Part shown: piece after piece, positions 1 through 64,000 of the stretch | How the letters are laid out: the number at the start of each line of letters is the position of its first letter | Position numbering within the stretch: position 1 is the stretch's first letter | Source: a phage | Sequence record: PV357172.2 | Length of the DNA stretch: 64,000 nucleotides | Strand: one strand, 5' to 3' | Position numbers and translations under genes: made by a program | Notes under the pieces: generated by a model | What the model was told of the DNA's origin: nothing | Seen by the model: the letters and a program-made list of their open reading frames with translations, nothing else | Databases searched by the model: none

Positions 1-627
1 TATTTCTAGGAAGTTAGTGAAAGTTGTAGCCACACAATGGTGAACTTCATCAACTATAACAGTACCGAATACTTTAGAAAGATTATTCGCATGTTTATTC
101 ACTGTTTGAATATTACTGACCACAATTGGTGGATCAATATTGTATTTCCCAGAACCTATGATACCCGGTTCAAACCCAAACCATTTACGAACTTCTGCCG
201 CCCACATTTCACGAATAGATGTGTTAGTACAAATTACTAAAGTTTTCTGGCCAAATTTATACGCAAGTGCAAGGGCTAGGATAGTTTTACCAAATCCAGG
301 TTTACCATTAATAATACAGGTATCATCGCATTCTTCGTATATTGGAAGCTGATCTTCTTCACGCAGTTTGAACTTAGGTTTTGGTATATCTACCGGAGCT
401 AGTGTGCGTTTATCAACTAATTCGTATTTTACTCCTTTAGCATCTAGTAAGTCTAGACGTGTAATAGGAATCCACTTAATCTCTTTGGCAACAACACCAC
501 TATTCTTATACATAATAGGGTATTTACTAGTCATTGTCTCAATGTGATAAGTAGTTTGCTTACTACAATAATCCCAAAGTTCATCATCGGGCTTGAAATA
601 GGCTTTATTAGATATAACAACCTTCAT
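1..627 (-). CDS. SF2 DNA helicase, N-terminal part (gene continues beyond window start)
   Basis: Minus-strand ATG at 627, open to position 1; translation has Walker A GKPGFGKT and DEVHH box; ATGA overlap with upstream ORF stop. Confidence 0.6.
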   Translation of the reverse strand, partial: MKVVISNKAYFKPDDELWDYCSKQTTYHIETMTSKYPIMYKNSGVVAKEIKWIPITRLDLLDAKGVKYELVDKRTLAPVDIPKPKFKLREEDQLPIYEECDDTCIINGKPGFGKTILALALAYKFGQKTLVICTNTSIREMWAAEVRKWFGFEPGIIGSGKYNIDPPIVVSNIQTVNKHANNLSKVFGTVIVDEVHHCVATTFTNFLEI

Positions 628-1121
628 AATTTTATTCTAAGTCTAGGAATTTCAGGCTCCTCTTGATGGACTTGATAAATAACAGGGCTATTATTTACCA
701 GAATATAGCTTATATAAGCTGGAACATAGGATAATACAAATGGATAAGGGACTTTAGCCACATAGCATTGGTATTTTCCGTTATAAATTCTAGCTGAATG
801 CAAAACTTTAGAGGTGACAACATCATAGAACGTAGTTTTCTTCCAGTTAATAAGATTTCCATCAGAATCTATAAATTGGCTACGCTTTGACCCAACTAAT
901 TGAGACAACATTGATATTCTGCCCCTAATAGGATAGAGCTTGTAGGGTAATTCCTTCCGTTTCTCAAATAGAATAAGCCTACGTTGAGAAAACGTGCCAG
1001 GCAACTTCCTGTTATCTAGCACATATTTATTATACCTTGTTGTAATTACGGAATAATCACCTTCTTGCTCAATTGATACAAACGCCCGTAAAGCATATAC
1101 GGGCAATTTGAAATCAAGCAC
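624..1121 (-). CDS. hypothetical protein (165 aa)
   Basis: ORF track; 8-nt overlap with polymerase gene end suggests translational coupling. Confidence 0.45.
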   Translation of the reverse strand: MLDFKLPVYALRAFVSIEQEGDYSVITTRYNKYVLDNRKLPGTFSQRRLILFEKRKELPYKLYPIRGRISMLSQLVGSKRSQFIDSDGNLINWKKTTFYDVVTSKVLHSARIYNGKYQCYVAKVPYPFVLSYVPAYISYILVNNSPVIYQVHQEEPEIPRLRIKL

Positions 1122-3681
1122 CGAGAATCCTTCTCACGTTATCCAAATCTTTACATACAGCAATAAACTTATCATCCTTGTATTTGCTATGATCTGGATG
1201 CTCTTTATCCATTGCAGCTAGTTTCTTATACTCGAATTCTGCATCAAGTAATACACCCTTGACATAACGAGTATATTCATCATCATCAATACAAGCGATT
1301 GATGGATGCTGCTTCTTCATCTTACCACAGGAGTAGTCACGAGAACCTCCAGCCTCAGAATCAGAATCAATACCAATCGGACAGCCAGGAATACTGATAC
1401 CACGGTCTTTCTGAATATTACGAATCAGGATTTCATTGTATTGGTCGATCAAATCCTCACGAACAATAGCAACTACGGAGTCATGAACCAGCATAACAAT
1501 CTTCATCTCGTGTTCTAAGCCAAGAGAAATGATCTCATTATCTGCATCTACAGCACCTAAAAGGAGACTATCAGAAGAAGCAGACTGAATGATTGCGTTA
1601 AATCCAGAACGAATTTCTTCACCCTGAACGCCACGGTCTTCGGAGTGGATATTATGCAGACGACGTTTACGACCAAAGTGACTATAGATAAATCCATGAT
1701 TCTTGATCTGATCGTGGCACTTATCAATCCAACGCTTAAGCTGTGGGAATTGACCAAAGTAAGTCTCAATGTACTCTTTAGCATCTGCAACAGTACATTC
1801 AACAAACGGTTCCCCCGTTTTGGCTGCTTGTTCGAGCAATGCTTCGTTAACAGAATGTGCTACTTTAGCCGGGCCAGAACCGTACAAAATACCAAAGGTA
1901 ATTGCCTTAGCTGCCTGACGCAGAGCTGGGAACAGCTTCTTAACATCACGAGGTTCACATTGCAATTTAAATACCATGTGGGCGATGTTAGAGTGGAAGT
2001 CAGGGTATTTATCAGGTTCATTTCTCATGTTGATAAATACTTGTTGCATATTTCTATCACCAGATAGAACAGCAGCATAATAAACTTCCGCAGTTGTTAA
2101 GTCCCATGCGATTACACGGTATCCAGGTGGTGCAACTACACAACCCTTAATGATAGATTCATCACGAGGTAACTGTTGCAGGTTCAGTTTACCAGAAGAA
2201 CTCAGACGACCAGAAGTAGTCATATGCTCATGGAAGCCAGTACGAATGCAACCATCAGCATCAATGCTCAGAAGAATCTTCTCAACGTAAGTAGAGATCA
2301 GCTTAGTCAGCTTACGAATCTCTAGTAGGGTCTTAGCAATTGGATGCTGCGTAGACAATTCGTTCAGAGCTTCTGCATCTGTAGAGTCCGCTCCAGTATC
2401 TGTCAATTTACCTGTTGGAGTTAACCCAACATAATCAAACAGAAGAACACGTAGCTGCTTAACAGAGTTTGGGTTAAACGCTTCGTTCTGGTCTTTCTCT
2501 AGCTGAACGACTTCTGGATAAGTATACAGTTTCTCACGAGCTTTATTCAGATTATGGGTTAACTGGTACTGAGCTTCTTTTAAACGATCAATAGAAATAG
2601 GTACACCACGATCCTCAACACGTTGCAGGAACACGCAACCAGGCATTAGAACATCATAATACAGACTGCAAAGTTTTTCATTCTTCTCAATTTTTGGTAA
2701 GAAGAAGTTGTGCAAACGTATGGTGGCATCGGTATCTTTTGCAGCGTAAGGCCACATAATATCAAACGGAATTAAATCATAGGTGAAATCTTCTTTCTTG
2801 ATTTTATGTGCTTTGCAATAATCCTCCTTGAACTTATCTAGTTCAAAATCATAGTCACCCATATCGGTATACTTCATTGCTAGAGATTTCAAGCCATGAG
2901 TACCACGACGCTCATCTAGAACATAATGCTGCAACATTGTATCATGGAGCCTGCGTTCTTTATGTGCTTTATCAAAAGTAAGTCCCAGATGGTACTTATA
3001 AAAGTGCATATCAAACTTCAGGTTGTGAAAAACAATAGTGTGGTTTTCACTATCCAGAATTTTCTGGAGATAATATACTGCAACCTCTGTGAGACAATCA
3101 GAATCGATATATACACCCTGATATTCTTGGTGAGACATAGAAACACCAAGCAGATAACCATCTCGACAGTATAGTGCTGAGGTTTCGGAGTCAAATGCTA
3201 CAGGTCCGATAACCATATTATACACCATCTTGATATATTCTTCCGCCTCGTCAGGGTCAGTAATAGGACGGTAATCACCAGCTTTTGCAATCTTCTCACG
3301 ACCATTGATAATATCGTGGATATTCTCTACTGTTGCATCGAAAACTGGTTTCATTTCAGGTTTAAAGTGTAACTGGGCTGGGCTGATGCTCGCAATCCAG
3401 TTAGCATATCCATTATGCTCTACACGTTTACCAGTATAGTCACCAATGCCTTTCTTACCAGCAAAGTACAGGAAAGGTTCGGCACCTACCAGTATAACAA
3501 AATCATAATCATTCGGATCAAATGGGTTTTCCGGAGTCCCGATAGTAATATGCTTTTTGAGCAAACGACCGGATAACTTCTCATTACACATATGGAATAC
3601 ATCAACTTCCTCGCCGTATAGCTGGAAATGTTTATCGTAACGAGTGTTATTTAGAGCTTTATCAACTACTGCGATTTTCAA
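1114..3681 (-). CDS. DNA polymerase, family A (PolI-like)
   Basis: 855-aa ORF; motif B-like RQAAKAITFGILYG and motif C-like LVHDS; apparent TTG start 8 nt after GAGGAG. Confidence 0.8.
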   Translation of the reverse strand: MKIAVVDKALNNTRYDKHFQLYGEEVDVFHMCNEKLSGRLLKKHITIGTPENPFDPNDYDFVILVGAEPFLYFAGKKGIGDYTGKRVEHNGYANWIASISPAQLHFKPEMKPVFDATVENIHDIINGREKIAKAGDYRPITDPDEAEEYIKMVYNMVIGPVAFDSETSALYCRDGYLLGVSMSHQEYQGVYIDSDCLTEVAVYYLQKILDSENHTIVFHNLKFDMHFYKYHLGLTFDKAHKERRLHDTMLQHYVLDERRGTHGLKSLAMKYTDMGDYDFELDKFKEDYCKAHKIKKEDFTYDLIPFDIMWPYAAKDTDATIRLHNFFLPKIEKNEKLCSLYYDVLMPGCVFLQRVEDRGVPISIDRLKEAQYQLTHNLNKAREKLYTYPEVVQLEKDQNEAFNPNSVKQLRVLLFDYVGLTPTGKLTDTGADSTDAEALNELSTQHPIAKTLLEIRKLTKLISTYVEKILLSIDADGCIRTGFHEHMTTSGRLSSSGKLNLQQLPRDESIIKGCVVAPPGYRVIAWDLTTAEVYYAAVLSGDRNMQQVFINMRNEPDKYPDFHSNIAHMVFKLQCEPRDVKKLFPALRQAAKAITFGILYGSGPAKVAHSVNEALLEQAAKTGEPFVECTVADAKEYIETYFGQFPQLKRWIDKCHDQIKNHGFIYSHFGRKRRLHNIHSEDRGVQGEEIRSGFNAIIQSASSDSLLLGAVDADNEIISLGLEHEMKIVMLVHDSVVAIVREDLIDQYNEILIRNIQKDRGISIPGCPIGIDSDSEAGGSRDYSCGKMKKQHPSIACIDDDEYTRYVKGVLLDAEFEYKKLAAMDKEHPDHSKYKDDKFIAVCKDLDNVRRILGA

Positions 3682-3743
3682 ATTTAATCTCCTCTTGGTA
3701 AGTAAGTATAACTTCAGTGTTTCTTCTCTAACTTACCAATATA

Positions 3744-4634
3744 TTATACCAAATCTTTAAGCGATTCAGCAACTAAAATTTCAATACGTTTTGCTAACAT
3801 ATCAATTTCATCTTTGTTTAAATCACCCGGATCTTTGCCTTCGGGCAGAAGAAAGTTAGCAACTACAGGTGTTAAACGCGTTTTTGTACGAATTAACTTG
3901 GCCAATGCTTGTGCAGCTTTATTACCAGAAGCATCATTATCTAGTAAGATAACAACAACTTTTACACCGGCAATAATATAAGGACTGAACTTATCTGCAA
4001 TGTTATCCGAAGTAAACTGATGTGTACCAAAGCAGCAAGAAGCATAGTCTATACCATTATCCTCTAGGTTCAGCATATCAAAGATACCTTCAACTAGAAT
4101 AAGAACTGGAGTATTATATCGTACAGGGAAAATCGGTGGTGAAACTTGTTTTGGTTTTACTAAGTATTTAGGAGGGGCAGAACTGTTTATAGAACGACCC
4201 AAAAATAGGATATTGCGTCCAACAGCATCTGTGATTGGGAATACAATTCTGCCTTCCCAGTCTGCTTGATGTTGGAAAGCAAAATATTTCTTCAAGGTCT
4301 TAGAACTTATACCTCGGAAATCACCTTCGAAAAGGCAAGCAGATTCAGGAATTGCAAGATTCGTTGATCCATTCCTAATCTCTGAAATCTTTTTACGTAC
4401 TTGCGATAGTCTTGGGGACTGTCGGTACTGAGTCTCATTAAAATAATGGTAAATGCTCGGTATACCTTTACCGAAGCCACAACTCAAGCAGTGCATAATA
4501 CCTGTTTCAGGATCAATACGCAAACTTGGGTGTTTATCGTCATGATCTGGATTGAGACAACAGATGAGGATGTCCCCACCTGTGTCTTTATATTCAATGC
4601 CTTTCAGATCAAGTAGTTCTGTTATTCTACTCAT
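3744..4634 (-). CDS. DNA primase (zinc-binding domain plus TOPRIM)
   Basis: N-terminal Cys/His cluster (CCLNPDHDDKHPS...HCLSCG); TOPRIM-like LVEGIFDMLNLEDNG. Confidence 0.65.
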   Translation of the reverse strand: MSRITELLDLKGIEYKDTGGDILICCLNPDHDDKHPSLRIDPETGIMHCLSCGFGKGIPSIYHYFNETQYRQSPRLSQVRKKISEIRNGSTNLAIPESACLFEGDFRGISSKTLKKYFAFQHQADWEGRIVFPITDAVGRNILFLGRSINSSAPPKYLVKPKQVSPPIFPVRYNTPVLILVEGIFDMLNLEDNGIDYASCCFGTHQFTSDNIADKFSPYIIAGVKVVVILLDNDASGNKAAQALAKLIRTKTRLTPVVANFLLPEGKDPGDLNKDEIDMLAKRIEILVAESLKDLV

Positions 4635-6103
4635 ATATCGCTGGCCTGTTCACCTGTTGAATTTTCAGCTTTGTCTTTCTTAGCACGTTTAGGTTGAGCC
4701 GGCTTATCCTTCTCAATAGGGATAACGAACTCAGCTTCCATTTGAGATATATCTTCCATTGCTAGGTTGGTAGTGTTATCCATCTGCAGGGTTTCCCAGT
4801 TCATCTTAGGCATAAACTTCACGCTATCAGAAGAACGGGTCTTAACGAAGTCAAACATAATAGCACCTTGACCATTATCAGCTTTTGCAGCATTAAGATT
4901 AGCAGCCATGTCTGCGGAATCAAGAATCCCCTTTGACATACGTGTTCTACCATCTTGATCGATCTGGTAAGGAGCTACTCCAGCCACGTTATGTTTCTGG
5001 CAGATGGATTTGAAAGATGAACTAACAACCATCTGTTCTTTCCAGTCATACATATCAATGGTCTTTGAATCTGGAAGTCTTGTTTGGTTAATATAGTCTA
5101 GAAGAGCTACAGTAACCTTATCACCATATTTAGCAACTAGTTTATTTAATTCTACGTCAACCGTCGTAATAGACAGTTCAGGATCGTAAACGATGATCAT
5201 AGGAGTGTGAAGCTCATAGCCTTCAAGGAGTTTACTTTCCATATCATAGAAGTCACTCATTTTAGCCATAGTGTATTGCTTAACGAAGTTATCGAAAAGC
5301 TCTTCACCACCATTAAACATTCTAGCCCTAGTTCTGGCTAATCTCAACAGAGCAGCACCTTCAAGAGTGTTATTACGCATTGCTAATGCAGATACTCCAG
5401 CTAACATAGCCAGATTACGTCTAAACACTTCGTGCTCTTTCATCTCAATTGAGAAATATGGAGCAATGTCTCCATTCAAATATTGCTGAACCTGTATGTT
5501 TGAACAGATAATGGATTTACCAGTACCACGCCAACCACCAAGCAGTAACGTTTCTGTGCGAGCTAAACCAATTTGAGCGTCGAACTCATTACAAATACCA
5601 AGAGCGATTAAGTTCAGTTTGGTATCTTCTTCTCTCTGGAAAATACGCATTGTGTCTGCGTTGAATACCTTTCCAGTATTCGTTACTTTCTCTTCTAATT
5701 TTAAGTGAAGGGAGGCAACTCGGTTGAGAATTTCTCCCTGATCCAGCATTGTTAAATCTTGAAGCACGTCTGTTTCTAGAAGCTTCAGGAATAAATCCTG
5801 TGTATATTCGGCCTCTAGGACTTCAAGTGCCTGTTCCATGCTAACTTCTGGAATTTGAGTGTTAGCTAAAACGACTAGAGCTTGAGAAAGGCGGGCGTTC
5901 CTATTAGCCTCAAGCATCAGTGCGTCAATGGATGGCATTGTGTTATATTTTTTATAATAATTCTGGACGGCTTGGTAAATTGAGGAGAAAGCGTCATTAA
6001 AATGATCTTTATGCAGTTTTGAGAATGTTTCCAATGCTATTTGCTTCTGTTCGGAAGCTAGAAGCATCTTCAACACTACAGCTTGCACGTTAAACAAGGT
6101 CAT
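4631..6103 (-). CDS. replicative helicase-like P-loop ATPase (DnaB/RecA fold)
   Basis: Walker A GGWRGTGKS; start moved to ATG at 6103 preceded by AAAGGAGA. Confidence 0.55.
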   Translation of the reverse strand: MTLFNVQAVVLKMLLASEQKQIALETFSKLHKDHFNDAFSSIYQAVQNYYKKYNTMPSIDALMLEANRNARLSQALVVLANTQIPEVSMEQALEVLEAEYTQDLFLKLLETDVLQDLTMLDQGEILNRVASLHLKLEEKVTNTGKVFNADTMRIFQREEDTKLNLIALGICNEFDAQIGLARTETLLLGGWRGTGKSIICSNIQVQQYLNGDIAPYFSIEMKEHEVFRRNLAMLAGVSALAMRNNTLEGAALLRLARTRARMFNGGEELFDNFVKQYTMAKMSDFYDMESKLLEGYELHTPMIIVYDPELSITTVDVELNKLVAKYGDKVTVALLDYINQTRLPDSKTIDMYDWKEQMVVSSSFKSICQKHNVAGVAPYQIDQDGRTRMSKGILDSADMAANLNAAKADNGQGAIMFDFVKTRSSDSVKFMPKMNWETLQMDNTTNLAMEDISQMEAEFVIPIEKDKPAQPKRAKKDKAENSTGEQASDI

Positions 6104-6134
6104 TCTCCTTTGCACGCTTTCGTGCCTTCTAAAT

Positions 6135-6168
6135 GCAAAAAGGGGAAGGAGCATAGCCCCCTCCCCTT
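6135..6168 (-). terminator. rho-independent terminator (minus strand)
   Basis: GC-rich hairpin GGGGAGGGGG...CCTTCCCC followed by TTTTTGCATTT on minus strand, just downstream of gene ending at 6186. Confidence 0.55.
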
Positions 6169-6185
6169 AGGTTTAATTTACCAGA

Positions 6186-6953
6186 TTATTCAGCAGCCGC
6201 AGCTTTTGCATCCAGTTTAGCACGCTTAGCGGCACCATCATAGTCCTTAGCAACCAGACCACGACGAGACAGCATAGATTTAACACCGCGCTCAGATTTA
6301 CCAGTTTTCTCAGCGATCTCAGCAACAGTCATGTTAACCAGATCCAGACCTTCTAACAGATCTTCACGAGTTTTAGCACTCGAGGTTTCCTGTACCGGCA
6401 TAGCGGCGATACGACCTTCACGAAGCAGACTCAGAGCTTTACCACGGATCTGCTTGATATTACGACCGAAGTGAGCAGCGATAGCTTCAATAGTAGCACC
6501 AGCAACAACCTGATTAACAAAATCAGTTTCTTCATCCGGAGTGAAGGAACGAACAGCAGCAGCTTTTTCAGTTGGTTTAACAGAAGCGGTCATTTCCAGA
6601 CTCAGGATCTTACCCTGTACCTGCTTAGCACCGAACTGACCACCAGCTACAGCAGCAGCGATTTCAGCATAGGTATACTGACCAGCATGAGCGTTCAGGA
6701 AATCAACCAGTTCAGCTTCCTGCTCAGGAGTCCACGGAGATTTCTGCACTTCGTTAGCTTTCTGTACTTCAAAACCTTCTTTACGCAGTTTAGAGCCAAC
6801 AGAGCGGGCAGTAACATCTTTGCCAGTTTCAGCAGCCAGTTCAGCAGCAATAGCAGCTACTTGTTCTTGAGAGATTACAGCAACACCCAGAGCAGTGGCT
6901 TTTGCTTTCAGAGACTCGGTTACACCTTCTACGTTCCAGTTCAGTTTAGACAT
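6186..6953 (-). CDS. DNA-binding protein with three HTH-like repeats
   Basis: Three internal repeats (TYAEIAAAVAGG, TIEAIAAHFGRN, TVAEIAEKTGKS); GC-rich, strongly E. coli-like codon bias suggesting high expression. Confidence 0.5.
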   Translation of the reverse strand: MSKLNWNVEGVTESLKAKATALGVAVISQEQVAAIAAELAAETGKDVTARSVGSKLRKEGFEVQKANEVQKSPWTPEQEAELVDFLNAHAGQYTYAEIAAAVAGGQFGAKQVQGKILSLEMTASVKPTEKAAAVRSFTPDEETDFVNQVVAGATIEAIAAHFGRNIKQIRGKALSLLREGRIAAMPVQETSSAKTREDLLEGLDLVNMTVAEIAEKTGKSERGVKSMLSRRGLVAKDYDGAAKRAKLDAKAAAAE

Positions 6954-7728
6954 TATTATTTTTCTCCAATAGTTCTTTAATCGACAGGATTTCTATCCCA
7001 TTCGTTTCGGCTTTCTTATAAGATGAGGAAGAACGTTTTGATTCATCCTCACAGATCAGGTATTTGACGTCTTTGGTAACGGATTTCTTAACCGTATATC
7101 CTAGACCTTCTAAATAGTTTGTTGCATCCGTTCTATTTGCAAAATCTTGCAAAGATCCGGTAATACATACCGTTATTCCGTTTGGTTGGGCTACTAGACC
7201 ATCAGTGATGATGACCTCAGCTTTAGCACCTTTAATACCAGTTGTGAATTTCCACGGTAATTCGATAACATCCTTGCCTTGTGGGGAATTTAGCCAGGCT
7301 TTATAATTTTCTCCAGCCTTGCCGTCAGCCTTCACATCATGGAAGCTAGTGCAATTTTGGGATAATTTCTTTGCTGCAACCTCTCCGATTAGAGGGATTC
7401 CTAAAGAACCGAGAACTGAACCAAAGTCAATGTCTCCGCGAACTTTAGTATTTAATTCGCTAATTAACTTAGCGGCAACCTTGCTACCCACGGCTCTAAC
7501 CAAATCTTCTTCGGTTAGGTAAAATAGTTCTGAAATCTTCGTCAGCTCCAGCTTCTCAATAGTTTTTGGACCAAAGCCCTTTAACTTCATTTTTGAACAG
7601 AAGTTCTCAATTAACTTACTTGATTGCGCTGGACAGTTGGACTTATTCCGACAAAATAATTGTCCGTTGACAAGATCTAGCTTAGAACCACAAGAGGGAC
7701 ATTGTGTTGGAATTTCGATTTTCATCAA
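6946..7728 (-). CDS. NAD-dependent DNA ligase, C-terminal subunit (Zn finger, HhH, BRCT)
   Basis: N-terminal CPSCGSKL...CRNKSNC zinc finger, HhH-like GFGPKTIEKL, BRCT-like C-terminus. Confidence 0.75.
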   Translation of the reverse strand: MMKIEIPTQCPSCGSKLDLVNGQLFCRNKSNCPAQSSKLIENFCSKMKLKGFGPKTIEKLELTKISELFYLTEEDLVRAVGSKVAAKLISELNTKVRGDIDFGSVLGSLGIPLIGEVAAKKLSQNCTSFHDVKADGKAGENYKAWLNSPQGKDVIELPWKFTTGIKGAKAEVIITDGLVAQPNGITVCITGSLQDFANRTDATNYLEGLGYTVKKSVTKDVKYLICEDESKRSSSSYKKAETNGIEILSIKELLEKNNNV

Positions 7729-7929
7729 ATTTCTTCCTTATCAATTTATATAAATATTATAGCAAGTATTTAAGCATTTAGCAACTACAATTTTAACTAA
7801 CTTTGCTTACCCTCGCCATAACTTTCTATCCCTCAACTGAATGATAATAGTATATACCTAAGCGGCGAAAATGTCAATAACCACTTTATAATTCCGATAT
7901 GGTAGATGGGTAGCAAAGGGTTACATATA

Positions 7930-8904
7930 TTAATCGTATACTCGCTCTACTATGCACGGGATTACACCACCAGCACGAATCACTCGAATCTGGCAACCGA
8001 TCTCTAGATCAAGAGAGTTAATATAATCAACGTTATTAAGAGTCGCTTTAACAATTGTAGCGTCATCAATAATTACCGGTTCGAAATATCCAACAGGAGT
8101 TACTTTACCAGAAGCCCCTACCTGCCACTCAACTTTGAGAAGAGTTGTAATTTCGCCTTCTTCATCTTGTTTAATTGCATAAGCACCGCGAGGATGTTTA
8201 TTCGTCCAACCTTCACGGAAGAATTTATTGTTGTCATTAATACGAACAACTTTACCATCCGTTGGATACCAGTTGAAGTAGTTTTTAATGTTCATTACAG
8301 TGATGAAATCTTCGTTAGCCAACCAAGACATATCATCTAAATAAGAACCTGTAATACCTACAGAATCTTCTGAACACTGAATACCATAAGCTACAAAGAT
8401 TAATCCACCTTCCGCAATACGTTCGATGAAATCATCTTCTTCTTTTAAGTTAATAGCACCTGAAGCGTAGTTACGTTTGTTTTCTACTTCTTTAGTGATA
8501 AGAACTTCACCCGTGATTTGAGTTGGTACTTTTTGGGAAATCTTTTTCGGGATGTTCAGCAATCTAACGTTGCTTGTGACATCATTCCCTAGAATACCAT
8601 TACCACGAGTTAACGCTTGAACAAACGTTCCGTCGATGTACAACAGAGAAATTGCGCAACCGTCTAGCTTATCAGTTTCTACGTCTTCAAGAGTAGTGAA
8701 GGGGGCTTTATCACCACGATCGAAGTAAACTTTTTGTAAAGAATACATACGATACAGATGTGGGATATCACCTTTCGGGCCGATAGCATCTTCCGCCGTT
8801 GGGAAACGTTTTAACAGACGGTCATATTCTTCATCAGATATTAAAGACATACCCTGATAATATGCTTCTTGACAGCGTTTAATAAAGTCTTTTACATTAG
8901 TCAT
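7930..8904 (-). CDS. NAD-dependent DNA ligase, N-terminal adenylation/OB subunit
   Basis: KxDG adenylation motif TDKLDGCAISLLY; 324-aa ORF directly upstream of the Zn-finger/BRCT subunit. Confidence 0.75.
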   Translation of the reverse strand: MTNVKDFIKRCQEAYYQGMSLISDEEYDRLLKRFPTAEDAIGPKGDIPHLYRMYSLQKVYFDRGDKAPFTTLEDVETDKLDGCAISLLYIDGTFVQALTRGNGILGNDVTSNVRLLNIPKKISQKVPTQITGEVLITKEVENKRNYASGAINLKEEDDFIERIAEGGLIFVAYGIQCSEDSVGITGSYLDDMSWLANEDFITVMNIKNYFNWYPTDGKVVRINDNNKFFREGWTNKHPRGAYAIKQDEEGEITTLLKVEWQVGASGKVTPVGYFEPVIIDDATIVKATLNNVDYINSLDLEIGCQIRVIRAGGVIPCIVERVYD

Positions 8905-9177
8905 TTATTCTGCCTCATAGTACGTGGGCTGTCTAGTGGACCCGTGCCATGTATAATTTTTGCAAAGATGCAAATATGTAGTTTTTACTAGCCTATCTGA
9001 CAACGGAGAGTATATTTCAGCTGTTAATACTTCTTTTTCGTAATGAAGTGAAATCAGCTTATACCCACTTCTAGTTTTAGTATACTTTTCTCCATTAATC
9101 TTCTCCTCCCACATAAGTATAAGAGGCTGTCCGATACATGGGAAAGGTTTAAGTGTACTTATATTTATCTTTTTCAC
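8905..9177 (-). CDS. hypothetical protein (90 aa)
   Basis: ORF track; abuts ligase subunit start; promoter-like module upstream on minus strand. Confidence 0.45.
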   Translation of the reverse strand: MKKINISTLKPFPCIGQPLILMWEEKINGEKYTKTRSGYKLISLHYEKEVLTAEIYSPLSDRLVKTTYLHLCKNYTWHGSTRQPTYYEAE

Positions 9178-9263
9178 TTTGCAACCCTCTCATTAATTTA
9201 TATAAATATTATATAACAAAACTGAGTTGAAAGCAAATACATTTATAAAGAAAAAGCCAAGAA

Positions 9264-9572
9264 CTAGGCATTCTTGGCTTTGAGTTCTTCAGCTCGTTTC
9301 TGTACTTCATGTAAAACCTCAGATTCGCTAAGAATCTGTGTAAACGCATAGAAAAGCTGTGATGTTGTTTCTAGAGTGTAAGGAAAAGAGAAGCCAGATT
9401 TCGTTGGAAACCATTCATCATTAATATCAAGAAGCCAGTAACGAATACCCATGTATAGATTCCCACGAAATTCAGATACTGTTAATCTTACTTGTTCTCC
9501 CTCCTTCTCCCAAAGTATGATGGACTGGTCATCAACGTGTCCTTCATAGTTTTGATTTACCTGTTCGCTCAT
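9264..9572 (-). CDS. hypothetical protein (102 aa)
   Basis: ORF track; compact operon context. Confidence 0.45.
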   Translation of the reverse strand: MSEQVNQNYEGHVDDQSIILWEKEGEQVRLTVSEFRGNLYMGIRYWLLDINDEWFPTKSGFSFPYTLETTSQLFYAFTQILSESEVLHEVQKRAEELKAKNA

Positions 9573-9622
9573 TTACATATCCCAAATACACAAAAAGCCC
9601 CATATAGGGGCTAATTGGTTTC

Positions 9623-9919
9623 TTATCGGCCTACTGGAGAAGCACGATCTAACTCTGATTGGAGGCTAGTCACACGACGGACTTTCTCGACAGGAATAAA
9701 ACGGAAGCTATCATTAGTGCGAGAGAAGACAAGGATTTCATCATCTTTCGCTTTACGAATACGTTCACGTTTAATACGCTCAGCTAGATATTTATCTTGG
9801 GCTGGGTCAAATTCCATCGTACCCTGAAGGTACGTGGTTCCTTTCTGACGAAGTTTCTCGTAATGAAGATAAAACTCACCAAATTTTTCACATTGTGCGA
9901 TAATTTCAGCTTTGGTCAT
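9623..9919 (-). CDS. hypothetical protein (98 aa)
   Basis: ORF track; antisense ORF 9615-9827 judged spurious. Confidence 0.45.
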   Translation of the reverse strand: MTKAEIIAQCEKFGEFYLHYEKLRQKGTTYLQGTMEFDPAQDKYLAERIKRERIRKAKDDEILVFSRTNDSFRFIPVEKVRRVTSLQSELDRASPVGR

Positions 9920-9955
9920 AACTGTGTTCCTTTTGTTGGTGGATTTATCTAAAAA

Positions 9956-10366
9956 TTACTTAGTGATAGCTCGGATTGCTTCTGCCAGATGAGCAGCCGC
10001 TTTACCGGTCAGTTTGTCGATAATTGCATCATCCAGAAAATCTGGTGCTAAGCCAGCGTCAGAGAATGCTGCGCGAAGGTCGGCATGGGCTTGAGCTTTG
10101 GAGGTACGAGAACCACCGGAAGCTTTTTCTCCAGTAGATGCGCTAGATTTAGAAGTAGAACCAGCAGCTTTCTTGATATACAAACCTGCTTTAGTCAGCT
10201 TCATACGAAAACCGTTCGGAGTTACACCATTTTCCTGGGCAATTTCGCTAACAATTTCCATGCTAACACCCGGACGTTCATCCTCTGGGAATTGCTCCAT
10301 ACGAGCAACATATTCGGAAGACATTTTTTCAAACAGTTCATCAGTCCACTGAGTTGGAGTAGTCAT
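9956..10366 (-). CDS. hypothetical protein (136 aa)
   Basis: ORF track; Ser/Ala/Lys-rich low-complexity middle. Confidence 0.45.
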   Translation of the reverse strand: MTTPTQWTDELFEKMSSEYVARMEQFPEDERPGVSMEIVSEIAQENGVTPNGFRMKLTKAGLYIKKAAGSTSKSSASTGEKASGGSRTSKAQAHADLRAAFSDAGLAPDFLDDAIIDKLTGKAAAHLAEAIRAITK

Positions 10367-10472
10367 ATTTTATATTTCCTTAATTAAGAATTAAACAGAA
10401 TAGTTCTTTCAAACTATGAGAATATTATATCAAGAATTATAGGATTAAGCAACTGAAATTTTTCGGTAACTG

Positions 10473-10709
10473 CTACACATCTAGCTCAACAATCTCCCAA
10501 TCATCCGCTAGAGCTTCGTCTAGAGTTAATTCAACCTCTTCATCACTAGGCAGCAGCGTAGTATCTGAAGGCATCCACACATATTGGCGTACAGTATTGC
10601 TGTCTACATCAAATTTCAATAGTACAGTATACTCTTTATTATTTTCCCAGCTATCCCGCTGGAGATACTTTACATCTCCATCTTTAAGCAAGTCTGTTAG
10701 CTTACTCAC
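10473..10709 (-). CDS. small acidic protein
   Basis: Probable GTG start at 10709 after AAGGAAA, overlapping upstream stop; acidic C-terminus DEEVELTLDEALADDWEIVELDV. Confidence 0.4.
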   Translation of the reverse strand: MSKLTDLLKDGDVKYLQRDSWENNKEYTVLLKFDVDSNTVRQYVWMPSDTTLLPSDEEVELTLDEALADDWEIVELDV

Positions 10710-11406
10710 GGCGTTTTCCTTTTTCTTTATCAAGTTTCAGGGCAGCCTTAACAGCTTCGTTAATCAACGAAATTACTTCTTCCCGGGTCCATTTATACCC
10801 TAGAGATTTTACATCAACCCCCAGCTTTTCCAGATGTTTAACAGAGGCCAACTCGTAATTCATATAATGGACGTTCTGTTGTTTGCCTTCTGATAGGAGC
10901 CATACACGGTAACAACCAACAGGATTATCCATTGCTTTTTTGATTTCACCGATACACTGGTATCCAGGAACCCAAACAAGTTCACCAACTGCAAATTCTT
11001 CTGCTACAGCATCATCAGGAATAATTGGAGGATTCAATGGATCTACAATATCGTTCAAACGAAGCAGAGCACCATATCGTTCCAGAACAGATTTAACCAT
11101 TGCTACAGAGCGGTAATTACGATCGGCAATTTCTTCAAAAGAATCACCAGATAAATACTGCTCAATAACGTTAGCTAACTCAATACCTTCAATGAGTGTG
11201 CCACGTTTCTTTTTCTTCATTTCGGCAACTTGAATCTGGCGGTCTTGCCATTCTTCAATCATCCTTTCCATAGTTGGATTGGATGATACGCCGAGCATTT
11301 CACATGCTGCTTTCTTAGTACCACCGTTCTCCAGATGCTCTATAACTTTTTTAAAGACTTCATCCGGGATTTCATGGATATGTTTCTTTCTGCGAGAACC
11401 AGCCAT
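10702..11406 (-). CDS. putative HTH DNA-binding protein (234 aa)
   Basis: N-terminal GGTKKAACEMLGVSSNPTMERMI resembles an HTH. Confidence 0.45.
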   Translation of the reverse strand: MAGSRRKKHIHEIPDEVFKKVIEHLENGGTKKAACEMLGVSSNPTMERMIEEWQDRQIQVAEMKKKKRGTLIEGIELANVIEQYLSGDSFEEIADRNYRSVAMVKSVLERYGALLRLNDIVDPLNPPIIPDDAVAEEFAVGELVWVPGYQCIGEIKKAMDNPVGCYRVWLLSEGKQQNVHYMNYELASVKHLEKLGVDVKSLGYKWTREEVISLINEAVKAALKLDKEKGKRRE

Positions 11407-11474
11407 ATTTAAACTCCTCTCTCAAATTTATGAATCTATTATACAGAAAAATTTTCCTGAAAGCAAATAAATTT

Positions 11475-11933
11475 TTAATTTGGATAGAGTTCGGACTTAA
11501 AATTAGCCCTAACTTTTTTAGCCTCTTCTATAGTATTGCACTGCTGGTACTTACGAATAGATCCTTTCTGCATTAGCACACAATATTTATCGCCCCTCAT
11601 GTAGATATTAGGCTCGCCCAACTTATTGTCTTTACGCACATTAATATTGTGCATTTGCTTAGATCTATTGGAGTCTTCTAAATTCTCTATAAAGTTGCAA
11701 TCTTTAATCCTGTTTTTGTGGTCTATCTCTTCTGGTATGTACCCCTTATGATATAAGAATACCAGCTGATGCTCTCCCCAGTGCCTACGCTTAAACCCTA
11801 TTCTTATATACCCTTTATGTTTACCCCCGGCAAACTTACCTACTAGACTCTTCTGTCTTGTTTTCTTCCATTTAAGATGGCCTGTTTCAGGATCATACTC
11901 AAAAGCCTCTCTAACCTCTTCCTGTGTTATCAT
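11475..11933 (-). CDS. HNH homing endonuclease
   Basis: HNH motif region HKGYIPEEIDHKNRIKDCNFIENL; paralog of five other HNH genes in window. Confidence 0.7.
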   Translation of the reverse strand: MITQEEVREAFEYDPETGHLKWKKTRQKSLVGKFAGGKHKGYIRIGFKRRHWGEHQLVFLYHKGYIPEEIDHKNRIKDCNFIENLEDSNRSKQMHNINVRKDNKLGEPNIYMRGDKYCVLMQKGSIRKYQQCNTIEEAKKVRANFKSELYPN

Positions 11934-12171
11934 TTTCTTTAATCAATTCTCCTAATTCTCTATAGATTTGATCTAACTCAAAAGATATACGTAGTGATAT
12001 GCTTTGCTTTCTCTGCTTTAGCAACCATGCGCCTATGCCATTTATGGATGCTAGTCTAGCAGGAACCACCCTACATAGCTTCTCCGAAGTATCATAAACA
12101 GGAACTTTGCGTTCTTTTACTGGAAACTTCCTTGTTTCCCATTTTTTATTCTTCACTGTCATTTCTAGCAC
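11911..12171 (-). CDS. hypothetical protein (86 aa)
   Basis: ORF track; overlaps neighbours by a few codons. Confidence 0.4.
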   Translation of the reverse strand: MLEMTVKNKKWETRKFPVKERKVPVYDTSEKLCRVVPARLASINGIGAWLLKQRKQSISLRISFELDQIYRELGELIKENDNTGRG

Positions 12172-15013
12172 CTAGCTCTGACATTGCTTCCTCGTGCATC
12201 TGACGTTCTTCCTCTGTCATGAATTTGAAAGGAATTGGCATACACTCGATTTTACAATAGGTTCTGTACCAGTCTACGATATTCTCCGTGTTCATATCTT
12301 TACCAATACCCATCATACCAAGATACATTCTAGCATATTTTGGGTTAGCACTCTGACCTGTTTTAAGGAAGAAATCTTTCTTCTTACCTTTCAGAGCTTC
12401 TATGAAAGGTTTGATAGTGACATTTGAACACTTCTTAATATCTTCCCAGAACATCTCATGCATCTTATGGAAGAATGCAGCTCGATCATTCGGCTTATCT
12501 TTGATATATTGTTCAACATGCTCAACGGTTACATCTTTAATAGACTCCAGATGATAATAGCGAACAAGAAGTAGTTTAGCTTCATACGCATCCGCATGAC
12601 GTGGAGCACAATAATCAGGAGTTGAGTGCAGAATAGCTTTGATTCGCTCTTCTGTATACTCTTTACCAGCACCTTCAATAGTTCCCCAGCTTTCACTGAA
12701 AATATCAATAGTTGCACCCTGATCAAGTAAGTAATAACGTAAAGTACTAGTATAGTTCCTAGATTCCAGCTCCCTGCGACGTGCGTATAATTGCTGTGCT
12801 AACTCCAGCCAACCCTCATCAATATTATATTGTTCAGAACCTGCGGAGAATCCACTAGTGGATTTATCAATAAAATAATAGATATTCTGAGCACCACGGT
12901 CGCGCCTGATTGCTTGGAAACGCATGTTTGGCGCTTGATTACTGGTTCTAGTAATAACAAATACGTTATCAAAATAGTTGAAGTCAACTCCACTCGTTAC
13001 GGATGGACTACATAATAAGCAATCAATTTGTTGATCAATTAGCTCATTAGTTGTATAATCCAGAATACGTCGAATATCCACATCTGAGGTAGAGTTTGAA
13101 TGGATTTCCTTAACTAACGCACCCGTATTACGACGCAGTGCCATACCCTTCTCATTCAGTTCATCCGGTCCACAGTCAGATACTAGGATAGATTTTTCAC
13201 CCATCTCTAGAGATGTCTGAAGTGCAACCCAAATACTGGATTCATCCGGGAACTCATAAGCATGAGCTTTTGATAGCATTTTACGGTGATGATTATAGAA
13301 TGCAACTGGTTTATCGAACTCAATCAAAGAACCATATGCTTCAATTGTTTCAGCACTAATATCACCATCTGATAGTATAATGATTTTTGCAGTTGCAAGA
13401 ATATCACGAAGAACCTGAATACACTCACGACGTTGTTTAACAACCGGGGCGAATAATAGGTCATTCATTACTGCATCACATTCATCGATAAAGATTGCAT
13501 CAATTTGACCAATAAAACTCTTGAACTTATGCAAAGAGTGAATAGTTGTGGACATACGGTCAATAGCACCACGCTTAAAATTAAGCATATCTACAGACTT
13601 ATCATATTGTCCTGCACTAAATTTCTTGGCATTTGAAGACACCAGTGCTCTAGTATTGGTAATTGCTAAGAAATTACCTTTAATAACTCCTGAATCCAGC
13701 CAACGAACAACAGCCGTTGTTTTACCTGTGCCTAGACTTGCTTTTACAAAAGTCATATAGCCTTCTGGTGGTACAGTATTTAATTTCAAGAAGTTGTCGG
13801 TCTCTAGTGAATTAGTTTCTAGCTTTTTAAGTGGAATACCTTTTAAAATATCCGGTATATCACGTTTAGAATTATTAACAAACGCTTTCAGAGCCTGCTT
13901 ACGACCGTTGTTAAAGTAATCTTGAATATTACGACTATTATCTTTAGTTGCAATATATTCTGATAAGGCTGGACGGATTTCTTTTTCTAGCCATGCGAAG
14001 TCAACACCATCCTCTAAAGCTCTGTGATAGAGTTTAGGTATGATACGTAGGTACACTCCATCCTCAGCTTCTTCTAGTTCGCTGATAGTTTCCTCTACTT
14101 TATCAGAGGCAGCTTTTTTACCTTTAATTTGATCGAGTAAAGAGTAAAACTCCTCTTTAAACTCACCTCTAGTTGTTTCATAATCAACTAGATTATTGGG
14201 TAAGTTTACCTTAGAACCCTTAACAAATACCAGACGTGAAGCACCCTCCGCTTTAAACGGATCTACTATACCATCATTAAATAACGGATCTGCAAAATAA
14301 TGGAGCTGTACGGAAGAGTAATAAGCTAAGTCGGCAATATCAAAGCCATACTTTTGTCTACTACTTTCGTTGATAGATGTAAATAAGAATTTGATTTGAC
14401 CCTGAGTCACTTTAATATTAGATTCTAGTATTAAGTGCATTCGGATACCTGGTTTTAGCCCGGCCGAAGACGATGCATGAGCGATAAACCCTGCATCAAG
14501 AGGAAACATATCCTCACTAATACTATTTAACATTCTAATAATATGTCGAGCCATGCCAACAAGATCAAACTTGTTACAACCACCTGTATCTACAATACCA
14601 TCCACGTCCATTGCGATTATATGACTTGGGTTAGATACATTAAAGTTGCCCTTCTTACGTCGCACATTATTTTTAGGTGCAAGACATCGACCTCGTACCG
14701 CAACGATATGAGGGTCAGACGTTAAACGTCTCATAAGAGGAAGCATTTCTACTAGGGTTTGAGGATCAACTTCATCAATTACATCAAACTTGAAGGGCAT
14801 TGAAGCTGGTTTACCTTCAGGATGCTTTGAGGAAAATCTTTTAGCAAAAAGATAATCTTCTGCTTTAACTTCTCGCCAATTACCTGTGGCTAAATCGCGA
14901 TGAAATCCTGCATGACCTTGTAGGATTGAGAACACAACAATACTCCTGTGTTGGAAATGAAATAAGTTTTCTTTAGGACTATTCAGAAAGAATAGAACAA
15001 CTGTTACTGTCAA
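12146..15013 (-). CDS. large helicase-like ATPase, candidate replication initiator (start uncertain)
   Basis: 955-aa ORF (track start is TTG); Walker A SLGTGKTT and Walker B-like FIDECD; adjacent to TCAC-repeat noncoding region. Confidence 0.55.
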   Translation of the reverse strand: MTVTVVLFFLNSPKENLFHFQHRSIVVFSILQGHAGFHRDLATGNWREVKAEDYLFAKRFSSKHPEGKPASMPFKFDVIDEVDPQTLVEMLPLMRRLTSDPHIVAVRGRCLAPKNNVRRKKGNFNVSNPSHIIAMDVDGIVDTGGCNKFDLVGMARHIIRMLNSISEDMFPLDAGFIAHASSSAGLKPGIRMHLILESNIKVTQGQIKFLFTSINESSRQKYGFDIADLAYYSSVQLHYFADPLFNDGIVDPFKAEGASRLVFVKGSKVNLPNNLVDYETTRGEFKEEFYSLLDQIKGKKAASDKVEETISELEEAEDGVYLRIIPKLYHRALEDGVDFAWLEKEIRPALSEYIATKDNSRNIQDYFNNGRKQALKAFVNNSKRDIPDILKGIPLKKLETNSLETDNFLKLNTVPPEGYMTFVKASLGTGKTTAVVRWLDSGVIKGNFLAITNTRALVSSNAKKFSAGQYDKSVDMLNFKRGAIDRMSTTIHSLHKFKSFIGQIDAIFIDECDAVMNDLLFAPVVKQRRECIQVLRDILATAKIIILSDGDISAETIEAYGSLIEFDKPVAFYNHHRKMLSKAHAYEFPDESSIWVALQTSLEMGEKSILVSDCGPDELNEKGMALRRNTGALVKEIHSNSTSDVDIRRILDYTTNELIDQQIDCLLCSPSVTSGVDFNYFDNVFVITRTSNQAPNMRFQAIRRDRGAQNIYYFIDKSTSGFSAGSEQYNIDEGWLELAQQLYARRRELESRNYTSTLRYYLLDQGATIDIFSESWGTIEGAGKEYTEERIKAILHSTPDYCAPRHADAYEAKLLLVRYYHLESIKDVTVEHVEQYIKDKPNDRAAFFHKMHEMFWEDIKKCSNVTIKPFIEALKGKKKDFFLKTGQSANPKYARMYLGMMGIGKDMNTENIVDWYRTYCKIECMPIPFKFMTEEERQMHEEAMSELGARNDSEE

Positions 15014-15029
15014 TTTCTCAACAAATTAA

Positions 15030-15250
15030 TCGCAAATACTGAAGTGGGGTGGCAACTTCCACTTTCACGCTACACTGCCGCTTCACTATACCGCACAAAT
15101 CCTTGAGGATGGCCGCTAAGCCAGATTTGCTCACCTAATGCTTCATGTACTAGCTCATACTAGATGCAGTATACCTTACGTCATCACTTCTCAGAGTTTT
15201 TCACTCTTCCCGTCTCACTTCACAACCACCTCACACTAGGTTGCTTCGAG
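15030..15250. promoter_or_regulatory. candidate replication origin or regulatory region with iteron-like TCAC/TTCAC repeats
   Basis: ORF-free, GC-richer than surroundings; at least 8 copies of TTCAC/TCACTTCAC-like motifs read in sequence. Confidence 0.35.
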
Positions 15251-15470
15251 GCCTTACCAGGGTTCCTACGGGGTGTAGATCGCTAAGTATTCTATTAACT
15301 ATTTGTTTAAAAACTAACACGTAACAGTTAAAACAACCCTTAATGGGGCAGCCTAACTGTTCCGTATCGCGGATTGTAAACAAGAAAAATTAGCAAAATC
15401 AGTTTTTACTAATGTCTCTCAATTATGGGAATATTATACTATAAAATAATACTCCCTTGCAAATGAAATT

Positions 15471-15923
15471 TTACTGGATTGATTCCCTACCGTATAATTG
15501 ACCTCTAAACATCTTGGCCATAGAACATGCAACCTCATAGTTATCATATGTTCCTTTAACTATACGTTTACGGTTAATAGTAAATACTACTTGCCAGTTC
15601 TTACTACCAGAAGGGTAAACATGCATTCCTTTCTTATACTTGATATTTCTTAGATTACCGGATACTGTCTGCTCTCTAAGATTTTCAATACGATCATCAC
15701 CTTTTACAGTATTCACATGATCTACTAAATCAGGTAAGTATCCGTGATGCATTAAGAAGATAGCTCTGTGTCGGAGCATAGTTCTACTCCCTAGAGAAAT
15801 ACGGTAATAACCATTTCCCGTTGAAACACAACATTCCTTGCCTGCATTTCTTCCTGTAGTTCTAAATAATTTTCCATCTTCATATCGGAAATTATCTAAA
15901 AGTTCCTGTTGTGTGAGCGACAT
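15471..15923 (-). CDS. HNH homing endonuclease
   Basis: HNH motif HHGYLPDLVDHVNTVKGDDRIENL; start set at ATG 15923 preceded by GGAGG. Confidence 0.7.
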   Translation of the reverse strand: MSLTQQELLDNFRYEDGKLFRTTGRNAGKECCVSTGNGYYRISLGSRTMLRHRAIFLMHHGYLPDLVDHVNTVKGDDRIENLREQTVSGNLRNIKYKKGMHVYPSGSKNWQVVFTINRKRIVKGTYDNYEVACSMAKMFRGQLYGRESIQ

Positions 15924-16062
15924 CTTTACCTCCAATACATATATTATTACATAATCCACCCAATTTGTCAATGACAATTTATTCATACTGTCAATTAACT
16001 GGAAAGATTATATAATAATCCGAGCCAAAATGACTCGGTAGTCAGAGTTCAGCTAATAAAAA

Positions 16063-16455
16063 TCATTCATCATTCAGACCTGGAACATAGATCCCAACAT
16101 GGTTTAACTGTTCTTTAGCTTCTTTGAGAATATCTGGAGTGTACTCCCAAATATCATCTTCCACCTGTAAAAGATGGGGCGAACAACCATCATCAGGCAT
16201 ACGACATATAGCCAAACCACGTGGATGGAACAAAGAGAAATTTAGGGCAACAATTAAACCCATAGCAGACAACTCATTCCAATCCAATTCCCATTCCCTA
16301 GCGTAGCCTGATAGGAAAACACCAATACAGGGATCGTCTATTTGCTGCTCCGGAAAAGTGAAGGAGGCTTGTCTTACCCCCAACCAACGTTGTAGCAGCT
16401 TCTCCGCACGCTTCACCAAACTAGGATCAATCTGACGCCAATATACTTGTTCCAT
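16063..16455 (-). CDS. hypothetical protein, tandem paralog A (130 aa)
   Basis: Shares PCIG...ELD...MGL..ALN..LF.P motifs with adjacent ORF. Confidence 0.5.
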   Translation of the reverse strand: MEQVYWRQIDPSLVKRAEKLLQRWLGVRQASFTFPEQQIDDPCIGVFLSGYAREWELDWNELSAMGLIVALNFSLFHPRGLAICRMPDDGCSPHLLQVEDDIWEYTPDILKEAKEQLNHVGIYVPGLNDE

Positions 16456-16464
16456 TCTGCCTCC

Positions 16465-16893
16465 TTAAGCAGTTAAATCTGGGATCATATACCCGAAACG
16501 TCGAAGTTTCTGAATCCCCTCATTTACTTCTTCCGGTGAATAAGACCAACCATAACGTTCATTAACCTGAAAACCAGGAGATTCACTAGTTTTATAGTTA
16601 ACAACTAGGCGATGCTTAGCAGGCATAAACAGCTTATAATTTAACGCAAAAACTAAGCCCATTTCATCTAACTCTTTCCAGCCTACAATCTCTTCAAGAC
16701 CCTCCTCTACCTGAACAATTAAACCAATACAGGGGGCCTCATCAATATCATCTTTAAAAGCAAAGGAGATTTCATTATTCTCACACCATATTTTCAAGGA
16801 GTTAATAGCCTCATTATACAGGCTAGCTGGGAGAGTACGCCAAAAGTTAATCAAAATTGGATTAGCTTCTTTAGAGAATACATTATTGAACAT
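16465..16893 (-). CDS. hypothetical protein, tandem paralog B (142 aa)
   Basis: Paralog of 16063-16455. Confidence 0.5.
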   Translation of the reverse strand: MFNNVFSKEANPILINFWRTLPASLYNEAINSLKIWCENNEISFAFKDDIDEAPCIGLIVQVEEGLEEIVGWKELDEMGLVFALNYKLFMPAKHRLVVNYKTSESPGFQVNERYGWSYSPEEVNEGIQKLRRFGYMIPDLTA

Positions 16894-16895
16894 AT

Positions 16896-17402
16896 TTACA
16901 CCTTAAATTGTTGTAAGGATTTACACATTTCAAGATCTGGGCTAAATTCTAGCATATAGCTAACAGCTTTTAAATCTTGAAGATTTATCCCAGTCCTACC
17001 GTTGACTATAACCGTTGGATACTGATACATCATAGCACCCGCATCATCAAGCACACACCAATGTTTGAGCTTATGCTTTTCAACGAAACGAAGAACAGAA
17101 TTACCCCTAGATAATCCACCCCCCGTAAAATCCGTTGTACCAAGAAAACGATCGATAAGACCTAATCCGGTCATAATCTGAACGTTCTCCATCTCATTTC
17201 TAACAGAGAACCAAGATGATACCCCAACAATCATTATCGGAGAAGGACGAATAAAATCCTGAAAAGCCTTGAGAAGCGGTTTGAAAACCCAGTCACTTCC
17301 AAAGAAAATCTTTTCATTATCAGGTGCATGATGGTGGGAGATGCTCGAATTGAGCACCCCATCAATATCTAGAAAAATAATTGGAGTATTACTTATTTCC
17401 AT
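16896..17402 (-). CDS. HAD-superfamily hydrolase-like protein (putative phosphatase/nucleotidase)
   Basis: HAD motif I IIFLDIDGVL near N-terminus. Confidence 0.5.
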   Translation of the reverse strand: MEISNTPIIFLDIDGVLNSSISHHHAPDNEKIFFGSDWVFKPLLKAFQDFIRPSPIMIVGVSSWFSVRNEMENVQIMTGLGLIDRFLGTTDFTGGGLSRGNSVLRFVEKHKLKHWCVLDDAGAMMYQYPTVIVNGRTGINLQDLKAVSYMLEFSPDLEMCKSLQQFKV

Positions 17403-17571
17403 TTTTGTTCCTTTCTAAGAACGTATCATACTCAACCGTATCAACATATATGACGCCATAGTCATCGGATTTATAGTCCATTTCCCATAACTCACATCGA
17501 TAGCACCAACTACCATCTGCCCATACAAATATATCATCGGGATGTGTATATACAGATTTAACTATGGACAT
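17389..17571 (-). CDS. hypothetical protein (60 aa)
   Basis: ORF track; overlaps flanking genes by 14 nt. Confidence 0.35.
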   Translation of the reverse strand: MSIVKSVYTHPDDIFVWADGSWCYRCELWEMDYKSDDYGVIYVDTVEYDTFLERNKNGNK

Positions 17572-18394
17572 ATCTGTTTACCTTGCTTCTCGACACATAA
17601 GGTCTACCCTCTAAATGAGCTTCTACACGAGCAATAAAATCAGGATCACTGAAAGCATCTACCGCACCTTTACTCCAGTAAGGGATACCACGTTCTTCCA
17701 GCTGGTACATCTCACTACGAGTCATACCTTGATAGCCCGGTTCTGCCGCTAGGCCACTATCATAGTAGTTAACAACCATAAGTTTCGCAGCAGTCAAATT
17801 AAGAACAGGAAATAATTCCCAGTAGAAGTTAATTACTTGGTTAGAGCAACCAACCACAATGATCATATCTTGACTGGTAATACCATCAAAAACATTATAC
17901 ATTTCTGCGTATGCAGGAGCATGTTCTCCAAAGAAGATTACATTAGGTTTAACCCATTTATAATCATCTGGATCAATAGAATTATACCCTACATCAATAA
18001 TCCGTTTATTGCTACTATTGTAGCTATCAGCTACAACAACCTCTTTTAAATATCCGTGAATGTGCAGAATGTCACTATGTGGAACACCAGCACGCTCAAT
18101 AAGGTCATCAACGTTGGTAGTCAAGTTTACTACTTGACCTGGGTATTGTTTATACCATTCACCAATACGCAAATGCGCAAGATTGGGTTCAACAGTTTTT
18201 AGCTCTTCACGACGCTTGTTGTAAAACATATGGGTTTTATGATAAAAATTACCACGAAAGGCATGAATATTACATACTTCTTCTAGATCATAATCATCCC
18301 ACAATGCTTTACCACTAGCAGTATCAGTACGGAAGGCTCGTACACCACTTTCAACGCTCAAACCTGCACCGCTAATAATAATTAATCTACGCAC
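17558..18394 (-). CDS. Sir2-family (sirtuin-like) NAD-binding protein
   Basis: Sirtuin motifs ISGAGLSVESGVRAFR, TTNVDDLIERAG, HIHGYL, FFGE, VVGCS; no obvious Cys4 zinc ribbon. Confidence 0.65.
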   Translation of the reverse strand: MRRLIIISGAGLSVESGVRAFRTDTASGKALWDDYDLEEVCNIHAFRGNFYHKTHMFYNKRREELKTVEPNLAHLRIGEWYKQYPGQVVNLTTNVDDLIERAGVPHSDILHIHGYLKEVVVADSYNSSNKRIIDVGYNSIDPDDYKWVKPNVIFFGEHAPAYAEMYNVFDGITSQDMIIVVGCSNQVINFYWELFPVLNLTAAKLMVVNYYDSGLAAEPGYQGMTRSEMYQLEERGIPYWSKGAVDAFSDPDFIARVEAHLEGRPYVSRSKVNRYVHS

Positions 18395-18588
18395 TATACG
18401 ATTCCTCGCTTAAATCCTTCGATAATATTTCGGAGTAAAATTGCTTCCTCCGGGCGTACCTTTTCTTGCTTAATAAGCATATCCAATCCAGCAATACAAC
18501 TAGTTACACCAGCATTATAACCAGAGTTCCATTGCTCAATGAGCATGTTTTCTAGATTACTTTTTAGATTCTGATTCAAGAAGTCCAT
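18394..18588 (-). CDS. hypothetical protein (64 aa)
   Basis: ORF track. Confidence 0.35.
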   Translation of the reverse strand: MDFLNQNLKSNLENMLIEQWNSGYNAGVTSCIAGLDMLIKQEKVRPEEAILLRNIIEGFKRGIV

Positions 18589-18760
18589 AAAGTCTCTCCT
18601 CTAATTCCATAATACGATTTTCATAAGAGGCACGCAACTTTTCAATTGCCAGCGCACGCACTGTAACCTCATTAGAGTTAATAGCTAATTGGGCCAGATC
18701 TTCTGTTTCCATACGTCCGTTGTAAATTAAGCGATATTTAAGATGTTTTACGTTTTTCAT
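18557..18760 (-). CDS. hypothetical protein (67 aa)
   Basis: ORF track. Confidence 0.35.
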   Translation of the reverse strand: MKNVKHLKYRLIYNGRMETEDLAQLAINSNEVTVRALAIEKLRASYENRIMELEERLYGLLESESKK

Positions 18761-18769
18761 TCTTGTTCC

Positions 18770-19051
18770 TTAGTTCTGTACTGTAAATTCATTCTTATCA
18801 CAGTGAGCGTAATAATACCCATACATGCGATAAATTTTCACAGCCTTAGTAGACCCCTTCGATTCTTCATAATCAATCCAGAGCCACTTGTCTTTACCTA
18901 CATAATGTACCCGAAACTTCTTAACTTTCTTATCATTCCATGTTGCAACAACACGACGATAATCAAATCCACCCAACCAATCTAGAGCCTTACGTTCTTC
19001 ACTAGGCCCTCCAAGATGGGAGACATCTACTTTAGGAAGCAACTCGCTCAT
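18770..19051 (-). CDS. hypothetical protein (93 aa)
   Basis: ORF track; promoter-like module upstream at 19052-19150 on minus strand. Confidence 0.45.
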   Translation of the reverse strand: MSELLPKVDVSHLGGPSEERKALDWLGGFDYRRVVATWNDKKVKKFRVHYVGKDKWLWIDYEESKGSTKAVKIYRMYGYYYAHCDKNEFTVQN

Positions 19052-19150
19052 AGCTTTCTCCTCTCAAATTTATAAATCAATTATACATAAATTTTTGGCT
19101 GAAAGCAAATAAAATAAAAGCCAGGTCGACTAGCAACCTGGCTGATTAGC

Positions 19151-20977
19151 TTACTTAAGATTTAAGTGTTTTACTCTACCAAGTACTTCTTTTTGTTTCC
19201 CAGAATTGAAAGGCCTACTGCCCGGGGATCCCAGGTACCCGCAAACCCTACGTGTAACCTCTATTTCTTCAGATCCACAACTCGGACATACAAACCCACG
19301 TTCAGAGGCAACAGATTCACCCATATACCCACAGTTGAAGCACTCATCAATTGGTATATTAACACCAATATAATGACTACATTCTAGTCCCTTATCTACT
19401 ACGTATTCAAGAGCTTTATGGAACTTTTTCATTTGTGGTAGTTCCACAAACGATATATTACCACCATTAGCTATTTTGGTGAAATGAGCTTCATACTCAA
19501 ATTTAGTATCCGGAGCTACCTTCTCCCTTACGTCCAAATGATGACTATTAGTGAGATAGCCTTTATCTGTTAGCCAAGAATACTCAGGGAACCTACGTTC
19601 CAGTAGTTTATTAAAGCGATTACATAGAGACTCACTAGGAGTAGCATACAAGCTAAACCCAAGATTAGTCTCATTAGCTTTAACTTCGCAACGATTTTTT
19701 AGGTGAGTAAGAACTTCCTCTGTAAATTCAATACAGTCCCTATGAGTCTGCGGTAAACTAAACATTATTTGGCACATCTCATAGACCCCAATATACCCAA
19801 GAGATACAGAAGATCTACCCTCAAAAATTGGCCATACATACTCTTCCCTATCTAAACGCACACCAAAACCACCGTGCATATAAAGAATAGGGGCTTGTTT
19901 AGCCTTCACTTTCTTAAGTCTATCCAAGAAAAAATCATGAGCTTCAAAAGCCTCATCCACATATTTGTCCAGAATATCCCAGAAATCTTCAAAAACCCCA
20001 TCTGCCTCAGCAGCAACCATAGGTAGATTAATAGACACTACACCTAAATTATTGCGCCCTGCAATTTCTCCGGAGGGGATAGCAGATAAAAAGCTACGAC
20101 AACCCATAGGGGCTTTAAAATCACCAGTAACAGCTATAACTTTCTCATAGCTTAAATAGTCTGGGTACATACGGGTAGCAGAACACTCAAGTGCTAGCTG
20201 TTTTATATCATAGTTAGGATCGCCTGGATTTTTATTTAACCCTTCTTTAACTGAGAATACTAGTTTAGGGAAGATAGGGGTTGACTCGGCAGCACCTAAA
20301 CCTTTAATACGATTTTGGAGGATGGCTTTCTGAATCATCCTTTCCTCCCACTCCTGACCTAATCCAAAGCCAAGCGTAACAAAAGGGGTCTGCCCGTTAG
20401 AGTTAAATAATGAATTAGTTTCATACTCTAGAGCTTGGAATGCATCATAACACTCTTTTTCAGTAAGCTCAGTAGCATACACAGCAGCTTTTCTTTCATC
20501 CTTGAGCCAACGTAGCCCACGACCCAGATGTTTATTGTAAGACTTTCTGACATACGGGGCTAGAACCTCGTCGATACGATCAATAGAGGTACCACCATAC
20601 TGAGCACCAGATACTTGGGCAATAATCTGAGCAGTGATTGCACATGCAGTAGTTATGGATTTAGGAGTTTCAATATTTGCATTACCGATTTTAGTACCAT
20701 TCTTCAGCATGCCCCCCAGATCTACTAAACAACAGTTGGTGTACCCTTGTGCTCTGTAGTCCATGTCATGAATGTGTATTTTACCTAGATTATGCGCGTC
20801 TAACAGGTGTTTAGGTAATTCTTGCGATACTAAATACTTGTTAATTTCCCCAGCTAATAAGTCCCTTTGAGTATGGAACATCTCACTAGGCTTATTAGCA
20901 TTATTATGTTGTAAGTCTTTATCCGCAGTTAGAGTGAGCAGACCTTTGCAATTTTCAATTAATTCATTCTCTGTCAT
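19151..20977 (-). CDS. nrdD: anaerobic ribonucleoside-triphosphate reductase (class III)
   Basis: 608-aa ORF; C-terminal glycyl radical motif RVCGYLGS; Cys cluster CFNCGY...CPSCG. Confidence 0.85.
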   Translation of the reverse strand: MTENELIENCKGLLTLTADKDLQHNNANKPSEMFHTQRDLLAGEINKYLVSQELPKHLLDAHNLGKIHIHDMDYRAQGYTNCCLVDLGGMLKNGTKIGNANIETPKSITTACAITAQIIAQVSGAQYGGTSIDRIDEVLAPYVRKSYNKHLGRGLRWLKDERKAAVYATELTEKECYDAFQALEYETNSLFNSNGQTPFVTLGFGLGQEWEERMIQKAILQNRIKGLGAAESTPIFPKLVFSVKEGLNKNPGDPNYDIKQLALECSATRMYPDYLSYEKVIAVTGDFKAPMGCRSFLSAIPSGEIAGRNNLGVVSINLPMVAAEADGVFEDFWDILDKYVDEAFEAHDFFLDRLKKVKAKQAPILYMHGGFGVRLDREEYVWPIFEGRSSVSLGYIGVYEMCQIMFSLPQTHRDCIEFTEEVLTHLKNRCEVKANETNLGFSLYATPSESLCNRFNKLLERRFPEYSWLTDKGYLTNSHHLDVREKVAPDTKFEYEAHFTKIANGGNISFVELPQMKKFHKALEYVVDKGLECSHYIGVNIPIDECFNCGYMGESVASERGFVCPSCGSEEIEVTRRVCGYLGSPGSRPFNSGKQKEVLGRVKHLNLK

Positions 20978-21635
20978 TGATTATTTCCTCGATAAACCTT
21001 GCTACTATTTCTGGCTCAATACTAAAAAATTCTGTAGCACCATCAAAATCTTTGTACTGACAATTATATTCCTTAAACTGTAAATGGGCCTCTCTTTCAA
21101 TACGCATAGCTTTTGATCTATCTGAAAAGCTATATTCCTTAAATATTTTTAAATCATGTATGTTAGAAGAAGTTTTAATATCTCTGAGTCTATCTTTAGT
21201 TCTGCTAGACACCCCTATTTTGGTTCCCACACTACTTATTAAAATATATACGTTAGTAGGATAATTATCCTTCTCTAATAAACATATAGGACAACCAGAA
21301 TTATGATTTCTAACACTATCAAGTGTAGACTCCCATCTATGATTATTCTCACAGCTGAACATAATTTTACTCTTAGAATTGATGTATTTACCTTCCATCT
21401 TTATTCCACGAGCAGCTAAGGATTCATTTACCTCTTTAAGATCTAAAGTACGACTAGCACAATAAGGGCAACCTCTCCCACCTTTTACATTATCTACTCT
21501 AGCCTCCCAGATATGTCCATTAGAGCACTTAAATACAGCATTGGATTTAGCTGATATATACGTGCTTAGCATAATTATTCCTCTGGGAGCAAGTGTTAAG
21601 TTCACATCTTCTGTAGTTATTTTCTTTCTTACCAT
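20964..21635 (-). CDS. T5orf172/GIY-YIG-like domain protein with tandem zinc-ribbon repeats
   Basis: Two N-terminal repeats (FKCSNGHIWEARVDNVKGGRGCPYC / FSCENNHRWESTLDSVRNHNSGCPIC); C-terminal VYILISSVGTKIGVS...R...E GIY-YIG-like core. Confidence 0.5.
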   Translation of the reverse strand: MVRKKITTEDVNLTLAPRGIIMLSTYISAKSNAVFKCSNGHIWEARVDNVKGGRGCPYCASRTLDLKEVNESLAARGIKMEGKYINSKSKIMFSCENNHRWESTLDSVRNHNSGCPICLLEKDNYPTNVYILISSVGTKIGVSSRTKDRLRDIKTSSNIHDLKIFKEYSFSDRSKAMRIEREAHLQFKEYNCQYKDFDGATEFFSIEPEIVARFIEEIINDRE

Positions 21636-21953
21636 TAAATTCTCCTTAATTCACATATTATACACAATTCCACCCCATAAGTCAACTACATTTTTCTAAT
21701 ACTATTTGACTTTTGATTTTTATCAATTTTTATTGATGCTATACAGCATAATATCTTTACATATAAATAAATGATTATCTAGTATCATATTTTTACCTTT
21801 ATAAGCAAGTAAATTTTTTACTTAAAAGCAATATCATAGGTTTATTTAAAATTATACTTGCTTTTTGCTGTAAACCTTGTTATAATATATTTGTAAGTTG
21901 ATAAACAAGATCTCTTTGTTGATCCTCTGTTAGAAGCGAAGTACACTATAGGA
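21636..21953. promoter_or_regulatory. divergent promoter region between leftward and rightward gene blocks
   Basis: AT-rich 318 bp; plus-strand TTGCTT...TGTTATAAT upstream of 21963 and reverse-complement TTGCT/TATAAT elements for the minus strand. Confidence 0.55.
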
Positions 21954-21962
21954 GTGTTATTT

Positions 21963-22715
21963 ATGGGAAAAGCACGTCAAAAAAGAGAGAACCGCAATGG
22001 TTCAAGAAAGCGTGGCAACAAATATGAGAATAACGTAATTCAGGCTGATTTTTCTAATGATTACGCTAACCCAGTTGCTAAATCCCTAGTAGGTAAAAAC
22101 CGCGAGCAAAAATCATATATCAATATGATCAAGAACAACACAGTGACTGTGGGTATCGGTGAGCCAGGTACTGGTAAAACCTTTATTCCGTCCGTTCTTG
22201 CAGCTCAGGAACTCGTAGACATTCACTCAGATATTGAGCAAGTGATTCTCGTACGTCCTAATGAACCTCTAGGTAAGTCTCTTGGTATGCTTCCTGGTGA
22301 TCTGGCGGAAAAGCTAGAGCCTTGGTTAGAGCCAATAGCTGATGGTATGAAATGGGCCATCGGCGATCATGCCTATAAGGGATATGTCGAACGTCAGAAA
22401 ATTAAATTTTTGGCTGTCGAACATGCTCGTGGCAGAACTTTCAACAACTCCTATGTAATTGTCGATGAAGCTCAGAATATTTCCGTTGAGGCAATGATTT
22501 GTCTCCTAACTCGTGTAGGGCAAGACTGCCGTTTAATTATCTGCGGAGATATAGCTCAGAAAGACATTAAAGGTGACTCAGGTCTAGCACTCCTTATGGA
22601 AGTCTATGAGAAATATGAAAATGCCCCATTCTCAATGATCGAATTGATTGATAACGTTCGTTCTGTTGAGTCTAAAGCATTCTATGATATTTTTAAAGAT
22701 ATGGGAAAGGTGTAA
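21963..22715 (+). CDS. phoH: PhoH-like ATPase
   Basis: Walker A GEPGTGKTF; ATG at 21963 after GGAGTG. Confidence 0.7.
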   Translation: MGKARQKRENRNGSRKRGNKYENNVIQADFSNDYANPVAKSLVGKNREQKSYINMIKNNTVTVGIGEPGTGKTFIPSVLAAQELVDIHSDIEQVILVRPNEPLGKSLGMLPGDLAEKLEPWLEPIADGMKWAIGDHAYKGYVERQKIKFLAVEHARGRTFNNSYVIVDEAQNISVEAMICLLTRVGQDCRLIICGDIAQKDIKGDSGLALLMEVYEKYENAPFSMIELIDNVRSVESKAFYDIFKDMGKV

Positions 22716-22716
22716 T

Positions 22717-22959
22717 ATGGGAAACGTCGTTCATCTGAGCCGTAAAACTAAAATACATCGTACTTCACTGAGTGCTGCTAATATGATTACACGTAAGGAA
22801 GGGGAAGAAAGTCCTAAGACAGCCCTAGCGTGGAAAATTGTAACCTCAAATCCAAATAAACCATTCAATTATAACGAGCTGAGCACCTCTATAGATATTC
22901 TATTAAAAGAAGTAGCTAGAGCTAAAGTAATTGAACAAGCTAAAAAGCTAGACTGGTAA
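22717..22959 (+). CDS. hypothetical protein (about 81 aa)
   Basis: ATG at 22717 after GGGAAAGGTG; track ORF begins at upstream TTG. Confidence 0.45.
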   Translation: MGNVVHLSRKTKIHRTSLSAANMITRKEGEESPKTALAWKIVTSNPNKPFNYNELSTSIDILLKEVARAKVIEQAKKLDW

Positions 22960-23080
22960 TATACAGGGCCTGGGTATGAAAATACTCGGGCCTTTTCTAT
23001 CAGAAAATTTTATTTGCCTAATGACAGATAATAAAGTAGAATATTCCTTAAATCCTGATAACTATAAAAAGGAAAGCCAA

Positions 23081-25411
23081 ATGAGCCATCGCATTGAAAA
23101 AGTAATTAAACGTGACGGTACTGTAGAAGACTTTGCTCCTGAAAAACTCAATGGTTGGGCAGAGTATGGTTGCAAAACAGTTGATGTAAGTTGGTCAGCC
23201 ATTACTATGGCTGCTCAAAAAACTCTGCCTAAGGGGGTTGTAGATTCCGACACTCTGATGGACGCATTAATTAAAGCTGCTGAAAGTCTTATCAAAGATA
23301 ACCCAGCATACGATGTGCCAGCAAAGGAATTACGTCTTGCGCAAATGCGTAAACGCCTTTACGACTCTTTCGAACCACCTTCTCTACGCTTCTTCCATGA
23401 CCATATGGTTAGCGTAGGTGCATGGGAAGACATGAGTGCATGGATTACCGATGAGCAGTTCGAAGCTCTGAATCAGGTTATCGACCATGATCGTGACCGT
23501 CTTTTTACTAGTGGTGGACTGAAACAGTTCTTTGATAAGTATTCCCGTCGTAACATAGCCACTGGTGAAATTTATGAAACTCCGCAGTTTGCCTACATGG
23601 GTATGGCAATGGCGATGTTATCTCAACCTAACTGGACAATTCTAGATGCAATCGACCTCTACAACGCAATGTCACTCCACAAAATCAACGTTCCTACGCC
23701 GCCACTGGTTGGTCTGCGCTCTAGTGACCGTGGATTTGCTAGTTGCTGCCTCGTGGATTCCACTGACACGTTGGATTCAATCGACACCGCCGAGCACATC
23801 GTCTTCAAAATGGTCGCAGCCAGAGCGGGAATCGGGTATCATCTTGAAAGCCGATCAATTGCTGATCCGGTGCGAAATGGGGCATTCCCGCATTCCGGAA
23901 AACTGCCATATTATCGACACATTGACCGCTCAGTAAAGGCCAATACTCAGCAAACTCGTGGTGGTTCTGCCACAGTGTCTTATCCGTACTTCGACCCTGA
24001 AATCATTCAATTGATGCAGGTTAAGCAACAACGTGCTACAGATGAGAATAAAATCGATAAGATGGATTATTCTCTGAGCTTCAACAATCTTTTGTTAAAA
24101 CGTTATCTGAAAAATGAAGATATTACGCTAATGTCATACTTCTATGCTCCAGAAGTTCATGAAGCGTTTTATAGTGATGACGAGGCTAAATTTGAAGAAA
24201 TCTATGTGGCAGCGGAGAAACGTGTGGCATCTCTTACAAAGATCGACCATGAAGGAAAAACAGTTCCAGCAGCTCCTAAAGTCTCTGCAAAAGAAATCCT
24301 AGATACTTGGCTACGTATCCGAATGGAAACAGGACGTATGTATGCCCACCACATCGGGGAATCTAATCGTCACGGTAACTTCCTTGATCCGATCCGTATG
24401 ACAAACCTTTGTGTTGAAATTACTCAGCCTACGCGCCCGTTCCACCACATTACAGAGTTGTATAAGACAAAAGAACAACTTGATCAAATGAAGCCGGAGG
24501 ATATTGGTGAAGTATCTCTGTGTAACTTAGGTGGTGTTGTACTTGGACGCATGGAATCTCTGGCTGAGTGGGAAAAAACTTGCTACATCCTCCTGAAATT
24601 CGTTGATACAATTATTGAAATTCAGGATTACCCATTCCCAACTATGGAATATACGGCTAAGAAACGTCGTAATGTTGGTATTGGTCTGATGAACGCAGCA
24701 GGTGCAATGGCAGCAGAAGGTCTGGCTTACGAAGGTATTGAAGCACGTAACTGGATTCATCGTGAAGCTGAAAAATTGTCCTACTTCCTGCATAAAGCCT
24801 CTGTACGTCTAGCCAAAGAGCAAGGTGCATGTGAGTGGTTTGATCGTACTAAACCATCTAAAGGAATTCTGGTAATCGACACGTACAAGAAAACTGTTGA
24901 TGAACTGGTATCCGTAGGTCTAGAAATGGATTGGGAGTCTCTGCGTGCAGATATTCTGAAATACGGTATGCGTAACTCTGTTCTGACTGCGCAGATGCCG
25001 GGAGAAAGTTCTTCCGTTCTATTAGGGGTTACTAACTCTATTGAACCACCTCGTAAGATTGTATCTATCAAGGGTAGTGCAGTGAATAAAGTAATTGCAA
25101 TTGCTCCAGGTGCAACCGACTGGGAAACGTTAATGAGCTATAAACTGGCTTATGATATTGATCGCACTGAGTGGATCAAGTGGAATGCCGTTTACCAAAA
25201 ATTCTTGAGTCAGTCATCAAGTTTCCAGATGTATTATGATTACTCTAAATTCGAGAATGAAATCATCCCTGGCCCAGTAGTAATTCGTGATTTTATGACT
25301 GCGGTTAAGTATGGCATAAAAACCTGGTATTATGCTAACTTTAACACTGCGAATGGTGGAGGAGCTGGTGAGGAAGCAGCGGGTTGTGCTTCTGGTGGTT
25401 GCCAGTTATAA
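23081..25411 (+). CDS. nrdA: ribonucleotide reductase class Ia large subunit
   Basis: ATP-cone-like N-terminus; catalytic region NLCVEIT; ATG at 23081 after AAAAGGAAAG. Confidence 0.85.
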   Translation: MSHRIEKVIKRDGTVEDFAPEKLNGWAEYGCKTVDVSWSAITMAAQKTLPKGVVDSDTLMDALIKAAESLIKDNPAYDVPAKELRLAQMRKRLYDSFEPPSLRFFHDHMVSVGAWEDMSAWITDEQFEALNQVIDHDRDRLFTSGGLKQFFDKYSRRNIATGEIYETPQFAYMGMAMAMLSQPNWTILDAIDLYNAMSLHKINVPTPPLVGLRSSDRGFASCCLVDSTDTLDSIDTAEHIVFKMVAARAGIGYHLESRSIADPVRNGAFPHSGKLPYYRHIDRSVKANTQQTRGGSATVSYPYFDPEIIQLMQVKQQRATDENKIDKMDYSLSFNNLLLKRYLKNEDITLMSYFYAPEVHEAFYSDDEAKFEEIYVAAEKRVASLTKIDHEGKTVPAAPKVSAKEILDTWLRIRMETGRMYAHHIGESNRHGNFLDPIRMTNLCVEITQPTRPFHHITELYKTKEQLDQMKPEDIGEVSLCNLGGVVLGRMESLAEWEKTCYILLKFVDTIIEIQDYPFPTMEYTAKKRRNVGIGLMNAAGAMAAEGLAYEGIEARNWIHREAEKLSYFLHKASVRLAKEQGACEWFDRTKPSKGILVIDTYKKTVDELVSVGLEMDWESLRADILKYGMRNSVLTAQMPGESSSVLLGVTNSIEPPRKIVSIKGSAVNKVIAIAPGATDWETLMSYKLAYDIDRTEWIKWNAVYQKFLSQSSSFQMYYDYSKFENEIIPGPVVIRDFMTAVKYGIKTWYYANFNTANGGGAGEEAAGCASGGCQL

Positions 25412-25492
25412 TAAAAACAAGGAGATCTTCGGGTCTCCTTTTTCTTTGAAATTTTACTTGCTAATCGCTACCTGATTTGCTATAATATCTAT

Positions 25493-25990
25493 ATGAAATT
25501 AACACAGAGTAGATTAAAAGAGCTAATCTCCTATGACCCTGAAACTGGCGAATTTACCTGGCTCCCAAGAAAAACTTTAGCAAAGCATTTATGGAATGCT
25601 AAAGCAGGAACCTACGATAAATTAGGGTATCTTCGTATAAAAGTTGAAGGAGTTCAATATTTAGCTCATCGCCTAGCCTTCTTGTATATGACTGGAGAAA
25701 TACCGGAAGGAAAAATCGACCATAAAGATACTAATCCGTCTAATTGTGCCTGGGATAATCTCCGTGAAGCCACGAGTTCTCAAAATTCTATGAACTCGTG
25801 TGCAAGATCGGATAACCAGCTTGGAATGAAAAATATTCGTGTAAAAGGCACTTCATTTCAGGTTAGGATAGGCAAAGACGGCAAATCTTATACAAAAACT
25901 TTTAAAACCCTAGAAGAAGCTATAGAATGGAGAGACACCAAACTACTAGAACTTCATGGGGACTTTGCAAACAACGGAGAAGCTAAATGA
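25493..25990 (+). CDS. HNH homing endonuclease (between nrdA and nrdB)
   Basis: HNH motif GEIPEGKIDHKDTNPSNCAWDNL; own promoter-like element upstream. Confidence 0.7.
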   Translation: MKLTQSRLKELISYDPETGEFTWLPRKTLAKHLWNAKAGTYDKLGYLRIKVEGVQYLAHRLAFLYMTGEIPEGKIDHKDTNPSNCAWDNLREATSSQNSMNSCARSDNQLGMKNIRVKGTSFQVRIGKDGKSYTKTFKTLEEAIEWRDTKLLELHGDFANNGEAK

Positions 25991-27132
25991 CTACTTTACT
26001 TAACTTAGAATGGGATCATACTAACGCTGACCTTTTCCTGGGAGATTCTCTTGGTATCGCAGACTATGTTCGTGTTGCTCATCCCGAGCTAGAACGACTC
26101 GCCCTACTGCAGAGGAGCCAGTTTTGGACTGAGACAGAAATCAGTTTAGAAGCTGATAAAAAGCAGTGGGGTAATCTCCCGCGTGAAATTCAGGAAATTA
26201 CACTCCTGAACTTAGCATGGCAAACTCAAACTGATTCCTTTATCAGTCGTGCTCCTGAAGCAGCTATTATGCCACTTGTAAGTCGCCCAGAATTGGAAGG
26301 TATGCTCAAGCAGTGGAGCTACTTCGAAGATCTGCATAGCCGTGCATATAGTAATATTATTCGTAATGTGCTGACTGATCCAGCAGAATTTATTGATTCT
26401 GTAACCAAAAACCAGGAAGCATTCGCACGCATCGCTGATTCTGTTGAGCTATTTGATGAGCTATATCAGTTAGGTCAGTATTTCCTAGCAGTACGTGATC
26501 ATCGTGGCGATAATACTTACCCAGAAACCGAGTTTCCTGAAGTTAAACGTGAAACTCAGGCTAAGCTATTAGACGCTTACTTTGCAATCTACGGTCTGGA
26601 AGCAATGCAGTTTTACGCATCCTTTGCATGTACCTTTGCATTAGCGGAGAACGATATTCTGCAAGGTATTGCTAAAAACCTGCAATTAATCGCTAAAGAT
26701 GAAGCTCTGCACACTCAGATGTCCAAAGCAATCATCCAGATTATGTTTCAGCAATTTGACAAAGATCTGGTAGATGAAGCAGTGGCTAAAGCACCAGCAC
26801 AGCTCCTGAAAACTCTGAAAACTGAAATTGAATGGGGTCATTTCATTTTCAAAGGTCGTAGTCTGATTGGTTTAAATGCAGAACTTCTAGAAGAATATCT
26901 GTATTTTGTGGGACGTAATGCATTTATGCACATCGGTGTAGAATGGCCTAGTCATTTACCAGTAATCACCAAAAACCCTATTCCGTGGATCATGAACTGG
27001 TTGGATACCACTTCTTTACAGCCTGCTCCACAAGAAATCCAGATTGGTGCAGCATATCGTGTAGGTCAAGTCACCGAAACCTCTACTGATACTCTGAAAG
27101 ATCTGGGTAATGAATTTGGAGATTTCTTATGA
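25987..27132 (+). CDS. nrdB: ribonucleotide reductase class Ia small subunit
   Basis: 381-aa ORF following nrdA; helical ferritin-like sequence with conserved E/H positions. Confidence 0.75.
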   Translation: MTTLLNLEWDHTNADLFLGDSLGIADYVRVAHPELERLALLQRSQFWTETEISLEADKKQWGNLPREIQEITLLNLAWQTQTDSFISRAPEAAIMPLVSRPELEGMLKQWSYFEDLHSRAYSNIIRNVLTDPAEFIDSVTKNQEAFARIADSVELFDELYQLGQYFLAVRDHRGDNTYPETEFPEVKRETQAKLLDAYFAIYGLEAMQFYASFACTFALAENDILQGIAKNLQLIAKDEALHTQMSKAIIQIMFQQFDKDLVDEAVAKAPAQLLKTLKTEIEWGHFIFKGRSLIGLNAELLEEYLYFVGRNAFMHIGVEWPSHLPVITKNPIPWIMNWLDTTSLQPAPQEIQIGAAYRVGQVTETSTDTLKDLGNEFGDFL

Positions 27133-27662
27133 TTACAGCAATGTATGCAGTTGGGCCGAATGGGGAGTTCGGCCTCCGCGGTAAACTTCCATGGGGTTCC
27201 TTCAAAGAAGAACTAGATGCTTTCTATTCTCAACTGGACGTGTTGAATCCAGATAACATCATCATTGGTGCGGGTACTTATTTAGCACTTCCAGAAGTTG
27301 TTCGGCAACGTATGATTGGAGAATCAGACCTCTTTATTCGTGCGGATCGTCCTCTGCCTGATGATATTAAACAGGGTATCTATACCCCAATTTCAAAGAT
27401 TGGGGATACATTACCTACATTCTTAAAAGATCAGCAAACAGTAGTTCTAGGCGGTGCAACATTACTGTACGAAATGTATATTCATGGGCATATTGAAAGC
27501 GCTTTTGTATCCACAATCTTTAGTAATCAAAAACTAGAGGCAGATGTACATCTGGATAATACGATTCTAGATTACAACTATGAATCTACTCGTTTAGTTT
27601 ACGCAACTGGCGCAAACAGTGATAACAGCCTGCGATTTGTACAGGAATTGGTTACTTATTAA
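27129..27662 (+). CDS. frd: dihydrofolate reductase
   Basis: N-terminal [22 protein letters not shown] motif. Confidence 0.75.
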
Positions 27663-28516
27663 TGGATCAGTATATCGAAGTTGGAAAACGTATTCTATCA
27701 GAGGGTCAGTGGGTAACGAATCCCAGAACAGGGGTTCGTTGCCTCACCATTATTAACGCAGATTTTACTTTTAATGTAGGTGCAGGTGAATTTCCACTTA
27801 TTACTACCCGTAAGGCGTTTGCAAAACAAGCAATAATGGAAATGATTGGGTATCTACGTGGGTATGATTCAGCAGCACAATTCCGCGCTATTGGTGTTAA
27901 CACATGGAATGCTAATGCAAATGAAAACTTAGCTTGGCTAGACAATCCATACCGTAAAGGTGAGGATGATATGGGACGAGTCTATGGTGTTCAAGGACGT
28001 CAGTGGACTAATTCCGATGGTCTTATGTTTGACCAACTAGCCAAGATTTATCATAACCTGAAGAAGGGCATTGATGATCGTGGGGAAATTCTAACGTTCT
28101 GGAATCCTGGAGAGTTCTCGAAAGGTTGCTTACGTCCATGTATGCACACTCATCAGTTCTCTATTTTGGGGGATACATTATACCTGAACTCTTTCCAGAG
28201 ATCTAATGACTTCCTGTTAGGCCAAGTATTTAACATGGTTCAGTGCTACACGCTTCTAGCATTAATGGCACAGATTACAGGCCTTAAACCAGGGATTGCA
28301 CGCCAGAAGATTATCAATCTTCATATCTATGAGGATCAGTATAATGTTTTGATGGAGCATAAGCAATTCGATCGTGAACCTTTTGCACCTCCTACTCTAG
28401 AAATCAACCCAAATATCCGAACTCTAGAGGATGTATTGACCTGGGTAAGCAAGGATGACTTTACTGTTCGTGGTTACGAGCACCACCCTGCTATTGCATA
28501 TCCATTCACTGTGTAA
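27662..28516 (+). CDS. thyA: thymidylate synthase
   Basis: Catalytic region [10 protein letters not shown] and QRSNDF motifs. Confidence 0.85.
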
Positions 28517-28595
28517 TTCAAATAAAATATTACTTGCTTGATGTCTAAATTTATAATATAATATTTCCTATATGTATATTATAGGGGATTTACTT

Positions 28596-29150
28596 ATGAT
28601 TATAAAAGAAGGATGGACAAAAGAGTCCGCACGAGCTAGATTTATATACAACCCTGATACAGGGGAGATTTTTAACAGAGTAAATAGCGGACGTGCTAGA
28701 AAAGGAGAATTAGCCGGGTATATTGATAAATCTACGGGGTATGTTAGACTAGTATTATCTGGTAAAAGGATTAAAGGACATCAGCTAGCCTTCTTATATA
28801 TGGAAGGCTATATACCTGATACCATAGACCATATTAATAGAATAAAATCAGATAATAAATGGACTAATCTAAGGGAATCATCGGCTCAAGAAAATGCTAG
28901 AAATATTAGGGCAAGAAGTAAATCGGGCTATTTAGGTGTTGGTTGGTATAAGCCAACCCAAAACTGGTGTGTTTATACTAAGGATAAAGATGGAGTCCAA
29001 GTTAACGGAGGCTACTTTGCATACAAAGAACTAGAGTTAGCAGTTCAAAAGGCTAATGAACTTCGCTTACAGTTACATGGAGAAAACGCTGTTATAGAAG
29101 CTTTTGATTCCACAAAACCACTTCCCACATTAGAGGATCTTAATAAATGA
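28596..29150 (+). CDS. HNH homing endonuclease (between thyA and RNase H)
   Basis: HNH motif EGYIPDTIDHINRIKSDNKWTNL; start at ATG 28596 after AGGGGA. Confidence 0.7.
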   Translation: MIIKEGWTKESARARFIYNPDTGEIFNRVNSGRARKGELAGYIDKSTGYVRLVLSGKRIKGHQLAFLYMEGYIPDTIDHINRIKSDNKWTNLRESSAQENARNIRARSKSGYLGVGWYKPTQNWCVYTKDKDGVQVNGGYFAYKELELAVQKANELRLQLHGENAVIEAFDSTKPLPTLEDLNK

Positions 29151-29626
29151 GTACATTCCACGTTTACACAGATGGTGCTTGTAAGTCTAATCCGGGTTTA
29201 GGTGCTTGGGGATTTATTGTCTATGATGATAATGATGATCGTTTAGGTTCTAAATCTGGCTATAACCCTAAAACCACAAATAACGAGATGGAACTCACGG
29301 CTATTGTAGAGGCTCTTCGCTGGTCTGTTAAAAAAGATAATAGACCAATTGCTATCTATACTGATTCTGCTTATTGCAAAAATGGTATGGAAAGTTGGAT
29401 GTTTTCTTGGCAAAGGAAAGGCTGGAAGAAAGCAGATGGTGAAGTTCCTCTTAATCTAGAACTTTGGCAGGAAGCATTTAAATTAACACAGCAGTATATC
29501 AACTTTCATAATACTAATCCTACCTTTATTAAGGTTAAAGGACATTCTGGTATTAGTGGTAATGAAGCTGTAGACGCCTTATGTAATACAGTTATTACTG
29601 AAGCTGAAATGGCTGAGATGTTATAA
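29147..29626 (+). CDS. rnh: ribonuclease H
   Basis: RNase HI signature VYTDGACKSNPGLGAWGF...ELTAIVEAL...IYTDSAYC. Confidence 0.8.
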   Translation: MSTFHVYTDGACKSNPGLGAWGFIVYDDNDDRLGSKSGYNPKTTNNEMELTAIVEALRWSVKKDNRPIAIYTDSAYCKNGMESWMFSWQRKGWKKADGEVPLNLELWQEAFKLTQQYINFHNTNPTFIKVKGHSGISGNEAVDALCNTVITEAEMAEML

Positions 29627-29699
29627 ATAAATTAAAAATTTTCTTGCTTAAAGCCCTCTAATTTAGTATAATATTCGTATTGAAAGTGAGGAGGGCTTT

Positions 29700-29978
29700 A
29701 TGCGAATTTATAACTCAAATTCATTAGGATTTAAACCATTGAGAAAACGTGCACAATCACCTCGTCAAATAAGAAAGGCTAATATTGGTGAGCCAGAGAC
29801 ACGCCTTCCACCTCCTCCAGAACAACGTTTAGTTTATCTGGACGAAGAATTAGCTGAACGCGAAAGAAAAGCTCAAGAAGAGATTGAGCGTAAGAAAATG
29901 TGTACTGCTCCAGCGTATAATAAAGGGGCGTATCAATACGTCTCAGATGCCGAACAAGCTAAGATGGTTGGTAGATAA
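29700..29978 (+). CDS. hypothetical protein (92 aa)
   Basis: ORF track; GAGGAGGG RBS; promoter module upstream. Confidence 0.5.
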   Translation: MRIYNSNSLGFKPLRKRAQSPRQIRKANIGEPETRLPPPPEQRLVYLDEELAERERKAQEEIERKKMCTAPAYNKGAYQYVSDAEQAKMVGR

Positions 29979-29984
29979 TTTTTA

Positions 29985-30030
29985 AAAAATTCATTTGCTA
30001 AACGCTTCAAATTCTTGTATAATATACTTC
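29985..30030 (+). promoter_or_regulatory. sigma70-like strong early promoter
   Basis: TTGCTA at 29995-30000, 17-nt spacer, TGTATAAT at 30016-30023, A/T-rich upstream. Confidence 0.6.
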
Positions 30031-30061
30031 ATAAATTGATAAACAAAAAGGAAAACAAATA

Positions 30062-30577
30062 ATGGCTAAGCAGAAAAACGCAAAAACTCAAGCAGCTCCG
30101 GCAGTTAAAACTTTCCCGAAGACTGAGGCTAATCGCAAAGCTCGGCTGGAACGTCACCTGCGTAAGCATCCTACCGATGCTCAGGCTGCGCAAGCACTGA
30201 ATAATCCGGCTCCGATTCGTAAGAAGCCTAAAGCTAAAAATGCCACCCGTAAATCCTACAAAATGGTTATGTATGTAGAAAATTACGGCCACAAATCTGT
30301 CCCAGTTTCCCTGAGCTTCAACGCTGGAGCTGAATTGTTCTCTCGTAATGGTATGTCTATGAAAGACTATGAGAAGGCAGTTAACCAGAAGCGTAAACCA
30401 ACAGCAGATGTATTGCGTGATACTCGTGGACAGTTTGGTTCTGTTAAGCCAAATATCTTTGGCGTAGAGTATAGTAAAGATAATGTTCGTGCTCTGTGTT
30501 ACGGTGTAGGCATTAAGTTCACGGGTGATTCTGCTCGTAAATCTGCTAAACCAGCTCGTAAACGTAAAGCGAAGTAA
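30062..30577 (+). CDS. basic Lys/Arg/Ala-rich protein, possibly nucleic-acid binding
   Basis: 171-aa ORF; strong codon bias; basic termini. Confidence 0.5.
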   Translation: MAKQKNAKTQAAPAVKTFPKTEANRKARLERHLRKHPTDAQAAQALNNPAPIRKKPKAKNATRKSYKMVMYVENYGHKSVPVSLSFNAGAELFSRNGMSMKDYEKAVNQKRKPTADVLRDTRGQFGSVKPNIFGVEYSKDNVRALCYGVGIKFTGDSARKSAKPARKRKAK

Positions 30578-30641
30578 TAGATAAATAGGGGCAGAAGCCC
30601 CTACAATCTACTAATTCTCTAACTAATCAAGGATATTTTTT

Positions 30642-30857
30642 ATGTTCTCTAAGAAACCACGTTCCGTTACTGAAATCGTTGCTTCCTTTACCACTATCAC
30701 TGATGAGCTTCAAGCTCGTATTGAGGCTGATCAAAAAATTGCGGCGGATATTCAGAAACAGCAGGAAGAACTCGCTTTAAAGTTGGCTGAAACCAACAAG
30801 AGTGAAAAATCTGCCCAAACTATTATGGAAAATATTCTTAAACTGCTGGGCGAGTAA
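30642..30857 (+). CDS. hypothetical protein (71 aa)
   Basis: ORF track; flanked by GC hairpins. Confidence 0.45.
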   Translation: MFSKKPRSVTEIVASFTTITDELQARIEADQKIAADIQKQQEELALKLAETNKSEKSAQTIMENILKLLGE

Positions 30858-30899
30858 TTTAAGTTAGGGGGCGAAAGCCCCTCTTAGTTTGGAGAAACT

Positions 30900-31136
30900 A
30901 TGCGTAATTTTGTAGCAAAGAATGATTTTAACCGTGCTAGCACTCATAAGTCCGCTAGAGATTATACACGACTTTCTAGTCACGAGGTAATGGATACCTG
31001 TTATGAAGAGCTGGAAGGTAGCTGGGATGAATGGCCCGACTTCTCTATGGAAGAGAACTGGGATGTCAGTGAGGATATGCTTCCTGGTTTTAAAGACCCC
31101 AAGAAGTGGGAGTCTATTAAAGAGACAGCTCTTTAA
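30900..31136 (+). CDS. hypothetical protein (78 aa)
   Basis: ORF track; GGAGAAACT RBS. Confidence 0.45.
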   Translation: MRNFVAKNDFNRASTHKSARDYTRLSSHEVMDTCYEELEGSWDEWPDFSMEENWDVSEDMLPGFKDPKKWESIKETAL

Positions 31137-31164
31137 TAGTTTTCTACACAGTAAAGGATAAGTT

Positions 31165-31866
31165 ATGAAAGTAAAACCATTTGGTATGCTAGATATTGAA
31201 TCTCTAGGAACTCCAGGAGATTGTGGTACTACTCATATCGTAATGCCTTCTTTCGCTTTTGTGGCTATGCATGGGGTTGATAAAGACCCTGATCTAGTAT
31301 TTGTTACTTTGGATGTGCAGGATCAGCTTAATTCTGGTGCCAAAGTTACAGCATCTACTCTAGCATTCTGGATGGATCAAGCTAAAAATAGCCCGTCTGC
31401 TATCCACATTATGGAAGCTATGAAGGAACGTAATCCAAAACTGATTGCCTTCCAAAATGGTAAACATCATTGCACTAATAAATTAGGCTCAAACTATGCT
31501 GCCTTCTCTATGGCTCAAAATATTATGGAGTTGGCTCTAGGCGAAAATGCTTTGTATTATGGCAATGGCCCAGAGTTTGATATGACTATCTACTCTGCAA
31601 ATACGTTCCATGCTGGAACCAATGAAGAGGTAGTTCCGTGGAAATTCTGGAATTTGGGCAATGTTCGATCTCTTCGTAATCTCTGGATGCAAGCTGGATA
31701 CAGTTATAAGGCTCTAGAGACCGAAGGTATTAGCTGGGCAATAGCTAAAATGGAGAAGATGGACACTATTCGTTATGGGATATATCCGGTTAAGCACGAC
31801 CCAGCATTCGATGCCTTAGTTGAGAGCTATTGTGTTGCGGCTATGATCGAAAAAATGAAAATTTGA
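31165..31866 (+). CDS. putative DEDDh-family 3'-5' exonuclease
   Basis: Exo I-like MLDIESLG and Exo III-like HDPAFDALVESY motifs. Confidence 0.5.
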   Translation: MKVKPFGMLDIESLGTPGDCGTTHIVMPSFAFVAMHGVDKDPDLVFVTLDVQDQLNSGAKVTASTLAFWMDQAKNSPSAIHIMEAMKERNPKLIAFQNGKHHCTNKLGSNYAAFSMAQNIMELALGENALYYGNGPEFDMTIYSANTFHAGTNEEVVPWKFWNLGNVRSLRNLWMQAGYSYKALETEGISWAIAKMEKMDTIRYGIYPVKHDPAFDALVESYCVAAMIEKMKI

Positions 31867-31936
31867 TTTGCTTCCGGCTCCAAAATTCTGTATAATATAT
31901 TCATAAATTTGAGAAAACAATAAAAGGAAAACAAAT

Positions 31937-32119
31937 ATGCCAGTATCTAAAAATGTTCGTAAAAATGGTAAGAAAGCTACTCGTAATCTGGGTATCCGTC
32001 GTATGGCTGAACGTCAATCAGGTATCCAGAAAATCTTTGATCTGTTAAATCGTGCTAATCCTAAAATTGATAACAGTAAAGATACTGTTCTGCGTACCTT
32101 ACTGGCAATGGGTCTGTAA
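31937..32119 (+). CDS. small basic protein (60 aa)
   Basis: ORF track; promoter module and AAAAGGAAAACAAAT leader upstream. Confidence 0.45.
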   Translation: MPVSKNVRKNGKKATRNLGIRRMAERQSGIQKIFDLLNRANPKIDNSKDTVLRTLLAMGL

Positions 32120-32171
32120 TAGACCAACTTTAAACAAATTCAAATCTTAAACTTCATATAAGGAAGAAACA

Positions 32172-32810
32172 ATGACTACTCGTATTTCTAAAACTCGCGA
32201 TCTGGCAACTATCAAATCTCTGGAAGCTAAAATCCGTAAAGCTACTGAACAACAGCTTCTGATCGCTGTTGGTGAAGGTAAGGATAAAAATAAGGTTGTA
32301 GTTGGCGCTGCAATCGAAGTAGACGATCTGTCTGCTCGTATTAAGGCAGATTTCCAATCTCTCCTAGATATGATGTCCCAGCGTGATCGTATCAAAGCTG
32401 CTCTGATTAAGAGCAATGCGGAAACAGTAGTTGAGATTGGTTCTCGTAAAATGACTGTTGCAGAAGCAATTGAAGCTAAGCGTTCTATGGAGCTTAAAGC
32501 TCAGTTGCTGGCTAATATGCGTAAGCAGTTCCATGCCGCTACGGTTAAGTTTAATACGCAGAAAGCACAGTTTGATGCTAAATATGAGCGTTTGCAGGAT
32601 AGCATGGCTACCCGCGATAAGAAAACTTCCGAAGATGAAGTTAAAATGCAGCTCAACCTGCTGGAACTCAAGAATACTCCATTCTTGATTGATCCGCTGG
32701 AGCTGGAGAAGCTGATCAAGCAGCACGACGAAGAATATCAGGACTTTGCAACTAATGTTGACTTTGTTCTGTCTGAGTCTAATGCCTCTACTTTCATTGA
32801 AGTAGAGTAA
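32172..32810 (+). CDS. coiled-coil protein of unknown function (212 aa)
   Basis: ORF track; strong codon bias; heptad-like sequence. Confidence 0.5.
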   Translation: MTTRISKTRDLATIKSLEAKIRKATEQQLLIAVGEGKDKNKVVVGAAIEVDDLSARIKADFQSLLDMMSQRDRIKAALIKSNAETVVEIGSRKMTVAEAIEAKRSMELKAQLLANMRKQFHAATVKFNTQKAQFDAKYERLQDSMATRDKKTSEDEVKMQLNLLELKNTPFLIDPLELEKLIKQHDEEYQDFATNVDFVLSESNASTFIEVE

Positions 32811-33252
32811 TAATTTAAAAGCTAGTAAATCGGTAGACGAAAGCCCAAGCATCTTACCTCGCAGCAGCGGTTGAAATACGAGGTTAAATAAGACCGCTGA
32901 CCATACTATAAAGTATAATCTATTGGAGATTATGTTTATTACATCAGACATTTAATCTGACACGTAAAAACAAAGAGTCGTTGATATTACCGACACAACT
33001 TCAAAGATCAACATTTAAGTATGAAAGCTGAAAAGTTTAAAGAACTCAAACTTCTAAACTTCTAAAGCTAAAAGATGCAAAGTATTCGTTGATGATTCAA
33101 ACCCTAGATCAAAGGTACATGGCTCATAAGATATGGCCTGTGGCGCCTCTAGGCTGTTTATCGGTTTACTAGTTTCACAATTTAAAAATGTATTTGCTAA
33201 TCTACTAAATTATATGTATAATATATTTTTAAATTGATGAAACGAGGCTATT

Positions 33253-34074
33253 ATGGGTAAATTACAAAAACAAATACTACCACATATAGATTATATTCGA
33301 GAAATTATAGAGTATAATCCTTATACTGGTAAATTATTTTATAAGCCTAATAAATACAAGAATAAAACTTGGCACACCCTATATGCTGGGAGAGAAATAT
33401 GTAGTAAGAACTCTGATGGGTATATCAGAGTTAGTTTGCTCTTAGATAATAAACCCACAATTATTTATGGACACCGAATAGCGTGGTTGCTCCATTATGG
33501 TGAAGAGCCTCCTTATATGATCGACCATATAAATACCATACCGTGGGATAACAGAATTGTTAATCTAAGAGAGACAAATTTTAAGTTAAATAGGATTAAT
33601 ACTAATAAAACCGTAGGTGTAGAACTCCTCCCCGAGGGTTTTGTGTATAGCATTACATTAGGTGGAAAGTTTTTCGTATCTCCTGGCTTCACCACTTTCG
33701 AACAAGCTAAAGGGGAAAGAGAAAAACTAGTAAATGGTTTATGTAATGCAGAAATTGGGAAGCAGACCAATATTCTAATAGACGATGTTAGAGATCTACC
33801 TGAAATGTCCATTATTTGTCGTACAGTTATAGGTGCGCTGGAACTATCAGATATGTTTAGTTTTACTGGTTCCTACCTATTTATGGACTCAGATCTAGGA
33901 GACCCAGAAGTACAAGGAAAAGACTTATTAGATTATATACTCTTTTTAGGTCAAAGACCTTTGAAAGTAGTTCTAGTAACATCCAACCCTGTTGACGCAG
34001 AGTACATGAGAGGTACTCTTACGTCTTATGGTTATCGAGAAAATCCCAATAGGTTAGAATATGACCTATTTTAA
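33253..34074 (+). CDS. HNH endonuclease with C-terminal extension
   Basis: HNH motif YGHRIAWLLHYGEEPPYMIDHINTIPWDNRIVNL in N-terminal half. Confidence 0.65.
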   Translation: MGKLQKQILPHIDYIREIIEYNPYTGKLFYKPNKYKNKTWHTLYAGREICSKNSDGYIRVSLLLDNKPTIIYGHRIAWLLHYGEEPPYMIDHINTIPWDNRIVNLRETNFKLNRINTNKTVGVELLPEGFVYSITLGGKFFVSPGFTTFEQAKGEREKLVNGLCNAEIGKQTNILIDDVRDLPEMSIICRTVIGALELSDMFSFTGSYLFMDSDLGDPEVQGKDLLDYILFLGQRPLKVVLVTSNPVDAEYMRGTLTSYGYRENPNRLEYDLF

Positions 34075-34086
34075 GGAGTAAAAAGA

Positions 34087-34536
34087 ATGAAGGCAGCTTT
34101 GCTTTTAGTAGCTGCCCTTACCTTCAGCTTTAGTAGTCAGGCATCGCACGATGCAAAAGAAATAGATTGCATTGCTAAAAATATCTATTTTGAAAGTCGT
34201 GGTGAGGGCATAAATGGAATGATGGCGATTGCACATGTTACTAAAAACCGTGTAAACTCCGGTAAATTCCCAGATTCCTACTGTAAAGTAGTATATCAGT
34301 CTACCCAGTTCTCTTGGGTATCTAAGAGACCAAAAGTTGATAAAACGGATGAGGCTTGGCAAACCGCTAAGAATTTAGCTAGAGTGATATACTACGTTGA
34401 TTTACCACAAGATCCAACACATGGAGCACTATACTTCCATAGTGGTAAAGATAAACCTTACTGGACAAAGAAGTTTAAGAAAACAACGAAGATTCAAGGC
34501 CATACGTTCTACAAGCCTGCGGTCACTAAAACTTAA
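34087..34536 (+). CDS. secreted SleB-like cell wall hydrolase
   Basis: Signal peptide MKAALLLVAALTFSFSSQA; motif NIYFESRGEG...AIAHVTKNR typical of the SleB/Hydrolase_2 family. Confidence 0.55.
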   Translation: MKAALLLVAALTFSFSSQASHDAKEIDCIAKNIYFESRGEGINGMMAIAHVTKNRVNSGKFPDSYCKVVYQSTQFSWVSKRPKVDKTDEAWQTAKNLARVIYYVDLPQDPTHGALYFHSGKDKPYWTKKFKKTTKIQGHTFYKPAVTKT

Positions 34537-34605
34537 AAATTTATTTGCTTAAATACTTAAACTTCTGTATAATACTTTCATAAATTAATGAGAGGAAGCG
34601 AAATA

Positions 34606-34776
34606 TGAAGAACTTGATCGTCATTGGTGTTAACACTCGCGGTATTCGTACTACGAAAACTATTAAAACTTCTAACGTTGCTGAAATCACTACGAACCCT
34701 AAAAAGTTTGATTTCGCCAAAGTCTCAGCAGTTATGACGGAGCAATCTTTTAACCAAGCGTTAGGACTGAAATAAT
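34606..34776 (+). CDS. small protein (about 56 aa)
   Basis: Below track threshold; ATG at 34606 directly after promoter module and GAGAGGAAG RBS. Confidence 0.4.
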
Positions 34777-35218
34777 GGAAGAGAATATTTTAGATGTTTT
34801 GCGTAGAGCTTTGCAGGATTCTAAGTTTAATGGTTCTGATAAAGAAGTCGCTAAAAGCTATCAGACCATAATCGGGGATCTTCAGCGTATTGATAAAGAT
34901 TTCATCACTTCTGAACAATTTGTGTCTTATCTCAAAGCTCAACTAAAAAGCATTAACCAGATGAAAGCTAAACTTCATGGTCAAGATCTTGATAGTTATA
35001 GCTTGCAGTCCGCTCAGTATGAATACATTCTAAATAAGTGGTTGCAGGAGTATCTGCCTCCTCAGTTATCTGATACTGAGATTCGTAAATACTTTGCAGA
35101 ATTAGTTAAGCTAAACCCTGGAATTACAAAAGGTATGCTGATGAAAGCGATTAAGGAAGAATTTCCTGGGCGTTATGATGGTGGTACTGCTGCTCAGATT
35201 GCTGGCGAATTTAATTAA
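34775..35218 (+). CDS. hypothetical protein (147 aa)
   Basis: ORF track; ATGA start-stop overlap with preceding small ORF. Confidence 0.5.
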   Translation: MEENILDVLRRALQDSKFNGSDKEVAKSYQTIIGDLQRIDKDFITSEQFVSYLKAQLKSINQMKAKLHGQDLDSYSLQSAQYEYILNKWLQEYLPPQLSDTEIRKYFAELVKLNPGITKGMLMKAIKEEFPGRYDGGTAAQIAGEFN

Positions 35219-35478
35219 AAATTTACTTGCTAAATGCTTATAAATTCTGTATAATATATTCATAAATTAGGGAACAGCGAGCCGATTACGCTGAGTGCAG
35301 AATCCCAACCGGAGCGCATTGAATAGAGTCGGTGGGTTAGTTGTAAAACTAGTACACAGGGGGCGGCAATCCCGGTTAGTGGCTAGAACGTGTAAAATGA
35401 GGCGTCTGAAACCTCTCCCCTAAACTCTTCTCTAATTTATAAATAGTGGGGTGTGGAAATCACTTATGTAGTAACACT

Positions 35479-35550
35479 GCCGTCCTAGTATAATTGGTAT
35501 TATCAAGCCGTAACTGGTGGAAGATGTAGGTTCGAATCCTACGGTCGGTA
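35479..35550 (+). tRNA. tRNA-like element (possibly degenerate; anticodon not resolved)
   Basis: T-arm GTAGG-TTCGAAT-CCTAC and a 7-bp acceptor with one mismatch; anticodon stem does not fold cleanly. Confidence 0.3.
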
Positions 35551-36052
35551 AGAACTGGATAACTGATGCTTTTAACGTAAAAGCTTCCGAGGTTAGTTGC
35601 GCACTGCCTAAACCACGCGGTAGTTGGTTCCAGACTAACCAACCAGTCTGCTGAATAGTTTTATTACGATTTAACTATGCCCAGGCTAAAGAAGAACTTT
35701 AGAAGGTATTCTAGGATAGTGAAGTTCTTTCTCCATATCGGAGTAGTTTTTCAAGCTATCCACAAAGTGGGAAATGCTGACATGAGAGATGTCACTAATG
35801 GTGCACAATAGCACAGGTAATTCGCGATAACCCCTGTTGAGTAGCAGCAAAAGGCGGGAAGTCATGACCCCAAGCCTAACCGAGTCCTCAATATACCGCA
35901 GGACATAACCACTAAGTCCCCCTGACTTAAACTGGAAAATAATAGACGTTACTGTATTTTGTCTTGAAATACTTAATGAGTGAGACTTATGACTCTCCCG
36001 GTATCGTCTGTATTTTTAAGAGTTTTTACGAGAGTTCTTAAAAATACTTAAA

Positions 36053-36127
36053 CGGGGTGTAGTCTAAGGGAGAGGCAGGAGTCTTCTAAATTCCTTTATG
36101 CAGGTTCGAATCCTGTCACCTCGGCCA
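36053..36127 (+). tRNA. tRNA-Arg (anticodon TCT)
   Basis: Hand-folded cloverleaf: acceptor CGGGGTG/CACCTCG, anticodon loop CTTCTAA, T-arm GCAGG-TTCGAAT-CCTGT, encoded CCA. Confidence 0.65.
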
Positions 36128-36161
36128 ATTTTATTAACTGTAGCTAAAACAAAGGAAATAT

Positions 36162-37109
36162 ATGTTTAATACTAAAAATATGAAAGAACTGACTTCTGAG
36201 CAGAAAGTAATTCGTACTATTAAACGTTGGGGTATTGGTGCTGTAGTTGGTTTAGCAGGTTTAATCCTAGCTTTTAATTCATATACTGTTGTTCAAGACG
36301 GTACTGTTAAAACCCAGACTTTCCTGGGTAAAGTTGACCCTAGCCCAGTATTACCCGGCTTTCATATTGTAAATCCTTTTGCTTCTTTCGATACTTTTAG
36401 TACTAAAGATATTGCCCTAAAATTAGATAAACTTCAGGTTCCTAGCCAGGATAAGTTTAAATCCACTGTTGACCTGACTGTTATGTTGCAGTTTGATGGT
36501 TCTAAGGCACCAATTAACCGTATTAACGCAGGTACTCAGGATCAGGCGTTAGACAAGTATGTAACTGAAAAATTACTGTCTACTATTCGTGAGTTTGGTA
36601 AGTCTGTACCTAAAGCACAAGATTTGTTTGATGCTAAAATTCAGGCTCAATTGCAAACTGCAATTCAACAGGAAGTTGAAGAGTATGCACGCCCATATGG
36701 TTACACAGTTAAGCAGGTATTCCTTCAGGATATTACTTTGCCACCGGTAATCATGGAACAGGTACAGAATACCAAAGTTCGTGAAGAGCAAGTTAATGCT
36801 GCGAAAGCTGAACTGGCCCGCGTTGAACAAGAAGCGCAGCAAAAGGTTAAACAAGCAGAAGCAGACCGTGAAGCTCGCAACAACCAAGCTATTGCTAATG
36901 AACGTGACGCAGATGCTAAACTGTACGCAGCTAAGAAAGAAGCTGAAGCTAACGCCGCATTGCAACGTACCATTACTCCTGAGATGATTCGCTGGAAGCA
37001 ACTGGAAGTTGAAATGCTTCGTGCTGAAAAATACCAAGGTGGTGTACCGCAAACAGTAGTGGGAACTGGTTACGATGGCCAGATGATCATGGATATGCGT
37101 AATAAGTAA
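36162..37109 (+). CDS. SPFH/band-7 (prohibitin/HflK-like) membrane protein
   Basis: N-terminal TM segment, SPFH-like core, Ala/Glu/Gln-rich coiled-coil tail. Confidence 0.55.
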   Translation: MFNTKNMKELTSEQKVIRTIKRWGIGAVVGLAGLILAFNSYTVVQDGTVKTQTFLGKVDPSPVLPGFHIVNPFASFDTFSTKDIALKLDKLQVPSQDKFKSTVDLTVMLQFDGSKAPINRINAGTQDQALDKYVTEKLLSTIREFGKSVPKAQDLFDAKIQAQLQTAIQQEVEEYARPYGYTVKQVFLQDITLPPVIMEQVQNTKVREEQVNAAKAELARVEQEAQQKVKQAEADREARNNQAIANERDADAKLYAAKKEAEANAALQRTITPEMIRWKQLEVEMLRAEKYQGGVPQTVVGTGYDGQMIMDMRNK

Positions 37110-37145
37110 TATCCGCATGTAATCTCTGAAGTAAGCCCTGTGTTC

Positions 37146-37175
37146 CCTGGAGAGCGCAGGGCTTTTCTGTATTTA
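37146..37175 (+). terminator. rho-independent terminator
   Basis: Hairpin CCCTG-GAGAGCG-CAGGG followed by CTTTTCTGTATTT. Confidence 0.55.
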
Positions 37176-37299
37176 AGGCAAAAGAAAAAGCCCATAAGTT
37201 ATTCAACTAAGGTCTTTAGTATTTAATTCTTTAGAATCATATAATATTATTGCAGCAACAACGTGCTAACCTTAAGTGCCCTGCAATTTTCCTCTAAAA

Positions 37300-37350
37300 A
37301 GTTAAAAAATTCGATTGCTTGAATGCTAAATTCTCTGTATAATATATTTA
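37300..37350 (+). promoter_or_regulatory. sigma70-like strong early promoter
   Basis: TTGCTT at 37315-37320, 17-nt spacer, TGTATAAT ending at 37343. Confidence 0.6.
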
Positions 37351-37373
37351 TAAATTTGAGAGAGGAATCAAAT

Positions 37374-38429
37374 ATGATTAAGACTGGTCTAGTAATTGGT
37401 AAGTTCGCACCATTAACGCGTGGTCATATTAACCTAATAAACACAGCAGCAACTATGTGTGAACGAGTTATTGTTGTAGTTAGTCATGATAATCGTTGGC
37501 TGGATAAGCAGAACACACGTGATCAGGAAGTATTACAGTTAAAGAATCGACTTCGTTGGTTAGAACAAACTTACGCGGATATTGAGCACATTTCGGTAGA
37601 GTACATTATTGAAGATGATATTCCTGAATATCCGAATGGTTGGCCGGAATATGCTAGAATCCTTAATGAAAATTACGGACATTTGCCTGAGATCACCGTT
37701 TTCTCTAGCGAACTAGACTATGATGCAGAATATAAGAAATATCTGCCGAAGTTTGGTCATTATATTGTAGATTCTGATCGGACTCGTGTTCCAATCTCAG
37801 CTACAATGATTCGTAATGATCTTATGAAGTATTGGGAGTTTCTTCCTAGCTTAGTTCGTAAAGATTACGTGCGTAAGGTTGTAATCATTGGGACTGAAAG
37901 CTCGGGAAAGACTACTTTAACAAAATACCTTGCGAAGCTATACAACACTTCGTGGGTAGAAGAATATGGCCGAACGTATTGTGAAGTTGATCTAGTTGGT
38001 AACGAAAATCTACTTACCAGTGAAGATTACAGTAAAATTGCGTTCAGACACAAAGAGCTAGAGTTTGAAGCAGAACGTACTGCAAATAAGATCATGTTTG
38101 TGGATACAAATGCTTTTATTACTGAGTTCTACCACAGACTTTATGAACATAGTAAGAACCCTGTGGTTACAGCAATTGCAAAAGTAGAACATTACGATTT
38201 AGTAATTGTTCTAGCGCCTACTGTCAAGTGGGTAGATGATGATTTACGTATTAACTCCGATCGTTCAATTACTTCTGAACTGTTCGAGCAGATGAAGAAA
38301 GAATTTCCAAATCAGTTCCCTGAAGGGCGTACTGTTTACATCGACTCTCCGGACTACAAAGTTCGTATGGACGAAGCAGTAAACGCAGTAGACTGGCTGA
38401 TTCATCACTTTAACGTTGGAGAGTTTTAA
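37374..38429 (+). CDS. NadR-like bifunctional NMN adenylyltransferase / ribosylnicotinamide kinase
   Basis: N-terminal nucleotidyltransferase motif GKFAPLTRGHINLI; C-terminal P-loop IIGTESSGKTTL. Confidence 0.65.
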   Translation: MIKTGLVIGKFAPLTRGHINLINTAATMCERVIVVVSHDNRWLDKQNTRDQEVLQLKNRLRWLEQTYADIEHISVEYIIEDDIPEYPNGWPEYARILNENYGHLPEITVFSSELDYDAEYKKYLPKFGHYIVDSDRTRVPISATMIRNDLMKYWEFLPSLVRKDYVRKVVIIGTESSGKTTLTKYLAKLYNTSWVEEYGRTYCEVDLVGNENLLTSEDYSKIAFRHKELEFEAERTANKIMFVDTNAFITEFYHRLYEHSKNPVVTAIAKVEHYDLVIVLAPTVKWVDDDLRINSDRSITSELFEQMKKEFPNQFPEGRTVYIDSPDYKVRMDEAVNAVDWLIHHFNVGEF

Positions 38430-38430
38430 T

Positions 38431-39108
38431 ATGACTAACTATCTCGTAAATGACTTTAAAAACTGGAAACCTCTGGAATATCTGTGGCTGCTCATAGCGG
38501 TTGTCTTCATTAGTTTAGCAAACTATAATGGTACAGCTCTAGATTGGGCTACTGCAATAACCAATGTGGTTTGTGTTATTCTGGTTGCAAAAGGACGTGT
38601 TTCCAACTATATTTGGGGCTTAGTGGGTGTTCTTACATATGGTATTACAGCTTTAAACGCAGATCTTTATGGTAACGCTGCACTAAACCTGCTATACTAC
38701 GTTCCTATGCAGTTTTATGGAATGTACTTATGGCATAAAAATAAACCAAGTAATCTGCCAGACGTTCCAACTAAGGTTCTGACTAAAGCTCAGGCTTTAT
38801 TAACTCTTGGGATTCTAGCAGTAGCTACTCTAGGCTATGGCAGCTTCCTCGCTACCACAGCAGATCCGTTCCCAATGCTCGATGCATTTACTGCGGTTGG
38901 TAGTGTAATTGCTATGTGGCTTATGGTCAAGCAGTATGCTGAACAATGGCTAATCTGGATTGCCATTAATATTGGTACTGTATACATTTGGTTTGTAACT
39001 GCTCAGTCTACAGGTGCTTCTTATGCAATCCTAGCAATGTGGCTGGTATTCTTTGGTAACTCTGTACTTGGAGCCTATAAAGGGTACTTTGTACGCGTTA
39101 ACAAATAA
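38431..39108 (+). CDS. PnuC-like nicotinamide riboside transporter
   Basis: Multi-TM protein immediately downstream of NadR-like gene; ATG at 38431 after GGAGAG. Confidence 0.55.
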   Translation: MTNYLVNDFKNWKPLEYLWLLIAVVFISLANYNGTALDWATAITNVVCVILVAKGRVSNYIWGLVGVLTYGITALNADLYGNAALNLLYYVPMQFYGMYLWHKNKPSNLPDVPTKVLTKAQALLTLGILAVATLGYGSFLATTADPFPMLDAFTAVGSVIAMWLMVKQYAEQWLIWIAINIGTVYIWFVTAQSTGASYAILAMWLVFFGNSVLGAYKGYFVRVNK

Positions 39109-39116
39109 AATAGTTA

Positions 39117-39150
39117 TAGCCCTCAAAGCGAGGGCTATTATCCAGAAAAT
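39117..39150 (+). terminator. rho-independent terminator (weak U-tract)
   Basis: Hairpin AGCCCTC-AAAGC-GAGGGCT followed by ATTATCC. Confidence 0.4.
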
Positions 39151-39151
39151 T

Positions 39152-39192
39152 TCACTTGCTAAATGCCGAGATTTTCTGTATAATATATTTAT
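39152..39192 (+). promoter_or_regulatory. sigma70-like promoter driving tRNA transcription
   Basis: TTGCTA at 39156-39161, 17-nt spacer, TGTATAAT ending at 39184; tRNA-Ser begins about 15 nt downstream. Confidence 0.6.
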
Positions 39193-39198
39193 AAATTC

Positions 39199-39290
39199 GG
39201 AAGATTAACCCTAATTGGTAAGGGAGCATCTTGCTAAGTTGCCAGTAGCTGTGGAAACACGGTGTATCGGTTCAAGTCCGATATCTTCCT
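39199..39290 (+). tRNA. tRNA-Ser (anticodon GCT), long variable arm
   Basis: Perfect acceptor GGAAGAT/ATCTTCC, anticodon loop TTGCTAA, variable-arm hairpin, T-arm ATCGG-TTCAAGT-CCGAT, encoded CCA. Confidence 0.7.
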
Positions 39291-39298
39291 CCAAATTT

Positions 39299-39373
39299 GG
39301 TTCTCAAGCTCATTTGGTATGAGCCGTCGCCTCATAAGCGAAAGGTAGGTAGGTTCGAATCCTCCGGGAGCCA
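39299..39373 (+). tRNA. tRNA with CAT anticodon (Met or Ile2)
   Basis: Acceptor GGTTCTC/GGGAGCC with G-U pairs, D-stem GCTC/GAGC, anticodon loop CTCATAA, T-loop TTCGAAT, encoded CCA. Confidence 0.65.
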
Positions 39374-39393
39374 CCAGATAACTAGGAGACTTT

Positions 39394-39582
39394 ATGTCAC
39401 GCTTTCACGAAATTAAGCAAGAACTGGAAGAACTCGCCTGTCCTGAATGCTTTGGGACAGGTGAATGGAATGATGCTGAACCCGGGGATACGCGGTTTAA
39501 CACTTACGTTTGCACTCACTGTGAAGGTACTGGTGTAAACCCTCTTTACACTATTTCTCTTTTTGTAGGGGTTGCTAAATAA
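39394..39582 (+). CDS. small zinc-ribbon protein (62 aa)
   Basis: CPECFGTGEW...CTHCEGTG DnaJ-like Cys motifs. Confidence 0.45.
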   Translation: MSRFHEIKQELEELACPECFGTGEWNDAEPGDTRFNTYVCTHCEGTGVNPLYTISLFVGVAK

Positions 39583-39588
39583 TGCACT

Positions 39589-39936
39589 TTGAAGATGATG
39601 AAAAAAGAAGCGTTCTACACTGTCCCAGCAATTAATCTGCTCGGTACTGTACTATTTCAGATTAAGTTCTACCTGCGAGACGACTACACTGAAGTGGTAA
39701 ACGCTATTGTACCTGAGTTCTTCGTAAATAATTTCCAAAAGGACTTTAAGTTCTTTATTGATGATGTTTACGATGGTGTGGTTGATCCGGCAGTAGCTCC
39801 AGCTATATACAATGTATTTAATTCTCTGCCAGATCTAGATTTTGATCTAGGACTTATTGAGTCTGGTGAGATTATCTGGGCACTTAATGTTCCAGTGACT
39901 GGATTCCCTGGTTGGCTGCAAGGTTACGAACTCTAA
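39589..39936 (+). CDS. hypothetical protein (115 aa)
   Basis: ORF track. Confidence 0.45.
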   Translation: MKMMKKEAFYTVPAINLLGTVLFQIKFYLRDDYTEVVNAIVPEFFVNNFQKDFKFFIDDVYDGVVDPAVAPAIYNVFNSLPDLDFDLGLIESGEIIWALNVPVTGFPGWLQGYEL

Positions 39937-39944
39937 CAAAATTT

Positions 39945-40027
39945 GGATCTGTGGTGGAATTGGCAATACACACCATGCTTAAAACGTGGCGCTTAAATGA
40001 TTGAGGGTTCGAGCCCCTCCAGATCCA
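39945..40027 (+). tRNA. tRNA-Leu (anticodon TAA), long variable arm
   Basis: Perfect acceptor GGATCTG/CAGATCC, anticodon arm CCATG-CTTAAAA-CGTGG, T-arm GAGGG-TTCGAGC-CCCTC, encoded CCA. Confidence 0.7.
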
Positions 40028-40182
40028 CCAAATTAAGGAAGTAAAAATGAAATCTATTAAGAAAGCACTGCGTAAATTTATGTATTGTCGTTTTCATAGC
40101 ATCAAGGCTTCAACTAATGGTACTACTTACGATCGCTATGATCCTAAGTTTGGCTTACATTCTAAATAACTGGAGAAAACAA

Positions 40183-40389
40183 ATGGCTAATCCTGAAATT
40201 ACGGCACAACGCTTTATGCTGAAAGGAATTATTGCTGAAGCAGGCATGACAGAAGAAGTTGCAGATTTTCAAAAGCAATTCCTCAATATTCTCACTCAAG
40301 CCAAAGAGCTAGGAGAGAAAGAACATGGCGCGGCTATTATGGCAATCACATTGGTTGGGCTTGATCTGGCTGAAGAATCAGGAGTTTAA
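40183..40389 (+). CDS. hypothetical protein (about 68 aa)
   Basis: ATG at 40183 after GGAGAAAACAA; track ORF starts upstream. Confidence 0.45.
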   Translation: MANPEITAQRFMLKGIIAEAGMTEEVADFQKQFLNILTQAKELGEKEHGAAIMAITLVGLDLAEESGV

Positions 40390-40478
40390 CTCCTCCAAGC
40401 AGAAATTTTAAAAATGTACTTGCTTTTTACTTAAGATTTCTGCTATAATAGTTATATAAGTTGATGAGAGGAATCAGA

Positions 40479-40754
40479 ATGTTAAAACGTTTTGCAGCAA
40501 CTGGTATTGAAAGCTCAGTATGTAAATCCTGGGGTGGTTGGGAAGGTGAGATCGAGTGGCTTTATTTCTACAATGTAGAACTTCTTCCAGAGATCAAAGC
40601 TCAATGTATTGAGGCTGGTATGGCTCCTGATGCTACGGCTGATGTTGAAATCAGCATGAATAAGCTAGAGGGTCGAGTAGTCACTGTTACTGATGAAGGT
40701 GAAGAGGTATTCGAACTTCCATTCACTTTGAAAGTCACTCCTTCATTTGATTAA
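40479..40754 (+). CDS. hypothetical protein (about 91 aa)
   Basis: ATG at 40479 after promoter module and GAGAGG. Confidence 0.5.
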   Translation: MLKRFAATGIESSVCKSWGGWEGEIEWLYFYNVELLPEIKAQCIEAGMAPDATADVEISMNKLEGRVVTVTDEGEEVFELPFTLKVTPSFD

Positions 40755-40882
40755 CTGATACAGCACTGAGCAAGTTCTTTAAAATTTGACTTGCTCAGTA
40801 CCTTAAAACTTGGTATAATAGTTATCTAATTTGGAAACATATTTAAAAGTATTCAAATACTAGTTTAAACACTTTTAAATGT

Positions 40883-40966
40883 ACATCGTTGGCAGAATGG
40901 CTATTGTAGCGGTCTGTAAATCCGTGCCCTTCGGGATTGGTGGTTCGAATCTTACACGGCCCGCCA
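40883..40966 (+). tRNA. tRNA-Tyr-like element (GTA anticodon loop), possibly degenerate
   Basis: D-arm and anticodon arm (loop CTGTAAA) fold, variable-arm hairpin GCCC-TTC-GGG, TTCGAAT T-loop, CCA present; T-stem and acceptor pair poorly in my reading. Confidence 0.3.
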
Positions 40967-41068
40967 AATTCTGTGTAGAGTTAAGTAAACCGGTAGCCAA
41001 CCAGCTATCATTGCTGACATCGAATTCAGCCACAGATACCATTTTCATTAATAACTGAGGAAATAGAT

Positions 41069-41254
41069 ATGACAACTCGTGCAATTGCTCGACTAGAAGC
41101 TGATCGTGATAATCTGATTAATAATATTAAGGTTCGTGGTAATATTATTAAGGCTCTGAAAGCTGAACTTCTTGAAGAACTTCAAGGTCAAGTAGAGCGT
41201 CGTGAAGCTCTAAAAGAGGTTGAGGAAGCTATCGAAAAACTCAAAGCTGAGTAA
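41069..41254 (+). CDS. small coiled-coil protein (61 aa)
   Basis: ORF track; GAGGAAATAGAT RBS. Confidence 0.45.
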   Translation: MTTRAIARLEADRDNLINNIKVRGNIIKALKAELLEELQGQVERREALKEVEEAIEKLKAE

Positions 41255-41257
41255 ATT

Positions 41258-41839
41258 ATGCACGGAATATCCTTACCAATTCCAGGGTTTGAGGAGTACT
41301 TAGTAAGTTTGGATGGGTTAGTATTTAGTATCAAATCAAACAAAATACTAACCCCAATAACCAGTAATTACGGATACTTATCTATACGTCTCCATAAAAA
41401 TGGTCAACAGAGAAATACCGGTGTACATAGGATTTTAGCATGTGCATTTAAGAAATTACCAAGTCTAGACTCTGAACTAGAAGTTGACCATATTAACACA
41501 GACATTACTTATTGGGGTCTTAATAACTTACAAGTGCTCACAAAAGAGCAGCATCTAGAAAAGACTTTAAAAGATAAAGGATTTAGTAAACTAAACCATG
41601 ATAATTGTTGTAAGGATTGTGGTAAAGCTATTTCTTTAAAAGCTGAAAAATGTCAGGAGTGCTCTTCACATAAACCAAAAGATATCTCTATAACTAAAGA
41701 AATAATCGAGGTTACAGTAAGAGAGCTAGGCTGGTCAGGTGCAGGGAGAAAGTTAAGTTATTCAGATAATGGGTTGCGTAAAAGATACACTTCTTTAGGA
41801 GGCAATCCTAAAGAACTTAAAAAGTTAAAGGTACTATAG
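41258..41839 (+). CDS. HNH endonuclease with zinc finger and C-terminal HTH
   Basis: HNH region ELEVDHINTDITYWGLNNLQVLTKEQH; CKDCG...CQEC zinc finger; paralog of 43929-44513. Confidence 0.65.
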   Translation: MHGISLPIPGFEEYLVSLDGLVFSIKSNKILTPITSNYGYLSIRLHKNGQQRNTGVHRILACAFKKLPSLDSELEVDHINTDITYWGLNNLQVLTKEQHLEKTLKDKGFSKLNHDNCCKDCGKAISLKAEKCQECSSHKPKDISITKEIIEVTVRELGWSGAGRKLSYSDNGLRKRYTSLGGNPKELKKLKVL

Positions 41840-41901
41840 TCTAACGGTTAGGATACTCCCCTGTCACGGGAGAGGTAGGGTTTCGATTACCCTTAGTACC
41901 G
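41830..41901 (+). tRNA. tRNA-Asp (anticodon GTC)
   Basis: Perfect acceptor GGTACTA/TAGTACC, anticodon arm CTCCC-CTGTCAC-GGGAG, T-arm AGGGT-TTCGATT-ACCCT, CCA; 5' end overlaps HNH stop codon. Confidence 0.7.
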
Positions 41902-41910
41902 CCAAATTAT

Positions 41911-41984
41911 ACATCCATAGCTCAATTGGTTAGAGCTACCGCCTCTTAAGCGGTAGGTTCTAGGTTCAAGTCCTAGTGGGTGTA
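41911..41984 (+). tRNA. tRNA-Lys (anticodon CTT)
   Basis: Acceptor ACATCCA/TGGGTGT, D-stem GCTC/GAGC, anticodon arm ACCGC-CTCTTAA-GCGGT, T-arm CTAGG-TTCAAGT-CCTAG, CCA. Confidence 0.7.
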
Positions 41985-41987
41985 CCA

Positions 41988-42200
41988 AACATCAGAGCAG
42001 CGTGATGTACTGCAAAGACCCAAAGTCCGGGGTGGACTTCTTGATTCAAAGGAGCAGGCACTAATTATCATTCTAGCGTGGTGGAGAGGGGACACCAGCT
42101 TGCCGAGGGTAGAAGCTCGTTCGATTCGAGTGAAAGAATGGTTCTCGTAAATCCGCACAAGTGATAGCAGGTTCAAGTCCTGCCTAGATTGACTTATTAT
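41988..42200 (+). ncRNA. structured noncoding segment with two orphan T-arm-like hairpins (pseudo-tRNAs or small RNA)
   Basis: GCTCG-TTCGATT-CGAGT and GCAGG-TTCAAGT-CCTGC T-arm-like elements with no pairing acceptor stems found; no credible ORF. Confidence 0.3.
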
Positions 42201-42271
42201 GCGTTCGTAGTTAAAAGGTATAATTTTTGGTTGCCAACCAGAAGTTGAGGGTTCGATTCCCTCCGACCGCA
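42201..42271 (+). tRNA. tRNA-Gly (anticodon GCC)
   Basis: Acceptor GCGTTCG/CGACCGC (one mismatch), anticodon arm TTTGG-TTGCCAA-CCAGA, T-arm GAGGG-TTCGATT-CCCTC, CCA. Confidence 0.65.
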
Positions 42272-42587
42272 CCAAATTTAGGTTTCTGCTTCCTAGAGAA
42301 CGGACTCCTAGATAAACAAGGCGATGAGTTTCCGGCCGGTTCTAGTCGCTGAAAATCCTCCCGACCAGGTAGGTGTAAGTAAATGAAAGTTTACTTATTG
42401 AGTAGGTTCCGATAGACCGGCGGGTCTATTCTGGCATTTAAGAGAGGTCTCGCAAACTTCTTTGTCAGCCGTGGGGTTGGTAGCCTCCAGGTGGCCTACA
42501 CAATAAGTAAATTTATTAAAAATTCATTTGCTATTCTGCTTAATTCTCTGTATAATATATTTTATAAAGTGAGTTAACAAAAATTAA

Positions 42588-42660
42588 CAGTGCGTAGCGC
42601 AGTTGGTAGCGTGGGAGCCTTGGGTGCTTCGGGTCGCAGGTTCGAGTCCTGCCGCACTGA
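42588..42660 (+). tRNA. tRNA-Pro (anticodon TGG)
   Basis: Perfect acceptor CAGTGCG/CGCACTG, anticodon arm GGAGC-CTTGGGT-GCTTC, T-arm GCAGG-TTCGAGT-CCTGC, CCA; directly after promoter module. Confidence 0.7.
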
Positions 42661-42669
42661 CCAAACAAT

Positions 42670-42744
42670 TGCGGGTTAGATCTCTGGTAGAGATCGCTAG
42701 TCTCATAAGCTAGAAAGAGGTAGGTTCGATTCCTGCACCCGCTT
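42670..42744 (+). tRNA. tRNA with CAT anticodon (Met/fMet or Ile2)
   Basis: Anticodon loop CTCATAA, T-arm GTAGG-TTCGATT-CCTGC, CCA; position 1-72 appears unpaired (U-U) in my fold. Confidence 0.6.
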
Positions 42745-42767
42745 CCATTTTAATAGAGGATTTCGAA

Positions 42768-42931
42768 ATGAAAGTATTTCGATTAGTAGTAAGTGACAAA
42801 CGGTTAGGTAAGAATACATCAAAATCCTTACTTGCTCATTATGGTAAAAATTGGGATGAAGTAATGGCAGAGTTTAATACTAATCACCCTTACTTGAAAG
42901 TTCACTCTATTAAGGAAGTTTATGCTTATTA
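42768..42931 (+). CDS. small protein (about 54 aa)
   Basis: Below track threshold; ATG at 42768 after AGAGGA; overlaps start of next gene. Confidence 0.35.
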
Positions 42932-43395
42932 ACAGGGTGCTTCAAGCTCTAGATCTTCCAGAGCTCTTTACTATTACCGACCCCTTAATACATCGGTATA
43001 TGGAAAAGTATAATGAAATCTCTGGTAAAAAAGGGAAACTAAAATCCTCAGAATTTAAGTTCTGTTATAGAATGGCAGCATTAAACCTCTTAAAGTACAA
43101 GAGGGAGCATAAAATCCCTATAACAGAAGGATTTGTCTATGTAATAGGTAGTCCAGCATGGCCTGGACTATATAAGATAGGTATGACAGTAGATGTGAAT
43201 GAAAGACTGTCTAGTTATCAAACATATTCGCCTTATCGTGATTACAAGTTATACCATTTCAGATTCTCCTCGGACAAGAGAAGAACTGAAAAAGCATTAC
43301 ATAACCTTCTGAAGGACTACAAAGTATCAGGAGAATGGTTTGAAGTACCTCTGTTAGACGCCTTCAAACTATTAGTAGAAAATTTGGATTGCTAA
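42922..43395 (+). CDS. T5orf172/GIY-YIG-like domain protein
   Basis: Motif GFVYVIGSPAWPGLYKIGMT...R...E; AAGGAAG RBS. Confidence 0.5.
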   Translation: MLINRVLQALDLPELFTITDPLIHRYMEKYNEISGKKGKLKSSEFKFCYRMAALNLLKYKREHKIPITEGFVYVIGSPAWPGLYKIGMTVDVNERLSSYQTYSPYRDYKLYHFRFSSDKRRTEKALHNLLKDYKVSGEWFEVPLLDAFKLLVENLDC

Positions 43396-43460
43396 CTCAA
43401 CTGGATAAGAGTACCGGACCTTTAATCCGTCAGTTCTGGGTTCGAATCCCAGGCAATCCA
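43386..43460 (+). tRNA. tRNA-Lys (anticodon TTT)
   Basis: Perfect acceptor GGATTGC/GCAATCC, anticodon loop CCTTTAA, T-arm CTGGG-TTCGAAT-CCCAG, CCA; 5' end overlaps last codons of upstream CDS. Confidence 0.65.
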
Positions 43461-43748
43461 CCAATTTCAAGAAAAACTCAGTTGCTTGATGCTTAATTTC
43501 TTGTTATAATATTTATATAAATTGATGAGGAGAAATCCTCATCATAGTTCACTAAGGTATTAGCTCGACCTAGGACTGGCTGCCAAAAAGCACGATCCCT
43601 ACGATTTGGGAGAAGTTCTAGATTAGTCCACTAGATTCAGCGGCAACTGAATAGTGTATCGGTTTTGCGAGATGACGCGGTTCCTTCCGCTCGAAGCGAA
43701 GGTGCTGTAGTTACGCCGAGCTAATAGCCTTAGTAAACTAAGGAATTT

Positions 43749-43819
43749 GGGGATATAGTTTAATGGTAGAACATCTGCTTTGCACGCAGAAGACGAGGGT
43801 TCAACTCCCTCTTTCTCCA
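43749..43819 (+). tRNA. tRNA-Ala (anticodon TGC)
   Basis: Acceptor GGGGATA/TTTCTCC (one mismatch), anticodon arm TCTGC-TTTGCAC-GCAGA, T-arm GAGGG-TTCAACT-CCCTC, CCA. Confidence 0.65.
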
Positions 43820-43827
43820 CCAAATTT

Positions 43828-43909
43828 GGGGCTATGCTGGAACTGGTAGACAATACGGCCTTAGATTCCGTAGCTTAAATGCGTGGGAGTTCGAGTCTCC
43901 CTAGCCCCA
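43828..43909 (+). tRNA. tRNA-Leu (anticodon TAG), long variable arm
   Basis: Perfect acceptor GGGGCTA/TAGCCCC, anticodon loop CTTAGAT, T-arm GGGAG-TTCGAGT-CTCCC, CCA. Confidence 0.65.
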
Positions 43910-43928
43910 CCAACTTATAGGGTAATGT

Positions 43929-44513
43929 ATGCAGTTTGTACCAATAAAAGATGCACCAGGGTATTTAGTAAATGAAACAGGGGATGTGTTATCTACATTT
44001 ACTAATAAAATCTTATCAAGATATATAGTTGATGGGTACCCTGCTGTAAAATTACAGATAAATGGTAAGCAAACTTCGGTACTTATACACCGAATTATTT
44101 CTCATGTATTTGGGGACTTATATAATCTATTTGACCCTGAATTAGAAGTAGATCACAAGGATAGAGATAGGCTGAATCTATCTAAAGATAATCTTCAAGT
44201 TTTATCAAAAATAGAACATCAGAAGAAAACTAATAAAGATAATGGATGGTCTGATAGTAGAGTACCTTGCCCCTTATGTGGAAATCTAATGCTTCAGAGA
44301 TCAGTAACATGTACAAATTGTAAGCCAAAACCTACAGGAAAGTTAATAAAACCAGAATTGTCCTTAGAAGACATAACTGAAAAGGTTTTATTAATGGGGT
44401 GGGTTAAGGCAGCTAAAGATCTAGAAGTATCAGAGTCCACTTTACGTAGACGATATACTAAACTAACCGGATTAAGCCCGAAAGTATTAACAGAACAACG
44501 GAAAAGCAAATAG
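43929..44513 (+). CDS. HNH endonuclease with zinc finger and C-terminal HTH
   Basis: HNH region ELEVDHKDRDRLNLSKDNLQVL; CPLCG...CTNC zinc finger; paralog of 41258-41839. Confidence 0.65.
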   Translation: MQFVPIKDAPGYLVNETGDVLSTFTNKILSRYIVDGYPAVKLQINGKQTSVLIHRIISHVFGDLYNLFDPELEVDHKDRDRLNLSKDNLQVLSKIEHQKKTNKDNGWSDSRVPCPLCGNLMLQRSVTCTNCKPKPTGKLIKPELSLEDITEKVLLMGWVKAAKDLEVSESTLRRRYTKLTGLSPKVLTEQRKSK

Positions 44514-44590
44514 ACTGGTGACTAAACCCGATTGGAAATCGGTTGAGTGGTAGCAATACCGCCTTATGGGTTCAACTCCCATCTTTTCCG
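44500..44590 (+). tRNA. tRNA-Ser (anticodon GGA), long variable arm
   Basis: Perfect acceptor GGAAAAG/CTTTTCC, anticodon loop TTGGAAA, T-arm ATGGG-TTCAACT-CCCAT, CCA; 5' end lies inside last codons of HNH gene. Confidence 0.6.
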
Positions 44591-44605
44591 CCAAACAATT
44601 TATAT

Positions 44606-44697
44606 GGTAGGTCAATCCAATGGCTGGCGCTGGACTCCGACTTGAAATCGGTTGATCGTAGTGATACGGTGTAAGGGTTCGATCCCCTTACCTACCT
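44606..44697 (+). tRNA. tRNA-Ser (anticodon TGA), long variable arm
   Basis: Perfect acceptor GGTAGGT/ACCTACC, anticodon loop CTTGAAA, T-arm AAGGG-TTCGATC-CCCTT, CCA. Confidence 0.65.
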
Positions 44698-44955
44698 CCA
44701 AATCTTGAAGTATGCCGGAATCGGTAGACGGGGCTGCCTAAAAGGTTTATAGGGAACATCCACTCCCTGCAACATACCTCATAAAGCGGCTGAGATAAAT
44801 GGTCTATCTCGTGAAGGTTCAAGTCCTTCTGCTTCTTGATACATCTATGGCTCAAAGTGTAACGGTGCTATTTGATGCTCTTGGTAAGACTTCCCCGACA
44901 TGCGTTCGGGAGTAAGCTGCTAAGACTAGAGTAGAAGAGTTTCTGAGAGCCGCCA

Positions 44956-45070
44956 CAATTGAAAATTCGTACTCGTCTTGAGCTGCGTGCAATAGGAGAT
45001 AACTTGATTAGTATTCTAGAACATGCTAATTGAGGATGGTTTCGCTAACCCTGCGAGTTTTCAATTGTGG
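44956..45070. repeat. 14-bp perfect inverted repeat GCCACAATTGAAAA / TTTTCAATTGTGGC separated by about 88 nt
   Basis: Read directly; distal arm overlaps the 5' acceptor of tRNA-His. Confidence 0.5.
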
Positions 45071-45140
45071 CTATATCATAATTGGTTAATGATCCTGATT
45101 GTGAATCAGGCCTATGTGGATTCGAATTCCACTAGCCACC
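45067..45140 (+). tRNA. tRNA-His (anticodon GTG)
   Basis: Perfect acceptor GTGGCTA/TAGCCAC, anticodon arm CCTGA-TTGTGAA-TCAGG, T-arm GTGGA-TTCGAAT-TCCAC, C discriminator, CCA. Confidence 0.65.
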
Positions 45141-45168
45141 CCAAATTAACTTAAATAGGAAATAAAAT

Positions 45169-45369
45169 ATGGCTGATTTCTGCAAGCAATGCTCCCTTGA
45201 TATGTGGGGCAGAGATACTGGTGACTTATCTGGTCTGATTACAGAAGCCGAAGTCAAAGAAGGTTATAGTGCAGTTGTGATTTGTGAAGGCTGCGGTGTT
45301 ATCCGTGTAGACCACACCGGTAAGCGTTTGGAAGAACCAGTTCCAATTGCGCAAGTTCCTGTAGAATAA
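45169..45369 (+). CDS. hypothetical protein (66 aa)
   Basis: ORF track; Cys pairs CKQC...CEGC suggest a zinc ribbon. Confidence 0.45.
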   Translation: MADFCKQCSLDMWGRDTGDLSGLITEAEVKEGYSAVVICEGCGVIRVDHTGKRLEEPVPIAQVPVE

Positions 45370-45377
45370 AAAATTAT

Positions 45378-45450
45378 TGGAGTGTAGCTCAACTGGCAGA
45401 GCGACGGTTTCTGACACCGTAGGTTTCTAGTTCGATCCTAGACATTCCAG
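45378..45450 (+). tRNA. tRNA-Gln (anticodon CTG)
   Basis: Acceptor TGGAGTG/CATTCCA, D-stem GCTC/GAGC, anticodon arm ACGGT-TTCTGAC-ACCGT, T-arm TCTAG-TTCGATC-CTAGA, CCA. Confidence 0.65.
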
Positions 45451-45459
45451 CCAAACAAT

Positions 45460-45534
45460 TGGGGATTAGCTTAGCTTGGCCTAAAGCTTCGGCCTTTGAA
45501 GTCGAGATCATTGGTTCAAATCCAATATCCCCTG
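45460..45534 (+). tRNA. tRNA-Gln (anticodon TTG)
   Basis: Anticodon arm TCGGC-CTTTGAA-GTCGA, T-arm ATTGG-TTCAAAT-CCAAT, CCA; first acceptor pair mismatched in my fold. Confidence 0.6.
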
Positions 45535-45545
45535 CCAAACAATAA

Positions 45546-45618
45546 GCGATTAAGCACACGGGTTGTGCCGCAGGCCTTCCAAGCCCCGCTGAGTAGGGTT
45601 CGATTCCCTCTAGCCGCT
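45546..45618 (+). tRNA. tRNA, anticodon uncertain (possibly TCC, Gly)
   Basis: T-arm with TTCGATT loop, acceptor with one mismatch, CCA; anticodon stem weak in my fold. Confidence 0.4.
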
Positions 45619-45638
45619 CCAACTTTAAGGAAACATTT

Positions 45639-45860
45639 ATGCACGTTTTTGAGTTTCGTGATAAAAGTAACAATAAACGAGTTATTGTTATTGGAGAAAC
45701 ATACCTAGCATACGAACAAACTGATGGCTCTGTTATCTTGAATGATGAGAAAGCAAATTTTAGCTTTTATCCAGAAGAACCTTATGAAGAGTTTCGTACT
45801 AAGTTTCTTTTACCAGACTGGCTAGCAGTAGCCGAGCAACGAGAATCCGAAGATGGCTGA
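45639..45860 (+). CDS. hypothetical protein (73 aa)
   Basis: ORF track; AAGGAAACATTT RBS. Confidence 0.45.
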   Translation: MHVFEFRDKSNNKRVIVIGETYLAYEQTDGSVILNDEKANFSFYPEEPYEEFRTKFLLPDWLAVAEQRESEDG

Positions 45861-46014
45861 TAACCTAAAATTAAGGGTTGACAAACAAAAGAAATACGTT
45901 GAGGTTGAATTAGGCGAAGAACGCTTAAAGCTAACTTTCGAGTTTCTTCAGCAGTTGGCTATGACAGTCATGACTGATAAGTCTCCTGTTATTGAAAAAG
46001 AAATCCCGTTGAAA
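45853..46014 (+). CDS. small protein (about 53 aa)
   Basis: Below track threshold; ATG overlaps upstream stop (ATGGCTGA). Confidence 0.35.
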
Positions 46015-46025
46015 TAGGAAGCAAC

Positions 46026-46418
46026 ATGGAGTTTACTTGTTTAAATTGCGGAATCACAAAACCTAAAAGTAGGGGTTCCGCAGGTAAGTATTGTGGTGCT
46101 GCTTGTCAGCAGGAGTACCAGACAAAGCAAAAAGTATTAAAGTGGCTGGCAGGTGAAGAACCTGGTTATACTGGTAAAGCTGCACAATTAAAACCTTTTG
46201 TTAGGAAGTGGCTGTGGGATACTCGTGGTACTGCTTGTGAAGTATGTGGTTGGGATGGGAAACATCCAATTGACGGAGCAGTTTTAACTGAGGTAGATCA
46301 TATAGATGGAGATGCAACTAACTGTTCTCCAGAAAATCTAAAGATTCTCTGCCCTAACTGTCACTCTATGACACCTACGCATAGGGCCAGAAATAGAGTT
46401 TCAACAAGACAACGATAG
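46026..46418 (+). CDS. small HNH endonuclease (130 aa)
   Basis: HNH/zinc motifs TEVDHIDGDATNCSPENLKILCPNCH. Confidence 0.6.
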   Translation: MEFTCLNCGITKPKSRGSAGKYCGAACQQEYQTKQKVLKWLAGEEPGYTGKAAQLKPFVRKWLWDTRGTACEVCGWDGKHPIDGAVLTEVDHIDGDATNCSPENLKILCPNCHSMTPTHRARNRVSTRQR

Positions 46419-46489
46419 CTCTTAAAGCATTGCTGGCGATGCAACGGTCTTGTAAACCGTGGAACCGGGTTCGATTCCTGGTGGGAGCA
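46418..46489 (+). tRNA. tRNA-Thr (anticodon TGT)
   Basis: Acceptor GCTCTTA/TGGGAGC, D-stem GCAT/ATGC, anticodon arm ACGGT-CTTGTAA-ACCGT, T-arm CCGGG-TTCGATT-CCTGG, CCA; first base is last base of HNH stop codon. Confidence 0.7.
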
Positions 46490-46567
46490 CCAAAATTAAA
46501 AAATTCATTTGCCTTCTCTCTTATTTCTTGTTATAATATTTATATAAATTAATGAGAGGGAAACCAA

Positions 46568-46861
46568 ATGAAACGTTATCTTTCTGTCGTGTTCCAAACT
46601 GGTGGTCAACGCTACACTTATGAATTTCCTGAGTCCTGGAAAATTAAAGAAGGTGATCAAGTTGTTGTATTAACACCTCGTGAAGGCTTCAAAGTAGTAA
46701 CGGTTAAACAAGTATTTCCAAAAGATCACGAACCATCTAAGGCTATTCAGTACAAGATGATTCATGGTCTGGTACGAAAAGTACCTAGAACAGAAGTCGA
46801 AGTAGATAAAACTGGGGAAGCTAAATACCAGTATACCTCTTACTTAGATGAAATGATGTAA
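46568..46861 (+). CDS. hypothetical protein (97 aa)
   Basis: ORF track; promoter module and GAGAGGGAAACC RBS upstream. Confidence 0.5.
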   Translation: MKRYLSVVFQTGGQRYTYEFPESWKIKEGDQVVVLTPREGFKVVTVKQVFPKDHEPSKAIQYKMIHGLVRKVPRTEVEVDKTGEAKYQYTSYLDEMM

Positions 46862-46862
46862 T

Positions 46863-46935
46863 GCTCTGATAGTTCAACAGGTTAGAACAGACGACCGATA
46901 ATCGTCAAATCTTGGTTCGATCCCAAGTCGGAGTA
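46863..46935 (+). tRNA. tRNA-Ile (anticodon GAT)
   Basis: Acceptor GCTCTGA/TCGGAGT, D-stem GTTC/GAAC, anticodon arm GACGA-CCGATAA-TCGTC, T-arm CTTGG-TTCGATC-CCAAG, CCA. Confidence 0.7.
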
Positions 46936-46944
46936 CCAAATTAT

Positions 46945-47017
46945 AGTTAGTTGGCAGAGTGGTTATGCACCTCCTTCATACGGAGCGACTACAGTGGTTC
47001 AAATCCACTACTAACTA
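46945..47017 (+). tRNA. tRNA with CAT anticodon (Met or Ile2)
   Basis: Perfect acceptor AGTTAGT/ACTAACT, anticodon loop TTCATAC, T-arm AGTGG-TTCAAAT-CCACT, CCA. Confidence 0.6.
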
Positions 47018-47023
47018 CCAAAC

Positions 47024-47062
47024 AGAGGATCTGGTCATTGTACCAGATCTCTGTGTTTATTA
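47024..47062 (+). terminator. rho-independent terminator closing the tRNA cluster
   Basis: Hairpin GATCTGGT-CATTGT-ACCAGATC followed by TCTGTGTTTATT. Confidence 0.55.
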
Positions 47063-47203
47063 AACTGAATGGGACTATCAATCCACAAGCCGGACTACGA
47101 GCGATTATCGGGTATTCACTTAATAAACAGCCTGCCCCCCAGTTTTTATCTTGCTTCTGGGTTAACAAAAAGCTGAGCCAAATTCTAATATCAGGGAGAT
47201 CTA

Positions 47204-47572
47204 ATGAAAGCATATCAAAATCTTAAATCCGGCGTAATTAACCTTGTTCATGAAAATCAGATCATTCAGCTATACTCTAAAGACGGTGAACTTAAACAGA
47301 AAGTTCTAGTTGAAGATCTAGAAGGTATCACACCTCACTTTGACCCTGAAGCCTTTCGCATTGTAGATGTGGAAGTGGTTCCCCAAGTCGAGGGTGGTCA
47401 GCACCTAAATGTCAATGTGTTAAGCCGTGATCAGCTTTTAGATGCACAGAAACATCCTGAAAAATATCCTCAGTTGACCATCCGTGTCTCTGGCTATGCT
47501 GTTCGATTTAACGCATTGACGCGTGAACAACAGAACGACGTTATTAGTCGTACATTTACTCAGGCGATATAA
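47204..47572 (+). CDS. autonomous glycyl radical cofactor (GrcA/YfiD-like)
   Basis: C-terminal glycyl radical signature [29 protein letters not shown]; size 122 aa. Confidence 0.65.
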
Positions 47573-47653
47573 TGGGGTTTGGATACGATTTCTCCCAGCT
47601 ACGCAAGGTAGTCGAGCAAACTCCGTTTATCTCCCAAGTTTTAGGAGAAATGT

Positions 47654-47968
47654 GTGGATCGAGCATTAAGACGCCATCACCGGCAACGTGTGAAGAACAA
47701 CCGCAAGAAGTATTGGACAGTCTTTCCACATGAAGAAAGCCCTAAGCGATTAGGTATTATCACTACTACTCCTTGCATCTGTTCTTGCTGGATGTGTGGG
47801 AACCCTCGCAAATATTATAAGAATAGTAAAGCAGGTATGAAAACCTCGGAGATCAGGAAAATGGGAGCAATGATTATGGGCATCTCAAATGATGAATTTG
47901 ATGGCTTTGTAGGATTCGGAGAAGGAACTAGCTCAGGCTGTTTCGAATATGAACTCCCCGATCTGTGA
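47654..47968 (+). CDS. Cys-rich hypothetical protein (104 aa)
   Basis: ORF track (GTG start); my reading differs from the track by 2 nt here, so boundaries follow the track. Confidence 0.4.
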   Translation: MDRALRRHHRQRVKNNRKKYWTVFPHEESPKRLGIITTTPCICSCWMCGNPRKYYKNSKAGMKTSEIRKMGAMIMGISNDEFDGFVGFGEGTSSGCFEYELPDL

Positions 47969-48089
47969 TTAACAACAAACCCCAGCTATGGAATAAGTAG
48001 TCTGGGGTTTTTCTATATACAGGTAAATAATTTATGTATAATAAAATTCACCCACATTAGGTTAATTCAAAAGACTTAATGGAGGTAAT

Positions 48090-48437
48090 ATGAGCCGTAC
48101 TTATCGTAGACAAACTGGTGATCAGTGGTGGAAGTCTAAAGCTAATTACACCCAGGGGTATACTTTCCTCAAAGCAAGTGGCTACTGGATTCGTGTTATT
48201 TATGCTAAATCCTGGGATGATGTAGAACAGGAAATGAAGGAAGCAACTGTTCGTAATGAGAAAAAGGATGGTTATAACTGGAATTCTATTAGTAAGAATG
48301 TTAAGTGGCATTCTAATAAAATGGTTCGTCAAGGGAATCGTCAAGAACTCCACCGCGTGATGAAAGATCCAGAAAATTATGATTATAATCGCGATCATGA
48401 CATGCGTAAGCGTGGATTATGGTGGTGCTATGACTAA
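48090..48437 (+). CDS. hypothetical protein (115 aa)
   Basis: ATG at 48090 after GGAGGTAAT. Confidence 0.5.
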   Translation: MSRTYRRQTGDQWWKSKANYTQGYTFLKASGYWIRVIYAKSWDDVEQEMKEATVRNEKKDGYNWNSISKNVKWHSNKMVRQGNRQELHRVMKDPENYDYNRDHDMRKRGLWWCYD

Positions 48438-48513
48438 ATTCTGAAATAATTCATTTGCTAAACCTCTCTTTTCTTGCTATAATATATTTATAAATTGATG
48501 AGAGAGGTTTGAA

Positions 48514-48795
48514 ATGAAAACTCGTCTAGACTGTGCTGTTCATGTTCTTGAACATGATGTTGTGGGAACCTGTATGTCTTACCACGAAGCAGGTCGTTTA
48601 ATTAAAGAACGTGTGGCAGATGTGTGCGGATTGAAGATTACTGCTGAGGAAGCTGATGATCTTTTAGGTCAAGCACTAGAGAAAACCGAAATGTTTCTCT
48701 GCGATTCTTGTTCTTGGTGGTGTGAAGCTCACGAACGTTCTTTCAACGATTATGATGTATGTCGTGATTGTAGTGGGGAGGATGAAGATGAATAA
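48514..48795 (+). CDS. Cys-rich small protein with acidic tail (93 aa)
   Basis: Promoter module upstream; CDSCSWWC...CRDC motifs; tail GEDEDE. Confidence 0.5.
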   Translation: MKTRLDCAVHVLEHDVVGTCMSYHEAGRLIKERVADVCGLKITAEEADDLLGQALEKTEMFLCDSCSWWCEAHERSFNDYDVCRDCSGEDEDE

Positions 48796-49087
48796 GTTTA
48801 TTATTGCACTGATGATCTCCGCAGTTAGTTTCGGTTCTCTGGCATCTACCAAAGTTTCTATGAAAAATGGTAATGTTAAAGTCCAACAGAACGGCATTAT
48901 TACTGAGTATGGTAAAGTTCGTGATGTTAAGGAACGTAACGGCAGAGTAGAAATATATACTAATAAAAACTTCTCTACTCCGGCTGTTACTGTTAGCAAA
49001 CGTGGTGAGATAACTACTCAACGTACTAATAGCTCTAGTTCTTTTACTTGTCGTTATGATTGCGACTTTGAAGGTGAAGATGAATAA
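48782..49087 (+). CDS. secreted small protein (about 101 aa)
   Basis: ATG after GGGGAGG; signal-peptide-like MKMNKFIIALMISAVSFGSLAS; tail FEGEDE. Confidence 0.45.
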   Translation: MKMNKFIIALMISAVSFGSLASTKVSMKNGNVKVQQNGIITEYGKVRDVKERNGRVEIYTNKNFSTPAVTVSKRGEITTQRTNSSSSFTCRYDCDFEGEDE

Positions 49088-49475
49088 TTTAGATCCTAGA
49101 ATTAAATTTGCAATTACAGAAATCCAAGATCAAATTGATGAGGATTTCACTGTTTGGTCAAGGTCTGGTAATGGAGAATATTGCCAGCTTTATAGCATGA
49201 AAATGGGTATCTCAATTGAGCTTAATATCAACTCTGAAGGTAGAGTAGAAGCCCAACCCATGTTCAGTGTTCCAGGCTTCTCTGGGTTTGTTGCGGGTAT
49301 GAAATTATGCCTACCAAATAACCATCTTCATCGAGTTATTTGTCAGCTAGAGACTATTAAGCATTTCTTGCCAGAAGATAATATTAATGACTACTATCAT
49401 GAAGTTGTAGCAGCTCATATGATGAAAGAATGCAAACGTCGGAGAGAAGAGCGTGAAAAAGCTAAACATCAATAG
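49080..49475 (+). CDS. hypothetical protein (about 131 aa)
   Basis: ATG at 49080 after GAAGGTGAAG; overlaps upstream stop. Confidence 0.45.
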   Translation: MNNLDPRIKFAITEIQDQIDEDFTVWSRSGNGEYCQLYSMKMGISIELNINSEGRVEAQPMFSVPGFSGFVAGMKLCLPNNHLHRVICQLETIKHFLPEDNINDYYHEVVAAHMMKECKRRREEREKAKHQ

Positions 49476-49749
49476 CACAGTGCAGATTCCAGCAACTAAG
49501 GACATCTTAACATTCCTGCGTAGTGAGAATGCACAATTTTGGCATGATCATGTTACAAAGAATGGTAGCACTCCAGATGTAGTTGCCTTTGCTAAAAAAC
49601 GTATCGAGGAGTATAAAGATCCAGAGATTAAAGATGGCATGATTACTATGCAGTTGTGGGTAGCTATGCAAACTTTTGGCCCCACCATGTGTTTAGGAAA
49701 TACTCCATTATTTACAAATATTTTAATTAATGAAAAGGATCTGAAATGA
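49453..49749 (+). CDS. hypothetical protein (98 aa)
   Basis: GTG start after GGAGAGAAGAGC. Confidence 0.4.
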   Translation: MKKLNINSTVQIPATKDILTFLRSENAQFWHDHVTKNGSTPDVVAFAKKRIEEYKDPEIKDGMITMQLWVAMQTFGPTMCLGNTPLFTNILINEKDLK

Positions 49750-50030
49750 TTGTTTCTCCATTTGCTCTTTGGTTCGTCATTGGATCTGTGGTTGCTATTT
49801 ACAGTCTAATAGATGATTTATTCATCTCCAAGAATAAAGATGTAATATTATACGTTATACATAAAACTCGACCGTTAGATCTGCCACCTCTTGATGACAA
49901 AACATTACTCAGATGTGCTAGATCTGTGATATTTATTGTGGATATTCTTCTAGGCCCAACATCTGTGTTTTTCTTTTATAGAAAAACTCGTAATATGAAA
50001 AAATTTAAAGCTGAAATGCAGAATACTTAA
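49746..50030 (+). CDS. small membrane protein (94 aa)
   Basis: Hydrophobic N-terminus; ATGA overlap with upstream gene. Confidence 0.45.
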   Translation: MIVSPFALWFVIGSVVAIYSLIDDLFISKNKDVILYVIHKTRPLDLPPLDDKTLLRCARSVIFIVDILLGPTSVFFFYRKTRNMKKFKAEMQNT

Positions 50031-50140
50031 AGAACTCGCGTAGGACCGAGTTGCGTCACCTGCAACTGTTACGGATAAGGGAGTCGTGCCCCTTAGTGCG
50101 GTAAGTGGTGAGGTGGCTGCTAGCCCTAACTGGAGATAAT

Positions 50141-50485
50141 ATGACTATATTACTAATTCTTGTTACAACTTGGTTTTTAATCGGTGCTGGATATGCAATA
50201 GCTATTATTAGACATTTGGATGAACATTCTGCTGAATGGTTTGTTAAATATCTACGCATTGATGATCAAGAACAGAAGTTTAAAGATGAAAAGCAGAAAA
50301 AAGCAGTAAATAATATGACAGCCAAAGAATGCTTGTTCTACATGCGTATTGTAGGGTTCTTTGGACTATTAGTTGCTGGCCCAATTGGTTCTACCATTGC
50401 TCCATATAAAGAAACAGTTGCTGACATCAAGTTGTGGAGAAATGCAGGGGTACTACGCAAAGCTAGAGAAACTAATATTACATAA
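50141..50485 (+). CDS. small membrane protein (about 114 aa)
   Basis: ATG at 50141 after CTGGAGATAAT; predicted TM helices. Confidence 0.45.
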   Translation: MTILLILVTTWFLIGAGYAIAIIRHLDEHSAEWFVKYLRIDDQEQKFKDEKQKKAVNNMTAKECLFYMRIVGFFGLLVAGPIGSTIAPYKETVADIKLWRNAGVLRKARETNIT

Positions 50486-50527
50486 GATTGACACTAAGTC
50501 AGCTTACTAGCAAAAGCAAATAATGAC

Positions 50528-50570
50528 AAAGCCCAGCCTGCACTTTTGCGACTGGGCTATTTTTATAATA
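50528..50570 (+). terminator. rho-independent terminator
   Basis: Hairpin GCCCAGCC...GACTGGGC followed by TATTTTTA. Confidence 0.45.
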
Positions 50571-50639
50571 AAATTTTAGTTGCTTAGATGCCCAAACTTT
50601 TGTATAATATGTTTATAGATTGAGGCAAGAGGATTAAAT

Positions 50640-51338
50640 ATGAGGATTATTTCTAAGTTCGCCGATGTGTATGATTTGCAGAACAGTTTGTTCGACCCAG
50701 ATCGTGTGTGGGAACGTAAAACTGAGGAGTTGCTGGTTAAAGTAACCGATGATGCAGAAAAGAATATTGTGCATACTCGCCAGGTATTTCGTGATGGTTC
50801 GCTATCTTTCCGTGGTGATTTCGAATACTTCGTAAACCCCCTATTTGTTGCAGGTGAAGTTTACTGGTTACATGAGCTGTACTGCTGGCATCCAGCATTT
50901 AGCTTCAAAACGTTCGACCTCGACACTATGTTCGATAAAATGGAAGAGATGGGATTGCATGCTCGCTCTTACTTAATGGATAAGAGTCGTGGAGATGTTC
51001 GTGAAACAATGCGTGATCTGCTCGCTGAAGCAAAACCTAAAGCAGAACGTATCTTATCCGAACTGCGTGTACCGATTGCATATGTGAAAGGTATTAAAAA
51101 GAACGATAACGATGATGTTCGTAACTTCGTAATTCAGACTAACATTCGTTTCCATCAGTCCGGTATTCCGTGGCAGGAAATTGAAAGTAACTTATACCGT
51201 TTACACCAAGTTCTCGAACAGTATATCTTCGGTGTACTAGGAACTGGTGAGCCTGATATGATTAAAGTATCAGATAAAGACAGGTTAGCAGCGCATGGAT
51301 TTGATACAAAAACTTCTTTCAGGAATATGGCACGGTAA
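50640..51338 (+). CDS. hypothetical protein (232 aa)
   Basis: Promoter module and GAGGATTAAAT leader upstream. Confidence 0.5.
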   Translation: MRIISKFADVYDLQNSLFDPDRVWERKTEELLVKVTDDAEKNIVHTRQVFRDGSLSFRGDFEYFVNPLFVAGEVYWLHELYCWHPAFSFKTFDLDTMFDKMEEMGLHARSYLMDKSRGDVRETMRDLLAEAKPKAERILSELRVPIAYVKGIKKNDNDDVRNFVIQTNIRFHQSGIPWQEIESNLYRLHQVLEQYIFGVLGTGEPDMIKVSDKDRLAAHGFDTKTSFRNMAR

Positions 51339-51744
51339 GTGGTATATCCTGGGAGCAGGTCTAGCGATAGGCATCGGGTTCGGTGCTTATCACTTAGTAG
51401 ATAAAGTGGAGACTTTAGCAGGAGATCTTGCGGTAGCTACTAAAAAGATTTCTTCTCTAGAGACTTCCCTCAATAAGGTGAAAGCTGAAAGCGAACTTCG
51501 TGAGACTAGAATGAATCAGTATTTCACAATGAATAATATTTTGCAAGCAGATCTAGACAAAAAGATTAAGCAGTTAGACAAAGCTCTTAGTCGCCAAGAT
51601 ATTATAGCTGCAAAGCCTGGATTGGTAACATTAATTGCTAAAAAGCAGAGTAAAGAGTTCGAGGAAAGATTAGCGTGTTTAACTGGAAACTTGGAATACT
51701 GCTCGCAGCCGCAATCACAATCACAGGCTGTGCAGAAGAAATAA
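51295..51744 (+). CDS. putative i-spanin (inner-membrane spanin component)
   Basis: N-terminal TM WYILGAGLAIGIGFGAYHLV followed by coiled coil; overlaps downstream lipoprotein gene; start uncertain. Confidence 0.45.
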   Translation: MDLIQKLLSGIWHGKWYILGAGLAIGIGFGAYHLVDKVETLAGDLAVATKKISSLETSLNKVKAESELRETRMNQYFTMNNILQADLDKKIKQLDKALSRQDIIAAKPGLVTLIAKKQSKEFEERLACLTGNLEYCSQPQSQSQAVQKK

Positions 51745-52028
51745 AACCAGAGCCATCTCATGAGTTAAAGCAAGCTCATGTAGACTGGCCTAAAGGACTT
51801 CAGCCTTGTAGCTTTGATTTCAAATTCGAAAAGAAATTAGCTACAAATGGCGAAGATGGCGTAGTAGTTGTTGTACCATATAAAGATTGGAATGCAAAAG
51901 CAAAATGTGAGGAAGCAGTTTACTCTTACATTTCACGACTGACTGGTATGGTCTGCTTCTATCGTCAAGATTTACAAGAAAAACGTTGCTTAGTTTACTA
52001 TCCACCCATTACAAATAGGAAAGATTAA
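51675..52028 (+). CDS. putative o-spanin (outer-membrane lipoprotein)
   Basis: Signal peptide with lipobox ITGC (LLAAAITITGCAEE); overlaps 3' end of preceding gene in another frame. Confidence 0.5.
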   Translation: MFNWKLGILLAAAITITGCAEEIKPEPSHELKQAHVDWPKGLQPCSFDFKFEKKLATNGEDGVVVVVPYKDWNAKAKCEEAVYSYISRLTGMVCFYRQDLQEKRCLVYYPPITNRKD

Positions 52029-52699
52029 TGTCAGTATTAGTCGGTTTACATGGTGAAGCTGGTTCGGGAAAAGATACCGTTGCAAAATTAATTATCGATT
52101 GGTGTAATGACACGTATCCAACGTGTTTACCCCGTCGTTACAGTTTTGCTAAGCCCGTTTATGAACTTGCATCCGTAATCCTCGGTGTAACTCCAGAGTT
52201 TCTAGGAGAGCGCAGGGGAAAAGAGATTGATCAATGGTTTACGGTCACACAATCTCAATTGGAGCGAGCCAGAGATGTGTGGTTTAAGTACGGTATCGAT
52301 AAGTTTGAAGACTTCTCGTACGTTTGGCCTATTTTTGAGGAAAAATATCTTAATCCCCAACAACTTATCTCAGAGAGTAAAGAAGACGGACTTTATAGTT
52401 TATTTATTTCTCCGAGAAAAATGTTACAGCTCGTAGGAACAGAGCTAGGAAGGCAGCTGGTGCATGAACGCATTTGGCTCATAATTCTGGAGCAATCCAT
52501 CGCTAAAGACGACCCAGACGTCGCCGTAATAACAGATGTTAGATTCCCCAATGAAGGAAAGCTACTCAGAGAAACAAACCATTTAGATATGGATTCTTTG
52601 ATAGTAAATGTAGTACCGCTGAGCAGAAGTTTACTATTAAATCAGATCATCCATCTGAAAGTGGTATTCCTGCAAATATATTACTCACGAATTAGTTAA
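52028..52699 (+). CDS. deoxynucleoside monophosphate kinase-like P-loop kinase
   Basis: N-terminal P-loop GLHGEAGSGKDTVAKL. Confidence 0.55.
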   Translation: MSVLVGLHGEAGSGKDTVAKLIIDWCNDTYPTCLPRRYSFAKPVYELASVILGVTPEFLGERRGKEIDQWFTVTQSQLERARDVWFKYGIDKFEDFSYVWPIFEEKYLNPQQLISESKEDGLYSLFISPRKMLQLVGTELGRQLVHERIWLIILEQSIAKDDPDVAVITDVRFPNEGKLLRETNHLDMDSLIVNVVPLSRSLLLNQIIHLKVVFLQIYYSRIS

Positions 52700-52790
52700 T
52701 AAATTCGATGGTATCAATAACCTTAAACTAGAAGTTTATAACTTCTGTGACTTAGAGCTAGAACCACTAGTTGGATAATCAAGGATCGCT

Positions 52791-53390
52791 ATGACTAATA
52801 AAAAAGAAGAAAAGACTAACCTGTTTCACTCCATTCGCCAATCTAACGAGTATACCTTTTTCTTTGATGAAGAGTTAGGCCCGCCGGATGAATACCGTGA
52901 TTTATCAATGGTACTTATGCAGGCACATGAGGACGACGAAATTAATCTGATGATTAATGGCCCGGGTGGTTATGTTGATACTGCTGCACAGTTATCTAAC
53001 TTAATTGCTAATTGCCGTGGAACAGTTATAGGACACCTGATTGGTCCTAGTGCTTCTGCTTACTGCACAATTTTCCTATCCTGTCATGGATGGGTAGTAC
53101 ATCCACATGCTACGCTAATGGGACACACGTTCTCTGGCGGATTCTGTGAGAAGGGTCAAGAAATCAAGAAAGCCTATGAATCTTACAACAAGTTCGTAGA
53201 AGATATGATGCTAGATGTCTACTATCCGTTCTTCTCAATAGACGAAATCGACGAGATGGTAAAAGACAACAAAAATATCTATCTAGATAGCAAAGAAATC
53301 CATAAGCGTATTGAAATCTTGGCAAAATATCGATCTGAGCAATATAATAAAGCCCAGTTACCTCAATCAGAGGAGCATAACGAAGAGTAA
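52791..53390 (+). CDS. ClpP-like (S14 family) serine peptidase
   Basis: ClpP-like core INGPGGYVDTA...IGPSASAYCTIF...HPHATLMGH. Confidence 0.45.
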   Translation: MTNKKEEKTNLFHSIRQSNEYTFFFDEELGPPDEYRDLSMVLMQAHEDDEINLMINGPGGYVDTAAQLSNLIANCRGTVIGHLIGPSASAYCTIFLSCHGWVVHPHATLMGHTFSGGFCEKGQEIKKAYESYNKFVEDMMLDVYYPFFSIDEIDEMVKDNKNIYLDSKEIHKRIEILAKYRSEQYNKAQLPQSEEHNEE

Positions 53391-53401
53391 GTAATTTTAA
53401 G

Positions 53402-53436
53402 CCAGGGTTTAACGACCCTGGCTTTTCTTTTATCTA
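53402..53436 (+). terminator. rho-independent terminator
   Basis: Hairpin GCCAGGGTT-TAACGA-CCCTGGC followed by TTTTCTTTT. Confidence 0.6.
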
Positions 53437-53546
53437 AAATTCTTCTTGACAACGACAAAATTTTATGCTCCAGAAGTGATCTTTAAAAACACATTGTAAT
53501 TTTCCTCCAAAATTAGTATAATGGTACTGGTTAGAGGAGGTTACAA

Positions 53547-54203
53547 TTGGAAAAGTTCTTACAATTATTAACGGTACTGCTCCAAGAAGCGAAAGATCCA
53601 GCATCGCTTCTTAAACGTCTGCTAACTATCTTAGTTGCTGTCATTATTTTCTTATTTGTTAGTAATACTAGCGAGGTGATGTCATTCTTAAAGACTTTCT
53701 CCACGTCTGCGGTTCTACAGGATGTTCAAACTCAAAGGATAGATAACTTTCCTAATGTAGCTAGAGAAAAGAGCATGGTACTTTTTTCTCAAACGGGTGC
53801 GGATGCTGTTTTTGTCGTCAAGTATAAACCAGATGCTATTAATGATTATTCTAACATTATTGCATGGGAAAGCAATGCGCAATTAGATAGGGCTGACTTG
53901 GCCGATAAAGCGGTAAATAAAACGTCTGAGCTATATAGACGTCACTTGGAGGGCTTTAACTACGCATCGGATTTAAGTGTAAAAGTAAATAAATACATGG
54001 GGTTAAATATACCTGCGTTTAAGAACGTTACTTTTAATTACATATACACTTGTCCGTATTTCAATCTAAACAATATCTATGCTGGATATATTGGTATTGC
54101 TTGGAAAGATAACCCTGTAGATGCAGCCGATTCTGAGAAATTTAAGGAATATTTAACAAAGCTCTGTTCACCACAACAGAGATCTTTAGGTAGATCAATA
54201 TGA
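53547..54203 (+). CDS. putative T-type holin (single N-terminal TM, large periplasmic domain)
   Basis: 218 aa, one TM (LLTILVAVIIFLFV); TTG start after GAGGAGGT; immediately precedes endolysin with ATGA overlap. Confidence 0.5.
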   Translation: MEKFLQLLTVLLQEAKDPASLLKRLLTILVAVIIFLFVSNTSEVMSFLKTFSTSAVLQDVQTQRIDNFPNVAREKSMVLFSQTGADAVFVVKYKPDAINDYSNIIAWESNAQLDRADLADKAVNKTSELYRRHLEGFNYASDLSVKVNKYMGLNIPAFKNVTFNYIYTCPYFNLNNIYAGYIGIAWKDNPVDAADSEKFKEYLTKLCSPQQRSLGRSI

Positions 54204-54613
54204 GTTTTAAATTTGGTAAAAATAGCGAAAAACAATTAGCTACCGTTAAGCCAGAGCTACAAAAAGTAGCTCGTAGAGCTTTAGAATTATCTCCATATGA
54301 TTTCACGATCGTACAAGGTATTCGTACAGTAGCACAAAGTGCCCAGAATATTGCTAATGGTACTTCATTTTTAAAAGATCCTAGTAAAAGTAAGCATATT
54401 ACTGGGGATGCCCTTGATTTTGCTCCATACATTAATGGCAAAATTGATTGGAATGACTTAGAAGCATTTTGGGCAGTTAAAAAGGCTTTTGAACAGGCCG
54501 GTAAAGAACTAGGCGTTAAACTTCGTTTTGGTGCTGATTGGAATGCTTCGGGAGATTATCACGATGAAATAAAACGTGGTACCTATGATGGCGGTCATGT
54601 CGAACTAGTTTAA
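54200..54613 (+). CDS. endolysin, zinc L-alanyl-D-glutamate peptidase (M15 family)
   Basis: 137 aa; metal-binding motifs SKHITGDALDF and DGGHVE. Confidence 0.7.
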   Translation: MSFKFGKNSEKQLATVKPELQKVARRALELSPYDFTIVQGIRTVAQSAQNIANGTSFLKDPSKSKHITGDALDFAPYINGKIDWNDLEAFWAVKKAFEQAGKELGVKLRFGADWNASGDYHDEIKRGTYDGGHVELV

Positions 54614-54623
54614 TTAATAACTG

Positions 54624-54648
54624 AGGCGGGAATACTCCCGCCTTTTTA
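54624..54648 (+). terminator. rho-independent terminator
   Basis: Hairpin GGCGGGA-ATAC-TCCCGCC followed by TTTTT. Confidence 0.65.
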
Positions 54649-54690
54649 GGCAAAGGGGGCTTTAATAATTTTTAAAGATAGGAGAAAGCC

Positions 54691-55107
54691 ATGTTTGCAG
54701 AACTATTCACTATGATGCTGCTAGGTATCTGGAAAATAAGTCTAGTAGTATTCGTTTTAATGATAGTCTTTACTATCCTTGCATTAACTACCCGAAATAG
54801 CTTATTAATAAAGGTTATTCACGGACTAGAGTATATAATTATGGGTTCATTCGGCGTTTGTAAATGCAATTGCCATAGAGATACGAAATATTGTTGGTTA
54901 TGGATGGAACTAGAGAATCCTATATCCATAGCTTTGGCTGTTTCATTCGGTATGATTCTTATGGCCCTTACTCTAGCATTAATACCTTTGATGTTAGCTG
55001 GGGGAGTTACAGCGTATTTCACCCTTTTCTCCCCGATACTTATGTACTCAATTTACCCAATAACTATGTATCTAGTTAGGAAAAGATTTATACATGCAGT
55101 AGATTAA
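54691..55107 (+). CDS. multi-pass membrane protein (138 aa)
   Basis: ATG after AGGAGAAAGCC; three to four hydrophobic segments. Confidence 0.45.
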   Translation: MFAELFTMMLLGIWKISLVVFVLMIVFTILALTTRNSLLIKVIHGLEYIIMGSFGVCKCNCHRDTKYCWLWMELENPISIALAVSFGMILMALTLALIPLMLAGGVTAYFTLFSPILMYSIYPITMYLVRKRFIHAVD

Positions 55108-55182
55108 GATAAAAAAGTAGTTGACTTTTAGCCCTAGTTATTATATAATATATACATAAATTAGTTAAGAGAGGTATATATT

Positions 55183-55614
55183 ATGTCTGATCGTTTCTAT
55201 ACTCAAATGGCGGAACATTTTCGTATACCACATTACGAGCTAAACATTGCACTCCGTGATCATGACTCTCCTGAGTACAAAAAGCTCGAAAAGAAAGCGG
55301 AAAAATCTATTGATACAAAGGTAGGTGCATCTATGTCTAAGGGCAAAAAGTTAACTCGTCTTGATCTTAATAAAATTTTAACTGAACTTTTGGGTACTGA
55401 TATTGAAGGTGCTAAATTACCGCTTCTTGTACTAGAGACTATGATTAAAAAGGTCAAAAATAAAGAGTATAAAAAGGTAGAAGTCCCAGAAGGCAGATTG
55501 AAAGCTCCTTATCAGGAGGCATTAACCGAGTGTTTGGGTGTAAATCTTGATCTAAGCACCGCAACCGTAAAAACTATGAGAAACTTCTTAGAGGCCATTA
55601 ATAACTATGAGTAA
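55183..55614 (+). CDS. hypothetical protein (143 aa)
   Basis: TTGACT/TATAAT promoter upstream; GAGAGG RBS. Confidence 0.5.
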   Translation: MSDRFYTQMAEHFRIPHYELNIALRDHDSPEYKKLEKKAEKSIDTKVGASMSKGKKLTRLDLNKILTELLGTDIEGAKLPLLVLETMIKKVKNKEYKKVEVPEGRLKAPYQEALTECLGVNLDLSTATVKTMRNFLEAINNYE

Positions 55615-55897
55615 ATTAGTATATCTATTAAAAGGTTCCACCTGTAACCCGTGTAAACTTTTCGAGCCAGTATTTGATAAAGTAGTCAATGAATATAATT
55701 TGGAAGTCCATAAAGAGACTGATAATACAGAATTAATGCAGAAATTTGGCGTACGCCAAGTTCCTGTAGTAGTTCTGGCGGATCGCTTACCTAATGGTCG
55801 AGTAGAAGCTAATCATATTTTGATTGGACGTCAGCTTCGTAAAGAAACTATGCACGAAGCTATTAAAAATTTCCTGGATGATAATCCAGAGGATTAA
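55607..55897 (+). CDS. thioredoxin/glutaredoxin-like redoxin
   Basis: CxxC active-site-like CNPC near N-terminus; 96 aa. Confidence 0.5.
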   Translation: MSKLVYLLKGSTCNPCKLFEPVFDKVVNEYNLEVHKETDNTELMQKFGVRQVPVVVLADRLPNGRVEANHILIGRQLRKETMHEAIKNFLDDNPED

Positions 55898-55928
55898 TAA
55901 ACCAAGCCTGATCTTAGCGGATCAGGCT
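55894..55928 (+). terminator. rho-independent terminator
   Basis: Hairpin AAGCCTGATC-TTAGCG-GATCAGGCTT followed by TTATTTT. Confidence 0.6.
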
Positions 55929-55994
55929 TTTATTTTACTTGCTTTCAGCTAAAAATTTTGGTATAATACTTATATAAATTGATAGGAGGATTAA

Positions 55995-56240
55995 ATGTTA
56001 GCGGAACAAGCAAAACGTTTAGCTAGGATAAATAGAGCCGCGTCCCTCAAGAGCCGAAAGAAAACGTATAGATGGGTTAAGCGGAGGATAGTATCTTCTG
56101 TCGAGATTGGAGGTTCTTTTGTACAGCTTAATCGTGACGAAATTAGTTATGAAGCTATAAAAGCCCTCAATAAAGAGGGTTATACTCTCAAACTATCAAA
56201 TAATTATGGTACAACTATTTTAAATGTTATTTGGGAATAA
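55995..56240 (+). CDS. hypothetical protein (81 aa)
   Basis: Promoter module upstream; GGAGGATTAA RBS. Confidence 0.45.
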   Translation: MLAEQAKRLARINRAASLKSRKKTYRWVKRRIVSSVEIGGSFVQLNRDEISYEAIKALNKEGYTLKLSNNYGTTILNVIWE

Positions 56241-56242
56241 TT

Positions 56243-57106
56243 ATGAAAAAAGAATTTAATGTGCATAAAACACTAGTAGTACCTGATGATGTTAACTTAT
56301 TCTTTGTTGGTGATATTCATGGATGCAACGATTTACTAGAAGATGCACTACAATTAGCTGGCTATAACGGCAAGAAAGATTGCGTTGTATGCGTGGGAGA
56401 TTTAATTGATCGAGGCACGCAGAACCTACAAGTTTTAGCCAAATTCCTGTATAATCCACGCTTTATCAGTGTACGTGGTAATCATGACCAATTTATGATT
56501 GTGGGAGATTGGGCTAACTGGATGTATAACGGTGGTATGTGGGCCATGAATGAACTAGATGCAGATACCATTAAAAATATTGCTGAAGACATGGCTGAAA
56601 AAATGCCAGTATTTCTGACTGTATTGCATCGTGGTAAAAAGTATGGTGTTGTTCATGGTGGTGTACCTTTTACGTACAAAGAATGCGGTAACGAAGTAGA
56701 AACCCCAGTATGGGATAGCCTTATTGCACAAGTAGAAGCAGCTAAGGAAGACCCACATGACCATCCTGGATACCATGTTGAGCCATACTTATGGGATCGA
56801 GATGTAATCCAAGAAATAGGTTTTCACTTAGCTAAAAATGGTGAAGAACACTCACATTTCCAGCGTTATGCAGGGTTTAAAGAGAAATACATGGTAGAAG
56901 TACCTCCGGTTAATGGAGTAGACTTTGTATTTCATGGGCATACCGGAGTACCTTACCCGATTTTATACCAGAACCGTGTTTACCTAGATACTGGCGGTGT
57001 TTTCAACGGGCAGTTGACGGTTGCGCAGGTTAACGATGAAACTGGCAAAATCACCACATTTACCACAGACAAAAATGATAGCTGCGGTGTACAGAGGATC
57101 CTTTAA
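56243..57106 (+). CDS. Ser/Thr protein phosphatase (calcineurin-like metallophosphoesterase)
   Basis: Motifs GDIHG, GDLIDRG, GNHD; ATG at 56243. Confidence 0.7.
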   Translation: MKKEFNVHKTLVVPDDVNLFFVGDIHGCNDLLEDALQLAGYNGKKDCVVCVGDLIDRGTQNLQVLAKFLYNPRFISVRGNHDQFMIVGDWANWMYNGGMWAMNELDADTIKNIAEDMAEKMPVFLTVLHRGKKYGVVHGGVPFTYKECGNEVETPVWDSLIAQVEAAKEDPHDHPGYHVEPYLWDRDVIQEIGFHLAKNGEEHSHFQRYAGFKEKYMVEVPPVNGVDFVFHGHTGVPYPILYQNRVYLDTGGVFNGQLTVAQVNDETGKITTFTTDKNDSCGVQRIL

Positions 57107-57393
57107 TGAATGATAGAATGAAAGAAGTACAAGAAGAATTACGAGCAATGCGTATTGATGCCCTTCGTTGGAGGGCATTAGTTAATGCTTTCGTCAAAGG
57201 AGATACCGGAGTAATATATTCTGGAATAGCAGTCAATTTTTGTTTTAATTCTCCTGCTGAAATAGAGATAGAAACAAGGCTTACTACCTACCTTAATGAG
57301 GTAGACCTTAAGGAAGGAGAGACTCCCGAGGAGTTTAAAACTAGAGTATTAACTACCTGGGTTGATAATTTAATACAAAAAAGGAGTAAGTGA
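57106..57393 (+). CDS. hypothetical protein (95 aa)
   Basis: ORF track; start and stop overlaps with neighbours. Confidence 0.4.
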   Translation: MNDRMKEVQEELRAMRIDALRWRALVNAFVKGDTGVIYSGIAVNFCFNSPAEIEIETRLTTYLNEVDLKEGETPEEFKTRVLTTWVDNLIQKRSK

Positions 57394-57983
57394 TGAAGGT
57401 TAAATTCTGGTCAGACTTGCACTTAGACCACCCTGGAGCACTACGTTTCCGTCCGTGGTTTAAGAACATGAAAGAGCACGATGAGTATATTCTAGATACT
57501 TTGTCCAAGCATATTGGTAAACGAACAAAACTTATTTTGCTAGGAGATATTGCAGTAGGTCGTGAAGGTCTGGCCAAATTAAAGTCGGTTATCCACAATG
57601 TCCCTAATCAACTCATTATGGGTAATCATGATGCGGAGCGTCAAGGACTGAGTATTAGGGACTTAGCGGAAGTTTATGATGATATTCAGGCTCTAGGTAA
57701 ACAGACTGGAGGTGGCAAAAAGTTTTGGCTATCTCACTGCCCTTTGCATCCCAATGAACTTCGTGGCAAACTAAATATTCATGGACACGTACATACTACT
57801 TCTCTACGTGATCCACGTTATATCAATGTTTCATTTGAAATGAGTAAAACTCCAATTCCTCTAGAGGATATTGTGTCTGGTAAGTTTACTAGCTATGATA
57901 AAGTAGTTAATTGTACTACCGGCGAGGTATTACAAATAGGGGAAGACGTAGCTGCTGTATTACGTGGGGATATAAATGTCTGA
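57393..57983 (+). CDS. calcineurin-like metallophosphoesterase (second copy)
   Basis: Motifs DLHLDHP, GDIAVG, GNHD, GHVH; ATG at 57393 after AAGGAG. Confidence 0.6.
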   Translation: MKVKFWSDLHLDHPGALRFRPWFKNMKEHDEYILDTLSKHIGKRTKLILLGDIAVGREGLAKLKSVIHNVPNQLIMGNHDAERQGLSIRDLAEVYDDIQALGKQTGGGKKFWLSHCPLHPNELRGKLNIHGHVHTTSLRDPRYINVSFEMSKTPIPLEDIVSGKFTSYDKVVNCTTGEVLQIGEDVAAVLRGDINV

Positions 57984-58150
57984 GTATATAGCTGAGGCTA
58001 TTATTAAACGAATCATACAAGCGATAGCAATACTTATAATCATTTGTATTGCTATTGGTACAGGATTAGGCATTTTAATTAAAAGTTTTATTTGCTAAAA
58101 TGCTTAAGTTTCTGTATAATTACTTTATAAATTGATGAGAAGGAATCAAA

Positions 58151-58582
58151 ATGAACAAAGTTGATAAAGCTCTAGTTTTCGCAGCAGCAGATAAGTTTGA
58201 ACAAGTTAAGGCAACTTTCCGAACCTTGTTCCAGTCTTACGTTCAGGATAAGTCTAATCCTATCTCTGAACGTTTGATGGTCTGGGAATGTCATGCTTGC
58301 AATGCCCTATTAATTGCGGATTATCGTAGCGATATAGATAAAGATCTGTGCGAAATTCTTATCGCTGAGGAGGCAGAACGTTATCAGTTAATCTCTTTCC
58401 AAGATTTGGCGGAGCATATCATTCCTGATGATCTTTGGGATAAATACTACGGTGATCCTGAGGACGAAGGATTGACTCCAGAAGCCTGTATTGAGCTAAT
58501 CTGCAAAGATCATCCTGAAATTGCAGAGAAATTTGAAAAAGTTTTTGCTTCTGAGTTCTCCGGCGTTGTTAACGATTGGTAA
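58151..58582 (+). CDS. hypothetical acidic protein (143 aa)
   Basis: Promoter module and GAGAAGGAATC leader upstream. Confidence 0.5.
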   Translation: MNKVDKALVFAAADKFEQVKATFRTLFQSYVQDKSNPISERLMVWECHACNALLIADYRSDIDKDLCEILIAEEAERYQLISFQDLAEHIIPDDLWDKYYGDPEDEGLTPEACIELICKDHPEIAEKFEKVFASEFSGVVNDW

Positions 58583-58660
58583 GTAATTAAAAAATTCAGT
58601 TGCTTTAAGCCTTAAAATTCTGTATAATAAGTTCATAAATTAATGAGAGAGGAAATTCTA

Positions 58661-58939
58661 ATGGAAAACATGACTAAAGACTTCGACGCCTCTAACCTTA
58701 CCAAGACTGAAATGGCCAATGTATTAGCAATTCTCCTCGACATGCAAGGATTTGAGGGGCAACTGATGAAAATGTCTATTCCGGCGATGAAGAAGATGTA
58801 TGATTCTCTTAACAAGAACGCTATGGCCTTTAACTTAGCAAAACAAGAGGCACGCTTTGCTAAGGAGCATCAAGCAGTGGCAGAACGCCGAGCAGCTAGC
58901 TTTGAGCGTGAAGTCAAGCAATTAAAGAAAAAATGCTAA
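58661..58939 (+). CDS. hypothetical protein (about 92 aa)
   Basis: ATG at 58661 after GAGAGAGGAAATTCT. Confidence 0.45.
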   Translation: MENMTKDFDASNLTKTEMANVLAILLDMQGFEGQLMKMSIPAMKKMYDSLNKNAMAFNLAKQEARFAKEHQAVAERRAASFEREVKQLKKKC

Positions 58940-59466
58940 CACAAGAAAGATTAAAAGAGTTATTTGAATACCGCCCGGAAACGGGCGAGTTTATAAGGAA
59001 AGTCAGTAGAGGACGAGGTAAAGCAGGTAGTATTGCTGGTAGTCCTGATAGGGATGGTTATATATTTATTGGGATAAATAGAAAAAGATATGCAGCCCAT
59101 AGGTTAGCCTTTTTGTACATGGAGGGGTATATTCCAAATCTAGTACACCACTTAAATAATATAAGAAAAGATAATAGATGGTGTAATTTAAAAGATTGTA
59201 CGTCCCAAGAAAATAATCGTAGCAAAATCGCTCAATCTAATTCGGGGTACTTAGGAGTTACCTGGAAAAAGATCGACAACAATGGAGAGTCCAGGCCAGA
59301 AGCGCCGAAAGCATTACAGTACACGGAGGCTATTTTAGGTATCTAGATTTAGAGTTGGCAGTTCAAAGAGCTAATGAACTACGTTTAGAACTACATGGGC
59401 CTAATGCTGTTATAGAAACTTTTGATCATACAAAACCCTTACCTACTTTAGAGGACTTAAATAAAT
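58933..59466 (+). pseudogene. HNH homing endonuclease, frameshifted
   Basis: Residues 1-113 match the HNH paralogs in one frame; the conserved C-terminus GGYF..LELAVQ.ANELRL.LHG.NAVIE.F..TKPLPTLEDLNK continues in a different frame from about 59290 to 59463. Confidence 0.55.
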
Positions 59467-59746
59467 GATTACAGAAATTCTCATTGGATTGCTAGTTCTT
59501 ACTACACTAGTAGCGATTGGCGGAGTTATTGGGATTGTGAATGCACGAAAAAGCATGGAAAATATGCTTATTACTAATGATGGACTACACCACCGTTTGC
59601 TAGAGCAAGAGCAGGATATTGAATTAGCACAAAGACGCTCGGATATTCTTAAGGAAAAATTAAATAATATAGAAGCAATAGTTGGGAATAATAAATTACC
59701 TGCTAAAGTAATGCGTACCCAGATAATCACGGAGATTAAAAAATGA
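59465..59746 (+). CDS. small membrane protein (93 aa)
   Basis: N-terminal TM; coiled-coil C-terminus. Confidence 0.4.
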   Translation: MITEILIGLLVLTTLVAIGGVIGIVNARKSMENMLITNDGLHHRLLEQEQDIELAQRRSDILKEKLNNIEAIVGNNKLPAKVMRTQIITEIKK

Positions 59747-59988
59747 TGATGTTTATTCTAGCACTTTACCTAATCGTGGTGGGAGTTCTAGTTACTAAGT
59801 ATCACACATGGACACCAAAGAATATAGCTAAGGTAGCATTATTTGTTATTCCAGTACCACTTATTATCTTTTCTATGTTACTGGTGATGTTAATTGGTAG
59901 AGTAACAAAGACCGATGTTAAGCGCATTGCTGACGAATTGCAACAGTCCTGTGATATGATTGAGGATATTATTAAAGATGAAACTTAA
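59743..59988 (+). CDS. small membrane protein (81 aa)
   Basis: Two hydrophobic segments; ATGA overlap. Confidence 0.4.
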   Translation: MMMFILALYLIVVGVLVTKYHTWTPKNIAKVALFVIPVPLIIFSMLLVMLIGRVTKTDVKRIADELQQSCDMIEDIIKDET

Positions 59989-60304
59989 TTTCAATGAGTT
60001 AAATACTTTGCATGAGCTGTTACAGTTTGTAAATAATAATATTAGTATTCCAGATGATACACTAGAAGTTCTCATGTTAATCGAGAAAAAGGTAGGGGTT
60101 GAAATTGAGGATTCTTGGAAACCACTTTCTACATTAACACCTCTTAATATGAAAGTGATTGTTAAAAATATTCATACTGGTGAAGAGTATGAAATGACTC
60201 GTAAAGAATTAGCTAACAGCTATTCACCAGAGTCTGTAGTGATGCACCATAGTGATACCCCTACGGTTCTACAGACAGCTAATTACGTATGGCGTCTCCC
60301 ATGA
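59978..60304 (+). CDS. hypothetical protein (about 108 aa)
   Basis: ATG at 59978 overlapping upstream stop. Confidence 0.4.
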   Translation: MKLNFNELNTLHELLQFVNNNISIPDDTLEVLMLIEKKVGVEIEDSWKPLSTLTPLNMKVIVKNIHTGEEYEMTRKELANSYSPESVVMHHSDTPTVLQTANYVWRLP

Positions 60305-60403
60305 TTGATTTAGTACCAATTACTGCGGGGCTAATAGCACTATTAGTGCTCACAGTTTTCATTATTGTGGAGCAGGCCAAAGTAATAAGGAGACTTAAAA
60401 ACA

Positions 60404-60604
60404 ATGATAAAACGTCTTGTTTATCAGGCACCAAAGATTGTAACTGAGTATTTTGTATTACTGCCTCAGATTGTATTTCTAACAGCGTTATTTAACATAC
60501 TTTTTCGACATCTAGGAATAACGGAAAATATATTCTATACTTCTGGGTTACTTCCTTTTATGTATGAAGGCATTATCATGGCAATTAACGGGGTTCGTAA
60601 ATGA
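60404..60604 (+). CDS. small membrane protein (66 aa)
   Basis: ORF track; AAGGAGACTTAAAAACA RBS. Confidence 0.4.
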   Translation: MIKRLVYQAPKIVTEYFVLLPQIVFLTALFNILFRHLGITENIFYTSGLLPFMYEGIIMAINGVRK

Positions 60605-61062
60605 CAGCACTACAACAACTACAGAATTACTGGTTTGATAACCAATTTAACGATCTTTTCATCCAGTTGTTTGTCGAAACGAACGGACGCTTCAACTACC
60701 GATTCTTTAATAAGTTTCATGAAACAAAATTCTCACATACGGAAATTAACGCAGCGATCCAAGACCTAACTGGTTCTAAAGTAGTTCAATATCGCGAAGT
60801 AGACTTTACTCCAGATTGTTTTGGATTTGAATTGTTTAAGAAAGCATATAAATTTGGTAAGTTTGAAGATGCTCGTCAATGGGTTCACGATTTTTGGTAT
60901 AACACCGATATTGTTCCTAGTCGCGTGCTGATTCTTAACTGGATTGCTAAGCAACATCCACCTAAAACGCAATCATCCTTCTTACCGACTGACACAGGAA
61001 ACCTCTACCATGACAGAAAAGAAAAATCCATTATTGGAGCAGATGAAGGAGTGGGAGAGTAA
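60601..61062 (+). CDS. hypothetical protein (153 aa)
   Basis: ATGA overlap with upstream gene. Confidence 0.45.
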   Translation: MTALQQLQNYWFDNQFNDLFIQLFVETNGRFNYRFFNKFHETKFSHTEINAAIQDLTGSKVVQYREVDFTPDCFGFELFKKAYKFGKFEDARQWVHDFWYNTDIVPSRVLILNWIAKQHPPKTQSSFLPTDTGNLYHDRKEKSIIGADEGVGE

Positions 61063-61381
61063 TATTGAAACTGGTCTAATAGACGGTGAAGATATTGTCA
61101 ACTCCATGCTAGAAGTAACAGTAGATAATATTAATCCTATTTTGGCCGGAGAAACCTCAGATCTTATAGGACTCTCTAGCACATTTGATTCTTTGGCTAA
61201 ATTAGCTTTAGACGATGAAGAGATAACCAAAGAAGATCTCGCTACAGCTATGAATATGGCTATTAATGCTTACATCAGTAAACGTACTGATGAACTTGGT
61301 AAACAGATCAATAAGCGTGATGCTACGCTAGGTCTTATGGAAACGGCCACTATGTTAAGAAGTGGTAAACAACTTCATTAA
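61010..61381 (+). CDS. hypothetical protein (about 123 aa)
   Basis: ATG at 61010 after AGGAAACC; overlaps previous gene in another frame. Confidence 0.4.
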   Translation: MTEKKNPLLEQMKEWESNIETGLIDGEDIVNSMLEVTVDNINPILAGETSDLIGLSSTFDSLAKLALDDEEITKEDLATAMNMAINAYISKRTDELGKQINKRDATLGLMETATMLRSGKQLH

Positions 61382-61388
61382 TTTTAGG

Positions 61389-61425
61389 AGGCCAGGACTT
61401 ATTTGTTCTGGCCTTTTATGTTTTC
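61389..61425 (+). terminator. rho-independent terminator
   Basis: Hairpin GGCCAGGAC-TTATTTGTT-CTGGCC followed by TTTTATGTTTT. Confidence 0.55.
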
Positions 61426-61437
61426 AAGGAACTTCAA

Positions 61438-61641
61438 ATGCAAGTATATGTCCTTACCAGAGATATAAATGAGTATAATCAGGATGGTGAGTATTTTGTA
61501 AAAGTATTCGCTGAAAAGCCAAGTAAACAACAGTTATTAGATGCTGGAGTACCGGAAGACCAAGCTAAGTGTTTACTACAAGATAAAGAGTTTACTGGAG
61601 ATGCTTACGAATGCTTCTACCTTAACTGTGAGACTATTTAA
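61438..61641 (+). CDS. hypothetical protein (67 aa)
   Basis: ORF track; AAGGAACTTCAA RBS. Confidence 0.45.
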   Translation: MQVYVLTRDINEYNQDGEYFVKVFAEKPSKQQLLDAGVPEDQAKCLLQDKEFTGDAYECFYLNCETI

Positions 61642-61642
61642 T

Positions 61643-62089
61643 ATGAGAGAGAAAGTAAATGAATTATTAATCGAGGAAGCTAACAACTTTCCAATAAATA
61701 GGTTCATTAAATCGGATGGTTCTATTAATAGAACTAAGATTAAGCAGCTACATCCCGACTTTCAACAAGAAGCGCTAAACCTTATATTTATCAAGAAAGC
61801 TGTTGCAGCTCATGGGGCTTTCTTCGGGTATGAGCGTGTAAATTATAAGACAATGCAACAGCAAGTCGAGATCTATTGTCCAGACCATGATGGCTATTAC
61901 TGGCAAACTGCTAGATCTCATTTAGAAGGGCATGGTTGTCGACTGTGTGCACACAAGGTTGTGCAGCGTGTCACGGATTATGGAACTTATACCGTACCAG
62001 CATGTTACCATAAATTTGTAATTGACGATAATCACATAGTTTGGTATAATAAGTTTTCAAAGCTAAGAATGGAGATAAGTAGTGAGTAG
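61643..62089 (+). CDS. zinc-finger protein (about 148 aa)
   Basis: ATG at 61643; Cys/His cluster CPDHDGYYWQTARSHLEGHGCRLCAHK. Confidence 0.45.
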   Translation: MREKVNELLIEEANNFPINRFIKSDGSINRTKIKQLHPDFQQEALNLIFIKKAVAAHGAFFGYERVNYKTMQQQVEIYCPDHDGYYWQTARSHLEGHGCRLCAHKVVQRVTDYGTYTVPACYHKFVIDDNHIVWYNKFSKLRMEISSE

Positions 62090-62372
62090 CTATATTATAT
62101 GGTCAAATCCATTAGCAGCACTTAGTAACAAACTATTTAAAACAACGTGGGGGTATAATGAAATAGACTTAGGTAGTCGCCCAATACCAAACAAACACCC
62201 CTTAGTTCCAGAGCTGTATAGGGTAGTAATAAATGACACAGAGTATTTGGTTGATAAATTTGACAGAAAACGTTTACTAGAGGGTATCTACGATAATTCT
62301 ATATCGATAAATGAATTAGTAGAACATGCCCAAATATACGATAAGAGCTGGATGTTAATATGGAGATCATAG
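62082..62372 (+). CDS. hypothetical protein (96 aa)
   Basis: ORF track. Confidence 0.4.
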   Translation: MSSYIIWSNPLAALSNKLFKTTWGYNEIDLGSRPIPNKHPLVPELYRVVINDTEYLVDKFDRKRLLEGIYDNSISINELVEHAQIYDKSWMLIWRS

Positions 62373-62593
62373 TAATTATTTTAGCAGTTATGTTATTTAT
62401 TGTAACATTAGTATCGTTTGCTATTATGCGCAGAGCTAAAGAACTAGCGGAAGATCTAACAAAATTACGCGGTGAGTTAGCTGCTCTTAAATTACAGCGT
62501 GAGGCTTTAAAGTTGTTTGTGGTTCAGGGTAGCGTAGAACATACAACGGAAGACTTCATCACGTATCTCAAACGTTACATGGGAATTAAATAA
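62360..62593 (+). CDS. small membrane protein (77 aa)
   Basis: N-terminal TM IVIILAVMLFIVTLVSFAIM. Confidence 0.4.
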   Translation: MEIIVIILAVMLFIVTLVSFAIMRRAKELAEDLTKLRGELAALKLQREALKLFVVQGSVEHTTEDFITYLKRYMGIK

Positions 62594-62778
62594 TGGAAAC
62601 TCTTTTTCTTTTAATGCTAGTAGGTTCCTTGCTAGTTATATTAGCACTTCTACTGATCTGCAATATTCTTAATAATAAGAATCTAGAGCTAAAGTGTGAA
62701 AACCAAATCCTTAATCGTGAACTTAAACAATATAACATAGCAGCGCACAAGCTACTAGACAAATTGGAGAATAAGTAA
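62593..62778 (+). CDS. small membrane protein (61 aa)
   Basis: N-terminal TM LFLLMLVGSLLVILALLLI; ATGA overlap. Confidence 0.4.
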   Translation: METLFLLMLVGSLLVILALLLICNILNNKNLELKCENQILNRELKQYNIAAHKLLDKLENK

Positions 62779-63383
62779 TGACTTTATATGCACAACAACC
62801 TGTTCAAGTAGTACCAGACCATGAATTAAATACATGGGATTATGATTTTAAAGACTTAACTGCCACTGTACAGTTCAAATCTATGAAATTAACCTTTGCG
62901 CACACTGATATTAAAGCCTGTAAAGATCTTGAGCATAAATTAAAAGAAGCTCGTAAGATCTTTGGCAAGGCTCGGATTCCAGCTGATAACCTTATTAACG
63001 CATTAATAGATGCTGGTTATAAACTCGTAAAGACTGAGGTGAACCGCCCTAGTACTCCTGTGACTGTTGGAGGTTCCTGGACCAAAAGTGGTATCGCATT
63101 TAATCCTAAAATAACGTCGGATTTGCACAATGTTCCATGTGGTGGCGTTATAGAAAATAATTCCTCATATCGAGTTGGTGAAGATTACGGCCCTTCTGTA
63201 CAGTTGCAACATACTCAAGAAGCTTTTGAATCTGATATGCGAAGCGTAGCACCTGTGGATACTGAAGGTTTTAGAAGTCCCAGCTATGTTACTCACTTTA
63301 ATAATCTTAGGCCTGGGAGTATAAATGATACTATCCTTGAGGCGTTGGGAGCTGCTCTTAACGAAGATAAGAGAGGTAGTTAA
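62778..63383 (+). CDS. hypothetical protein (201 aa)
   Basis: ORF track; ATGA overlap with previous gene. Confidence 0.45.
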   Translation: MTLYAQQPVQVVPDHELNTWDYDFKDLTATVQFKSMKLTFAHTDIKACKDLEHKLKEARKIFGKARIPADNLINALIDAGYKLVKTEVNRPSTPVTVGGSWTKSGIAFNPKITSDLHNVPCGGVIENNSSYRVGEDYGPSVQLQHTQEAFESDMRSVAPVDTEGFRSPSYVTHFNNLRPGSINDTILEALGAALNEDKRGS

Positions 63384-63460
63384 TCCTCTAATACATGAGC
63401 CTCTACAGAGGCTCTAAAATAAAAAGAAGGTCGTCCAGACCTTAAAAACGGGAGATAATA

Positions 63461-64000
63461 ATGTATAACTTTAAAGATAAACTAAGACAAAATGCTGGTA
63501 AAACAAAACCTAAAGAGAACAATAATGTTCCTAATGCCAAAGTATTACCATTTCCAGAACTATCCCAAGAAGAAAAAGATAAGTTAGCATTTATGTTTGA
63601 TGCACTTATAGGGCTAAATGGACGTTTATATTCCTCTCTCAATATTAATGAGAAACGTTTAGTAGAGATGTTTTGTAAACGTTACCAAGTTACTTCAAAG
63701 GGCAATTCTTATAAAGAAGGTGAGAAAGCATTTACAGTCTTAAAGATTAGCGCATATGCACATCGTTTCTTAGTTTATGGGTTGCAAATGGAATACTTTA
63801 CTATCCCATCATTTAGCTCTTTCCATATCTTTGAAGATGAACGAATGAATATTGATGATCTCTACGGGGATACATACAAATACTCAGGAAGTCCATTCCA
63901 CGATGCATTAAGGAGTTACCCATCTAACTATTTACCCATTAGAGCATCTCAAGGTAAAGCTAGCATCTTTGCTGTATACTCAGGATCTAAAGCATCGGAT
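63461..64000 (+). CDS. hypothetical protein, 5' part (continues beyond window end)
   Basis: ATG at 63461 after GGGAGATAAT; open frame with no stop to position 64000. Confidence 0.45.
   Translation, partial: MYNFKDKLRQNAGKTKPKENNNVPNAKVLPFPELSQEEKDKLAFMFDALIGLNGRLYSSLNINEKRLVEMFCKRYQVTSKGNSYKEGEKAFTVLKISAYAHRFLVYGLQMEYFTIPSFSSFHIFEDERMNIDDLYGDTYKYSGSPFHDALRSYPSNYLPIRASQGKASIFAVYSGSKASD

What the first reader, a model, noticed from the sequence alone, without database searches (positions are those of the whole stretch)
41988..42200. Orphan T-arm-like hairpins between tRNA-Lys and tRNA-Gly
Two near-consensus T-arm hairpins (GCTCG-TTCGATT-CGAGT and GCAGG-TTCAAGT-CCTGC) lie in a 210-nt ORF-free stretch, but I could find no acceptor stem to complete either tRNA. 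This could be decayed tRNA genes, a tRNA with a large insertion, or a non-tRNA structured RNA that mimics T-arms.
Basis: seen in the sequence. Interest (0 to 1): 0.55.

Follow-up and report, generated by a model that had tools for sequence, protein, structure and literature searches.

The report
Phage T5 tRNA-like RNA2 gene
The two "orphan" T-arm hairpins belong to one gene, the counterpart of phage T5's long-annotated but still function-less "RNA2": a tRNA-shaped RNA whose anticodon loop is replaced by a conserved 55-base, two-hairpin module.

Summary
The window is a T5-like phage. Both hairpins are real (42115-42131 and 42167-42183). They belong to a single 125-nt gene, 42070-42194 on the + strand. 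This gene is 89.6% identical to T5 rna2, which the T5 and BF23 GenBank records annotate as "RNA2, tRNA-like stable RNA with unknown functions".

Comparing 30 distinct homologues gives a covariation-supported structure. It has a normal tRNA body: acceptor stem, D arm, 5-nt variable loop and T arm. The anticodon stem (42098-102 / 42158-62) closes a fixed 55-nt insert rather than a 7-nt loop. The insert holds a second T-arm-like hairpin, a purine-rich junction and a hairpin with an anticodon-loop-like CUCGUAA tip.

No tRNA, intron-tRNA, tmRNA or Rfam model fits it. The same module occurs in unrelated T4-like Acinetobacter phages.

Function is unproven. My best guess is a non-decoding tRNA mimic, processed like a tRNA, that engages a tRNA-binding host factor.

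The first 81 nt (41988-42068) are a separate conserved spacer module.

As a gene it is already known. The architecture and its distribution are modest additions.

The parts
41911..41987 (+). tRNA-Lys(CTT) with encoded CCA. Upstream neighbour; its 3' processing would define the 5' end of the spacer.
   Evidence: ARAGORN; Rfam tRNA 69.6 bits.
41988..42068 (+). 81-nt conserved spacer module, separate from RNA2 and of unknown role. In related phages it always lies between a ...CCA 3' end and the 5' end of the next tRNA(-like) gene.
   Evidence: 95-97.5% identical in Klebsiella T5-like phages, where it sits between a tRNA-like ...ACCA end and tRNA-Phe. Absent in L006, L007 and L014, where the upstream tRNA is followed by RNA2 after about 8 nt. 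No Rfam hit.
42070..42194 (+). RNA2 gene (ortholog of T5/BF23 rna2), a tRNA-like RNA of about 122-125 nt.
   Evidence: 89.6% identical to T5 rna2. Annotated as misc_RNA in AY692264, AY543070 and AJ604530. Scores 133.9 bits with covariance model R1.
42070..42076 (+). Acceptor stem, 5' strand (ATTCTAG). Pairs with 42184-42190.
   Evidence: All 7 pairs show compensatory changes; 90.7% of cells paired.
42079..42097 (+). D arm: stem TGGTG / CACCA and G-rich D loop GAGAGGGGA.
   Evidence: All 5 pairs covary (TGGTG/CACCA, TGGTT/AACCA, TGGCT/AGCCA, TGCCG/CGGCA); 86.9% paired.
42098..42102 (+). P3, 5' strand (GCTTG). This is the anticodon-stem analogue and pairs long-range with 42158-42162 (CAAGT).
   Evidence: 97.9% paired, and all 5 pairs show compensatory change. 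The rival local helix GCTT/AAGC does not covary.
42103..42157 (+). 55-nt insert that replaces the anticodon loop: J1, H1, J2, H2 and J3.
   Evidence: Length is 54-57 nt in all 19 homologues tabulated. Replacing it in silico with a 7-nt loop makes ARAGORN call a tRNA in 12 of those 19.
42103..42114 (+). J1, a purine-rich junction (CCGAGGGTAGAA) with an invariant GG. Inferred to act as a D-loop-like partner of the H1 T-loop.
   Evidence: GG is invariant in 30 distinct sequences. The tertiary role is inference.
42115..42131 (+).
   Evidence: 98% paired, and 4 of 5 pairs show compensatory change (CTCG/CGAG, CTGG/CCAG, TTGG/CCAA, ATGG/CCAT, ACGG/CCGT).
42132..42137 (+). J2, a near-invariant GAAAGA junction.
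42138..42156 (+). H2: ATGG / CCGC stem, possibly extended by U.U and U-R pairs, with a 7-nt tip CTCGTAA. The tip is anticodon-loop-like and carries an invariant TAA.
   Evidence: GG/CC is invariant. U.G changes to U-A and A.C to A-U in Acinetobacter phages; the 79-87 pair is U-G or U-A in 26 of 30. RNAalifold instead pairs the CC with the J1 GG, so H2 is the least certain helix.
42158..42162 (+). P3, 3' strand (CAAGT).
42163..42166 (+). Variable-loop analogue. GATA together with T42162 gives a 5-nt class I variable loop.
   Evidence: Read from the alignment.
42167..42183 (+).
   Evidence: 98% paired, and 3 of 5 pairs show compensatory change.
42184..42194 (+). Acceptor stem 3' strand CTAGATT, discriminator G42191, then ACT. 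No CCA is encoded here; GCCA is encoded in the UTK0010 and OSY-STA variants.
42201..42274 (+). tRNA-Gly(GCC), the downstream neighbour. The order is the same as in BF23.
42402..42502 (+). Homologue of T5 'RNAIV' (stable RNA of unknown function). Probably the last RNA of the same transcription unit.
   Evidence: 97% identical to T5 RNAIV; annotated.
42528..42556 (+). Sigma-70-type promoter (TTGCTA-17-TATAAT), the counterpart of T5 promoter P13a. It starts the next unit, so RNA2 has no promoter of its own.
   Evidence: Position matches P13a in T5.

Best explanation
The interval contains the ortholog of bacteriophage T5 gene rna2 (RNA2).

Shown here:
- It is a single 122-125-nt RNA gene on the + strand, inside the phage's tRNA cluster and without a promoter of its own.
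- It has a canonical tRNA body: 7-bp acceptor stem, D arm with a G-rich loop, 5-nt variable loop and a T arm with a consensus T-loop.
- The anticodon stem is closed by a strictly sized 55-nt three-way-junction module instead of a 7-nt anticodon loop.
- That module holds a second T-arm-like hairpin (H1), two purine-rich junctions (GAGGG..AG and GAAAGA) and a hairpin (H2) tipped by C-N-C-R-U-A-A.
- The insert is the most conserved part. The acceptor stem drifts freely, and it is weak or absent in Acinetobacter phages.

Inferred:
- The RNA is cut out of a polycistronic early transcript by the host tRNA-processing enzymes: RNase P at 42070, then 3' trimming and possibly CCA addition after G42191.
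- The tRNA body serves mainly as a processing and stability scaffold.
- The insert is the working part. H1 probably docks on the J1 GG to form a second 'elbow', and H2 displays an anticodon-loop-like tip about one helical turn further out than in a tRNA.
- The RNA therefore cannot decode. It acts as a non-consumable tRNA mimic that binds a conserved host tRNA-binding factor, most plausibly a tRNA-targeting defence nuclease or a tRNA-processing or modification enzyme.
- This would make it an accessory, host-range type function.
For: Identity:
- 89.6% identity over 124 nt to T5 rna2.
- The T5 st0, T5 and BF23 records annotate it as 'rna2 / RNA2, tRNA-like (stable) RNA with unknown functions'.
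- The gene order rna2 - tRNA-Gly(GCC) - RNAIV - P13a is the same as in BF23.

Structure:
- 92.1% of cells are paired against 74.5% in shuffles (0 of 500 shuffles reach the observed value).
- Slid controls give 27-46% paired.
- 25 of 32 pairs show compensatory change.
- RNAalifold independently recovers the acceptor stem, D arm, P3, H1 and T arm.

tRNA body:
- Model R1 aligns ordinary tRNAs end to end at 13-35 bits with the insert deleted.
- With the insert swapped for a 7-nt loop, ARAGORN calls a tRNA in 12 of 19 homologues, including the window.

Insert as the functional part:
- Its length is fixed at 54-57 nt, and its junctions and loops are near-invariant.
- Acceptor stems are completely replaced (ATTCTAG, TACGGGG, GGGTACT, GACTTTG, TACTGAC).
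- In Acinetobacter phage 133 the RNA is flanked directly by two tRNAs and has no stem of its own.

Spread across unrelated phages:
- It occurs in Demerecviridae and in Straboviridae/Twarogvirinae of Acinetobacter.
- No protein gene is shared between those loci and the window.

Co-transcription:
- There is no promoter between the upstream genes and RNA2. The next promoter lies after RNAIV.

Accessory role:
- The viable T5Mos variant lacks 30661-38625, which spans rna2 at 32959-33083.
- Phage tRNAs are documented counter-measures or decoys against tRNA-cleaving defences (PMC11464382; PMC13096335).
Against: - No expression, end-mapping, aminoacylation or binding data were available here. 'Stable RNA' rests only on the depositors' annotation.
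- The decoy or mimic function is inference. No partner was identified. There is no conserved neighbouring protein and no significant complementarity or similarity to E. coli rRNA.
- The T5 fragment that rescues infection from PARIS (31885-32870) excludes rna2, so RNA2 lies outside the mapped PARIS suppressor fragment.
- H2 is supported only by one-sided changes, and RNAalifold prefers another partner for its CC.
- The alignment used for pair counts was fitted to the model and is dominated by closely related T5-like sequences.
- Single-sequence folding is no better than shuffled sequence (z = 0.05).
Confidence: 0.6

Rival explanations
1. Intron-containing tRNA gene. The 55 nt would be removed after transcription, leaving a functional decoding tRNA.
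For: The insert sits exactly where tRNA introns sit, inside the anticodon loop, and the rest is a complete tRNA body. The first insert bases C-K-A-G-G loosely resemble a Leu(NAG)-type anticodon loop with G37 (my reading).
Against: - 55 nt is far too small for a self-splicing group I or group II intron, and no intron family is hit in Rfam.
- ARAGORN's intron mode finds nothing.
- From established knowledge, bacteria lack the archaeal/eukaryal tRNA splicing endonuclease.
- T5 and BF23 annotate the full 125 nt as the RNA.
- The insert, not the exons, is the best-conserved part, and no U33 or consistent anticodon would result.
- The acceptor stem is dispensable in Acinetobacter phages.
Confidence: 0.04
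2. Decayed tRNA gene(s): evolutionary debris of the tRNA cluster with no function of its own.
For: The cluster does contain degenerate tRNA-like pieces. Examples are T5 rna3 (40969-41041) and a Tyr-like remnant at about 40885-40966 with a broken T stem. The region is dispensable in the laboratory.
Against: - About 420 phage records keep it.
- 25 of 32 pairs show compensatory substitutions.
- The insert length is fixed and its loops are near-invariant.
- The module has moved between unrelated phage families while staying about 85% identical.
Confidence: 0.03
3. A miniature tmRNA-like or ribosome-directed mimic. It would be charged at the 3' end and enter stalled or terminating ribosomes, with the invariant UAA of the H2 loop presented as a stop codon.
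For: - It combines a tRNA-like body with an internal module, as tmRNA does.
- UAA is invariant in all 30 distinct sequences.
- The Serratia phage Kamaji copy has G3.U70 plus A73, the alanine identity set.
- A CCA end is encoded in the UTK0010 and OSY-STA variants.
- In Acinetobacter phage ZZ1 a 76-aa RF-1-domain ORF lies next to the RNA.
- A YqeY-like tRNA-related protein lies beside it in L004.
Against: - ARAGORN tmRNA mode finds nothing at default thresholds and only a spurious chimera at lowered ones. There is no Rfam tmRNA hit.
- G3.U70 and the discriminator base are not conserved (G, A or U).
- The acceptor stem is lost in some members.
- The would-be reading frame runs through covarying helix H1.
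- The RF-1 and YqeY neighbours are not consistent across the family.
Confidence: 0.07
4. A DNA-level element. The T-arm-like sequences would serve as target or immunity sites for the homing endonucleases that populate phage tRNA clusters, or as recombination hot-spots, rather than as RNA.
For: HNH/NUMOD4 and T5orf172/GIY-YIG-type ORFs flank the locus (41258-41839 and 42922-43395). T4 SegB recognises an 11-bp T-stem-loop motif in tRNA genes (PMC2330249).
Against: Compensatory base-pair changes, including G-U pairs that make sense only on the + strand RNA, are the signature of selection on RNA structure. All matches lie on the transcribed strand of the tRNA cluster.
Confidence: 0.03
5. A small protein-coding gene, as some GenBank records annotate ('hypothetical protein' over the homologous stretch).
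For: Mechanical ORFs of 56 aa (+) and 100 aa (-) overlap the interval. Several deposited genomes carry a CDS here.
Against: There are no Pfam or PHROG matches. The minus-strand ORF runs through tRNA-Gly. The upstream half of the + ORF is absent from T5 and BF23. The substitution pattern is that of paired helices.
Confidence: 0.01

Closest known systems
Bacteriophage T5 / BF23 rna2 ('RNA2, tRNA-like stable RNA with unknown functions'; AY543070 32959-33083, AY692264 32962-33086, AJ604530 5701-5825)
   Same: Same gene: 89.6% identity, same length, same strand and same place in the tRNA cluster, with the same downstream neighbours as in BF23.
   Different: The window copy has a U.U mismatch in the acceptor stem and G-C instead of U-A at the fifth D-stem pair. 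It is preceded by tRNA-Lys(CTT) plus an 81-nt spacer, where T5 has an ORF.
Canonical bacterial/phage tRNA (Rfam RF00005)
   Same: Acceptor stem, D arm, anticodon-stem analogue, 5-nt variable loop, T arm with a UUCRANY loop and a discriminator base. It lies in a tRNA operon, so RNase P-type processing is expected.
   Different: There is no 7-nt anticodon loop and no anticodon; a 55-nt insert takes its place. C occupies position 8. No CCA is encoded in this copy. It scores 12.5 bits against a threshold of 29 and is not called by ARAGORN.
Phage T4 species 1 and species 2 RNAs (rnaC, rnaD)
   Same: Small stable RNAs of unknown function, encoded at the end of a phage tRNA cluster and partly tRNA-like. 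The rnaC 3' part scores 18.4 bits with my model, mainly through its T arm. [quoted passage not shown]
   Different: No detectable sequence homology and no equivalent of the 55-nt insert. This is an analogue, not a homologue.
tmRNA (SsrA)
   Same: A tRNA-like domain combined with an internal non-tRNA module.
   Different: tmRNA has no D stem or anticodon stem, carries a tag reading frame and pseudoknots, and always has G3.U70. None of these is conserved here. No ARAGORN or Rfam match.
Engineered 'tRNA scaffold' for recombinant RNA expression (Ponchon and Dardel approach; from my own knowledge, alluded to in PMC3401473)
   Same: A foreign structured RNA replaces the anticodon loop of a tRNA, so that the chimera is processed and stabilised by the cell's tRNA machinery. 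This is the architecture seen here.
   Different: That one is man-made. RNA2 would be a natural example, and its insert is itself built from tRNA-like parts.
Bacterial Y RNA YrlA (tRNA-like domain attached to a Ro/Rsr-binding stem; from my own knowledge)
   Same: A non-coding RNA that mimics tRNA arms and is handled by tRNA enzymes. It is present in Salmonella, a host of this phage group.
   Different: The topology is opposite: in YrlA the ends lie in the Ro-binding stem, not in the acceptor stem. No Rfam match at E <= 10.

Membership tests
T5/BF23 RNA2 (rna2) | Sequence homology to the annotated T5 rna2 over its full length. | tested here: met
   89.6% identity over rna2 positions 1-124 of 125. 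Scores 133.9 bits with model R1 against 138.8 for T5 itself.
T5/BF23 RNA2 (rna2) | Position in the early-region tRNA cluster, upstream of RNAIV and promoter P13a, on the same strand as the tRNAs. | tested here: met
T5/BF23 RNA2 (rna2) | Accumulates as a discrete stable RNA in infected cells. | not testable with these tools
   Only the depositors' annotation 'stable RNA' is available.
Canonical tRNA | Cloverleaf arms (acceptor, D, anticodon stem, T) with covariation. | tested here: met
   ARAGORN calls a tRNA once the insert is replaced by 7 nt.
Canonical tRNA | 7-nt anticodon loop with U33 and an anticodon. | tested here: not met
   A 55-nt insert lies between the anticodon-stem strands.
Canonical tRNA | Recognised by tRNA detectors (Rfam RF00005 at or above 29 bits; ARAGORN). 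| tested here: not met
   12.5 bits, E = 7. No call by ARAGORN.
Canonical tRNA | Aminoacylatable CCA 3' end. | tested here: inconclusive
   The window has G-ACT and T5 has G-ACA, while the UTK0010 and OSY-STA variants have G-CCA. Post-transcriptional CCA addition cannot be tested here.
Intron-containing tRNA | A recognisable self-splicing (group I) or bulge-helix-bulge intron in the anticodon loop. | tested here: not met
   No Rfam intron hit. ARAGORN -i finds none at default thresholds. The insert is only 55 nt.
tmRNA | tRNA-like domain with G3.U70, a resume codon with tag ORF, and pseudoknots; detected by ARAGORN or Rfam. | tested here: not met
   G3.U70 occurs only in Kamaji.
T4 rnaC / rnaD | Sequence or structural homology to T4 species 1 or species 2 RNA. 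| tested here: not met
   Only an 18.4-bit partial hit to the rnaC T-arm region. No similarity seen by eye.
tRNA pseudogene | Relaxed constraint: decay of pairing, variable length and patchy retention. | tested here: not met

The most novel reading that the evidence does not exclude
RNA2 is a natural 'tRNA-scaffolded' effector RNA. It would be a mobile 55-nt module, built from a second T-arm/elbow and an anticodon-loop-like hairpin. The module rides on a disposable tRNA body, is exchanged between unrelated phage families, and works as an RNA decoy or inhibitor of a conserved host tRNA-recognising factor, for example a tRNA-cleaving defence nuclease. That would make it an RNA-based counter-defence of a new kind.
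Probability: 0.25. Interest if true: 0.75.

Novelty: already known. Interest (0 to 1): 0.4.

Why it matters
As a gene this is not new.

What remains open is what it does. The analysis here sharpens that question in five ways:
- It gives a covariation-backed structure: a tRNA body with a 55-nt module in place of the anticodon loop.
- It shows that the module, not the tRNA body, is under the strongest constraint.
- It shows that the same module occurs in T4-like Acinetobacter phages.
- It shows that no Rfam family covers it.
- It notes that the RNA lies within a deletion carried by a viable T5 variant.

Phage tRNAs have recently been shown to neutralise tRNA-cleaving defences such as PARIS, retron-Eco7 and Septu. 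A conserved non-decoding tRNA mimic in the same clusters is therefore a concrete and testable candidate for an RNA-based counter-defence or for manipulation of tRNA metabolism.

It also matters for annotation. Many deposited genomes leave the locus blank or label it 'hypothetical protein'.

Tried and rejected
- Standard tRNA or tmRNA: ARAGORN found nothing. Intron mode found nothing, and lowered thresholds gave only spurious chimeras.
- Rfam, at E <= 1 over 13 kb and at E <= 10 over the interval alone: nothing relevant.
- Single-sequence folding was uninformative: z = 0.94 for the 213 nt and z = 0.05 for RNA2. Its local helix GCUU/AAGC fails covariation.
- My first by-eye model, an anticodon-like arm with a 9-11-nt loop, was dropped in favour of the long-range P3 helix after comparing homologues.
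- Hammerhead-like three-way junction, mimicry of the GTPase-centre or sarcin-ricin loop, and a Ro-binding stem were all considered by eye. They were rejected because the shared words are not conserved across the family.
- Antisense or mimicry relation to E. coli 16S, 23S or 5S rRNA: no signal above shuffles.
- Antisense target within the window: none.
- Conserved protein partner: YqeY-like (L004), weak GatB_Yqey (L024) and RF-1 domain (ZZ1/L037) ORFs lie near some copies. They are not shared across the family or with the window.
- Metagenome and bacterial-genome scans with the core motif added only phage-like contigs.
- Literature searches found no paper on the function of RNA2.
- Protein-coding reading: no family match.
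Full report
WHAT THE WINDOW IS

The 900 bases around the finding match T5-like phages (Demerecviridae) at up to 99% identity; the best match is Salmonella phage MET_P1_179_112. ARAGORN finds 19 tRNA genes, all on the + strand between 36 and 47 kb. The flagged interval lies between tRNA-Lys(CTT), 41911-41987, and tRNA-Gly(GCC), 42201-42274.

CHECK OF THE OBSERVATION

Both hairpins exist as described: GCTCG-TTCGATT-CGAGT at 42115-42131 and GCAGG-TTCAAGT-CCTGC at 42167-42183. The T-loop word GTTCRANTC occurs 21 times in the window against 3.1 expected. All 21 are on the + strand, and 20 of them lie in the tRNA region.

The interval is not strictly ORF-free. There are mechanical ORFs of 56 aa (+) and 100 aa (-), but neither matches Pfam or PHROGs.

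The statement that no acceptor stem exists is wrong. CTAGATT (42184-90) follows the second T stem directly and pairs with ATTCTAG (42070-76), with one U.U mismatch.

IDENTITY

- A blastn search of the 213 bases finds 504 phage records. In T5 st0 (AY692264) the match falls on a misc_RNA called 'rna2'.
- The T5 reference record AY543070 annotates 32959-33083 as 'RNA2, tRNA-like stable RNA with unknown functions'. The BF23 tRNA-region record AJ604530 says 'tRNA-like RNA with unknown functions'.
- Window 42069-42193 is 89.6% identical to T5 rna2.
- The order rna2 - tRNA-Gly(GCC) - RNAIV - promoter P13a - tRNA-Pro - tRNA-fMet is the same as in BF23.
- Every other T5 'misc_RNA' also has a counterpart in the window: rna3 at 40969-41041, RNAIV at 42402-42502, RNA2H at 43558-43729 and RNA1 at 44704-44848.

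The finding is therefore a rediscovery of a known, annotated gene whose function has never been established.

THE INTERVAL IS COMPOSITE

Only query positions 79-213 belong to RNA2. Positions 1-81 (41988-42068) match a different set of phages. These are Klebsiella T5-like phages at 95-97.5% identity, where the element lies between a tRNA-like RNA ending in ACCA and tRNA-Phe.

In other relatives (L006, L007, L014) the element is absent and the upstream tRNA is followed by RNA2 after about 8 nt. It always starts right after a CCA end and stops right before the next tRNA-type 5' end. It is a separate conserved spacer module, possibly released as its own small RNA. There is too little variation to test a structure.

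STRUCTURE OF RNA2

I collected homologues from five sources:
- T5-like phages;
- two Serratia phages;
- a Klebsiella Sugarlandvirus;
- two metagenomic contigs (L004, L010);
- T4-like Acinetobacter phages: 133, Acj9, ZZ1, AB1I1T, AB2I2, and the contigs L024 and L037.

Comparing them by eye overturned my first model, a local anticodon-like hairpin. GCTTG (42098-102) does not pair with the nearby GAAGC. It pairs with CAAGT (42158-62), 55 nt downstream. This helix (P3) changes in a compensatory way in every lineage:
- GCTTG/CAAGT (window)
- ACTTG/CAAGT (T5)
- GCCTC/GAGGT
- CCCAT/ATGGG
- GACCA/TGGTC
- ACTCCG/CGGAGT
- GTGCCG/CGGCGC
- TCCCTA/TAGGGA
- GCGCTG/CAGTGC

A covariance model built on this structure (R1) finds 39 copies at 88-142 bits in the loci held. 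On the resulting alignment of 30 distinct sequences:
- 92.1% of cells are standard pairs, against 74.5% in shuffles (0 of 500 shuffles reach the observed value);
- slid controls give 27-46%;
- 25 of 32 pairs show a change on both sides.

Percent of cells paired, by helix:

| Helix | Cells paired |
|---|---|
| Acceptor stem | 90.7% |
| D arm | 86.9% |
| P3 | 97.9% |
| H1 | 98% |
| T arm | 98% |
| H2 | 78% |

The local alternative helix does not covary (score 0.163 against 0.136 in shuffles; 55 of 500 shuffles reach it). RNAalifold, which predicts on its own, recovers the acceptor stem, D arm, P3, H1 and T arm. However, it pairs the invariant CC of H2 with the invariant GG of J1, so H2 is the weakest element.

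Two caveats apply. The alignment was fitted to the model, and T5-like sequences dominate it.

WHAT THE STRUCTURE MEANS

Outside the insert the RNA is a textbook class I tRNA:
- a 7-bp acceptor stem;
- two linker bases;
- a D stem with a G-rich loop;
- a 26-44-type pair plus a 4-bp anticodon stem;
- a 5-nt variable loop;
- a T arm with G53-C61 and a UUCRAGU loop;
- a discriminator base.

Ordinary tRNAs align end to end with model R1 at 13-35 bits, with the insert deleted. When I replace the insert in silico with a neutral 7-nt loop, ARAGORN at default settings calls a tRNA over the whole scaffold in 12 of 19 homologues, including the window, T5 and BF23.

The native sequence is not called by ARAGORN, with or without introns. 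The Rfam tRNA model reaches only 12.5 bits.

The insert is 54-57 nt in the 19 homologues tabulated. It consists of:
- J1, (C/G)C(G/U)AGGG(U/C)AGAA, with an invariant GG;
- H1, a 5-bp stem with a consensus T-loop UUCGAUU;
- J2, GAAAGA;
- H2, (A)UGG...CC(G/A)(C/U);
- one A.

H2 can be extended by U.U and U-R pairs to leave a 7-nt tip, C-N-C-R-U-A-A. In T5-like phages the tip is CUCGUAA, the shape of an anticodon loop: C32, U33, CGU, A37, A38. The 'U33' position is A, C or G in other lineages, so the tip is not a decoding loop.

Junctions and loops of the insert are nearly invariant. The acceptor stem, by contrast, is replaced wholesale between lineages. It is AT-rich and weak, or absent, in the Acinetobacter phages. 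In phage 133 the RNA is simply bracketed by tRNA-Gly and tRNA-Cys.

Selection therefore acts mainly on the insert and the elbow, not on an aminoacylatable end.

EXPRESSION CONTEXT

No promoter-like site lies between the upstream genes and RNA2. The only strong site nearby is TTGCTA-17-TATAAT at 42528-42556, the counterpart of T5 P13a, after RNAIV. RNA2 must therefore be excised from a polycistronic transcript. Its tRNA body is what RNase P and the 3' trimming enzymes recognise; this step is inference from established tRNA biology.

MECHANISM

Shown here are the gene, its conservation, its secondary structure and the absence of an anticodon loop.

Inferred is the following. The tRNA body is a processing and stability scaffold, the same trick used in engineered 'tRNA scaffolds'. 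The insert is the working part. H1 plus the J1 GG probably forms a second T-loop/D-loop-like elbow, and H2 presents an anticodon-loop-like tip too far out to reach a codon.

The most likely role is a non-decoding tRNA mimic that occupies a conserved host tRNA-binding factor. The reasons are:
- the module is shared by phages of enterobacteria and Acinetobacter that have no neighbouring protein in common with the window, so the partner should be a conserved host component;
- rna2 lies within the deletion carried by the viable T5Mos variant (30661-38625, against rna2 at 32959-33083), as expected for an accessory function;
- phage tRNAs in these same clusters are proven counter-measures to tRNA-cleaving defences (PARIS, retron-Eco7, Septu).

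Against the specific PARIS case, the rescuing T5 fragment 31885-32870 excludes rna2. I found no complementarity or similarity to E. coli rRNA above shuffles and no antisense target in the window.

I put about 0.95 on the identity and architecture, and about 0.25-0.3 on the decoy or mimic function.

RIVALS

- Spliced intron-tRNA: the insert is too small, there is no intron signature, no anticodon would result, and the full length is annotated as the RNA.
- Decayed pseudogene: contradicted by covariation and by the fixed insert length.
- Mini-tmRNA or ribosome mimic: the invariant UAA, the occasional G3.U70 or CCA, and the RF-1-domain and YqeY-like neighbours in some phages are intriguing. They are not conserved across the family, and the acceptor stem is dispensable.
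- DNA-level homing-endonuclease site: does not explain strand-specific compensatory pairs.
- Protein-coding gene: no support.

COMPARISON WITH WHAT IS KNOWN, AND NOVELTY

It is a member of the T5 RNA2 family by homology and synteny. Expression could not be tested here.

It is not a tRNA: the anticodon-loop and detector criteria fail. It is not a tmRNA, not an intron-tRNA, and not homologous to T4 rnaC or rnaD, which are the nearest analogues. No Rfam family covers it.

The gene is already known. The following appear to be additions, though older non-indexed literature may contain a fold:
- the explicit architecture;
- the demonstration that the insert is the conserved unit;
- its presence in Acinetobacter Straboviridae;
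- the separate 81-nt spacer module.

VERDICT

This is a real feature, correctly spotted but only partly interpreted. It is already annotated in the type phage, and its function is still open. Interest is moderate to low as a discovery. It would be higher as a lead if the tRNA-scaffolded effector idea holds.

Noticed in passing
window 41988-42068: An 81-nt element, 95-100% conserved. It is an indel relative to close relatives and recurs in Klebsiella T5-like phages at a different place. It always lies exactly between a ...CCA end and the next tRNA 5' end. It may be a small RNA released by tRNA processing, or a mobile spacer.
   Followed up: partly
window 42275-42401: About 125 nt between tRNA-Gly and the RNAIV homologue, unannotated in BF23 as well. 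It contains repeated CCTAGA words and a GAGTTTCCGGCCGG motif. A related motif, GATTTCCGGCCG, appears at the corresponding place in Klebsiella phage L046.
   Followed up: no
window 40969-41041, 42402-42502, 43558-43729, 44704-44848: Counterparts of the other T5 'misc_RNA' genes of unknown function: rna3 (100% identical), RNAIV (97%), RNA2H (98%) and RNA1 (85%). By eye, RNA1 also looks like a tRNA body with a Leu/Tyr-type D arm and a large internal insert.
   Followed up: partly
window ~40885-40966: Where T5 has tRNA-Asn just upstream of rna3, the window has a different, Tyr-like (GTA) type II tRNA-like sequence with a broken T stem. Neither ARAGORN nor Rfam calls it.
   Followed up: partly
window 35479-35553, 44606-44700, 45545-45618: tRNA-like hits that ARAGORN does not call. 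They score 35.5 bits with Rfam tRNA, 37.6 bits with tRNA-Sec (probably the second tRNA-Ser of T5) and 23.3 bits with tRNA-Sec. Each carries a T-loop word.
   Followed up: no
window 41258-41839 and 42922-43395: Homing-endonuclease-type ORFs flank the RNA2 block: NUMOD4 + HNH_3, and T5orf172/MUG113 (GIY-YIG-like).
   Followed up: partly
L046 407-500 (Klebsiella phage vB_Kpn13-P1): An uncalled tRNA-like RNA of about 90 nt. Its acceptor stem GGGACTT/AAGTTCC includes G3.U70, followed by A73 and an encoded CCA (the alanine identity set). It has an atypical interior.
   Followed up: no
L024 7053-7127 and L037 6751-6823; L018 528-758 / L037 2800-3027: The T4-like Acinetobacter-type contigs that carry the RNA2-like module also encode a CUA-anticodon (amber-suppressor type) tRNA, which ARAGORN labels 'Pyl'. 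In L024 it abuts the RNA2-like gene. ZZ1 and L037 have a 76-aa RF-1-domain ORF immediately downstream of the RNA.
   Followed up: partly
L004 3005-3508; L024 6128-6583 (-): A YqeY-like protein (Pfam, 1e-15) lies about 200 nt upstream of the RNA2-like gene in L004. L004 has no tRNA genes within 10 kb. A weak GatB_Yqey-like ORF lies near the copy in L024. A 34%-identical YqeY-like fragment also exists about 8 kb upstream of rna2 in the T5-like locus L006, but not in the window.
   Followed up: partly

What the first reader, a model, noticed from the sequence alone, without database searches (positions are those of the whole stretch)
42275..42525. ORF-free GC-richer segment with hairpins between tRNA-Gly and the next promoter
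About 250 nt downstream of tRNA-Gly contains several hairpins (for example GACCGGCGGGTC and GGTAGCCTCCAGGTGGCCTAC) and no ORF. It could be a 3' trailer or processing structure, a small RNA, or a terminator.
Basis: seen in the sequence. Interest (0 to 1): 0.4.

Follow-up and report, generated by a model that had tools for sequence, protein, structure and literature searches.

The report
Phage T5 RNAIV gene plus spacer
The right half of this segment is this T5-like phage's copy of RNAIV, a small stable RNA long annotated in phage T5 whose function is still unknown. The left half is an unannotated, hairpin-rich spacer behind tRNA-Gly, so the finding is real but mostly already known.

Summary
The window comes from a T5-like phage (Demerecviridae, Tequintavirus), and the finding lies in its tRNA cluster.

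**Observation.** It holds: the segment has no ORF, is GC-richer than the window (44.6% vs 38.8%), and folds better than shuffles on the + strand (z = -2.6).

**RNAIV.** Positions 42400-42502 are the ortholog (~95% identical) of T5, BF23 and phage 5 'rnaIV', annotated as a 103-nt 'stable RNA with unknown functions'. It is followed by the promoter P13a ortholog (42528-42556).
- 28 homologs support a four-way-junction fold: 99.4% of cells paired, and 11 pairs with changes on both sides against 1.8 in shuffles.
- The fold is enclosed by a 13-bp flanking stem and carries an invariant 7-nt loop, CUCGCAA.
- It is in no Rfam family and is not a tRNA.
- It was found only in Markadamsvirinae.

**Spacer.** Positions 42275-42386 are absent from T5, present in about 45% of RNAIV-bearing phage records, and unannotated even in the expert records. 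The spacer folds into four hairpins. One of them competes with the flanking stem of RNAIV. Evidence that the spacer has a function is weak.

**Not supported.** There is no terminator.

**Function.** It remains unknown. RNAIV is dispensable in the laboratory.

The parts
42201..42274 (+). tRNA-Gly(GCC) with encoded CCA (context; upstream neighbour of the finding)
   Evidence: ARAGORN; Rfam tRNA model, 61.1 bits
42275..42386 (+). Structured spacer (trailer of tRNA-Gly). Absent from T5, present in 185 phage records, and unannotated in the BF23 and phage 5 expert records
42276..42313 (+). Spacer hairpin H1, beginning 1 nt after the tRNA CCA end. Other phages carry unrelated sequences here that also fold as a hairpin at the same place
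   Evidence: MFE folds of 15 variants. Changes on both sides within families, e.g. AUUUAGG/CCUAGAU versus AUUUAGA/UCUGAAU
42311..42361 (+). Conserved core of the spacer, the only part shared by all spacer variants. It contains hairpin H2 (42320-42350): stem GGCGAU/GUCGCU with a loop carrying the palindrome CCGGCCGG
   Evidence: blastn of variants and alignments. The stem never varies, so there is no covariation for or against it
42357..42373 (+). Spacer hairpin H3 (CCU.CC...GG.AGG), replaced by other hairpins in other phages
   Evidence: 2 pairs with changes on both sides
42375..42398 (+). Hairpin H4, GUAAGUAAAU-GAAA-GUUUACUUAU. Its 3' arm is the 5' strand of P0, so H4 and P0 exclude each other. 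Its 5' arm repeats TAAGTAAAT found at 42505-42513
   Evidence: P0 state -78.4, H4 state -71.6 kcal/mol; H4 is the MFE until the 3' strand of P0 has been transcribed
42387..42399 (+). P0 5' strand (AAGUUUACUUAUU), the precursor-only flank of RNAIV
   Evidence: RNAalifold and pair counts: 13 pairs, almost invariant; inverted repeat I6
42400..42502 (+). Mature RNAIV ortholog (103 nt), ends transferred from the T5 and BF23 annotation. P1 42402-42410/42490-42499; P2 42411-42430 (loop GGCG); P3 42431-42435/42464-42468; P4 42441-42463 with the invariant loop CUCGCAA at 42449-42455; P5 42473-42487
   Evidence: ~95% identity to T5 rnaIV. Annotations. Structure and covariation. Covariance model hit of 150.7 bits on + versus 29.6 on -
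42503..42514 (+). P0 3' strand (AAUAAGUAAAUU)
42528..42556 (+). Sigma-70-type early promoter (TTGCTA, 17 nt, TATAAT), ortholog of T5 promoter P13a. It drives tRNA-Pro and tRNA-fMet
   Evidence: consensus scan, 10 of 12 matches; aligned to the annotated T5 P13a region

Best explanation
The segment is the tail of an early, + strand, polycistronic tRNA transcription unit of a T5-like phage. It holds two modules.

(1) 42387-42515 encodes the precursor of RNAIV, the same gene annotated in T5, BF23 and phage 5 as a 103-nt 'stable RNA with unknown functions'.
- Shown here: the RNA folds into a compact four-way junction (P1; P2; P3 plus P4; P5). Its stems covary, while the P2 loop (GGCG) and the 7-nt P4 loop (CUCGCAA) stay fixed.
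- Shown here: the junction is enclosed by a 13-bp A/U-rich stem, P0, formed by the two flanks. The annotated mature ends (42400 and 42502) fall at the variable 2x2 internal loop between P0 and P1.
- Inferred: host RNases cut the long P0/P1 helix at that loop. I put RNase III as most likely (about 0.45) and RNase P plus 3' trimming as the alternative (about 0.3).
- Inferred: the released cloverleaf-shaped RNA is stable because its ends are buried in P1. It acts through its invariant loops on a protein or RNA partner. My best guess is a tRNA-shaped ligand or decoy (about 0.2-0.25). It is not a decoding tRNA.

(2) 42275-42386 is a modular spacer that follows whichever tRNA or tRNA-like gene lies upstream.
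- Seen in the predicted folds: four hairpins, H1 to H4. H4 sequesters the 5' strand of P0 until the 3' strand has been made.
- Inferred: the spacer is precursor material that guides or delays processing, rather than a separate effector RNA.
For: Identity.
- The window is 99.4% identical to Salmonella phage MET_P1_179_112 and matches 589 T5-like records.
- 42386-42525 matches T5 at 95.7% under 'rnaIV | promoter'.
- T5, BF23 and phage 5 records all annotate a 103-nt RNAIV at the aligned positions, followed by promoter P13a (alignments).

Structure.
- RNAalifold on 28 sequences gives 49 pairs, 11 of them with compensatory changes.
- Pair counts: 99.4% of cells paired; 11 pairs and 22 cells with changes on both sides, against 1.8 and 1.9 in 500 shuffles (0 of 500 reach the observed value); slid controls give 0-3 pairs.
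- Every helix except P0 has at least one change on both sides.

Strand.
- z = -2.6 on + versus -1.0 on -.
- The covariance model scores 150.7 bits on + versus 29.6 on -.
- Many G-U pairs are valid only on the + strand.

Non-coding.
- No ORF, and 1-2-nt indels occur among homologs.

Mature ends at the P0/P1 loop.
- Columns 14/115 and 15/114 are the most variable and are often mismatched.

Spacer.
- Present in 185 of about 407 records.
- Same four-hairpin fold in all short variants.
- H1 and H3 show changes on both sides (7 pairs versus 3.5 in shuffles; 3 of 500 shuffles reach the observed value).

Long terminal stems also close the RNAIII and RNA2H homologs in this window.
Against: - No expression data could be examined. 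The mature ends and the stability rest on the GenBank annotations of T5, BF23 and phage 5, not on data I saw.
- The compensatory changes come from a handful of lineages (Eps7/1-29, smaug, Eos/EH5-type, GSW6/JLBYU43-type), so the number of independent events is small.
- P0, H2 and H4 never vary, so they have no covariation support.
- The annotated ends leave a 1-nt 3' overhang, not the 2-nt overhang typical of RNase III.
- A T5 strain lacking 30661-38625, which includes rnaIV at 32838-32940, is viable (PMC11464382). Any function is therefore accessory.
- The spacer's high conservation may reflect recent recombinational spread rather than selection. Eps7 has a 99% identical spacer but only a 75% identical RNAIV.
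- T5 processes RNAIV without any spacer.
Confidence: 0.8

Rival explanations
1. RNAIV is a decayed tRNA gene (pseudo-tRNA) carried along in the tRNA cluster, with no function of its own. The fold is an inherited cloverleaf.
For: The topology is cloverleaf-like: a terminal stem, three arms, a 7-nt U-N-R loop on the long arm, and a 4-nt linker where a tRNA has its variable loop. With filters off, the RNAIV covariance model aligns at 25.7 bits to tRNA-His plus its complementary flanks in Aeromonas phage TS3. T5 annotators call the neighbouring RNA1, RNA2 and RNA3 'tRNA-like'.
Against: A relic would not keep pairing through 11 compensated positions while holding two loops invariant. No tRNA model hit appears even at E <= 10, and ARAGORN makes no call. 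The arms are far from tRNA dimensions: P2 has 8 bp plus a tetraloop, and P3 plus P4 has 13 bp. No CCA is encoded, although the phage's tRNA genes examined here (Asp, Lys, Gly) do encode it.
Confidence: 0.12
2. The whole 250 nt is only a 3' trailer or processing spacer of the tRNA precursor and yields no stable product.
For: It lies between a tRNA and the next promoter. The spacer half has no annotation in any expert record. T5 lacks the spacer altogether.
Against: Three independently annotated genomes list RNAIV as a stable RNA. Covariation with invariant loops points to selection on the RNA itself. For the spacer half alone this reading remains likely (about 0.5).
Confidence: 0.1
3. The spacer (42275-42386), together with tRNA-Gly, is a recombination or homing cassette. 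Its conservation reflects recent horizontal spread among T5-like phages, and its hairpins and the TAAGTAAAT repeat are junction scars rather than functional RNA structure.
For: Mosaic pattern: in Eps7, RNA2, tRNA-Gly and the spacer are 99-100% identical to the window but RNAIV is 75% identical. The distance between the RNA2 T-arm motif and P0 varies from 14 to 365 nt among phages, with replaced H1 and H3 segments. In phage EH5 an HNH-type ORF replaces tRNA-Gly right up to ACCAAAUC. The cluster is rich in homing endonuclease genes. The core has no covariation.
Against: The 48-nt core is retained in every variant, although both of its flanks have been swapped several times. The swapped flanks still form hairpins at the same positions.
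Confidence: 0.3
4. The structure acts as an intrinsic terminator that ends the upstream transcription unit before promoter P13a.
For: It lies immediately upstream of a promoter. A large stem (P0/P1) is followed by an A/U-rich stretch, AAAUUUAUUAAAAAUU.
Against: The terminator scan finds nothing in 42275-42525. P0 is A/U-rich and closes a 100-nt multibranch loop. There is no uninterrupted U-tract. The T5 and BF23 records annotate terminators elsewhere but none here.
Confidence: 0.05

Closest known systems
RNAIV (rnaIV) of phages T5 (NC_005859, T5s05), BF23 (NC_042564) and Salmonella phage 5 (AJ604531)
   Same: Orthologous. It is about 94-96% identical over 129 nt, has the same 103-nt aligned ends, sits upstream of promoter P13a/tRNA-Pro/tRNA-fMet and downstream of RNA2, and lies on the same strand as the tRNAs.
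   Different: In T5, RNAIV follows RNA2 after 18 nt. Here, as in BF23, tRNA-Gly(GCC) plus a 112-nt spacer lie between them. A few base changes occur in P1 and P2 (G-C at the first P1 position where T5 has A.C). The databases give no structure or function; the fold and covariation were derived here.
Phage T4 species 1 and species 2 stable RNAs (rnaC, rnaD) in the T4 tRNA cluster
   Same: They are small stable RNAs of 139 and 119 nt, encoded next to phage tRNA genes on the same strand. From general knowledge of T4, not tested here: they are made from the same precursors as the tRNAs and their function remains unknown.
   Different: No detectable homology: the RNAIV covariance model gives no match over rnaC or rnaD even with filters off. 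The phage family differs (Straboviridae).
tRNA
   Same: Four-way junction with a terminal stem, a 1-nt 3' overhang at the annotated end, U at position -1, and a 7-nt loop with U at position 2 and A at positions 6-7.
   Different: Fails the tRNA models. The arms have the wrong lengths, the D-loop and T-loop signatures are missing or inconsistent, no CCA is encoded, and it is 103 nt long.
RNase III processing stems (rRNA precursor stems, T7 early-mRNA sites such as R1.1); comparison from general knowledge
   Same: About 22 bp of coaxial duplex (P0 plus P1) formed by the two flanks of a structured RNA. It is interrupted by a small internal loop exactly where the mature ends lie.
   Different: Cleavage by RNase III is untested. 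The annotated ends give a 1-nt rather than a 2-nt 3' overhang.
Other T5 stable RNAs in this window (RNAIII and RNA2H homologs)
   Same: They are also closed by long terminal inverted repeats: 44952-44969/45054-45071 (18 nt) and 43558-43572/43712-43726 (15 nt). They lie in the same cluster and also have unknown function.
   Different: No sequence or covariance-model similarity to RNAIV: the model hits only 42387-42515 in the window.

Membership tests
T5-type RNAIV (annotated stable RNA of Tequintavirus) | Sequence homology to T5 rnaIV over its full length | tested here: met
   95.7% identity to NC_005859 under the rnaIV feature. 96.1% over 129 nt. Alignments A1 and A2.
T5-type RNAIV (annotated stable RNA of Tequintavirus) | Conserved position: + strand of the tRNA cluster, downstream of RNA2, immediately upstream of promoter P13a and tRNA-Pro/tRNA-fMet | tested here: met
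   Order in the window is RNA2 (42071-42195), tRNA-Gly, spacer, RNAIV, promoter 42528-42556, tRNA-Pro 42588, tRNA-Met 42670. BF23 has the same order.
T5-type RNAIV (annotated stable RNA of Tequintavirus) | Accumulates as a discrete stable RNA of about 103 nt in infected cells | not testable with these tools
   Known only from the feature notes of NC_005859, NC_042564 and AJ604531. No primary paper was found in the library.
T5-type RNAIV (annotated stable RNA of Tequintavirus) | Shared secondary structure maintained by compensatory changes | tested here: met
   49 pairs, 99.4% paired, 11 pairs with changes on both sides versus 1.8 in shuffles.
tRNA (Rfam RF00005 / ARAGORN) | Scores above threshold with tRNA covariance or heuristic models | tested here: not met
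   No tRNA hit in 42275-42525 at E <= 10. No ARAGORN tRNA or tmRNA there.
tRNA (Rfam RF00005 / ARAGORN) | Canonical arm sizes, D-loop GG and T-loop UUCRA signatures, and a 3' CCA | tested here: not met
   P2 is 8 bp plus the GGCG loop. P3 plus P4 is 13 bp. The P5 loop is UUGGUAG, UUGAUAG, CUUGAAC or UUUGAAG. The sequence after the 3' end is AUAAGU, not CCA.
Intrinsic (rho-independent) terminator | Short GC-rich hairpin directly followed by a T-run | tested here: not met
   No site in 42275-42525. The two sites in 41800-42800 lie elsewhere.
Any curated RNA family (Rfam 15) | Match to a family model | tested here: not met
   Permissive scans of the window (35000-48000 and 41985-42530) and of six related loci give only tRNAs and noise.
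RNase III processing site | Cleavage by RNase III within a duplex of about 20 bp or more | not testable with these tools
   The duplex geometry is present (P0 13 bp, 2x2 loop, P1 9 bp). Cleavage itself needs rnc mutant data.
T4 rnaC/rnaD stable RNAs | Sequence or structure homology | tested here: not met
   Covariance model R1 with filters off gives no match over L106:1909-2172.

The most novel reading that the evidence does not exclude
RNAIV is a tRNA-shaped decoy or ligand that presents its invariant anticodon-like loop (CUCGCAA) to a host factor, for example a tRNA-targeting defence nuclease or a tRNA-processing or modifying enzyme. That would make it an RNA-based counter-defence element of the T5 'anti-defence island'. 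In spacer-bearing phages its release would be gated by the H4/P0 alternative pairing.
Probability: 0.12. Interest if true: 0.65.

Novelty: already known. Interest (0 to 1): 0.3.

Why it matters
RNAIV is one of several stable RNAs of T5-like phages that carry only the label 'stable RNA with unknown functions' in the T5, BF23 and phage 5 records. They sit in a region now recognised as an anti-defence island whose tRNAs neutralise PARIS and retron Eco7. This work adds a covariation-supported fold with two invariant loops. That gives precise targets for mutagenesis (42449-42455 and 42419-42422) and a covariance model that could seed an Rfam family and correct the spurious 'hypothetical protein' calls over this locus. 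The spacer and its H4/P0 competition are unannotated, but the evidence that they matter is thin.

Tried and rejected
1. Known RNA family. Rfam scans found nothing for either half, in the window or in six related loci.
2. Spacer as a decayed duplicate of RNAIV. Three short blocks lie in the same order, but local and global alignments are no better than dinucleotide shuffles (p = 0.13-0.65). Only the 9-nt TAAGTAAAT repeat is shared.
3. Spacer core elsewhere. The pattern AAGGCGAT..TTCCGGCCG gave 52 IMG/VR loci, but all the new ones are GC-rich coding DNA, that is, chance matches. There is no paralog in the window, T5, BF23 or phiR2-01.
4. First pattern scan. CCGTGGGGTTGGTAGCC returned three unrelated GC-rich contigs, L010, L012 and L019.
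5. Distant RNAIV homologs. No covariance-model match was found in the searched region (tRNA cluster or NadR-gene neighbourhood) of Aeromonas TS3, Klebsiella FZ41, Proteus phage 1, Vibrio 11895-B1 or T4. The metagenome scan returned only close T5-like contigs.
6. Host mimicry by sequence. There is no blastn match in 5,426 E. coli genomes at E <= 1.
7. Recurrent processing motif. The P0 and H4 sequences do not recur elsewhere in the window above chance.
8. Coding potential. No plausible ORF exists on either strand.
9. Literature. No paper on T5 RNAIV could be found in the held library.

Full report
**Context**

The window carries 19 tRNA genes on the + strand between 36 and 47 kb. The 1-kb stretch around the finding is 99.4% identical to Salmonella phage MET_P1_179_112 and matches 589 T5-like phage records. 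The window is therefore the early tRNA region of a Tequintavirus (Demerecviridae, Markadamsvirinae).

**Observation check**

- tRNA-Gly(GCC) ends at 42274 and tRNA-Pro starts at 42588.
- A sigma-70-type site, TTGCTA-17-TATAAT, lies at 42528-42556.
- No ORF of 42 aa or more lies in 42275-42525 on either strand.
- GC is 44.6%, against 38.8% for the window.
- The + strand folds to -78.4 kcal/mol, z = -2.60 against shuffles. The - strand gives z = -1.04.

GGTAGCCTCCAGGTGGCCTAC (42479-42499) is not the conserved pairing (see below).

**What the 3' half is**

A blastn search of the segment hits 407 phage records. In the T5 reference NC_005859 the match lies under 'rnaIV: RNAIV | promoter'. Three records annotate a 103-nt 'RNAIV, stable RNA with unknown functions': T5, the BF23 tRNA-region record NC_042564 and the phage 5 record AJ604531. 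In each it is followed by promoter P13a and then tRNA-Pro and tRNA-fMet. By alignment, the mature RNA corresponds to window 42400-42502. BF23 has exactly the order seen here: RNA2, tRNA-Gly(GCC), an unannotated gap, RNAIV. No Rfam family matches RNAIV, even in permissive scans.

**Structure of RNAIV**

I aligned 28 homologs with their flanks (A2). They include divergent versions from Eps7 and phage 1-29 (75% identical), smaug, Eos, EH5, GSW6 and JLBYU43.

RNAalifold returns the following:
- **P0:** a 13-bp flanking stem, 42387-42399 with 42502-42514. The annotated 3'-terminal A (42502) is its innermost pair, with U42399.
- **Internal loop:** a variable 2x2 loop, columns 14-15 and 114-115. The annotated 5' end (42400) is its first residue. 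The annotated 3' end (42502, column 116) is the adjacent, innermost P0 pair.
- **P1:** 9 bp.
- **P2:** 8 bp with a GGCG loop.
- **P3:** 5 bp, then a 5-nt bulge.
- **P4:** 8 bp with the invariant loop CUCGCAA (42449-42455).
- **P5:** a variable hairpin.

Pair counts support the fold:
- 99.4% of cells form standard pairs.
- 11 pairs and 22 cells have changes on both sides, against 1.8 and 1.9 in 500 shuffles (0 of 500 shuffles reach the observed values).
- Controls with the 3' partner slid by 1-3 columns give 0-3 such pairs.
- P1, P2, P3, P4 and P5 each show changes on both sides. P0 is almost invariant, so it is neither supported nor contradicted.

The changes come from a few lineages, so the number of independent events is modest.

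G-U pairs and the covariance-model scores (150.7 bits on +, 29.6 on -) fix the strand.

This is confirmed by a G-C to A-U exchange at columns 19/110.

**Is it a tRNA?**

The topology is cloverleaf-like, and the P4 loop has U at position 2 and A at positions 6-7. However:
- tRNA models do not match at E <= 10, and ARAGORN makes no call.
- The arm sizes are wrong.
- The P5 loop is not a consistent T-loop.
- No CCA is encoded.

With filters off, the RNAIV model aligns weakly (25.7 bits) to tRNA-His plus complementary flanks in Aeromonas phage TS3. That is a match of shape, not of sequence. I therefore describe RNAIV as tRNA-shaped, not as a tRNA.

**Distribution**

- The model finds RNAIV in Yersinia phage phiR2-01 (140 bits) and in all close T5-like contigs.
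- It finds no RNAIV in the searched regions of Aeromonas TS3 (Shenzhenvirus), Klebsiella FZ41 (Sugarlandvirus), Proteus phage 1 (Novosibvirus), Vibrio 11895-B1 or T4. For the first three and T4 the searched region was the tRNA cluster. For Vibrio 11895-B1 it was the NadR-gene neighbourhood, where no tRNA genes are annotated.
- T4's analogous stable RNAs rnaC and rnaD are not homologous.
- E. coli genomes hold nothing similar.

**The 5' half (42275-42386)**

T5 lacks this part: RNA2 is followed by RNAIV after 18 nt. The spacer occurs in 185 records.

It is modular. After the CCA of whichever tRNA or tRNA-like gene lies upstream come, in order:
- **AAAU.**
- **H1 (42276-42313):** a hairpin whose sequence differs between phage groups.
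- **Core (42311-42361):** a 48-nt core shared by all variants, containing hairpin H2 with stem GGCGAU/GUCGCU and a loop carrying CCGGCCGG.
- **H3 (42357-42373):** a second replaceable hairpin.
- **H4 (42375-42398):** GUAAGUAAAU-GAAA-GUUUACUUAU.

All short variants fold in this way. H1 and H3 show some changes on both sides (7 pairs versus 3.5 in shuffles; 3 of 500 shuffles reach the observed value). H2 and H4 never vary.

The 3' arm of H4 is the 5' strand of P0, so the two structures exclude each other:
- The full transcript prefers P0 (-78.4 versus -71.6 kcal/mol).
- H4 is the best fold until the 3' strand of P0 has been transcribed.

Other tests on the spacer gave negative results:
- It is not significantly similar to RNAIV.
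- It has no paralog.
- Its core does not occur outside T5-like phages.

Its conservation may owe much to recombination. Eps7 shares a 99% identical spacer but only a 75% identical RNAIV. In EH5 an HNH-type ORF has replaced tRNA-Gly up to the spacer.

**Mechanism**

Shown:
- gene identity;
- the fold;
- the invariant loops;
- the mature ends at the P0/P1 loop, by transfer of annotation;
- no terminator.

Inferred:
- co-transcription with tRNA-Asp, tRNA-Lys, RNA2 and tRNA-Gly;
- excision by cleavage in the roughly 22-bp P0/P1 duplex (RNase III about 0.45; RNase P plus trimming about 0.3);
- stability due to the closed four-way junction, a design shared with the RNAIII and RNA2H homologs, which also have long terminal stems;
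- action through the fixed loops.

Function is unknown. A T5 strain deleted for 30661-38625, which removes rnaIV, is viable (PMC11464382). The region is an 'anti-defence island' in which tRNA-Tyr, tRNA-Lys and the Rad protein counter retrons and PARIS. That makes a decoy or counter-defence role conceivable but untested.

**Verdict**

This is a real, structured, non-coding locus. Its main component is already annotated in the T5 reference, so novelty is low. What is new here is:
- a covariation-supported fold, absent from Rfam;
- the delimitation of an unannotated modular spacer;
- the H4/P0 competition.

Interest is 0.3.

Noticed in passing
window 42071-42195: Homolog (89-100% identical in related phages) of T5 'RNA2, tRNA-like stable RNA with unknown functions'. 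It has a clear T-arm (GGTTCAAGTCCTGCC), yet neither ARAGORN nor the Rfam tRNA model calls it.
   Followed up: partly
window 41988-42070: An 83-nt GC-rich segment (about 50% GC) between tRNA-Lys(CUU) and RNA2. It contains hairpin-forming stretches (GCAGCGTGATGTACTGC, AGTCCGGGGTGGACT). It is conserved in Eps7 and JLBYU43 but differs in T5, and no annotation was found.
   Followed up: no
window 44952-45071 and 43558-43726: Long inverted repeats (18 nt at 94% and 15 nt at 87% complementarity) enclose the homologs of T5 RNAIII and RNA2H, as P0/P1 encloses RNAIV. The 3' arm of the RNAIII stem overlaps the first bases of tRNA-His.
   Followed up: partly
window 35479-35550, 44606-44696, 45545-45618: Rfam tRNA and tRNA-Sec models give sub-threshold or unlisted hits (35.5, 37.6 and 23.3 bits) where ARAGORN reports nothing. 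44606-44696 sits where T5 has tRNA-Ser(UGA), next to tRNA-Ser(GGA).
   Followed up: no
L092 11221-11324 (Aeromonas phage vB_AdhS_TS3): tRNA-His is flanked by about 14 nt of mutually complementary sequence (AAAGCGUUUUCUGG ... CCAGAGAACGUUUU). This P0-like stem around a genuine tRNA lies in a distant T5-like phage.
   Followed up: no
L024 ~749-856, L026 ~746-862, L033 (smaug, 1-29 and a related IMG/VR genome): The 'long' spacer variants carry an extra insert of about 110-120 nt between the conserved core and P0. It folds strongly (-59 to -61 kcal/mol for the whole spacer). It contains a stem, GCUAGAG/CUCUAG, whose loop (AUUGCC) is complementary to a downstream GGCAAU, a possible pseudoknot. No Rfam match.
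   Followed up: no
L027 (Eps7) versus window 42071-42515: Sharp mosaic boundary: RNA2, tRNA-Gly and the spacer are 99-100% identical to the window, but RNAIV, which starts right after, is only 75% identical. Recombination breakpoints therefore fall at module borders near 42386.
   Followed up: partly
L022 293-667 (phage EH5); window 41258-41839, 42922-43395, 43929-44513: Homing-endonuclease-type ORFs (HNH; GIY-YIG-like in the JLBYU43 annotation) are interleaved with the tRNA and stable-RNA genes. In EH5 one replaces tRNA-Gly exactly up to the ACCAAAUC that precedes the spacer.
   Followed up: no
public records seen: Several records with T5-like sequence carry unexpected host labels (Campylobacter, Listeria phage LM 4-11-1 of 2,746 bp, Klebsiella phage 150049). 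Several genomes annotate a 'hypothetical protein' over the RNAIV locus. These are likely labelling or annotation errors.
   Followed up: no

What the first reader, a model, noticed from the sequence alone, without database searches (positions are those of the whole stretch)
43470..43748. Promoter followed by a 9-bp palindrome and about 200 nt of noncoding sequence before tRNA-Ala
Directly after a promoter module lies the perfect palindrome TGATGAGGA-GAAA-TCCTCATCA, then an ORF-free stretch with GC-rich hairpins (for example GCGGTTCCTTCCGC). This looks like a leader structure or small RNA at the start of a tRNA transcript; the palindrome could be an operator or processing site.
Basis: seen in the sequence. 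Interest (0 to 1): 0.45.

Follow-up and report, generated by a model that had tools for sequence, protein, structure and literature searches.

The report
Phage T5 stable RNA "RNA 2H"
The flagged stretch is this T5-like phage's copy of an already annotated but functionally unexplained small RNA gene (promoter P13b plus "RNA 2H"); comparison across related phages suggests it folds into a conserved, doubly knotted structure cut out of a tRNA transcript.

Summary
A T5-type early promoter (-35 at 43482-87, extended -10 at 43502-10) is followed by a perfect 9-bp hairpin (43523-44) and an ORF-free stretch up to tRNA-Ala.

It is not new as an object. The stretch is 97% identical over all 172 nt to "RNA 2H, stable RNA with unknown functions", and the promoter matches "P13b". 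Both are annotated in the GenBank records of BF23 and T5 st0. The mature RNA maps to 43558-43729.

What I add is a fold and a distribution:
- The RNA has a ~22-bp closing stem (P1). The annotated ends lie inside it with a 2-nt 3' overhang, the RNase III signature.
- The core has helices P2-P7 and two pseudoknots: GGACU/AGUCC and UGCC/GGCA.
- All helices are supported by compensatory changes across T5-type, Sugarlandvirus, Eos and KKP_3711 phages. Weaker homologues occur in Pectobacterium phage My1 and in Aeromonas phages.
- There is no Rfam family, no E. coli similarity and no conserved ORF.

The palindrome is an accessory RNA 5' hairpin, variable or absent in relatives. It is not an operator and not the processing site.

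A viable T5 deletion mutant lacks the region, so the RNA is dispensable in the laboratory. Its function remains unknown. I judge a trans-acting accessory RNA most likely.

The parts
43463..43536 (+). Early promoter, orthologue of T5/BF23 'promoter P13b'. -35 TTGCTT at 43482-87; extended -10 TGtTATAAT at 43502-10; predicted transcription start about 43517.
   Evidence: blastn maps the BF23 P13b feature to 43463-43536. It is annotated in BF23 and T5 st0. It is one of 8 promoter-module copies. The +1 position is inferred from spacing and from the T5 PN25 promoter (own knowledge).
43523..43544 (+). Its 5' arm is the Shine-Dalgarno-like GAGGAG of the promoter/leader module. It lies outside the mature RNA.
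   Evidence: Hairpin character is kept with different sequences in KKP_3711, L049 and My1. G.U variants occur. The same module carries a real RBS and CDS at P11.
43558..43729 (+). Mature RNA 2H (172 nt) as annotated in BF23 and T5 st0.
   Evidence: 97.1% identity over 172/172 nt to the BF23 rna2H feature.
43546..43567 (+). P1, 5' strand of the long closing stem. The presumed RNase III cut lies between G43557 and U43558.
   Evidence: 21 pairs, 100% paired, 6 pairs with double changes.
43717..43739 (+). P1, 3' strand. It contains the conserved unpaired G43727. The presumed cut lies between C43729 and U43730, which leaves a 2-nt 3' overhang.
43568..43571 (+). P2, 5' strand (ACCU). It pairs with 43661-43664.
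   Evidence: helix 2: 2 of 4 pairs compensatory. ACCU/GGGU changes to AUAC/GUAU and ACAC/GUGU in other lineages.
43573..43577 (+). Pseudoknot PK1, 5' strand (GGACU). It pairs with AGUCC at 43625-43629 in the loop of P5.
   Evidence: helix 3: 100% paired, 4 of 5 pairs compensatory. The homologous columns also pair in My1 and the Aeromonas phage.
43581..43584 (+). Pseudoknot PK2, 5' strand (UGCC). It pairs with GGCA at 43642-43645 in the loop of P6.
   Evidence: helix 4: 3 of 4 pairs compensatory. Other lineages have AAUC/GAUU, UACC/GGUA, UUGC/GCAA and UGCC/GGCG.
43585..43593 (+). A-rich strand (43585-89) followed by the P3 5' strand GCAC (43590-93). P3 pairs with GUGU at 43654-57, inside the conserved motif AGUGUA (43653-58).
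   Evidence: helix 5; only one-sided changes, G.U to A-U. In the Aeromonas phage it is UAC/GUA.
43595..43612 (+). P4: variable hairpin, 4-6 bp with a loop of 8 to ~30 nt.
   Evidence: helix 6: 4 compensatory pairs. The same pattern is seen within the Aeromonas clade.
43617..43635 (+). P5 hairpin, UCUAG/CUAGA. Its loop carries the PK1 3' strand.
   Evidence: helix 7: 3 compensatory pairs.
43636..43651 (+). P6 hairpin, UUCAG/CUGAA. Its loop carries the PK2 3' strand.
   Evidence: helix 8: 4 compensatory pairs.
43661..43664 (+). P2, 3' strand (GGUU in this window, GGGU in most relatives).
43667..43716 (+). P7: long irregular hairpin in one of two interchangeable versions. This window has type 1, the same as T5 and BF23.
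   Evidence: helices 9-10: 8 compensatory pairs.
43730..43748 (+). 19-nt trailer between the RNA 2H 3' end and tRNA-Ala. It would be released by RNase P cleavage at the tRNA 5' end.
   Evidence: Coordinates. The processing step is inferred.
43749..43912 (+). tRNA-Ala(UGC) and tRNA-Leu(UAG), the next genes downstream on the same strand. They are presumably co-transcribed from P13b.
   Evidence: No promoter module or terminator pattern lies between them and RNA 2H. Co-transcription is inferred.

Best explanation
The region is the P13b-RNA 2H unit of T5-like phages: a stand-alone gene for a stable, highly structured non-coding RNA at the head of a tRNA transcription unit.

How it is made:
- Host sigma-70 RNA polymerase starts at about 43517 from a strong T5 early promoter (annotated by homology).
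- The first ~28 nt fold into hairpin P0. This locks up a Shine-Dalgarno-like GAGGAG and an AUG inherited from the duplicated promoter/leader module (inferred).
- Sequences 43546-67 and 43717-39 then pair into a ~22-bp stem, P1.
- A double-strand-specific nuclease, most likely host RNase III, cuts both strands with a 2-bp stagger (43557/58 and 43729/30). This releases the 172-nt RNA 2H. It also leaves a downstream precursor from which RNase P frees tRNA-Ala. The ends come from database annotation; the enzyme is inferred from the geometry.

The released RNA is compact. P2 and P3 enclose three hairpins (P4-P6). The loops of P5 and P6 fold back onto the 5' strand as two pseudoknots. Hairpins P4 and P7 are variable. 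This fold is supported here by covariation.

What it does is not known. My best inference is that it acts in trans as a nuclease-resistant accessory RNA that binds or decoys a host or phage factor during early infection. It is dispensable on laboratory E. coli.
For: Identity:
- 97% identity over 172/172 nt to BF23 rna2H, and P13b maps to the promoter.
- The same features are annotated in BF23 and T5 st0.
- 421 phage records carry at least 80% of the region.

Processing:
- The annotated 5' U43558 and 3' C43729 lie inside P1 and give a 2-nt 3' overhang.
- The GG/CC pairs and an adjacent unpaired purine at that site are kept in every lineage, while other P1 pairs covary.

Fold:
- 95.6% of cells are paired, against 32-40% when partners are slid.
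- 34 pairs show double changes, against 2-9 in the slid controls.
- The covariation score is 0.448, against at most 0.10 in the slid controls.
- 4 of 5 PK1 pairs and 3 of 4 PK2 pairs are compensatory.
- A covariance model of the core finds collinear homologues in My1 (23.6 bits, E about 3e-4) and an Aeromonas phage (16.3 bits, E about 0.02-0.06). In both, PK1 and PK2 remain complementary.

Not coding: all frames carry stops.

A gene in its own right rather than a generic tRNA leader:
- Other promoter copies abut tRNAs directly with no such RNA: 39146 before tRNA-Ser at 39199, and 42518 before tRNA-Pro at 42588.
- In KKP_3711 and STG2 an ORF follows the RNA.
- The invariant core is far more elaborate than a cleavage stem needs.

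Dispensable: T5 mutant 123 (deletion 29191-32442) is viable (PMC11464382). Those coordinates span the RNA 2H locus in AY587007.
Against: - No expression or end-mapping data for this phage were available to me. The ends and the word 'stable' rest on database annotation whose experimental basis I could not read.
- RNase III is inferred from geometry only.
- The covariation comes from only about 5-7 independent lineages. The alignment was registered by hand to the model, which inflates pair counts (caveat).
- P3 shows only one-sided changes.
- The Aeromonas match is weak, and the Vibrio phage pVp-1 has no detectable copy.
- Nothing computed here identifies a partner or an activity, so the trans-acting function is a guess (I put it at about 0.4).
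- In nearly all lineages the RNA sits immediately upstream of a tRNA. That is also what a cis-acting role would predict.
Confidence: 0.8

Rival explanations
1. Cis-acting leader. The structured RNA exists to serve the transcript it heads. It could provide an RNase III entry site that speeds maturation of the downstream tRNAs, as the processing stalks of rRNA operons do. Or it could modify the transcribing polymerase against termination, as the HK022 put RNAs and the rrn leader do. On this view the stable 172-nt species is a by-product.
For: The RNA is promoter-proximal in every lineage. It is usually within ~20 nt of a tRNA: Ala in T5 and Sugarlandvirus, Leu(UAG) in My1, Tyr in the Aeromonas phages. 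P1 geometry matches a processing stalk.
Against: Two other promoters of the same family in this window drive tRNAs with no leader RNA. In KKP_3711 and STG2 an ORF, not a tRNA, follows the RNA. A double-pseudoknot core with long invariant single strands is unnecessary for a cleavage stem. The RNA is annotated as a stable species.
Confidence: 0.2
2. tRNA-like mimic. After cleavage, the top of P1 plus the unpaired purine and the 3'-CC resemble an acceptor stem with a discriminator base and CC. The CCA-adding enzyme would complete this end. The RNA would then act as a decoy or substrate for tRNA-binding enzymes or for tRNA-targeting defence nucleases.
For: An unpaired purine followed by CC and then the cut is conserved in all lineages, while neighbouring pairs covary: G-CC|U in T5, Sugarlandvirus and My1; A-CC|U in the Aeromonas phages. 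The gene lies in the tRNA cluster. T5 tRNAs are known to counter defence systems (PMC11464382; PMC10644984).
Against: ARAGORN and the Rfam tRNA, tmRNA and tRNA-like models do not match. No T-loop or D-loop signature was seen. CCA is not encoded, whereas the phage's own tRNAs encode it. In the PARIS study, partial rescue of T5-123 was reported for the cloned fragment encoding tRNA-Pro/fMet/Lys/Val. In AY587007 those four genes lie at 31934-32441 and the RNA 2H locus lies outside that interval. The conserved GG/CC may simply be an RNase III determinant.
Confidence: 0.1
3. The palindrome is a DNA operator for a phage or host repressor that controls P13b.
For: It is a perfect 9-bp inverted repeat centred about 17 bp downstream of the start site, a position where repressors can block transcription.
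Against: The sequence is not conserved, although the hairpin is. It is replaced by unrelated hairpins or by a 115-nt insert, and it is absent in Sugarlandvirus, Eos and the Aeromonas phages, which keep the promoter. No second copy exists in 64 kb. A->G variants keep only RNA-level G.U pairing. T5 itself has a mismatch.
Confidence: 0.04
4. The core is a self-cleaving ribozyme or a ligand-sensing riboswitch.
For: Nested pseudoknots and invariant single-stranded nucleotides are typical of both classes.
Against: There is no match to any Rfam ribozyme or riboswitch model at E up to 1-5. No expression platform or terminator follows. The annotated ends have the stagger expected of a protein dsRNA nuclease, not ends at a ribozyme core.
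Confidence: 0.05
5. A small protein-coding gene. Many automated phage annotations call it 'hypothetical protein'.
For: Several GenBank records annotate a CDS over the region. A 76-codon ORF on the minus strand, 43623-43853, exists in the window.
Against: All six frames of the core carry 3-6 stops in the window. No frame stays open across homologues. The minus-strand ORF runs antisense through tRNA-Ala. The substitution pattern is base-pair compensatory.
Confidence: 0.01

Closest known systems
RNA 2H (gene rna2H) with promoter P13b of phages T5 and BF23 (GenBank AY692264, AJ604530)
   Same: Same element: 97% identity over the whole 172 nt, the same promoter upstream and the same tRNA-Ala/tRNA-Leu downstream.
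   Different: The window lacks the tRNA-Val that precedes P13b in T5 and BF23. The database entries give no structure and no function; the fold and the distribution described here are additions.
RNase III processing stalks: 16S/23S stems of rRNA operons and the T7 early R sites (own knowledge)
   Same: Flanking sequences pair into a stem of more than 20 bp. Staggered cleavage of that stem excises the enclosed RNA and separates it from downstream genes.
   Different: Here the excised RNA is a 172-nt pseudoknotted RNA of unknown function. The dependence on RNase III has not been tested.
Phage T4 stable RNAs, species 1 and 2 (rnaC, rnaD), in its tRNA cluster (own knowledge)
   Same: Phage-encoded stable small RNAs that are co-located and co-processed with tRNAs, non-essential, and of unknown function for decades.
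   Different: No homology was tested or is claimed. T4 belongs to a different family, and the T4 RNAs are not known to be excised from an RNase III stem of this kind.
phi29 packaging RNA (pRNA, ~174 nt)
   Same: Similar size. It is made from an early promoter. Its loop-to-strand 4-5-nt pairings covary between relatives, and covariation alone cannot say whether such pairings form within one molecule or between molecules.
   Different: There is no Rfam pRNA match. T5-like phages have no known need for an RNA in packaging, and a deletion mutant is viable.
HK022 put RNAs and the rrn leader: promoter-proximal cis-acting antitermination RNAs (own knowledge)
   Same: A structured RNA that is the first thing transcribed from a phage early promoter, ahead of untranslated genes.
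   Different: The put RNAs are two simple hairpins that act only in cis. RNA 2H is excised, accumulates, and is absent from other tRNA promoters of the same phage.

Membership tests
T5/BF23 RNA 2H | Full-length sequence homology to the annotated rna2H feature | tested here: met
   172/172 nt aligned at 97.1% identity, window 43558-43729.
T5/BF23 RNA 2H | Synteny: P13b promoter upstream, tRNA-Ala and tRNA-Leu(UAG) downstream | tested here: met
T5/BF23 RNA 2H | Accumulates as a discrete stable RNA in infected cells | not testable with these tools
   Only the wording of the database annotation is available ('stable RNA with unknown functions'). The primary paper was not found in the library.
RNase III substrate | Double-stranded stem of about two helical turns (20 bp or more) | tested here: met
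   P1 has 21-22 pairs with one 1x1 mismatch and one bulge. It is 100% paired across 18 sequences.
RNase III substrate | Product ends staggered with a 2-nt 3' overhang | tested here: met
   The annotated ends U43558 and C43729 leave C43728-C43729 overhanging. This rests on annotated ends, not on ends I measured.
RNase III substrate | Cleavage depends on rnc in vivo or on RNase III in vitro | not testable with these tools
   This needs an experiment.
T5 early (sigma-70) promoter | TTGCTT, 17-18 nt spacer, TATAAT(A), AT-rich upstream region and conserved initial transcribed region | tested here: met
   Promoter activity itself was not tested.
tRNA / tmRNA / tRNA-like structures | Match to ARAGORN or to the Rfam tRNA-clan, tmRNA or TLS models | tested here: not met
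   No call in 43464-43748, nor in the homologues.
Any Rfam 15 family (6S, RNase P, Y RNA, pRNA, HDV-like and other ribozymes, riboswitches) | Covariance-model match | tested here: not met
   No hit at E up to 1 in the window region, or at E up to 5 in five divergent homologues including the 115-nt insert.
Intrinsic terminator / attenuator (for hairpin P0) | GC-rich hairpin followed by a U-run on the transcribed strand | tested here: not met
   On the + strand the hairpin is followed by UAGUUCAC. The pattern scan reports it only on the - strand.
DNA operator (for the palindrome) | Conserved inverted-repeat sequence, often repeated in the genome | tested here: not met
   It is unique in the window. 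Its sequence is not conserved among relatives that keep the promoter.

The most novel reading that the evidence does not exclude
RNA 2H would be the founding member of an undescribed class of doubly pseudoknotted phage RNAs, found in several lineages of Demerecviridae but not detected in Vibrio phage pVp-1. It would have a specific trans-acting activity. One candidate is a tRNA-acceptor mimic: its discriminator-plus-CC end would be created by RNase III and completed to CCA, and it would titrate or decoy a tRNA-directed host enzyme or defence nuclease. Another is an RNA that forms multimers through its loop-strand pairings.
Probability: 0.15. Interest if true: 0.75.

Novelty: already known. Interest (0 to 1): 0.42.

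Why it matters
T5 is a classical model phage. Its tRNA cluster has recently become important because individual phage tRNAs neutralise bacterial defence systems: PARIS and retron Eco7.

The cluster also encodes seven annotated "stable" or "tRNA-like" RNAs whose function the database records give as unknown.

The analysis indicates three things about RNA 2H. It has a complex fold supported by covariation. That fold is conserved from Escherichia, Salmonella and Klebsiella phages to Pectobacterium phage My1 and, more weakly, Aeromonas phages. And it has no Rfam family. Together these turn an overlooked annotation line into a concrete, testable object, with defined ends, helices, pseudoknots and invariant single strands for mutagenesis and pull-downs.

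If it proves to be a decoy or an enzyme-binding RNA, it would add an RNA-based layer to phage takeover or counter-defence. If not, it remains an ordinary, already catalogued accessory RNA.

Tried and rejected
1. Rfam scans with permissive thresholds on the window region and on five divergent homologues, including the 115-nt insert. They returned nothing but the flanking tRNAs.
2. The MFE helix CUAGGAC/GUUCUAG and the lower part of an extended P6 helix (CACUA/UAGUG). I rejected both in favour of P5 plus PK1, because the Sugarlandvirus, Eos and KKP sequences compensate only the latter.
3. Degenerate-motif scans of IMG/VR (two) and of the metagenome collection (one). They found only members of lineages already in hand, plus chance hits. 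One new KKP-like metagenomic variant, L049, turned up.
4. blastn of the core against 5,426 complete E. coli genomes: no match. So the RNA is not a copy of a host RNA, and it has no long antisense target.
5. Covariance-model search of the Vibrio phage pVp-1 tRNA region, with filters on and off: no homologue.
6. Literature searches for T5/BF23 stable RNAs, T5 transcriptomes and structured RNAs of Demerecviridae. I found no paper describing the structure or function of RNA 2H.
7. An alternative hairpin in this window, CCUUAG-UAAA-CUAAGG at the 3' end of P1, considered as an expression platform. It is not conserved in BF23 or Epseptimavirus.
8. Reading hairpin P0 as a Shine-Dalgarno-masking device holds for the T5-type and My1 phages, but the KKP_3711 hairpin has no SD-like motif. 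I therefore keep it only as an inference.
9. Coding potential was rejected.

Full report
**What is there**

The window is the tRNA region of a T5-like phage, with 19 tRNA genes on the + strand. The finding lies between tRNA-Lys(UUU) (43386-43463) and tRNA-Ala(UGC) (43749-43822). Reading the sequence confirms each element:
- Promoter: TTGCTT at 43482-87, a 17-nt spacer, then TGtTATAAT at 43502-10.
- Palindrome: the perfect inverted repeat TGATGAGGA-GAAA-TCCTCATCA at 43523-44.
- Noncoding stretch: about 200 nt with stops in all six frames.

The generic promoter scan missed the promoter because its -35 hexamer matches TTGACA in only 3 of 6 positions. It is nevertheless one of eight copies of a ~56-nt T5 early-promoter module in 35000-48500, and it fits the T5 consensus quoted in the AKFV33 record. 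The palindrome is unique in the 64 kb even when 3 mismatches are allowed. The whole intergenic stretch folds much better than shuffled sequence (z = -4.5).

**It is already annotated**

blastn against 50,697 phage records finds the stretch in 540 records, and 421 of them carry at least 80% of it. They are Tequintavirus and Epseptimavirus phages of Escherichia, Salmonella and Klebsiella.

Two curated records name it. The BF23 tRNA-region record AJ604530 has 'promoter P13b' followed by the misc_RNA 'rna2H: RNA 2H, stable RNA with unknown functions'. The T5 st0 record AY692264 carries the same two features.

Direct blastn of the BF23 features onto the window puts P13b at 43463-43536. It puts RNA 2H at 43558-43729 with 172/172 nt aligned at 97.1% identity. 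The transcription start is predicted at about A43517. This rests on the spacing from the -10 element, the extent of the 75-nt promoter feature, and the known T5 PN25 promoter (own knowledge).

**How the RNA is cut out**

Sequences 43546-67 and 43717-39 form a 21-22-bp stem, P1. The annotated ends of RNA 2H lie inside this stem. The 5' end is U43558. The 3' end is C43729, and C43728-C43729 overhang. A 2-bp stagger in a stem of two helical turns is the signature of RNase III (established knowledge). The enzyme itself is therefore an inference.

Cleavage would leave three products:
- a 41-nt leader carrying the palindrome hairpin;
- the 172-nt RNA;
- a 19-nt trailer joined to tRNA-Ala, which RNase P would remove.

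The two G-C pairs at the cut, and an unpaired purine next to them (G43727), are kept in every lineage examined, while other P1 pairs covary.

**The fold**

T5-type sequences alone are nearly invariant in the core, so I looked for divergent homologues.
- Sugarlandvirus phages have a diverged copy in the same place: promoter, then ~215 nt, then tRNA-Ala and tRNA-Leu(UAG). These are IME260, B01, PWKp9S, Sugarland and two metagenomic contigs.
- Phage Eos, Enterobacter phage KKP_3711 and one metagenomic contig (L049) form further lineages.

Comparing these lineages replaced part of the MFE model. The supported architecture is:
- P1;
- P2, ACCU/GGGU;
- P3, GCAC/GUGU, which closes a junction of three hairpins, P4, P5 and P6;
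- a second variable hairpin, P7;
- two pseudoknots, in which the strand between P2 and P3 pairs with the loop of P5 (PK1: GGACU/AGUCC, 43573-77 with 43625-29) and with the loop of P6 (PK2: UGCC/GGCA, 43581-84 with 43642-45).

I tested this on a hand-registered alignment of 18 distinct sequences (A4). The formal count gives:

| Measure | Model | Partners slid by 1-3 columns |
|---|---|---|
| Cells paired | 95.6% | 32-40% |
| Pairs with changes on both sides | 34 | 2-9 |
| Covariation score | 0.448 | at most 0.10 |

None of 500 shuffles reached the observed values for cells paired, pairs or cells changed on both sides, or the covariation score. The count of further pair types did not exceed the shuffles (485 of 500 were at least as high). 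PK1 has 4 of 5 pairs compensatory, and PK2 has 3 of 4.

There are three caveats. The sequences represent only about five independent lineages. I fitted the register of P5 and P6 by hand. P3 shows only one-sided changes.

**Wider distribution**

A covariance model of the core (R1) recovers all known members at 84-120 bits. It also finds two more distant candidates.
- Pectobacterium phage My1 (Mccorquodalevirinae): 23.6 bits, E about 3e-4.
- Aeromonas phage AhP_Mru1 (Shenzhenvirus): 16.3 bits, E about 0.02-0.06.

Both hits lie in ORF-free gaps directly behind a T5-type promoter and directly in front of a tRNA (Leu-UAG and Tyr respectively). Both have a long P1 with the same GG/purine-CC site. 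Both keep PK1 and PK2 complementary in the homologous columns with yet other sequences: in My1 PK1 is GAGUC/GGCUC and PK2 is UUGC/GCAA; in the Aeromonas phage PK1 is GACG/CGUC and PK2 is UGCC/GGCG. Within the Aeromonas clade, P4 again varies with compensation while the core is invariant.

Vibrio phage pVp-1 has no detectable copy. Motif scans of IMG/VR and of the metagenome collection added no further lineage.

**The palindrome (P0)**

P0 is an RNA hairpin in the leader, outside the mature RNA. Its 5' arm is the Shine-Dalgarno-like part of the duplicated promoter/leader module. The paralogous module P11 (46488-46563) carries a real RBS and CDS at the same place.

Its sequence is not conserved, but its hairpin character is:
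- KKP_3711 and L049 have a different top with three compensated pairs.
- My1 has an unrelated 12-13-bp hairpin that again buries AAGGAG.
- phiLLS, YZU-L1, 8sent65, Kp150049 and Ob_P carry a ~115-nt structured insert on the same stem base.
- Sugarlandvirus, Eos and the Aeromonas phages have nothing there.

Natural A->G variants keep G.U pairs. This argues for an accessory RNA hairpin that masks a vestigial ribosome-binding site and/or protects the 5' end (inference). It argues against both an operator and a processing site.

**Function**

- There is no Rfam family match for any variant.
- There is no similarity in E. coli genomes.
- There is no conserved ORF.
- The viable T5 mutant 123 lacks 29191-32442 (PMC11464382). 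This interval runs from tRNA-Gln to tRNA-Pro in AY587007 and includes the RNA 2H locus. The RNA is therefore dispensable on laboratory E. coli. In that study, partial rescue of the mutant from PARIS was reported for the cloned fragment encoding tRNA-Pro/fMet/Lys/Val. In AY587007 those four genes lie at 31934-32441 and the RNA 2H locus lies outside that interval.
- Two other promoters of the same family in this window drive tRNAs with no leader RNA. In KKP_3711 and STG2 an ORF follows the RNA.

I therefore favour an independent, trans-acting accessory RNA (about 0.4) over a purely cis-acting processing or antitermination leader (about 0.2). The conserved purine-CC 3' end leaves room for a tRNA-acceptor-mimic reading (about 0.1). 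None of these can be decided computationally.

**Verdict**

The object is already known as RNA 2H with promoter P13b. What is added here is a pseudoknotted fold supported by covariation, the RNase III-type excision geometry, and a family distribution across several Demerecviridae lineages.

Noticed in passing
window 40969-41041, 42069-42194, 42402-42502, 44704-44848, 44849-44955, 44960-45065: These are orthologues of six further BF23/T5 'stable' or 'tRNA-like' RNAs of unknown function: RNA3, RNA2, RNA IV, RNA1, RNA I and RNA III. They match at 85-100% identity. Rfam gives only sub-threshold tRNA-like hits nearby (44606-44696, 45545-45618, 35479-35550).
   Followed up: partly
window 43464-43471, between tRNA-Lys and P13b: The tRNA-Val(UAC) gene that sits between tRNA-Lys and promoter P13b in T5 and BF23 is absent from this window. 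There is no blastn match to it anywhere in the 64 kb.
   Followed up: partly
window 35217, 37305, 39146, 40781, 42518, 43472, 46499, 48445 (each ~56 nt): Eight copies of the T5 early-promoter module, including its conserved initial transcribed region. The copies at 39146 and 42518 abut tRNA genes directly. Others are followed by an RBS and an ORF.
   Followed up: partly
L003 (phiLLS) about 355-470; also L006, L010, L011, L015, L036: In some Tequintavirus and Epseptimavirus phages the short P0 hairpin is replaced by a ~115-nt insert on the same TTGATG/CATCAA stem base. The insert has one compensated pair (GATACCAG/CTGGTATC versus GATATCAG/CTGATATC) and no Rfam match. It may be a separate small structured module.
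   Followed up: partly
window 43667-43716 and the homologous P7 in L004-L011, L013, L039, L049: Hairpin P7 exists as two interchangeable modules whose distribution cuts across lineages. Type 1 occurs in T5, BF23, Eos and 8sent65. Type 2 occurs in most Epseptimavirus phages, Sugarlandvirus and KKP_3711. Type 2 has an invariant loop, UGGCUAAU, on covarying stems, which suggests a contact or binding site and exchange by recombination.
   Followed up: partly
window 41258-41839, 42922-43395, 43929-44513: Two HNH-type ORFs and one T5orf172 (GIY-YIG-like) ORF are interleaved with the tRNA genes. The 42922-43395 ORF overlaps the start of tRNA-Lys by 10 nt. These look like homing-endonuclease insertions and may explain the mosaic gene order between relatives.
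   Followed up: no
L060 (Vibrio phage pVp-1) 18892-19227: A 336-nt ORF-free gap lies directly upstream of tRNA-Leu(UAG), the tRNA that follows the RNA in My1 and, after an intervening ORF, in KKP_3711. It has no match to the RNA 2H core model. It could hold an unrelated or very diverged structured RNA.
   Followed up: partly
window 43523-43544, minus strand: Read on the minus strand, the palindrome followed by ATTTATATAA fits the simple terminator pattern. No minus-strand transcription is expected here, so this is probably incidental.
   Followed up: no
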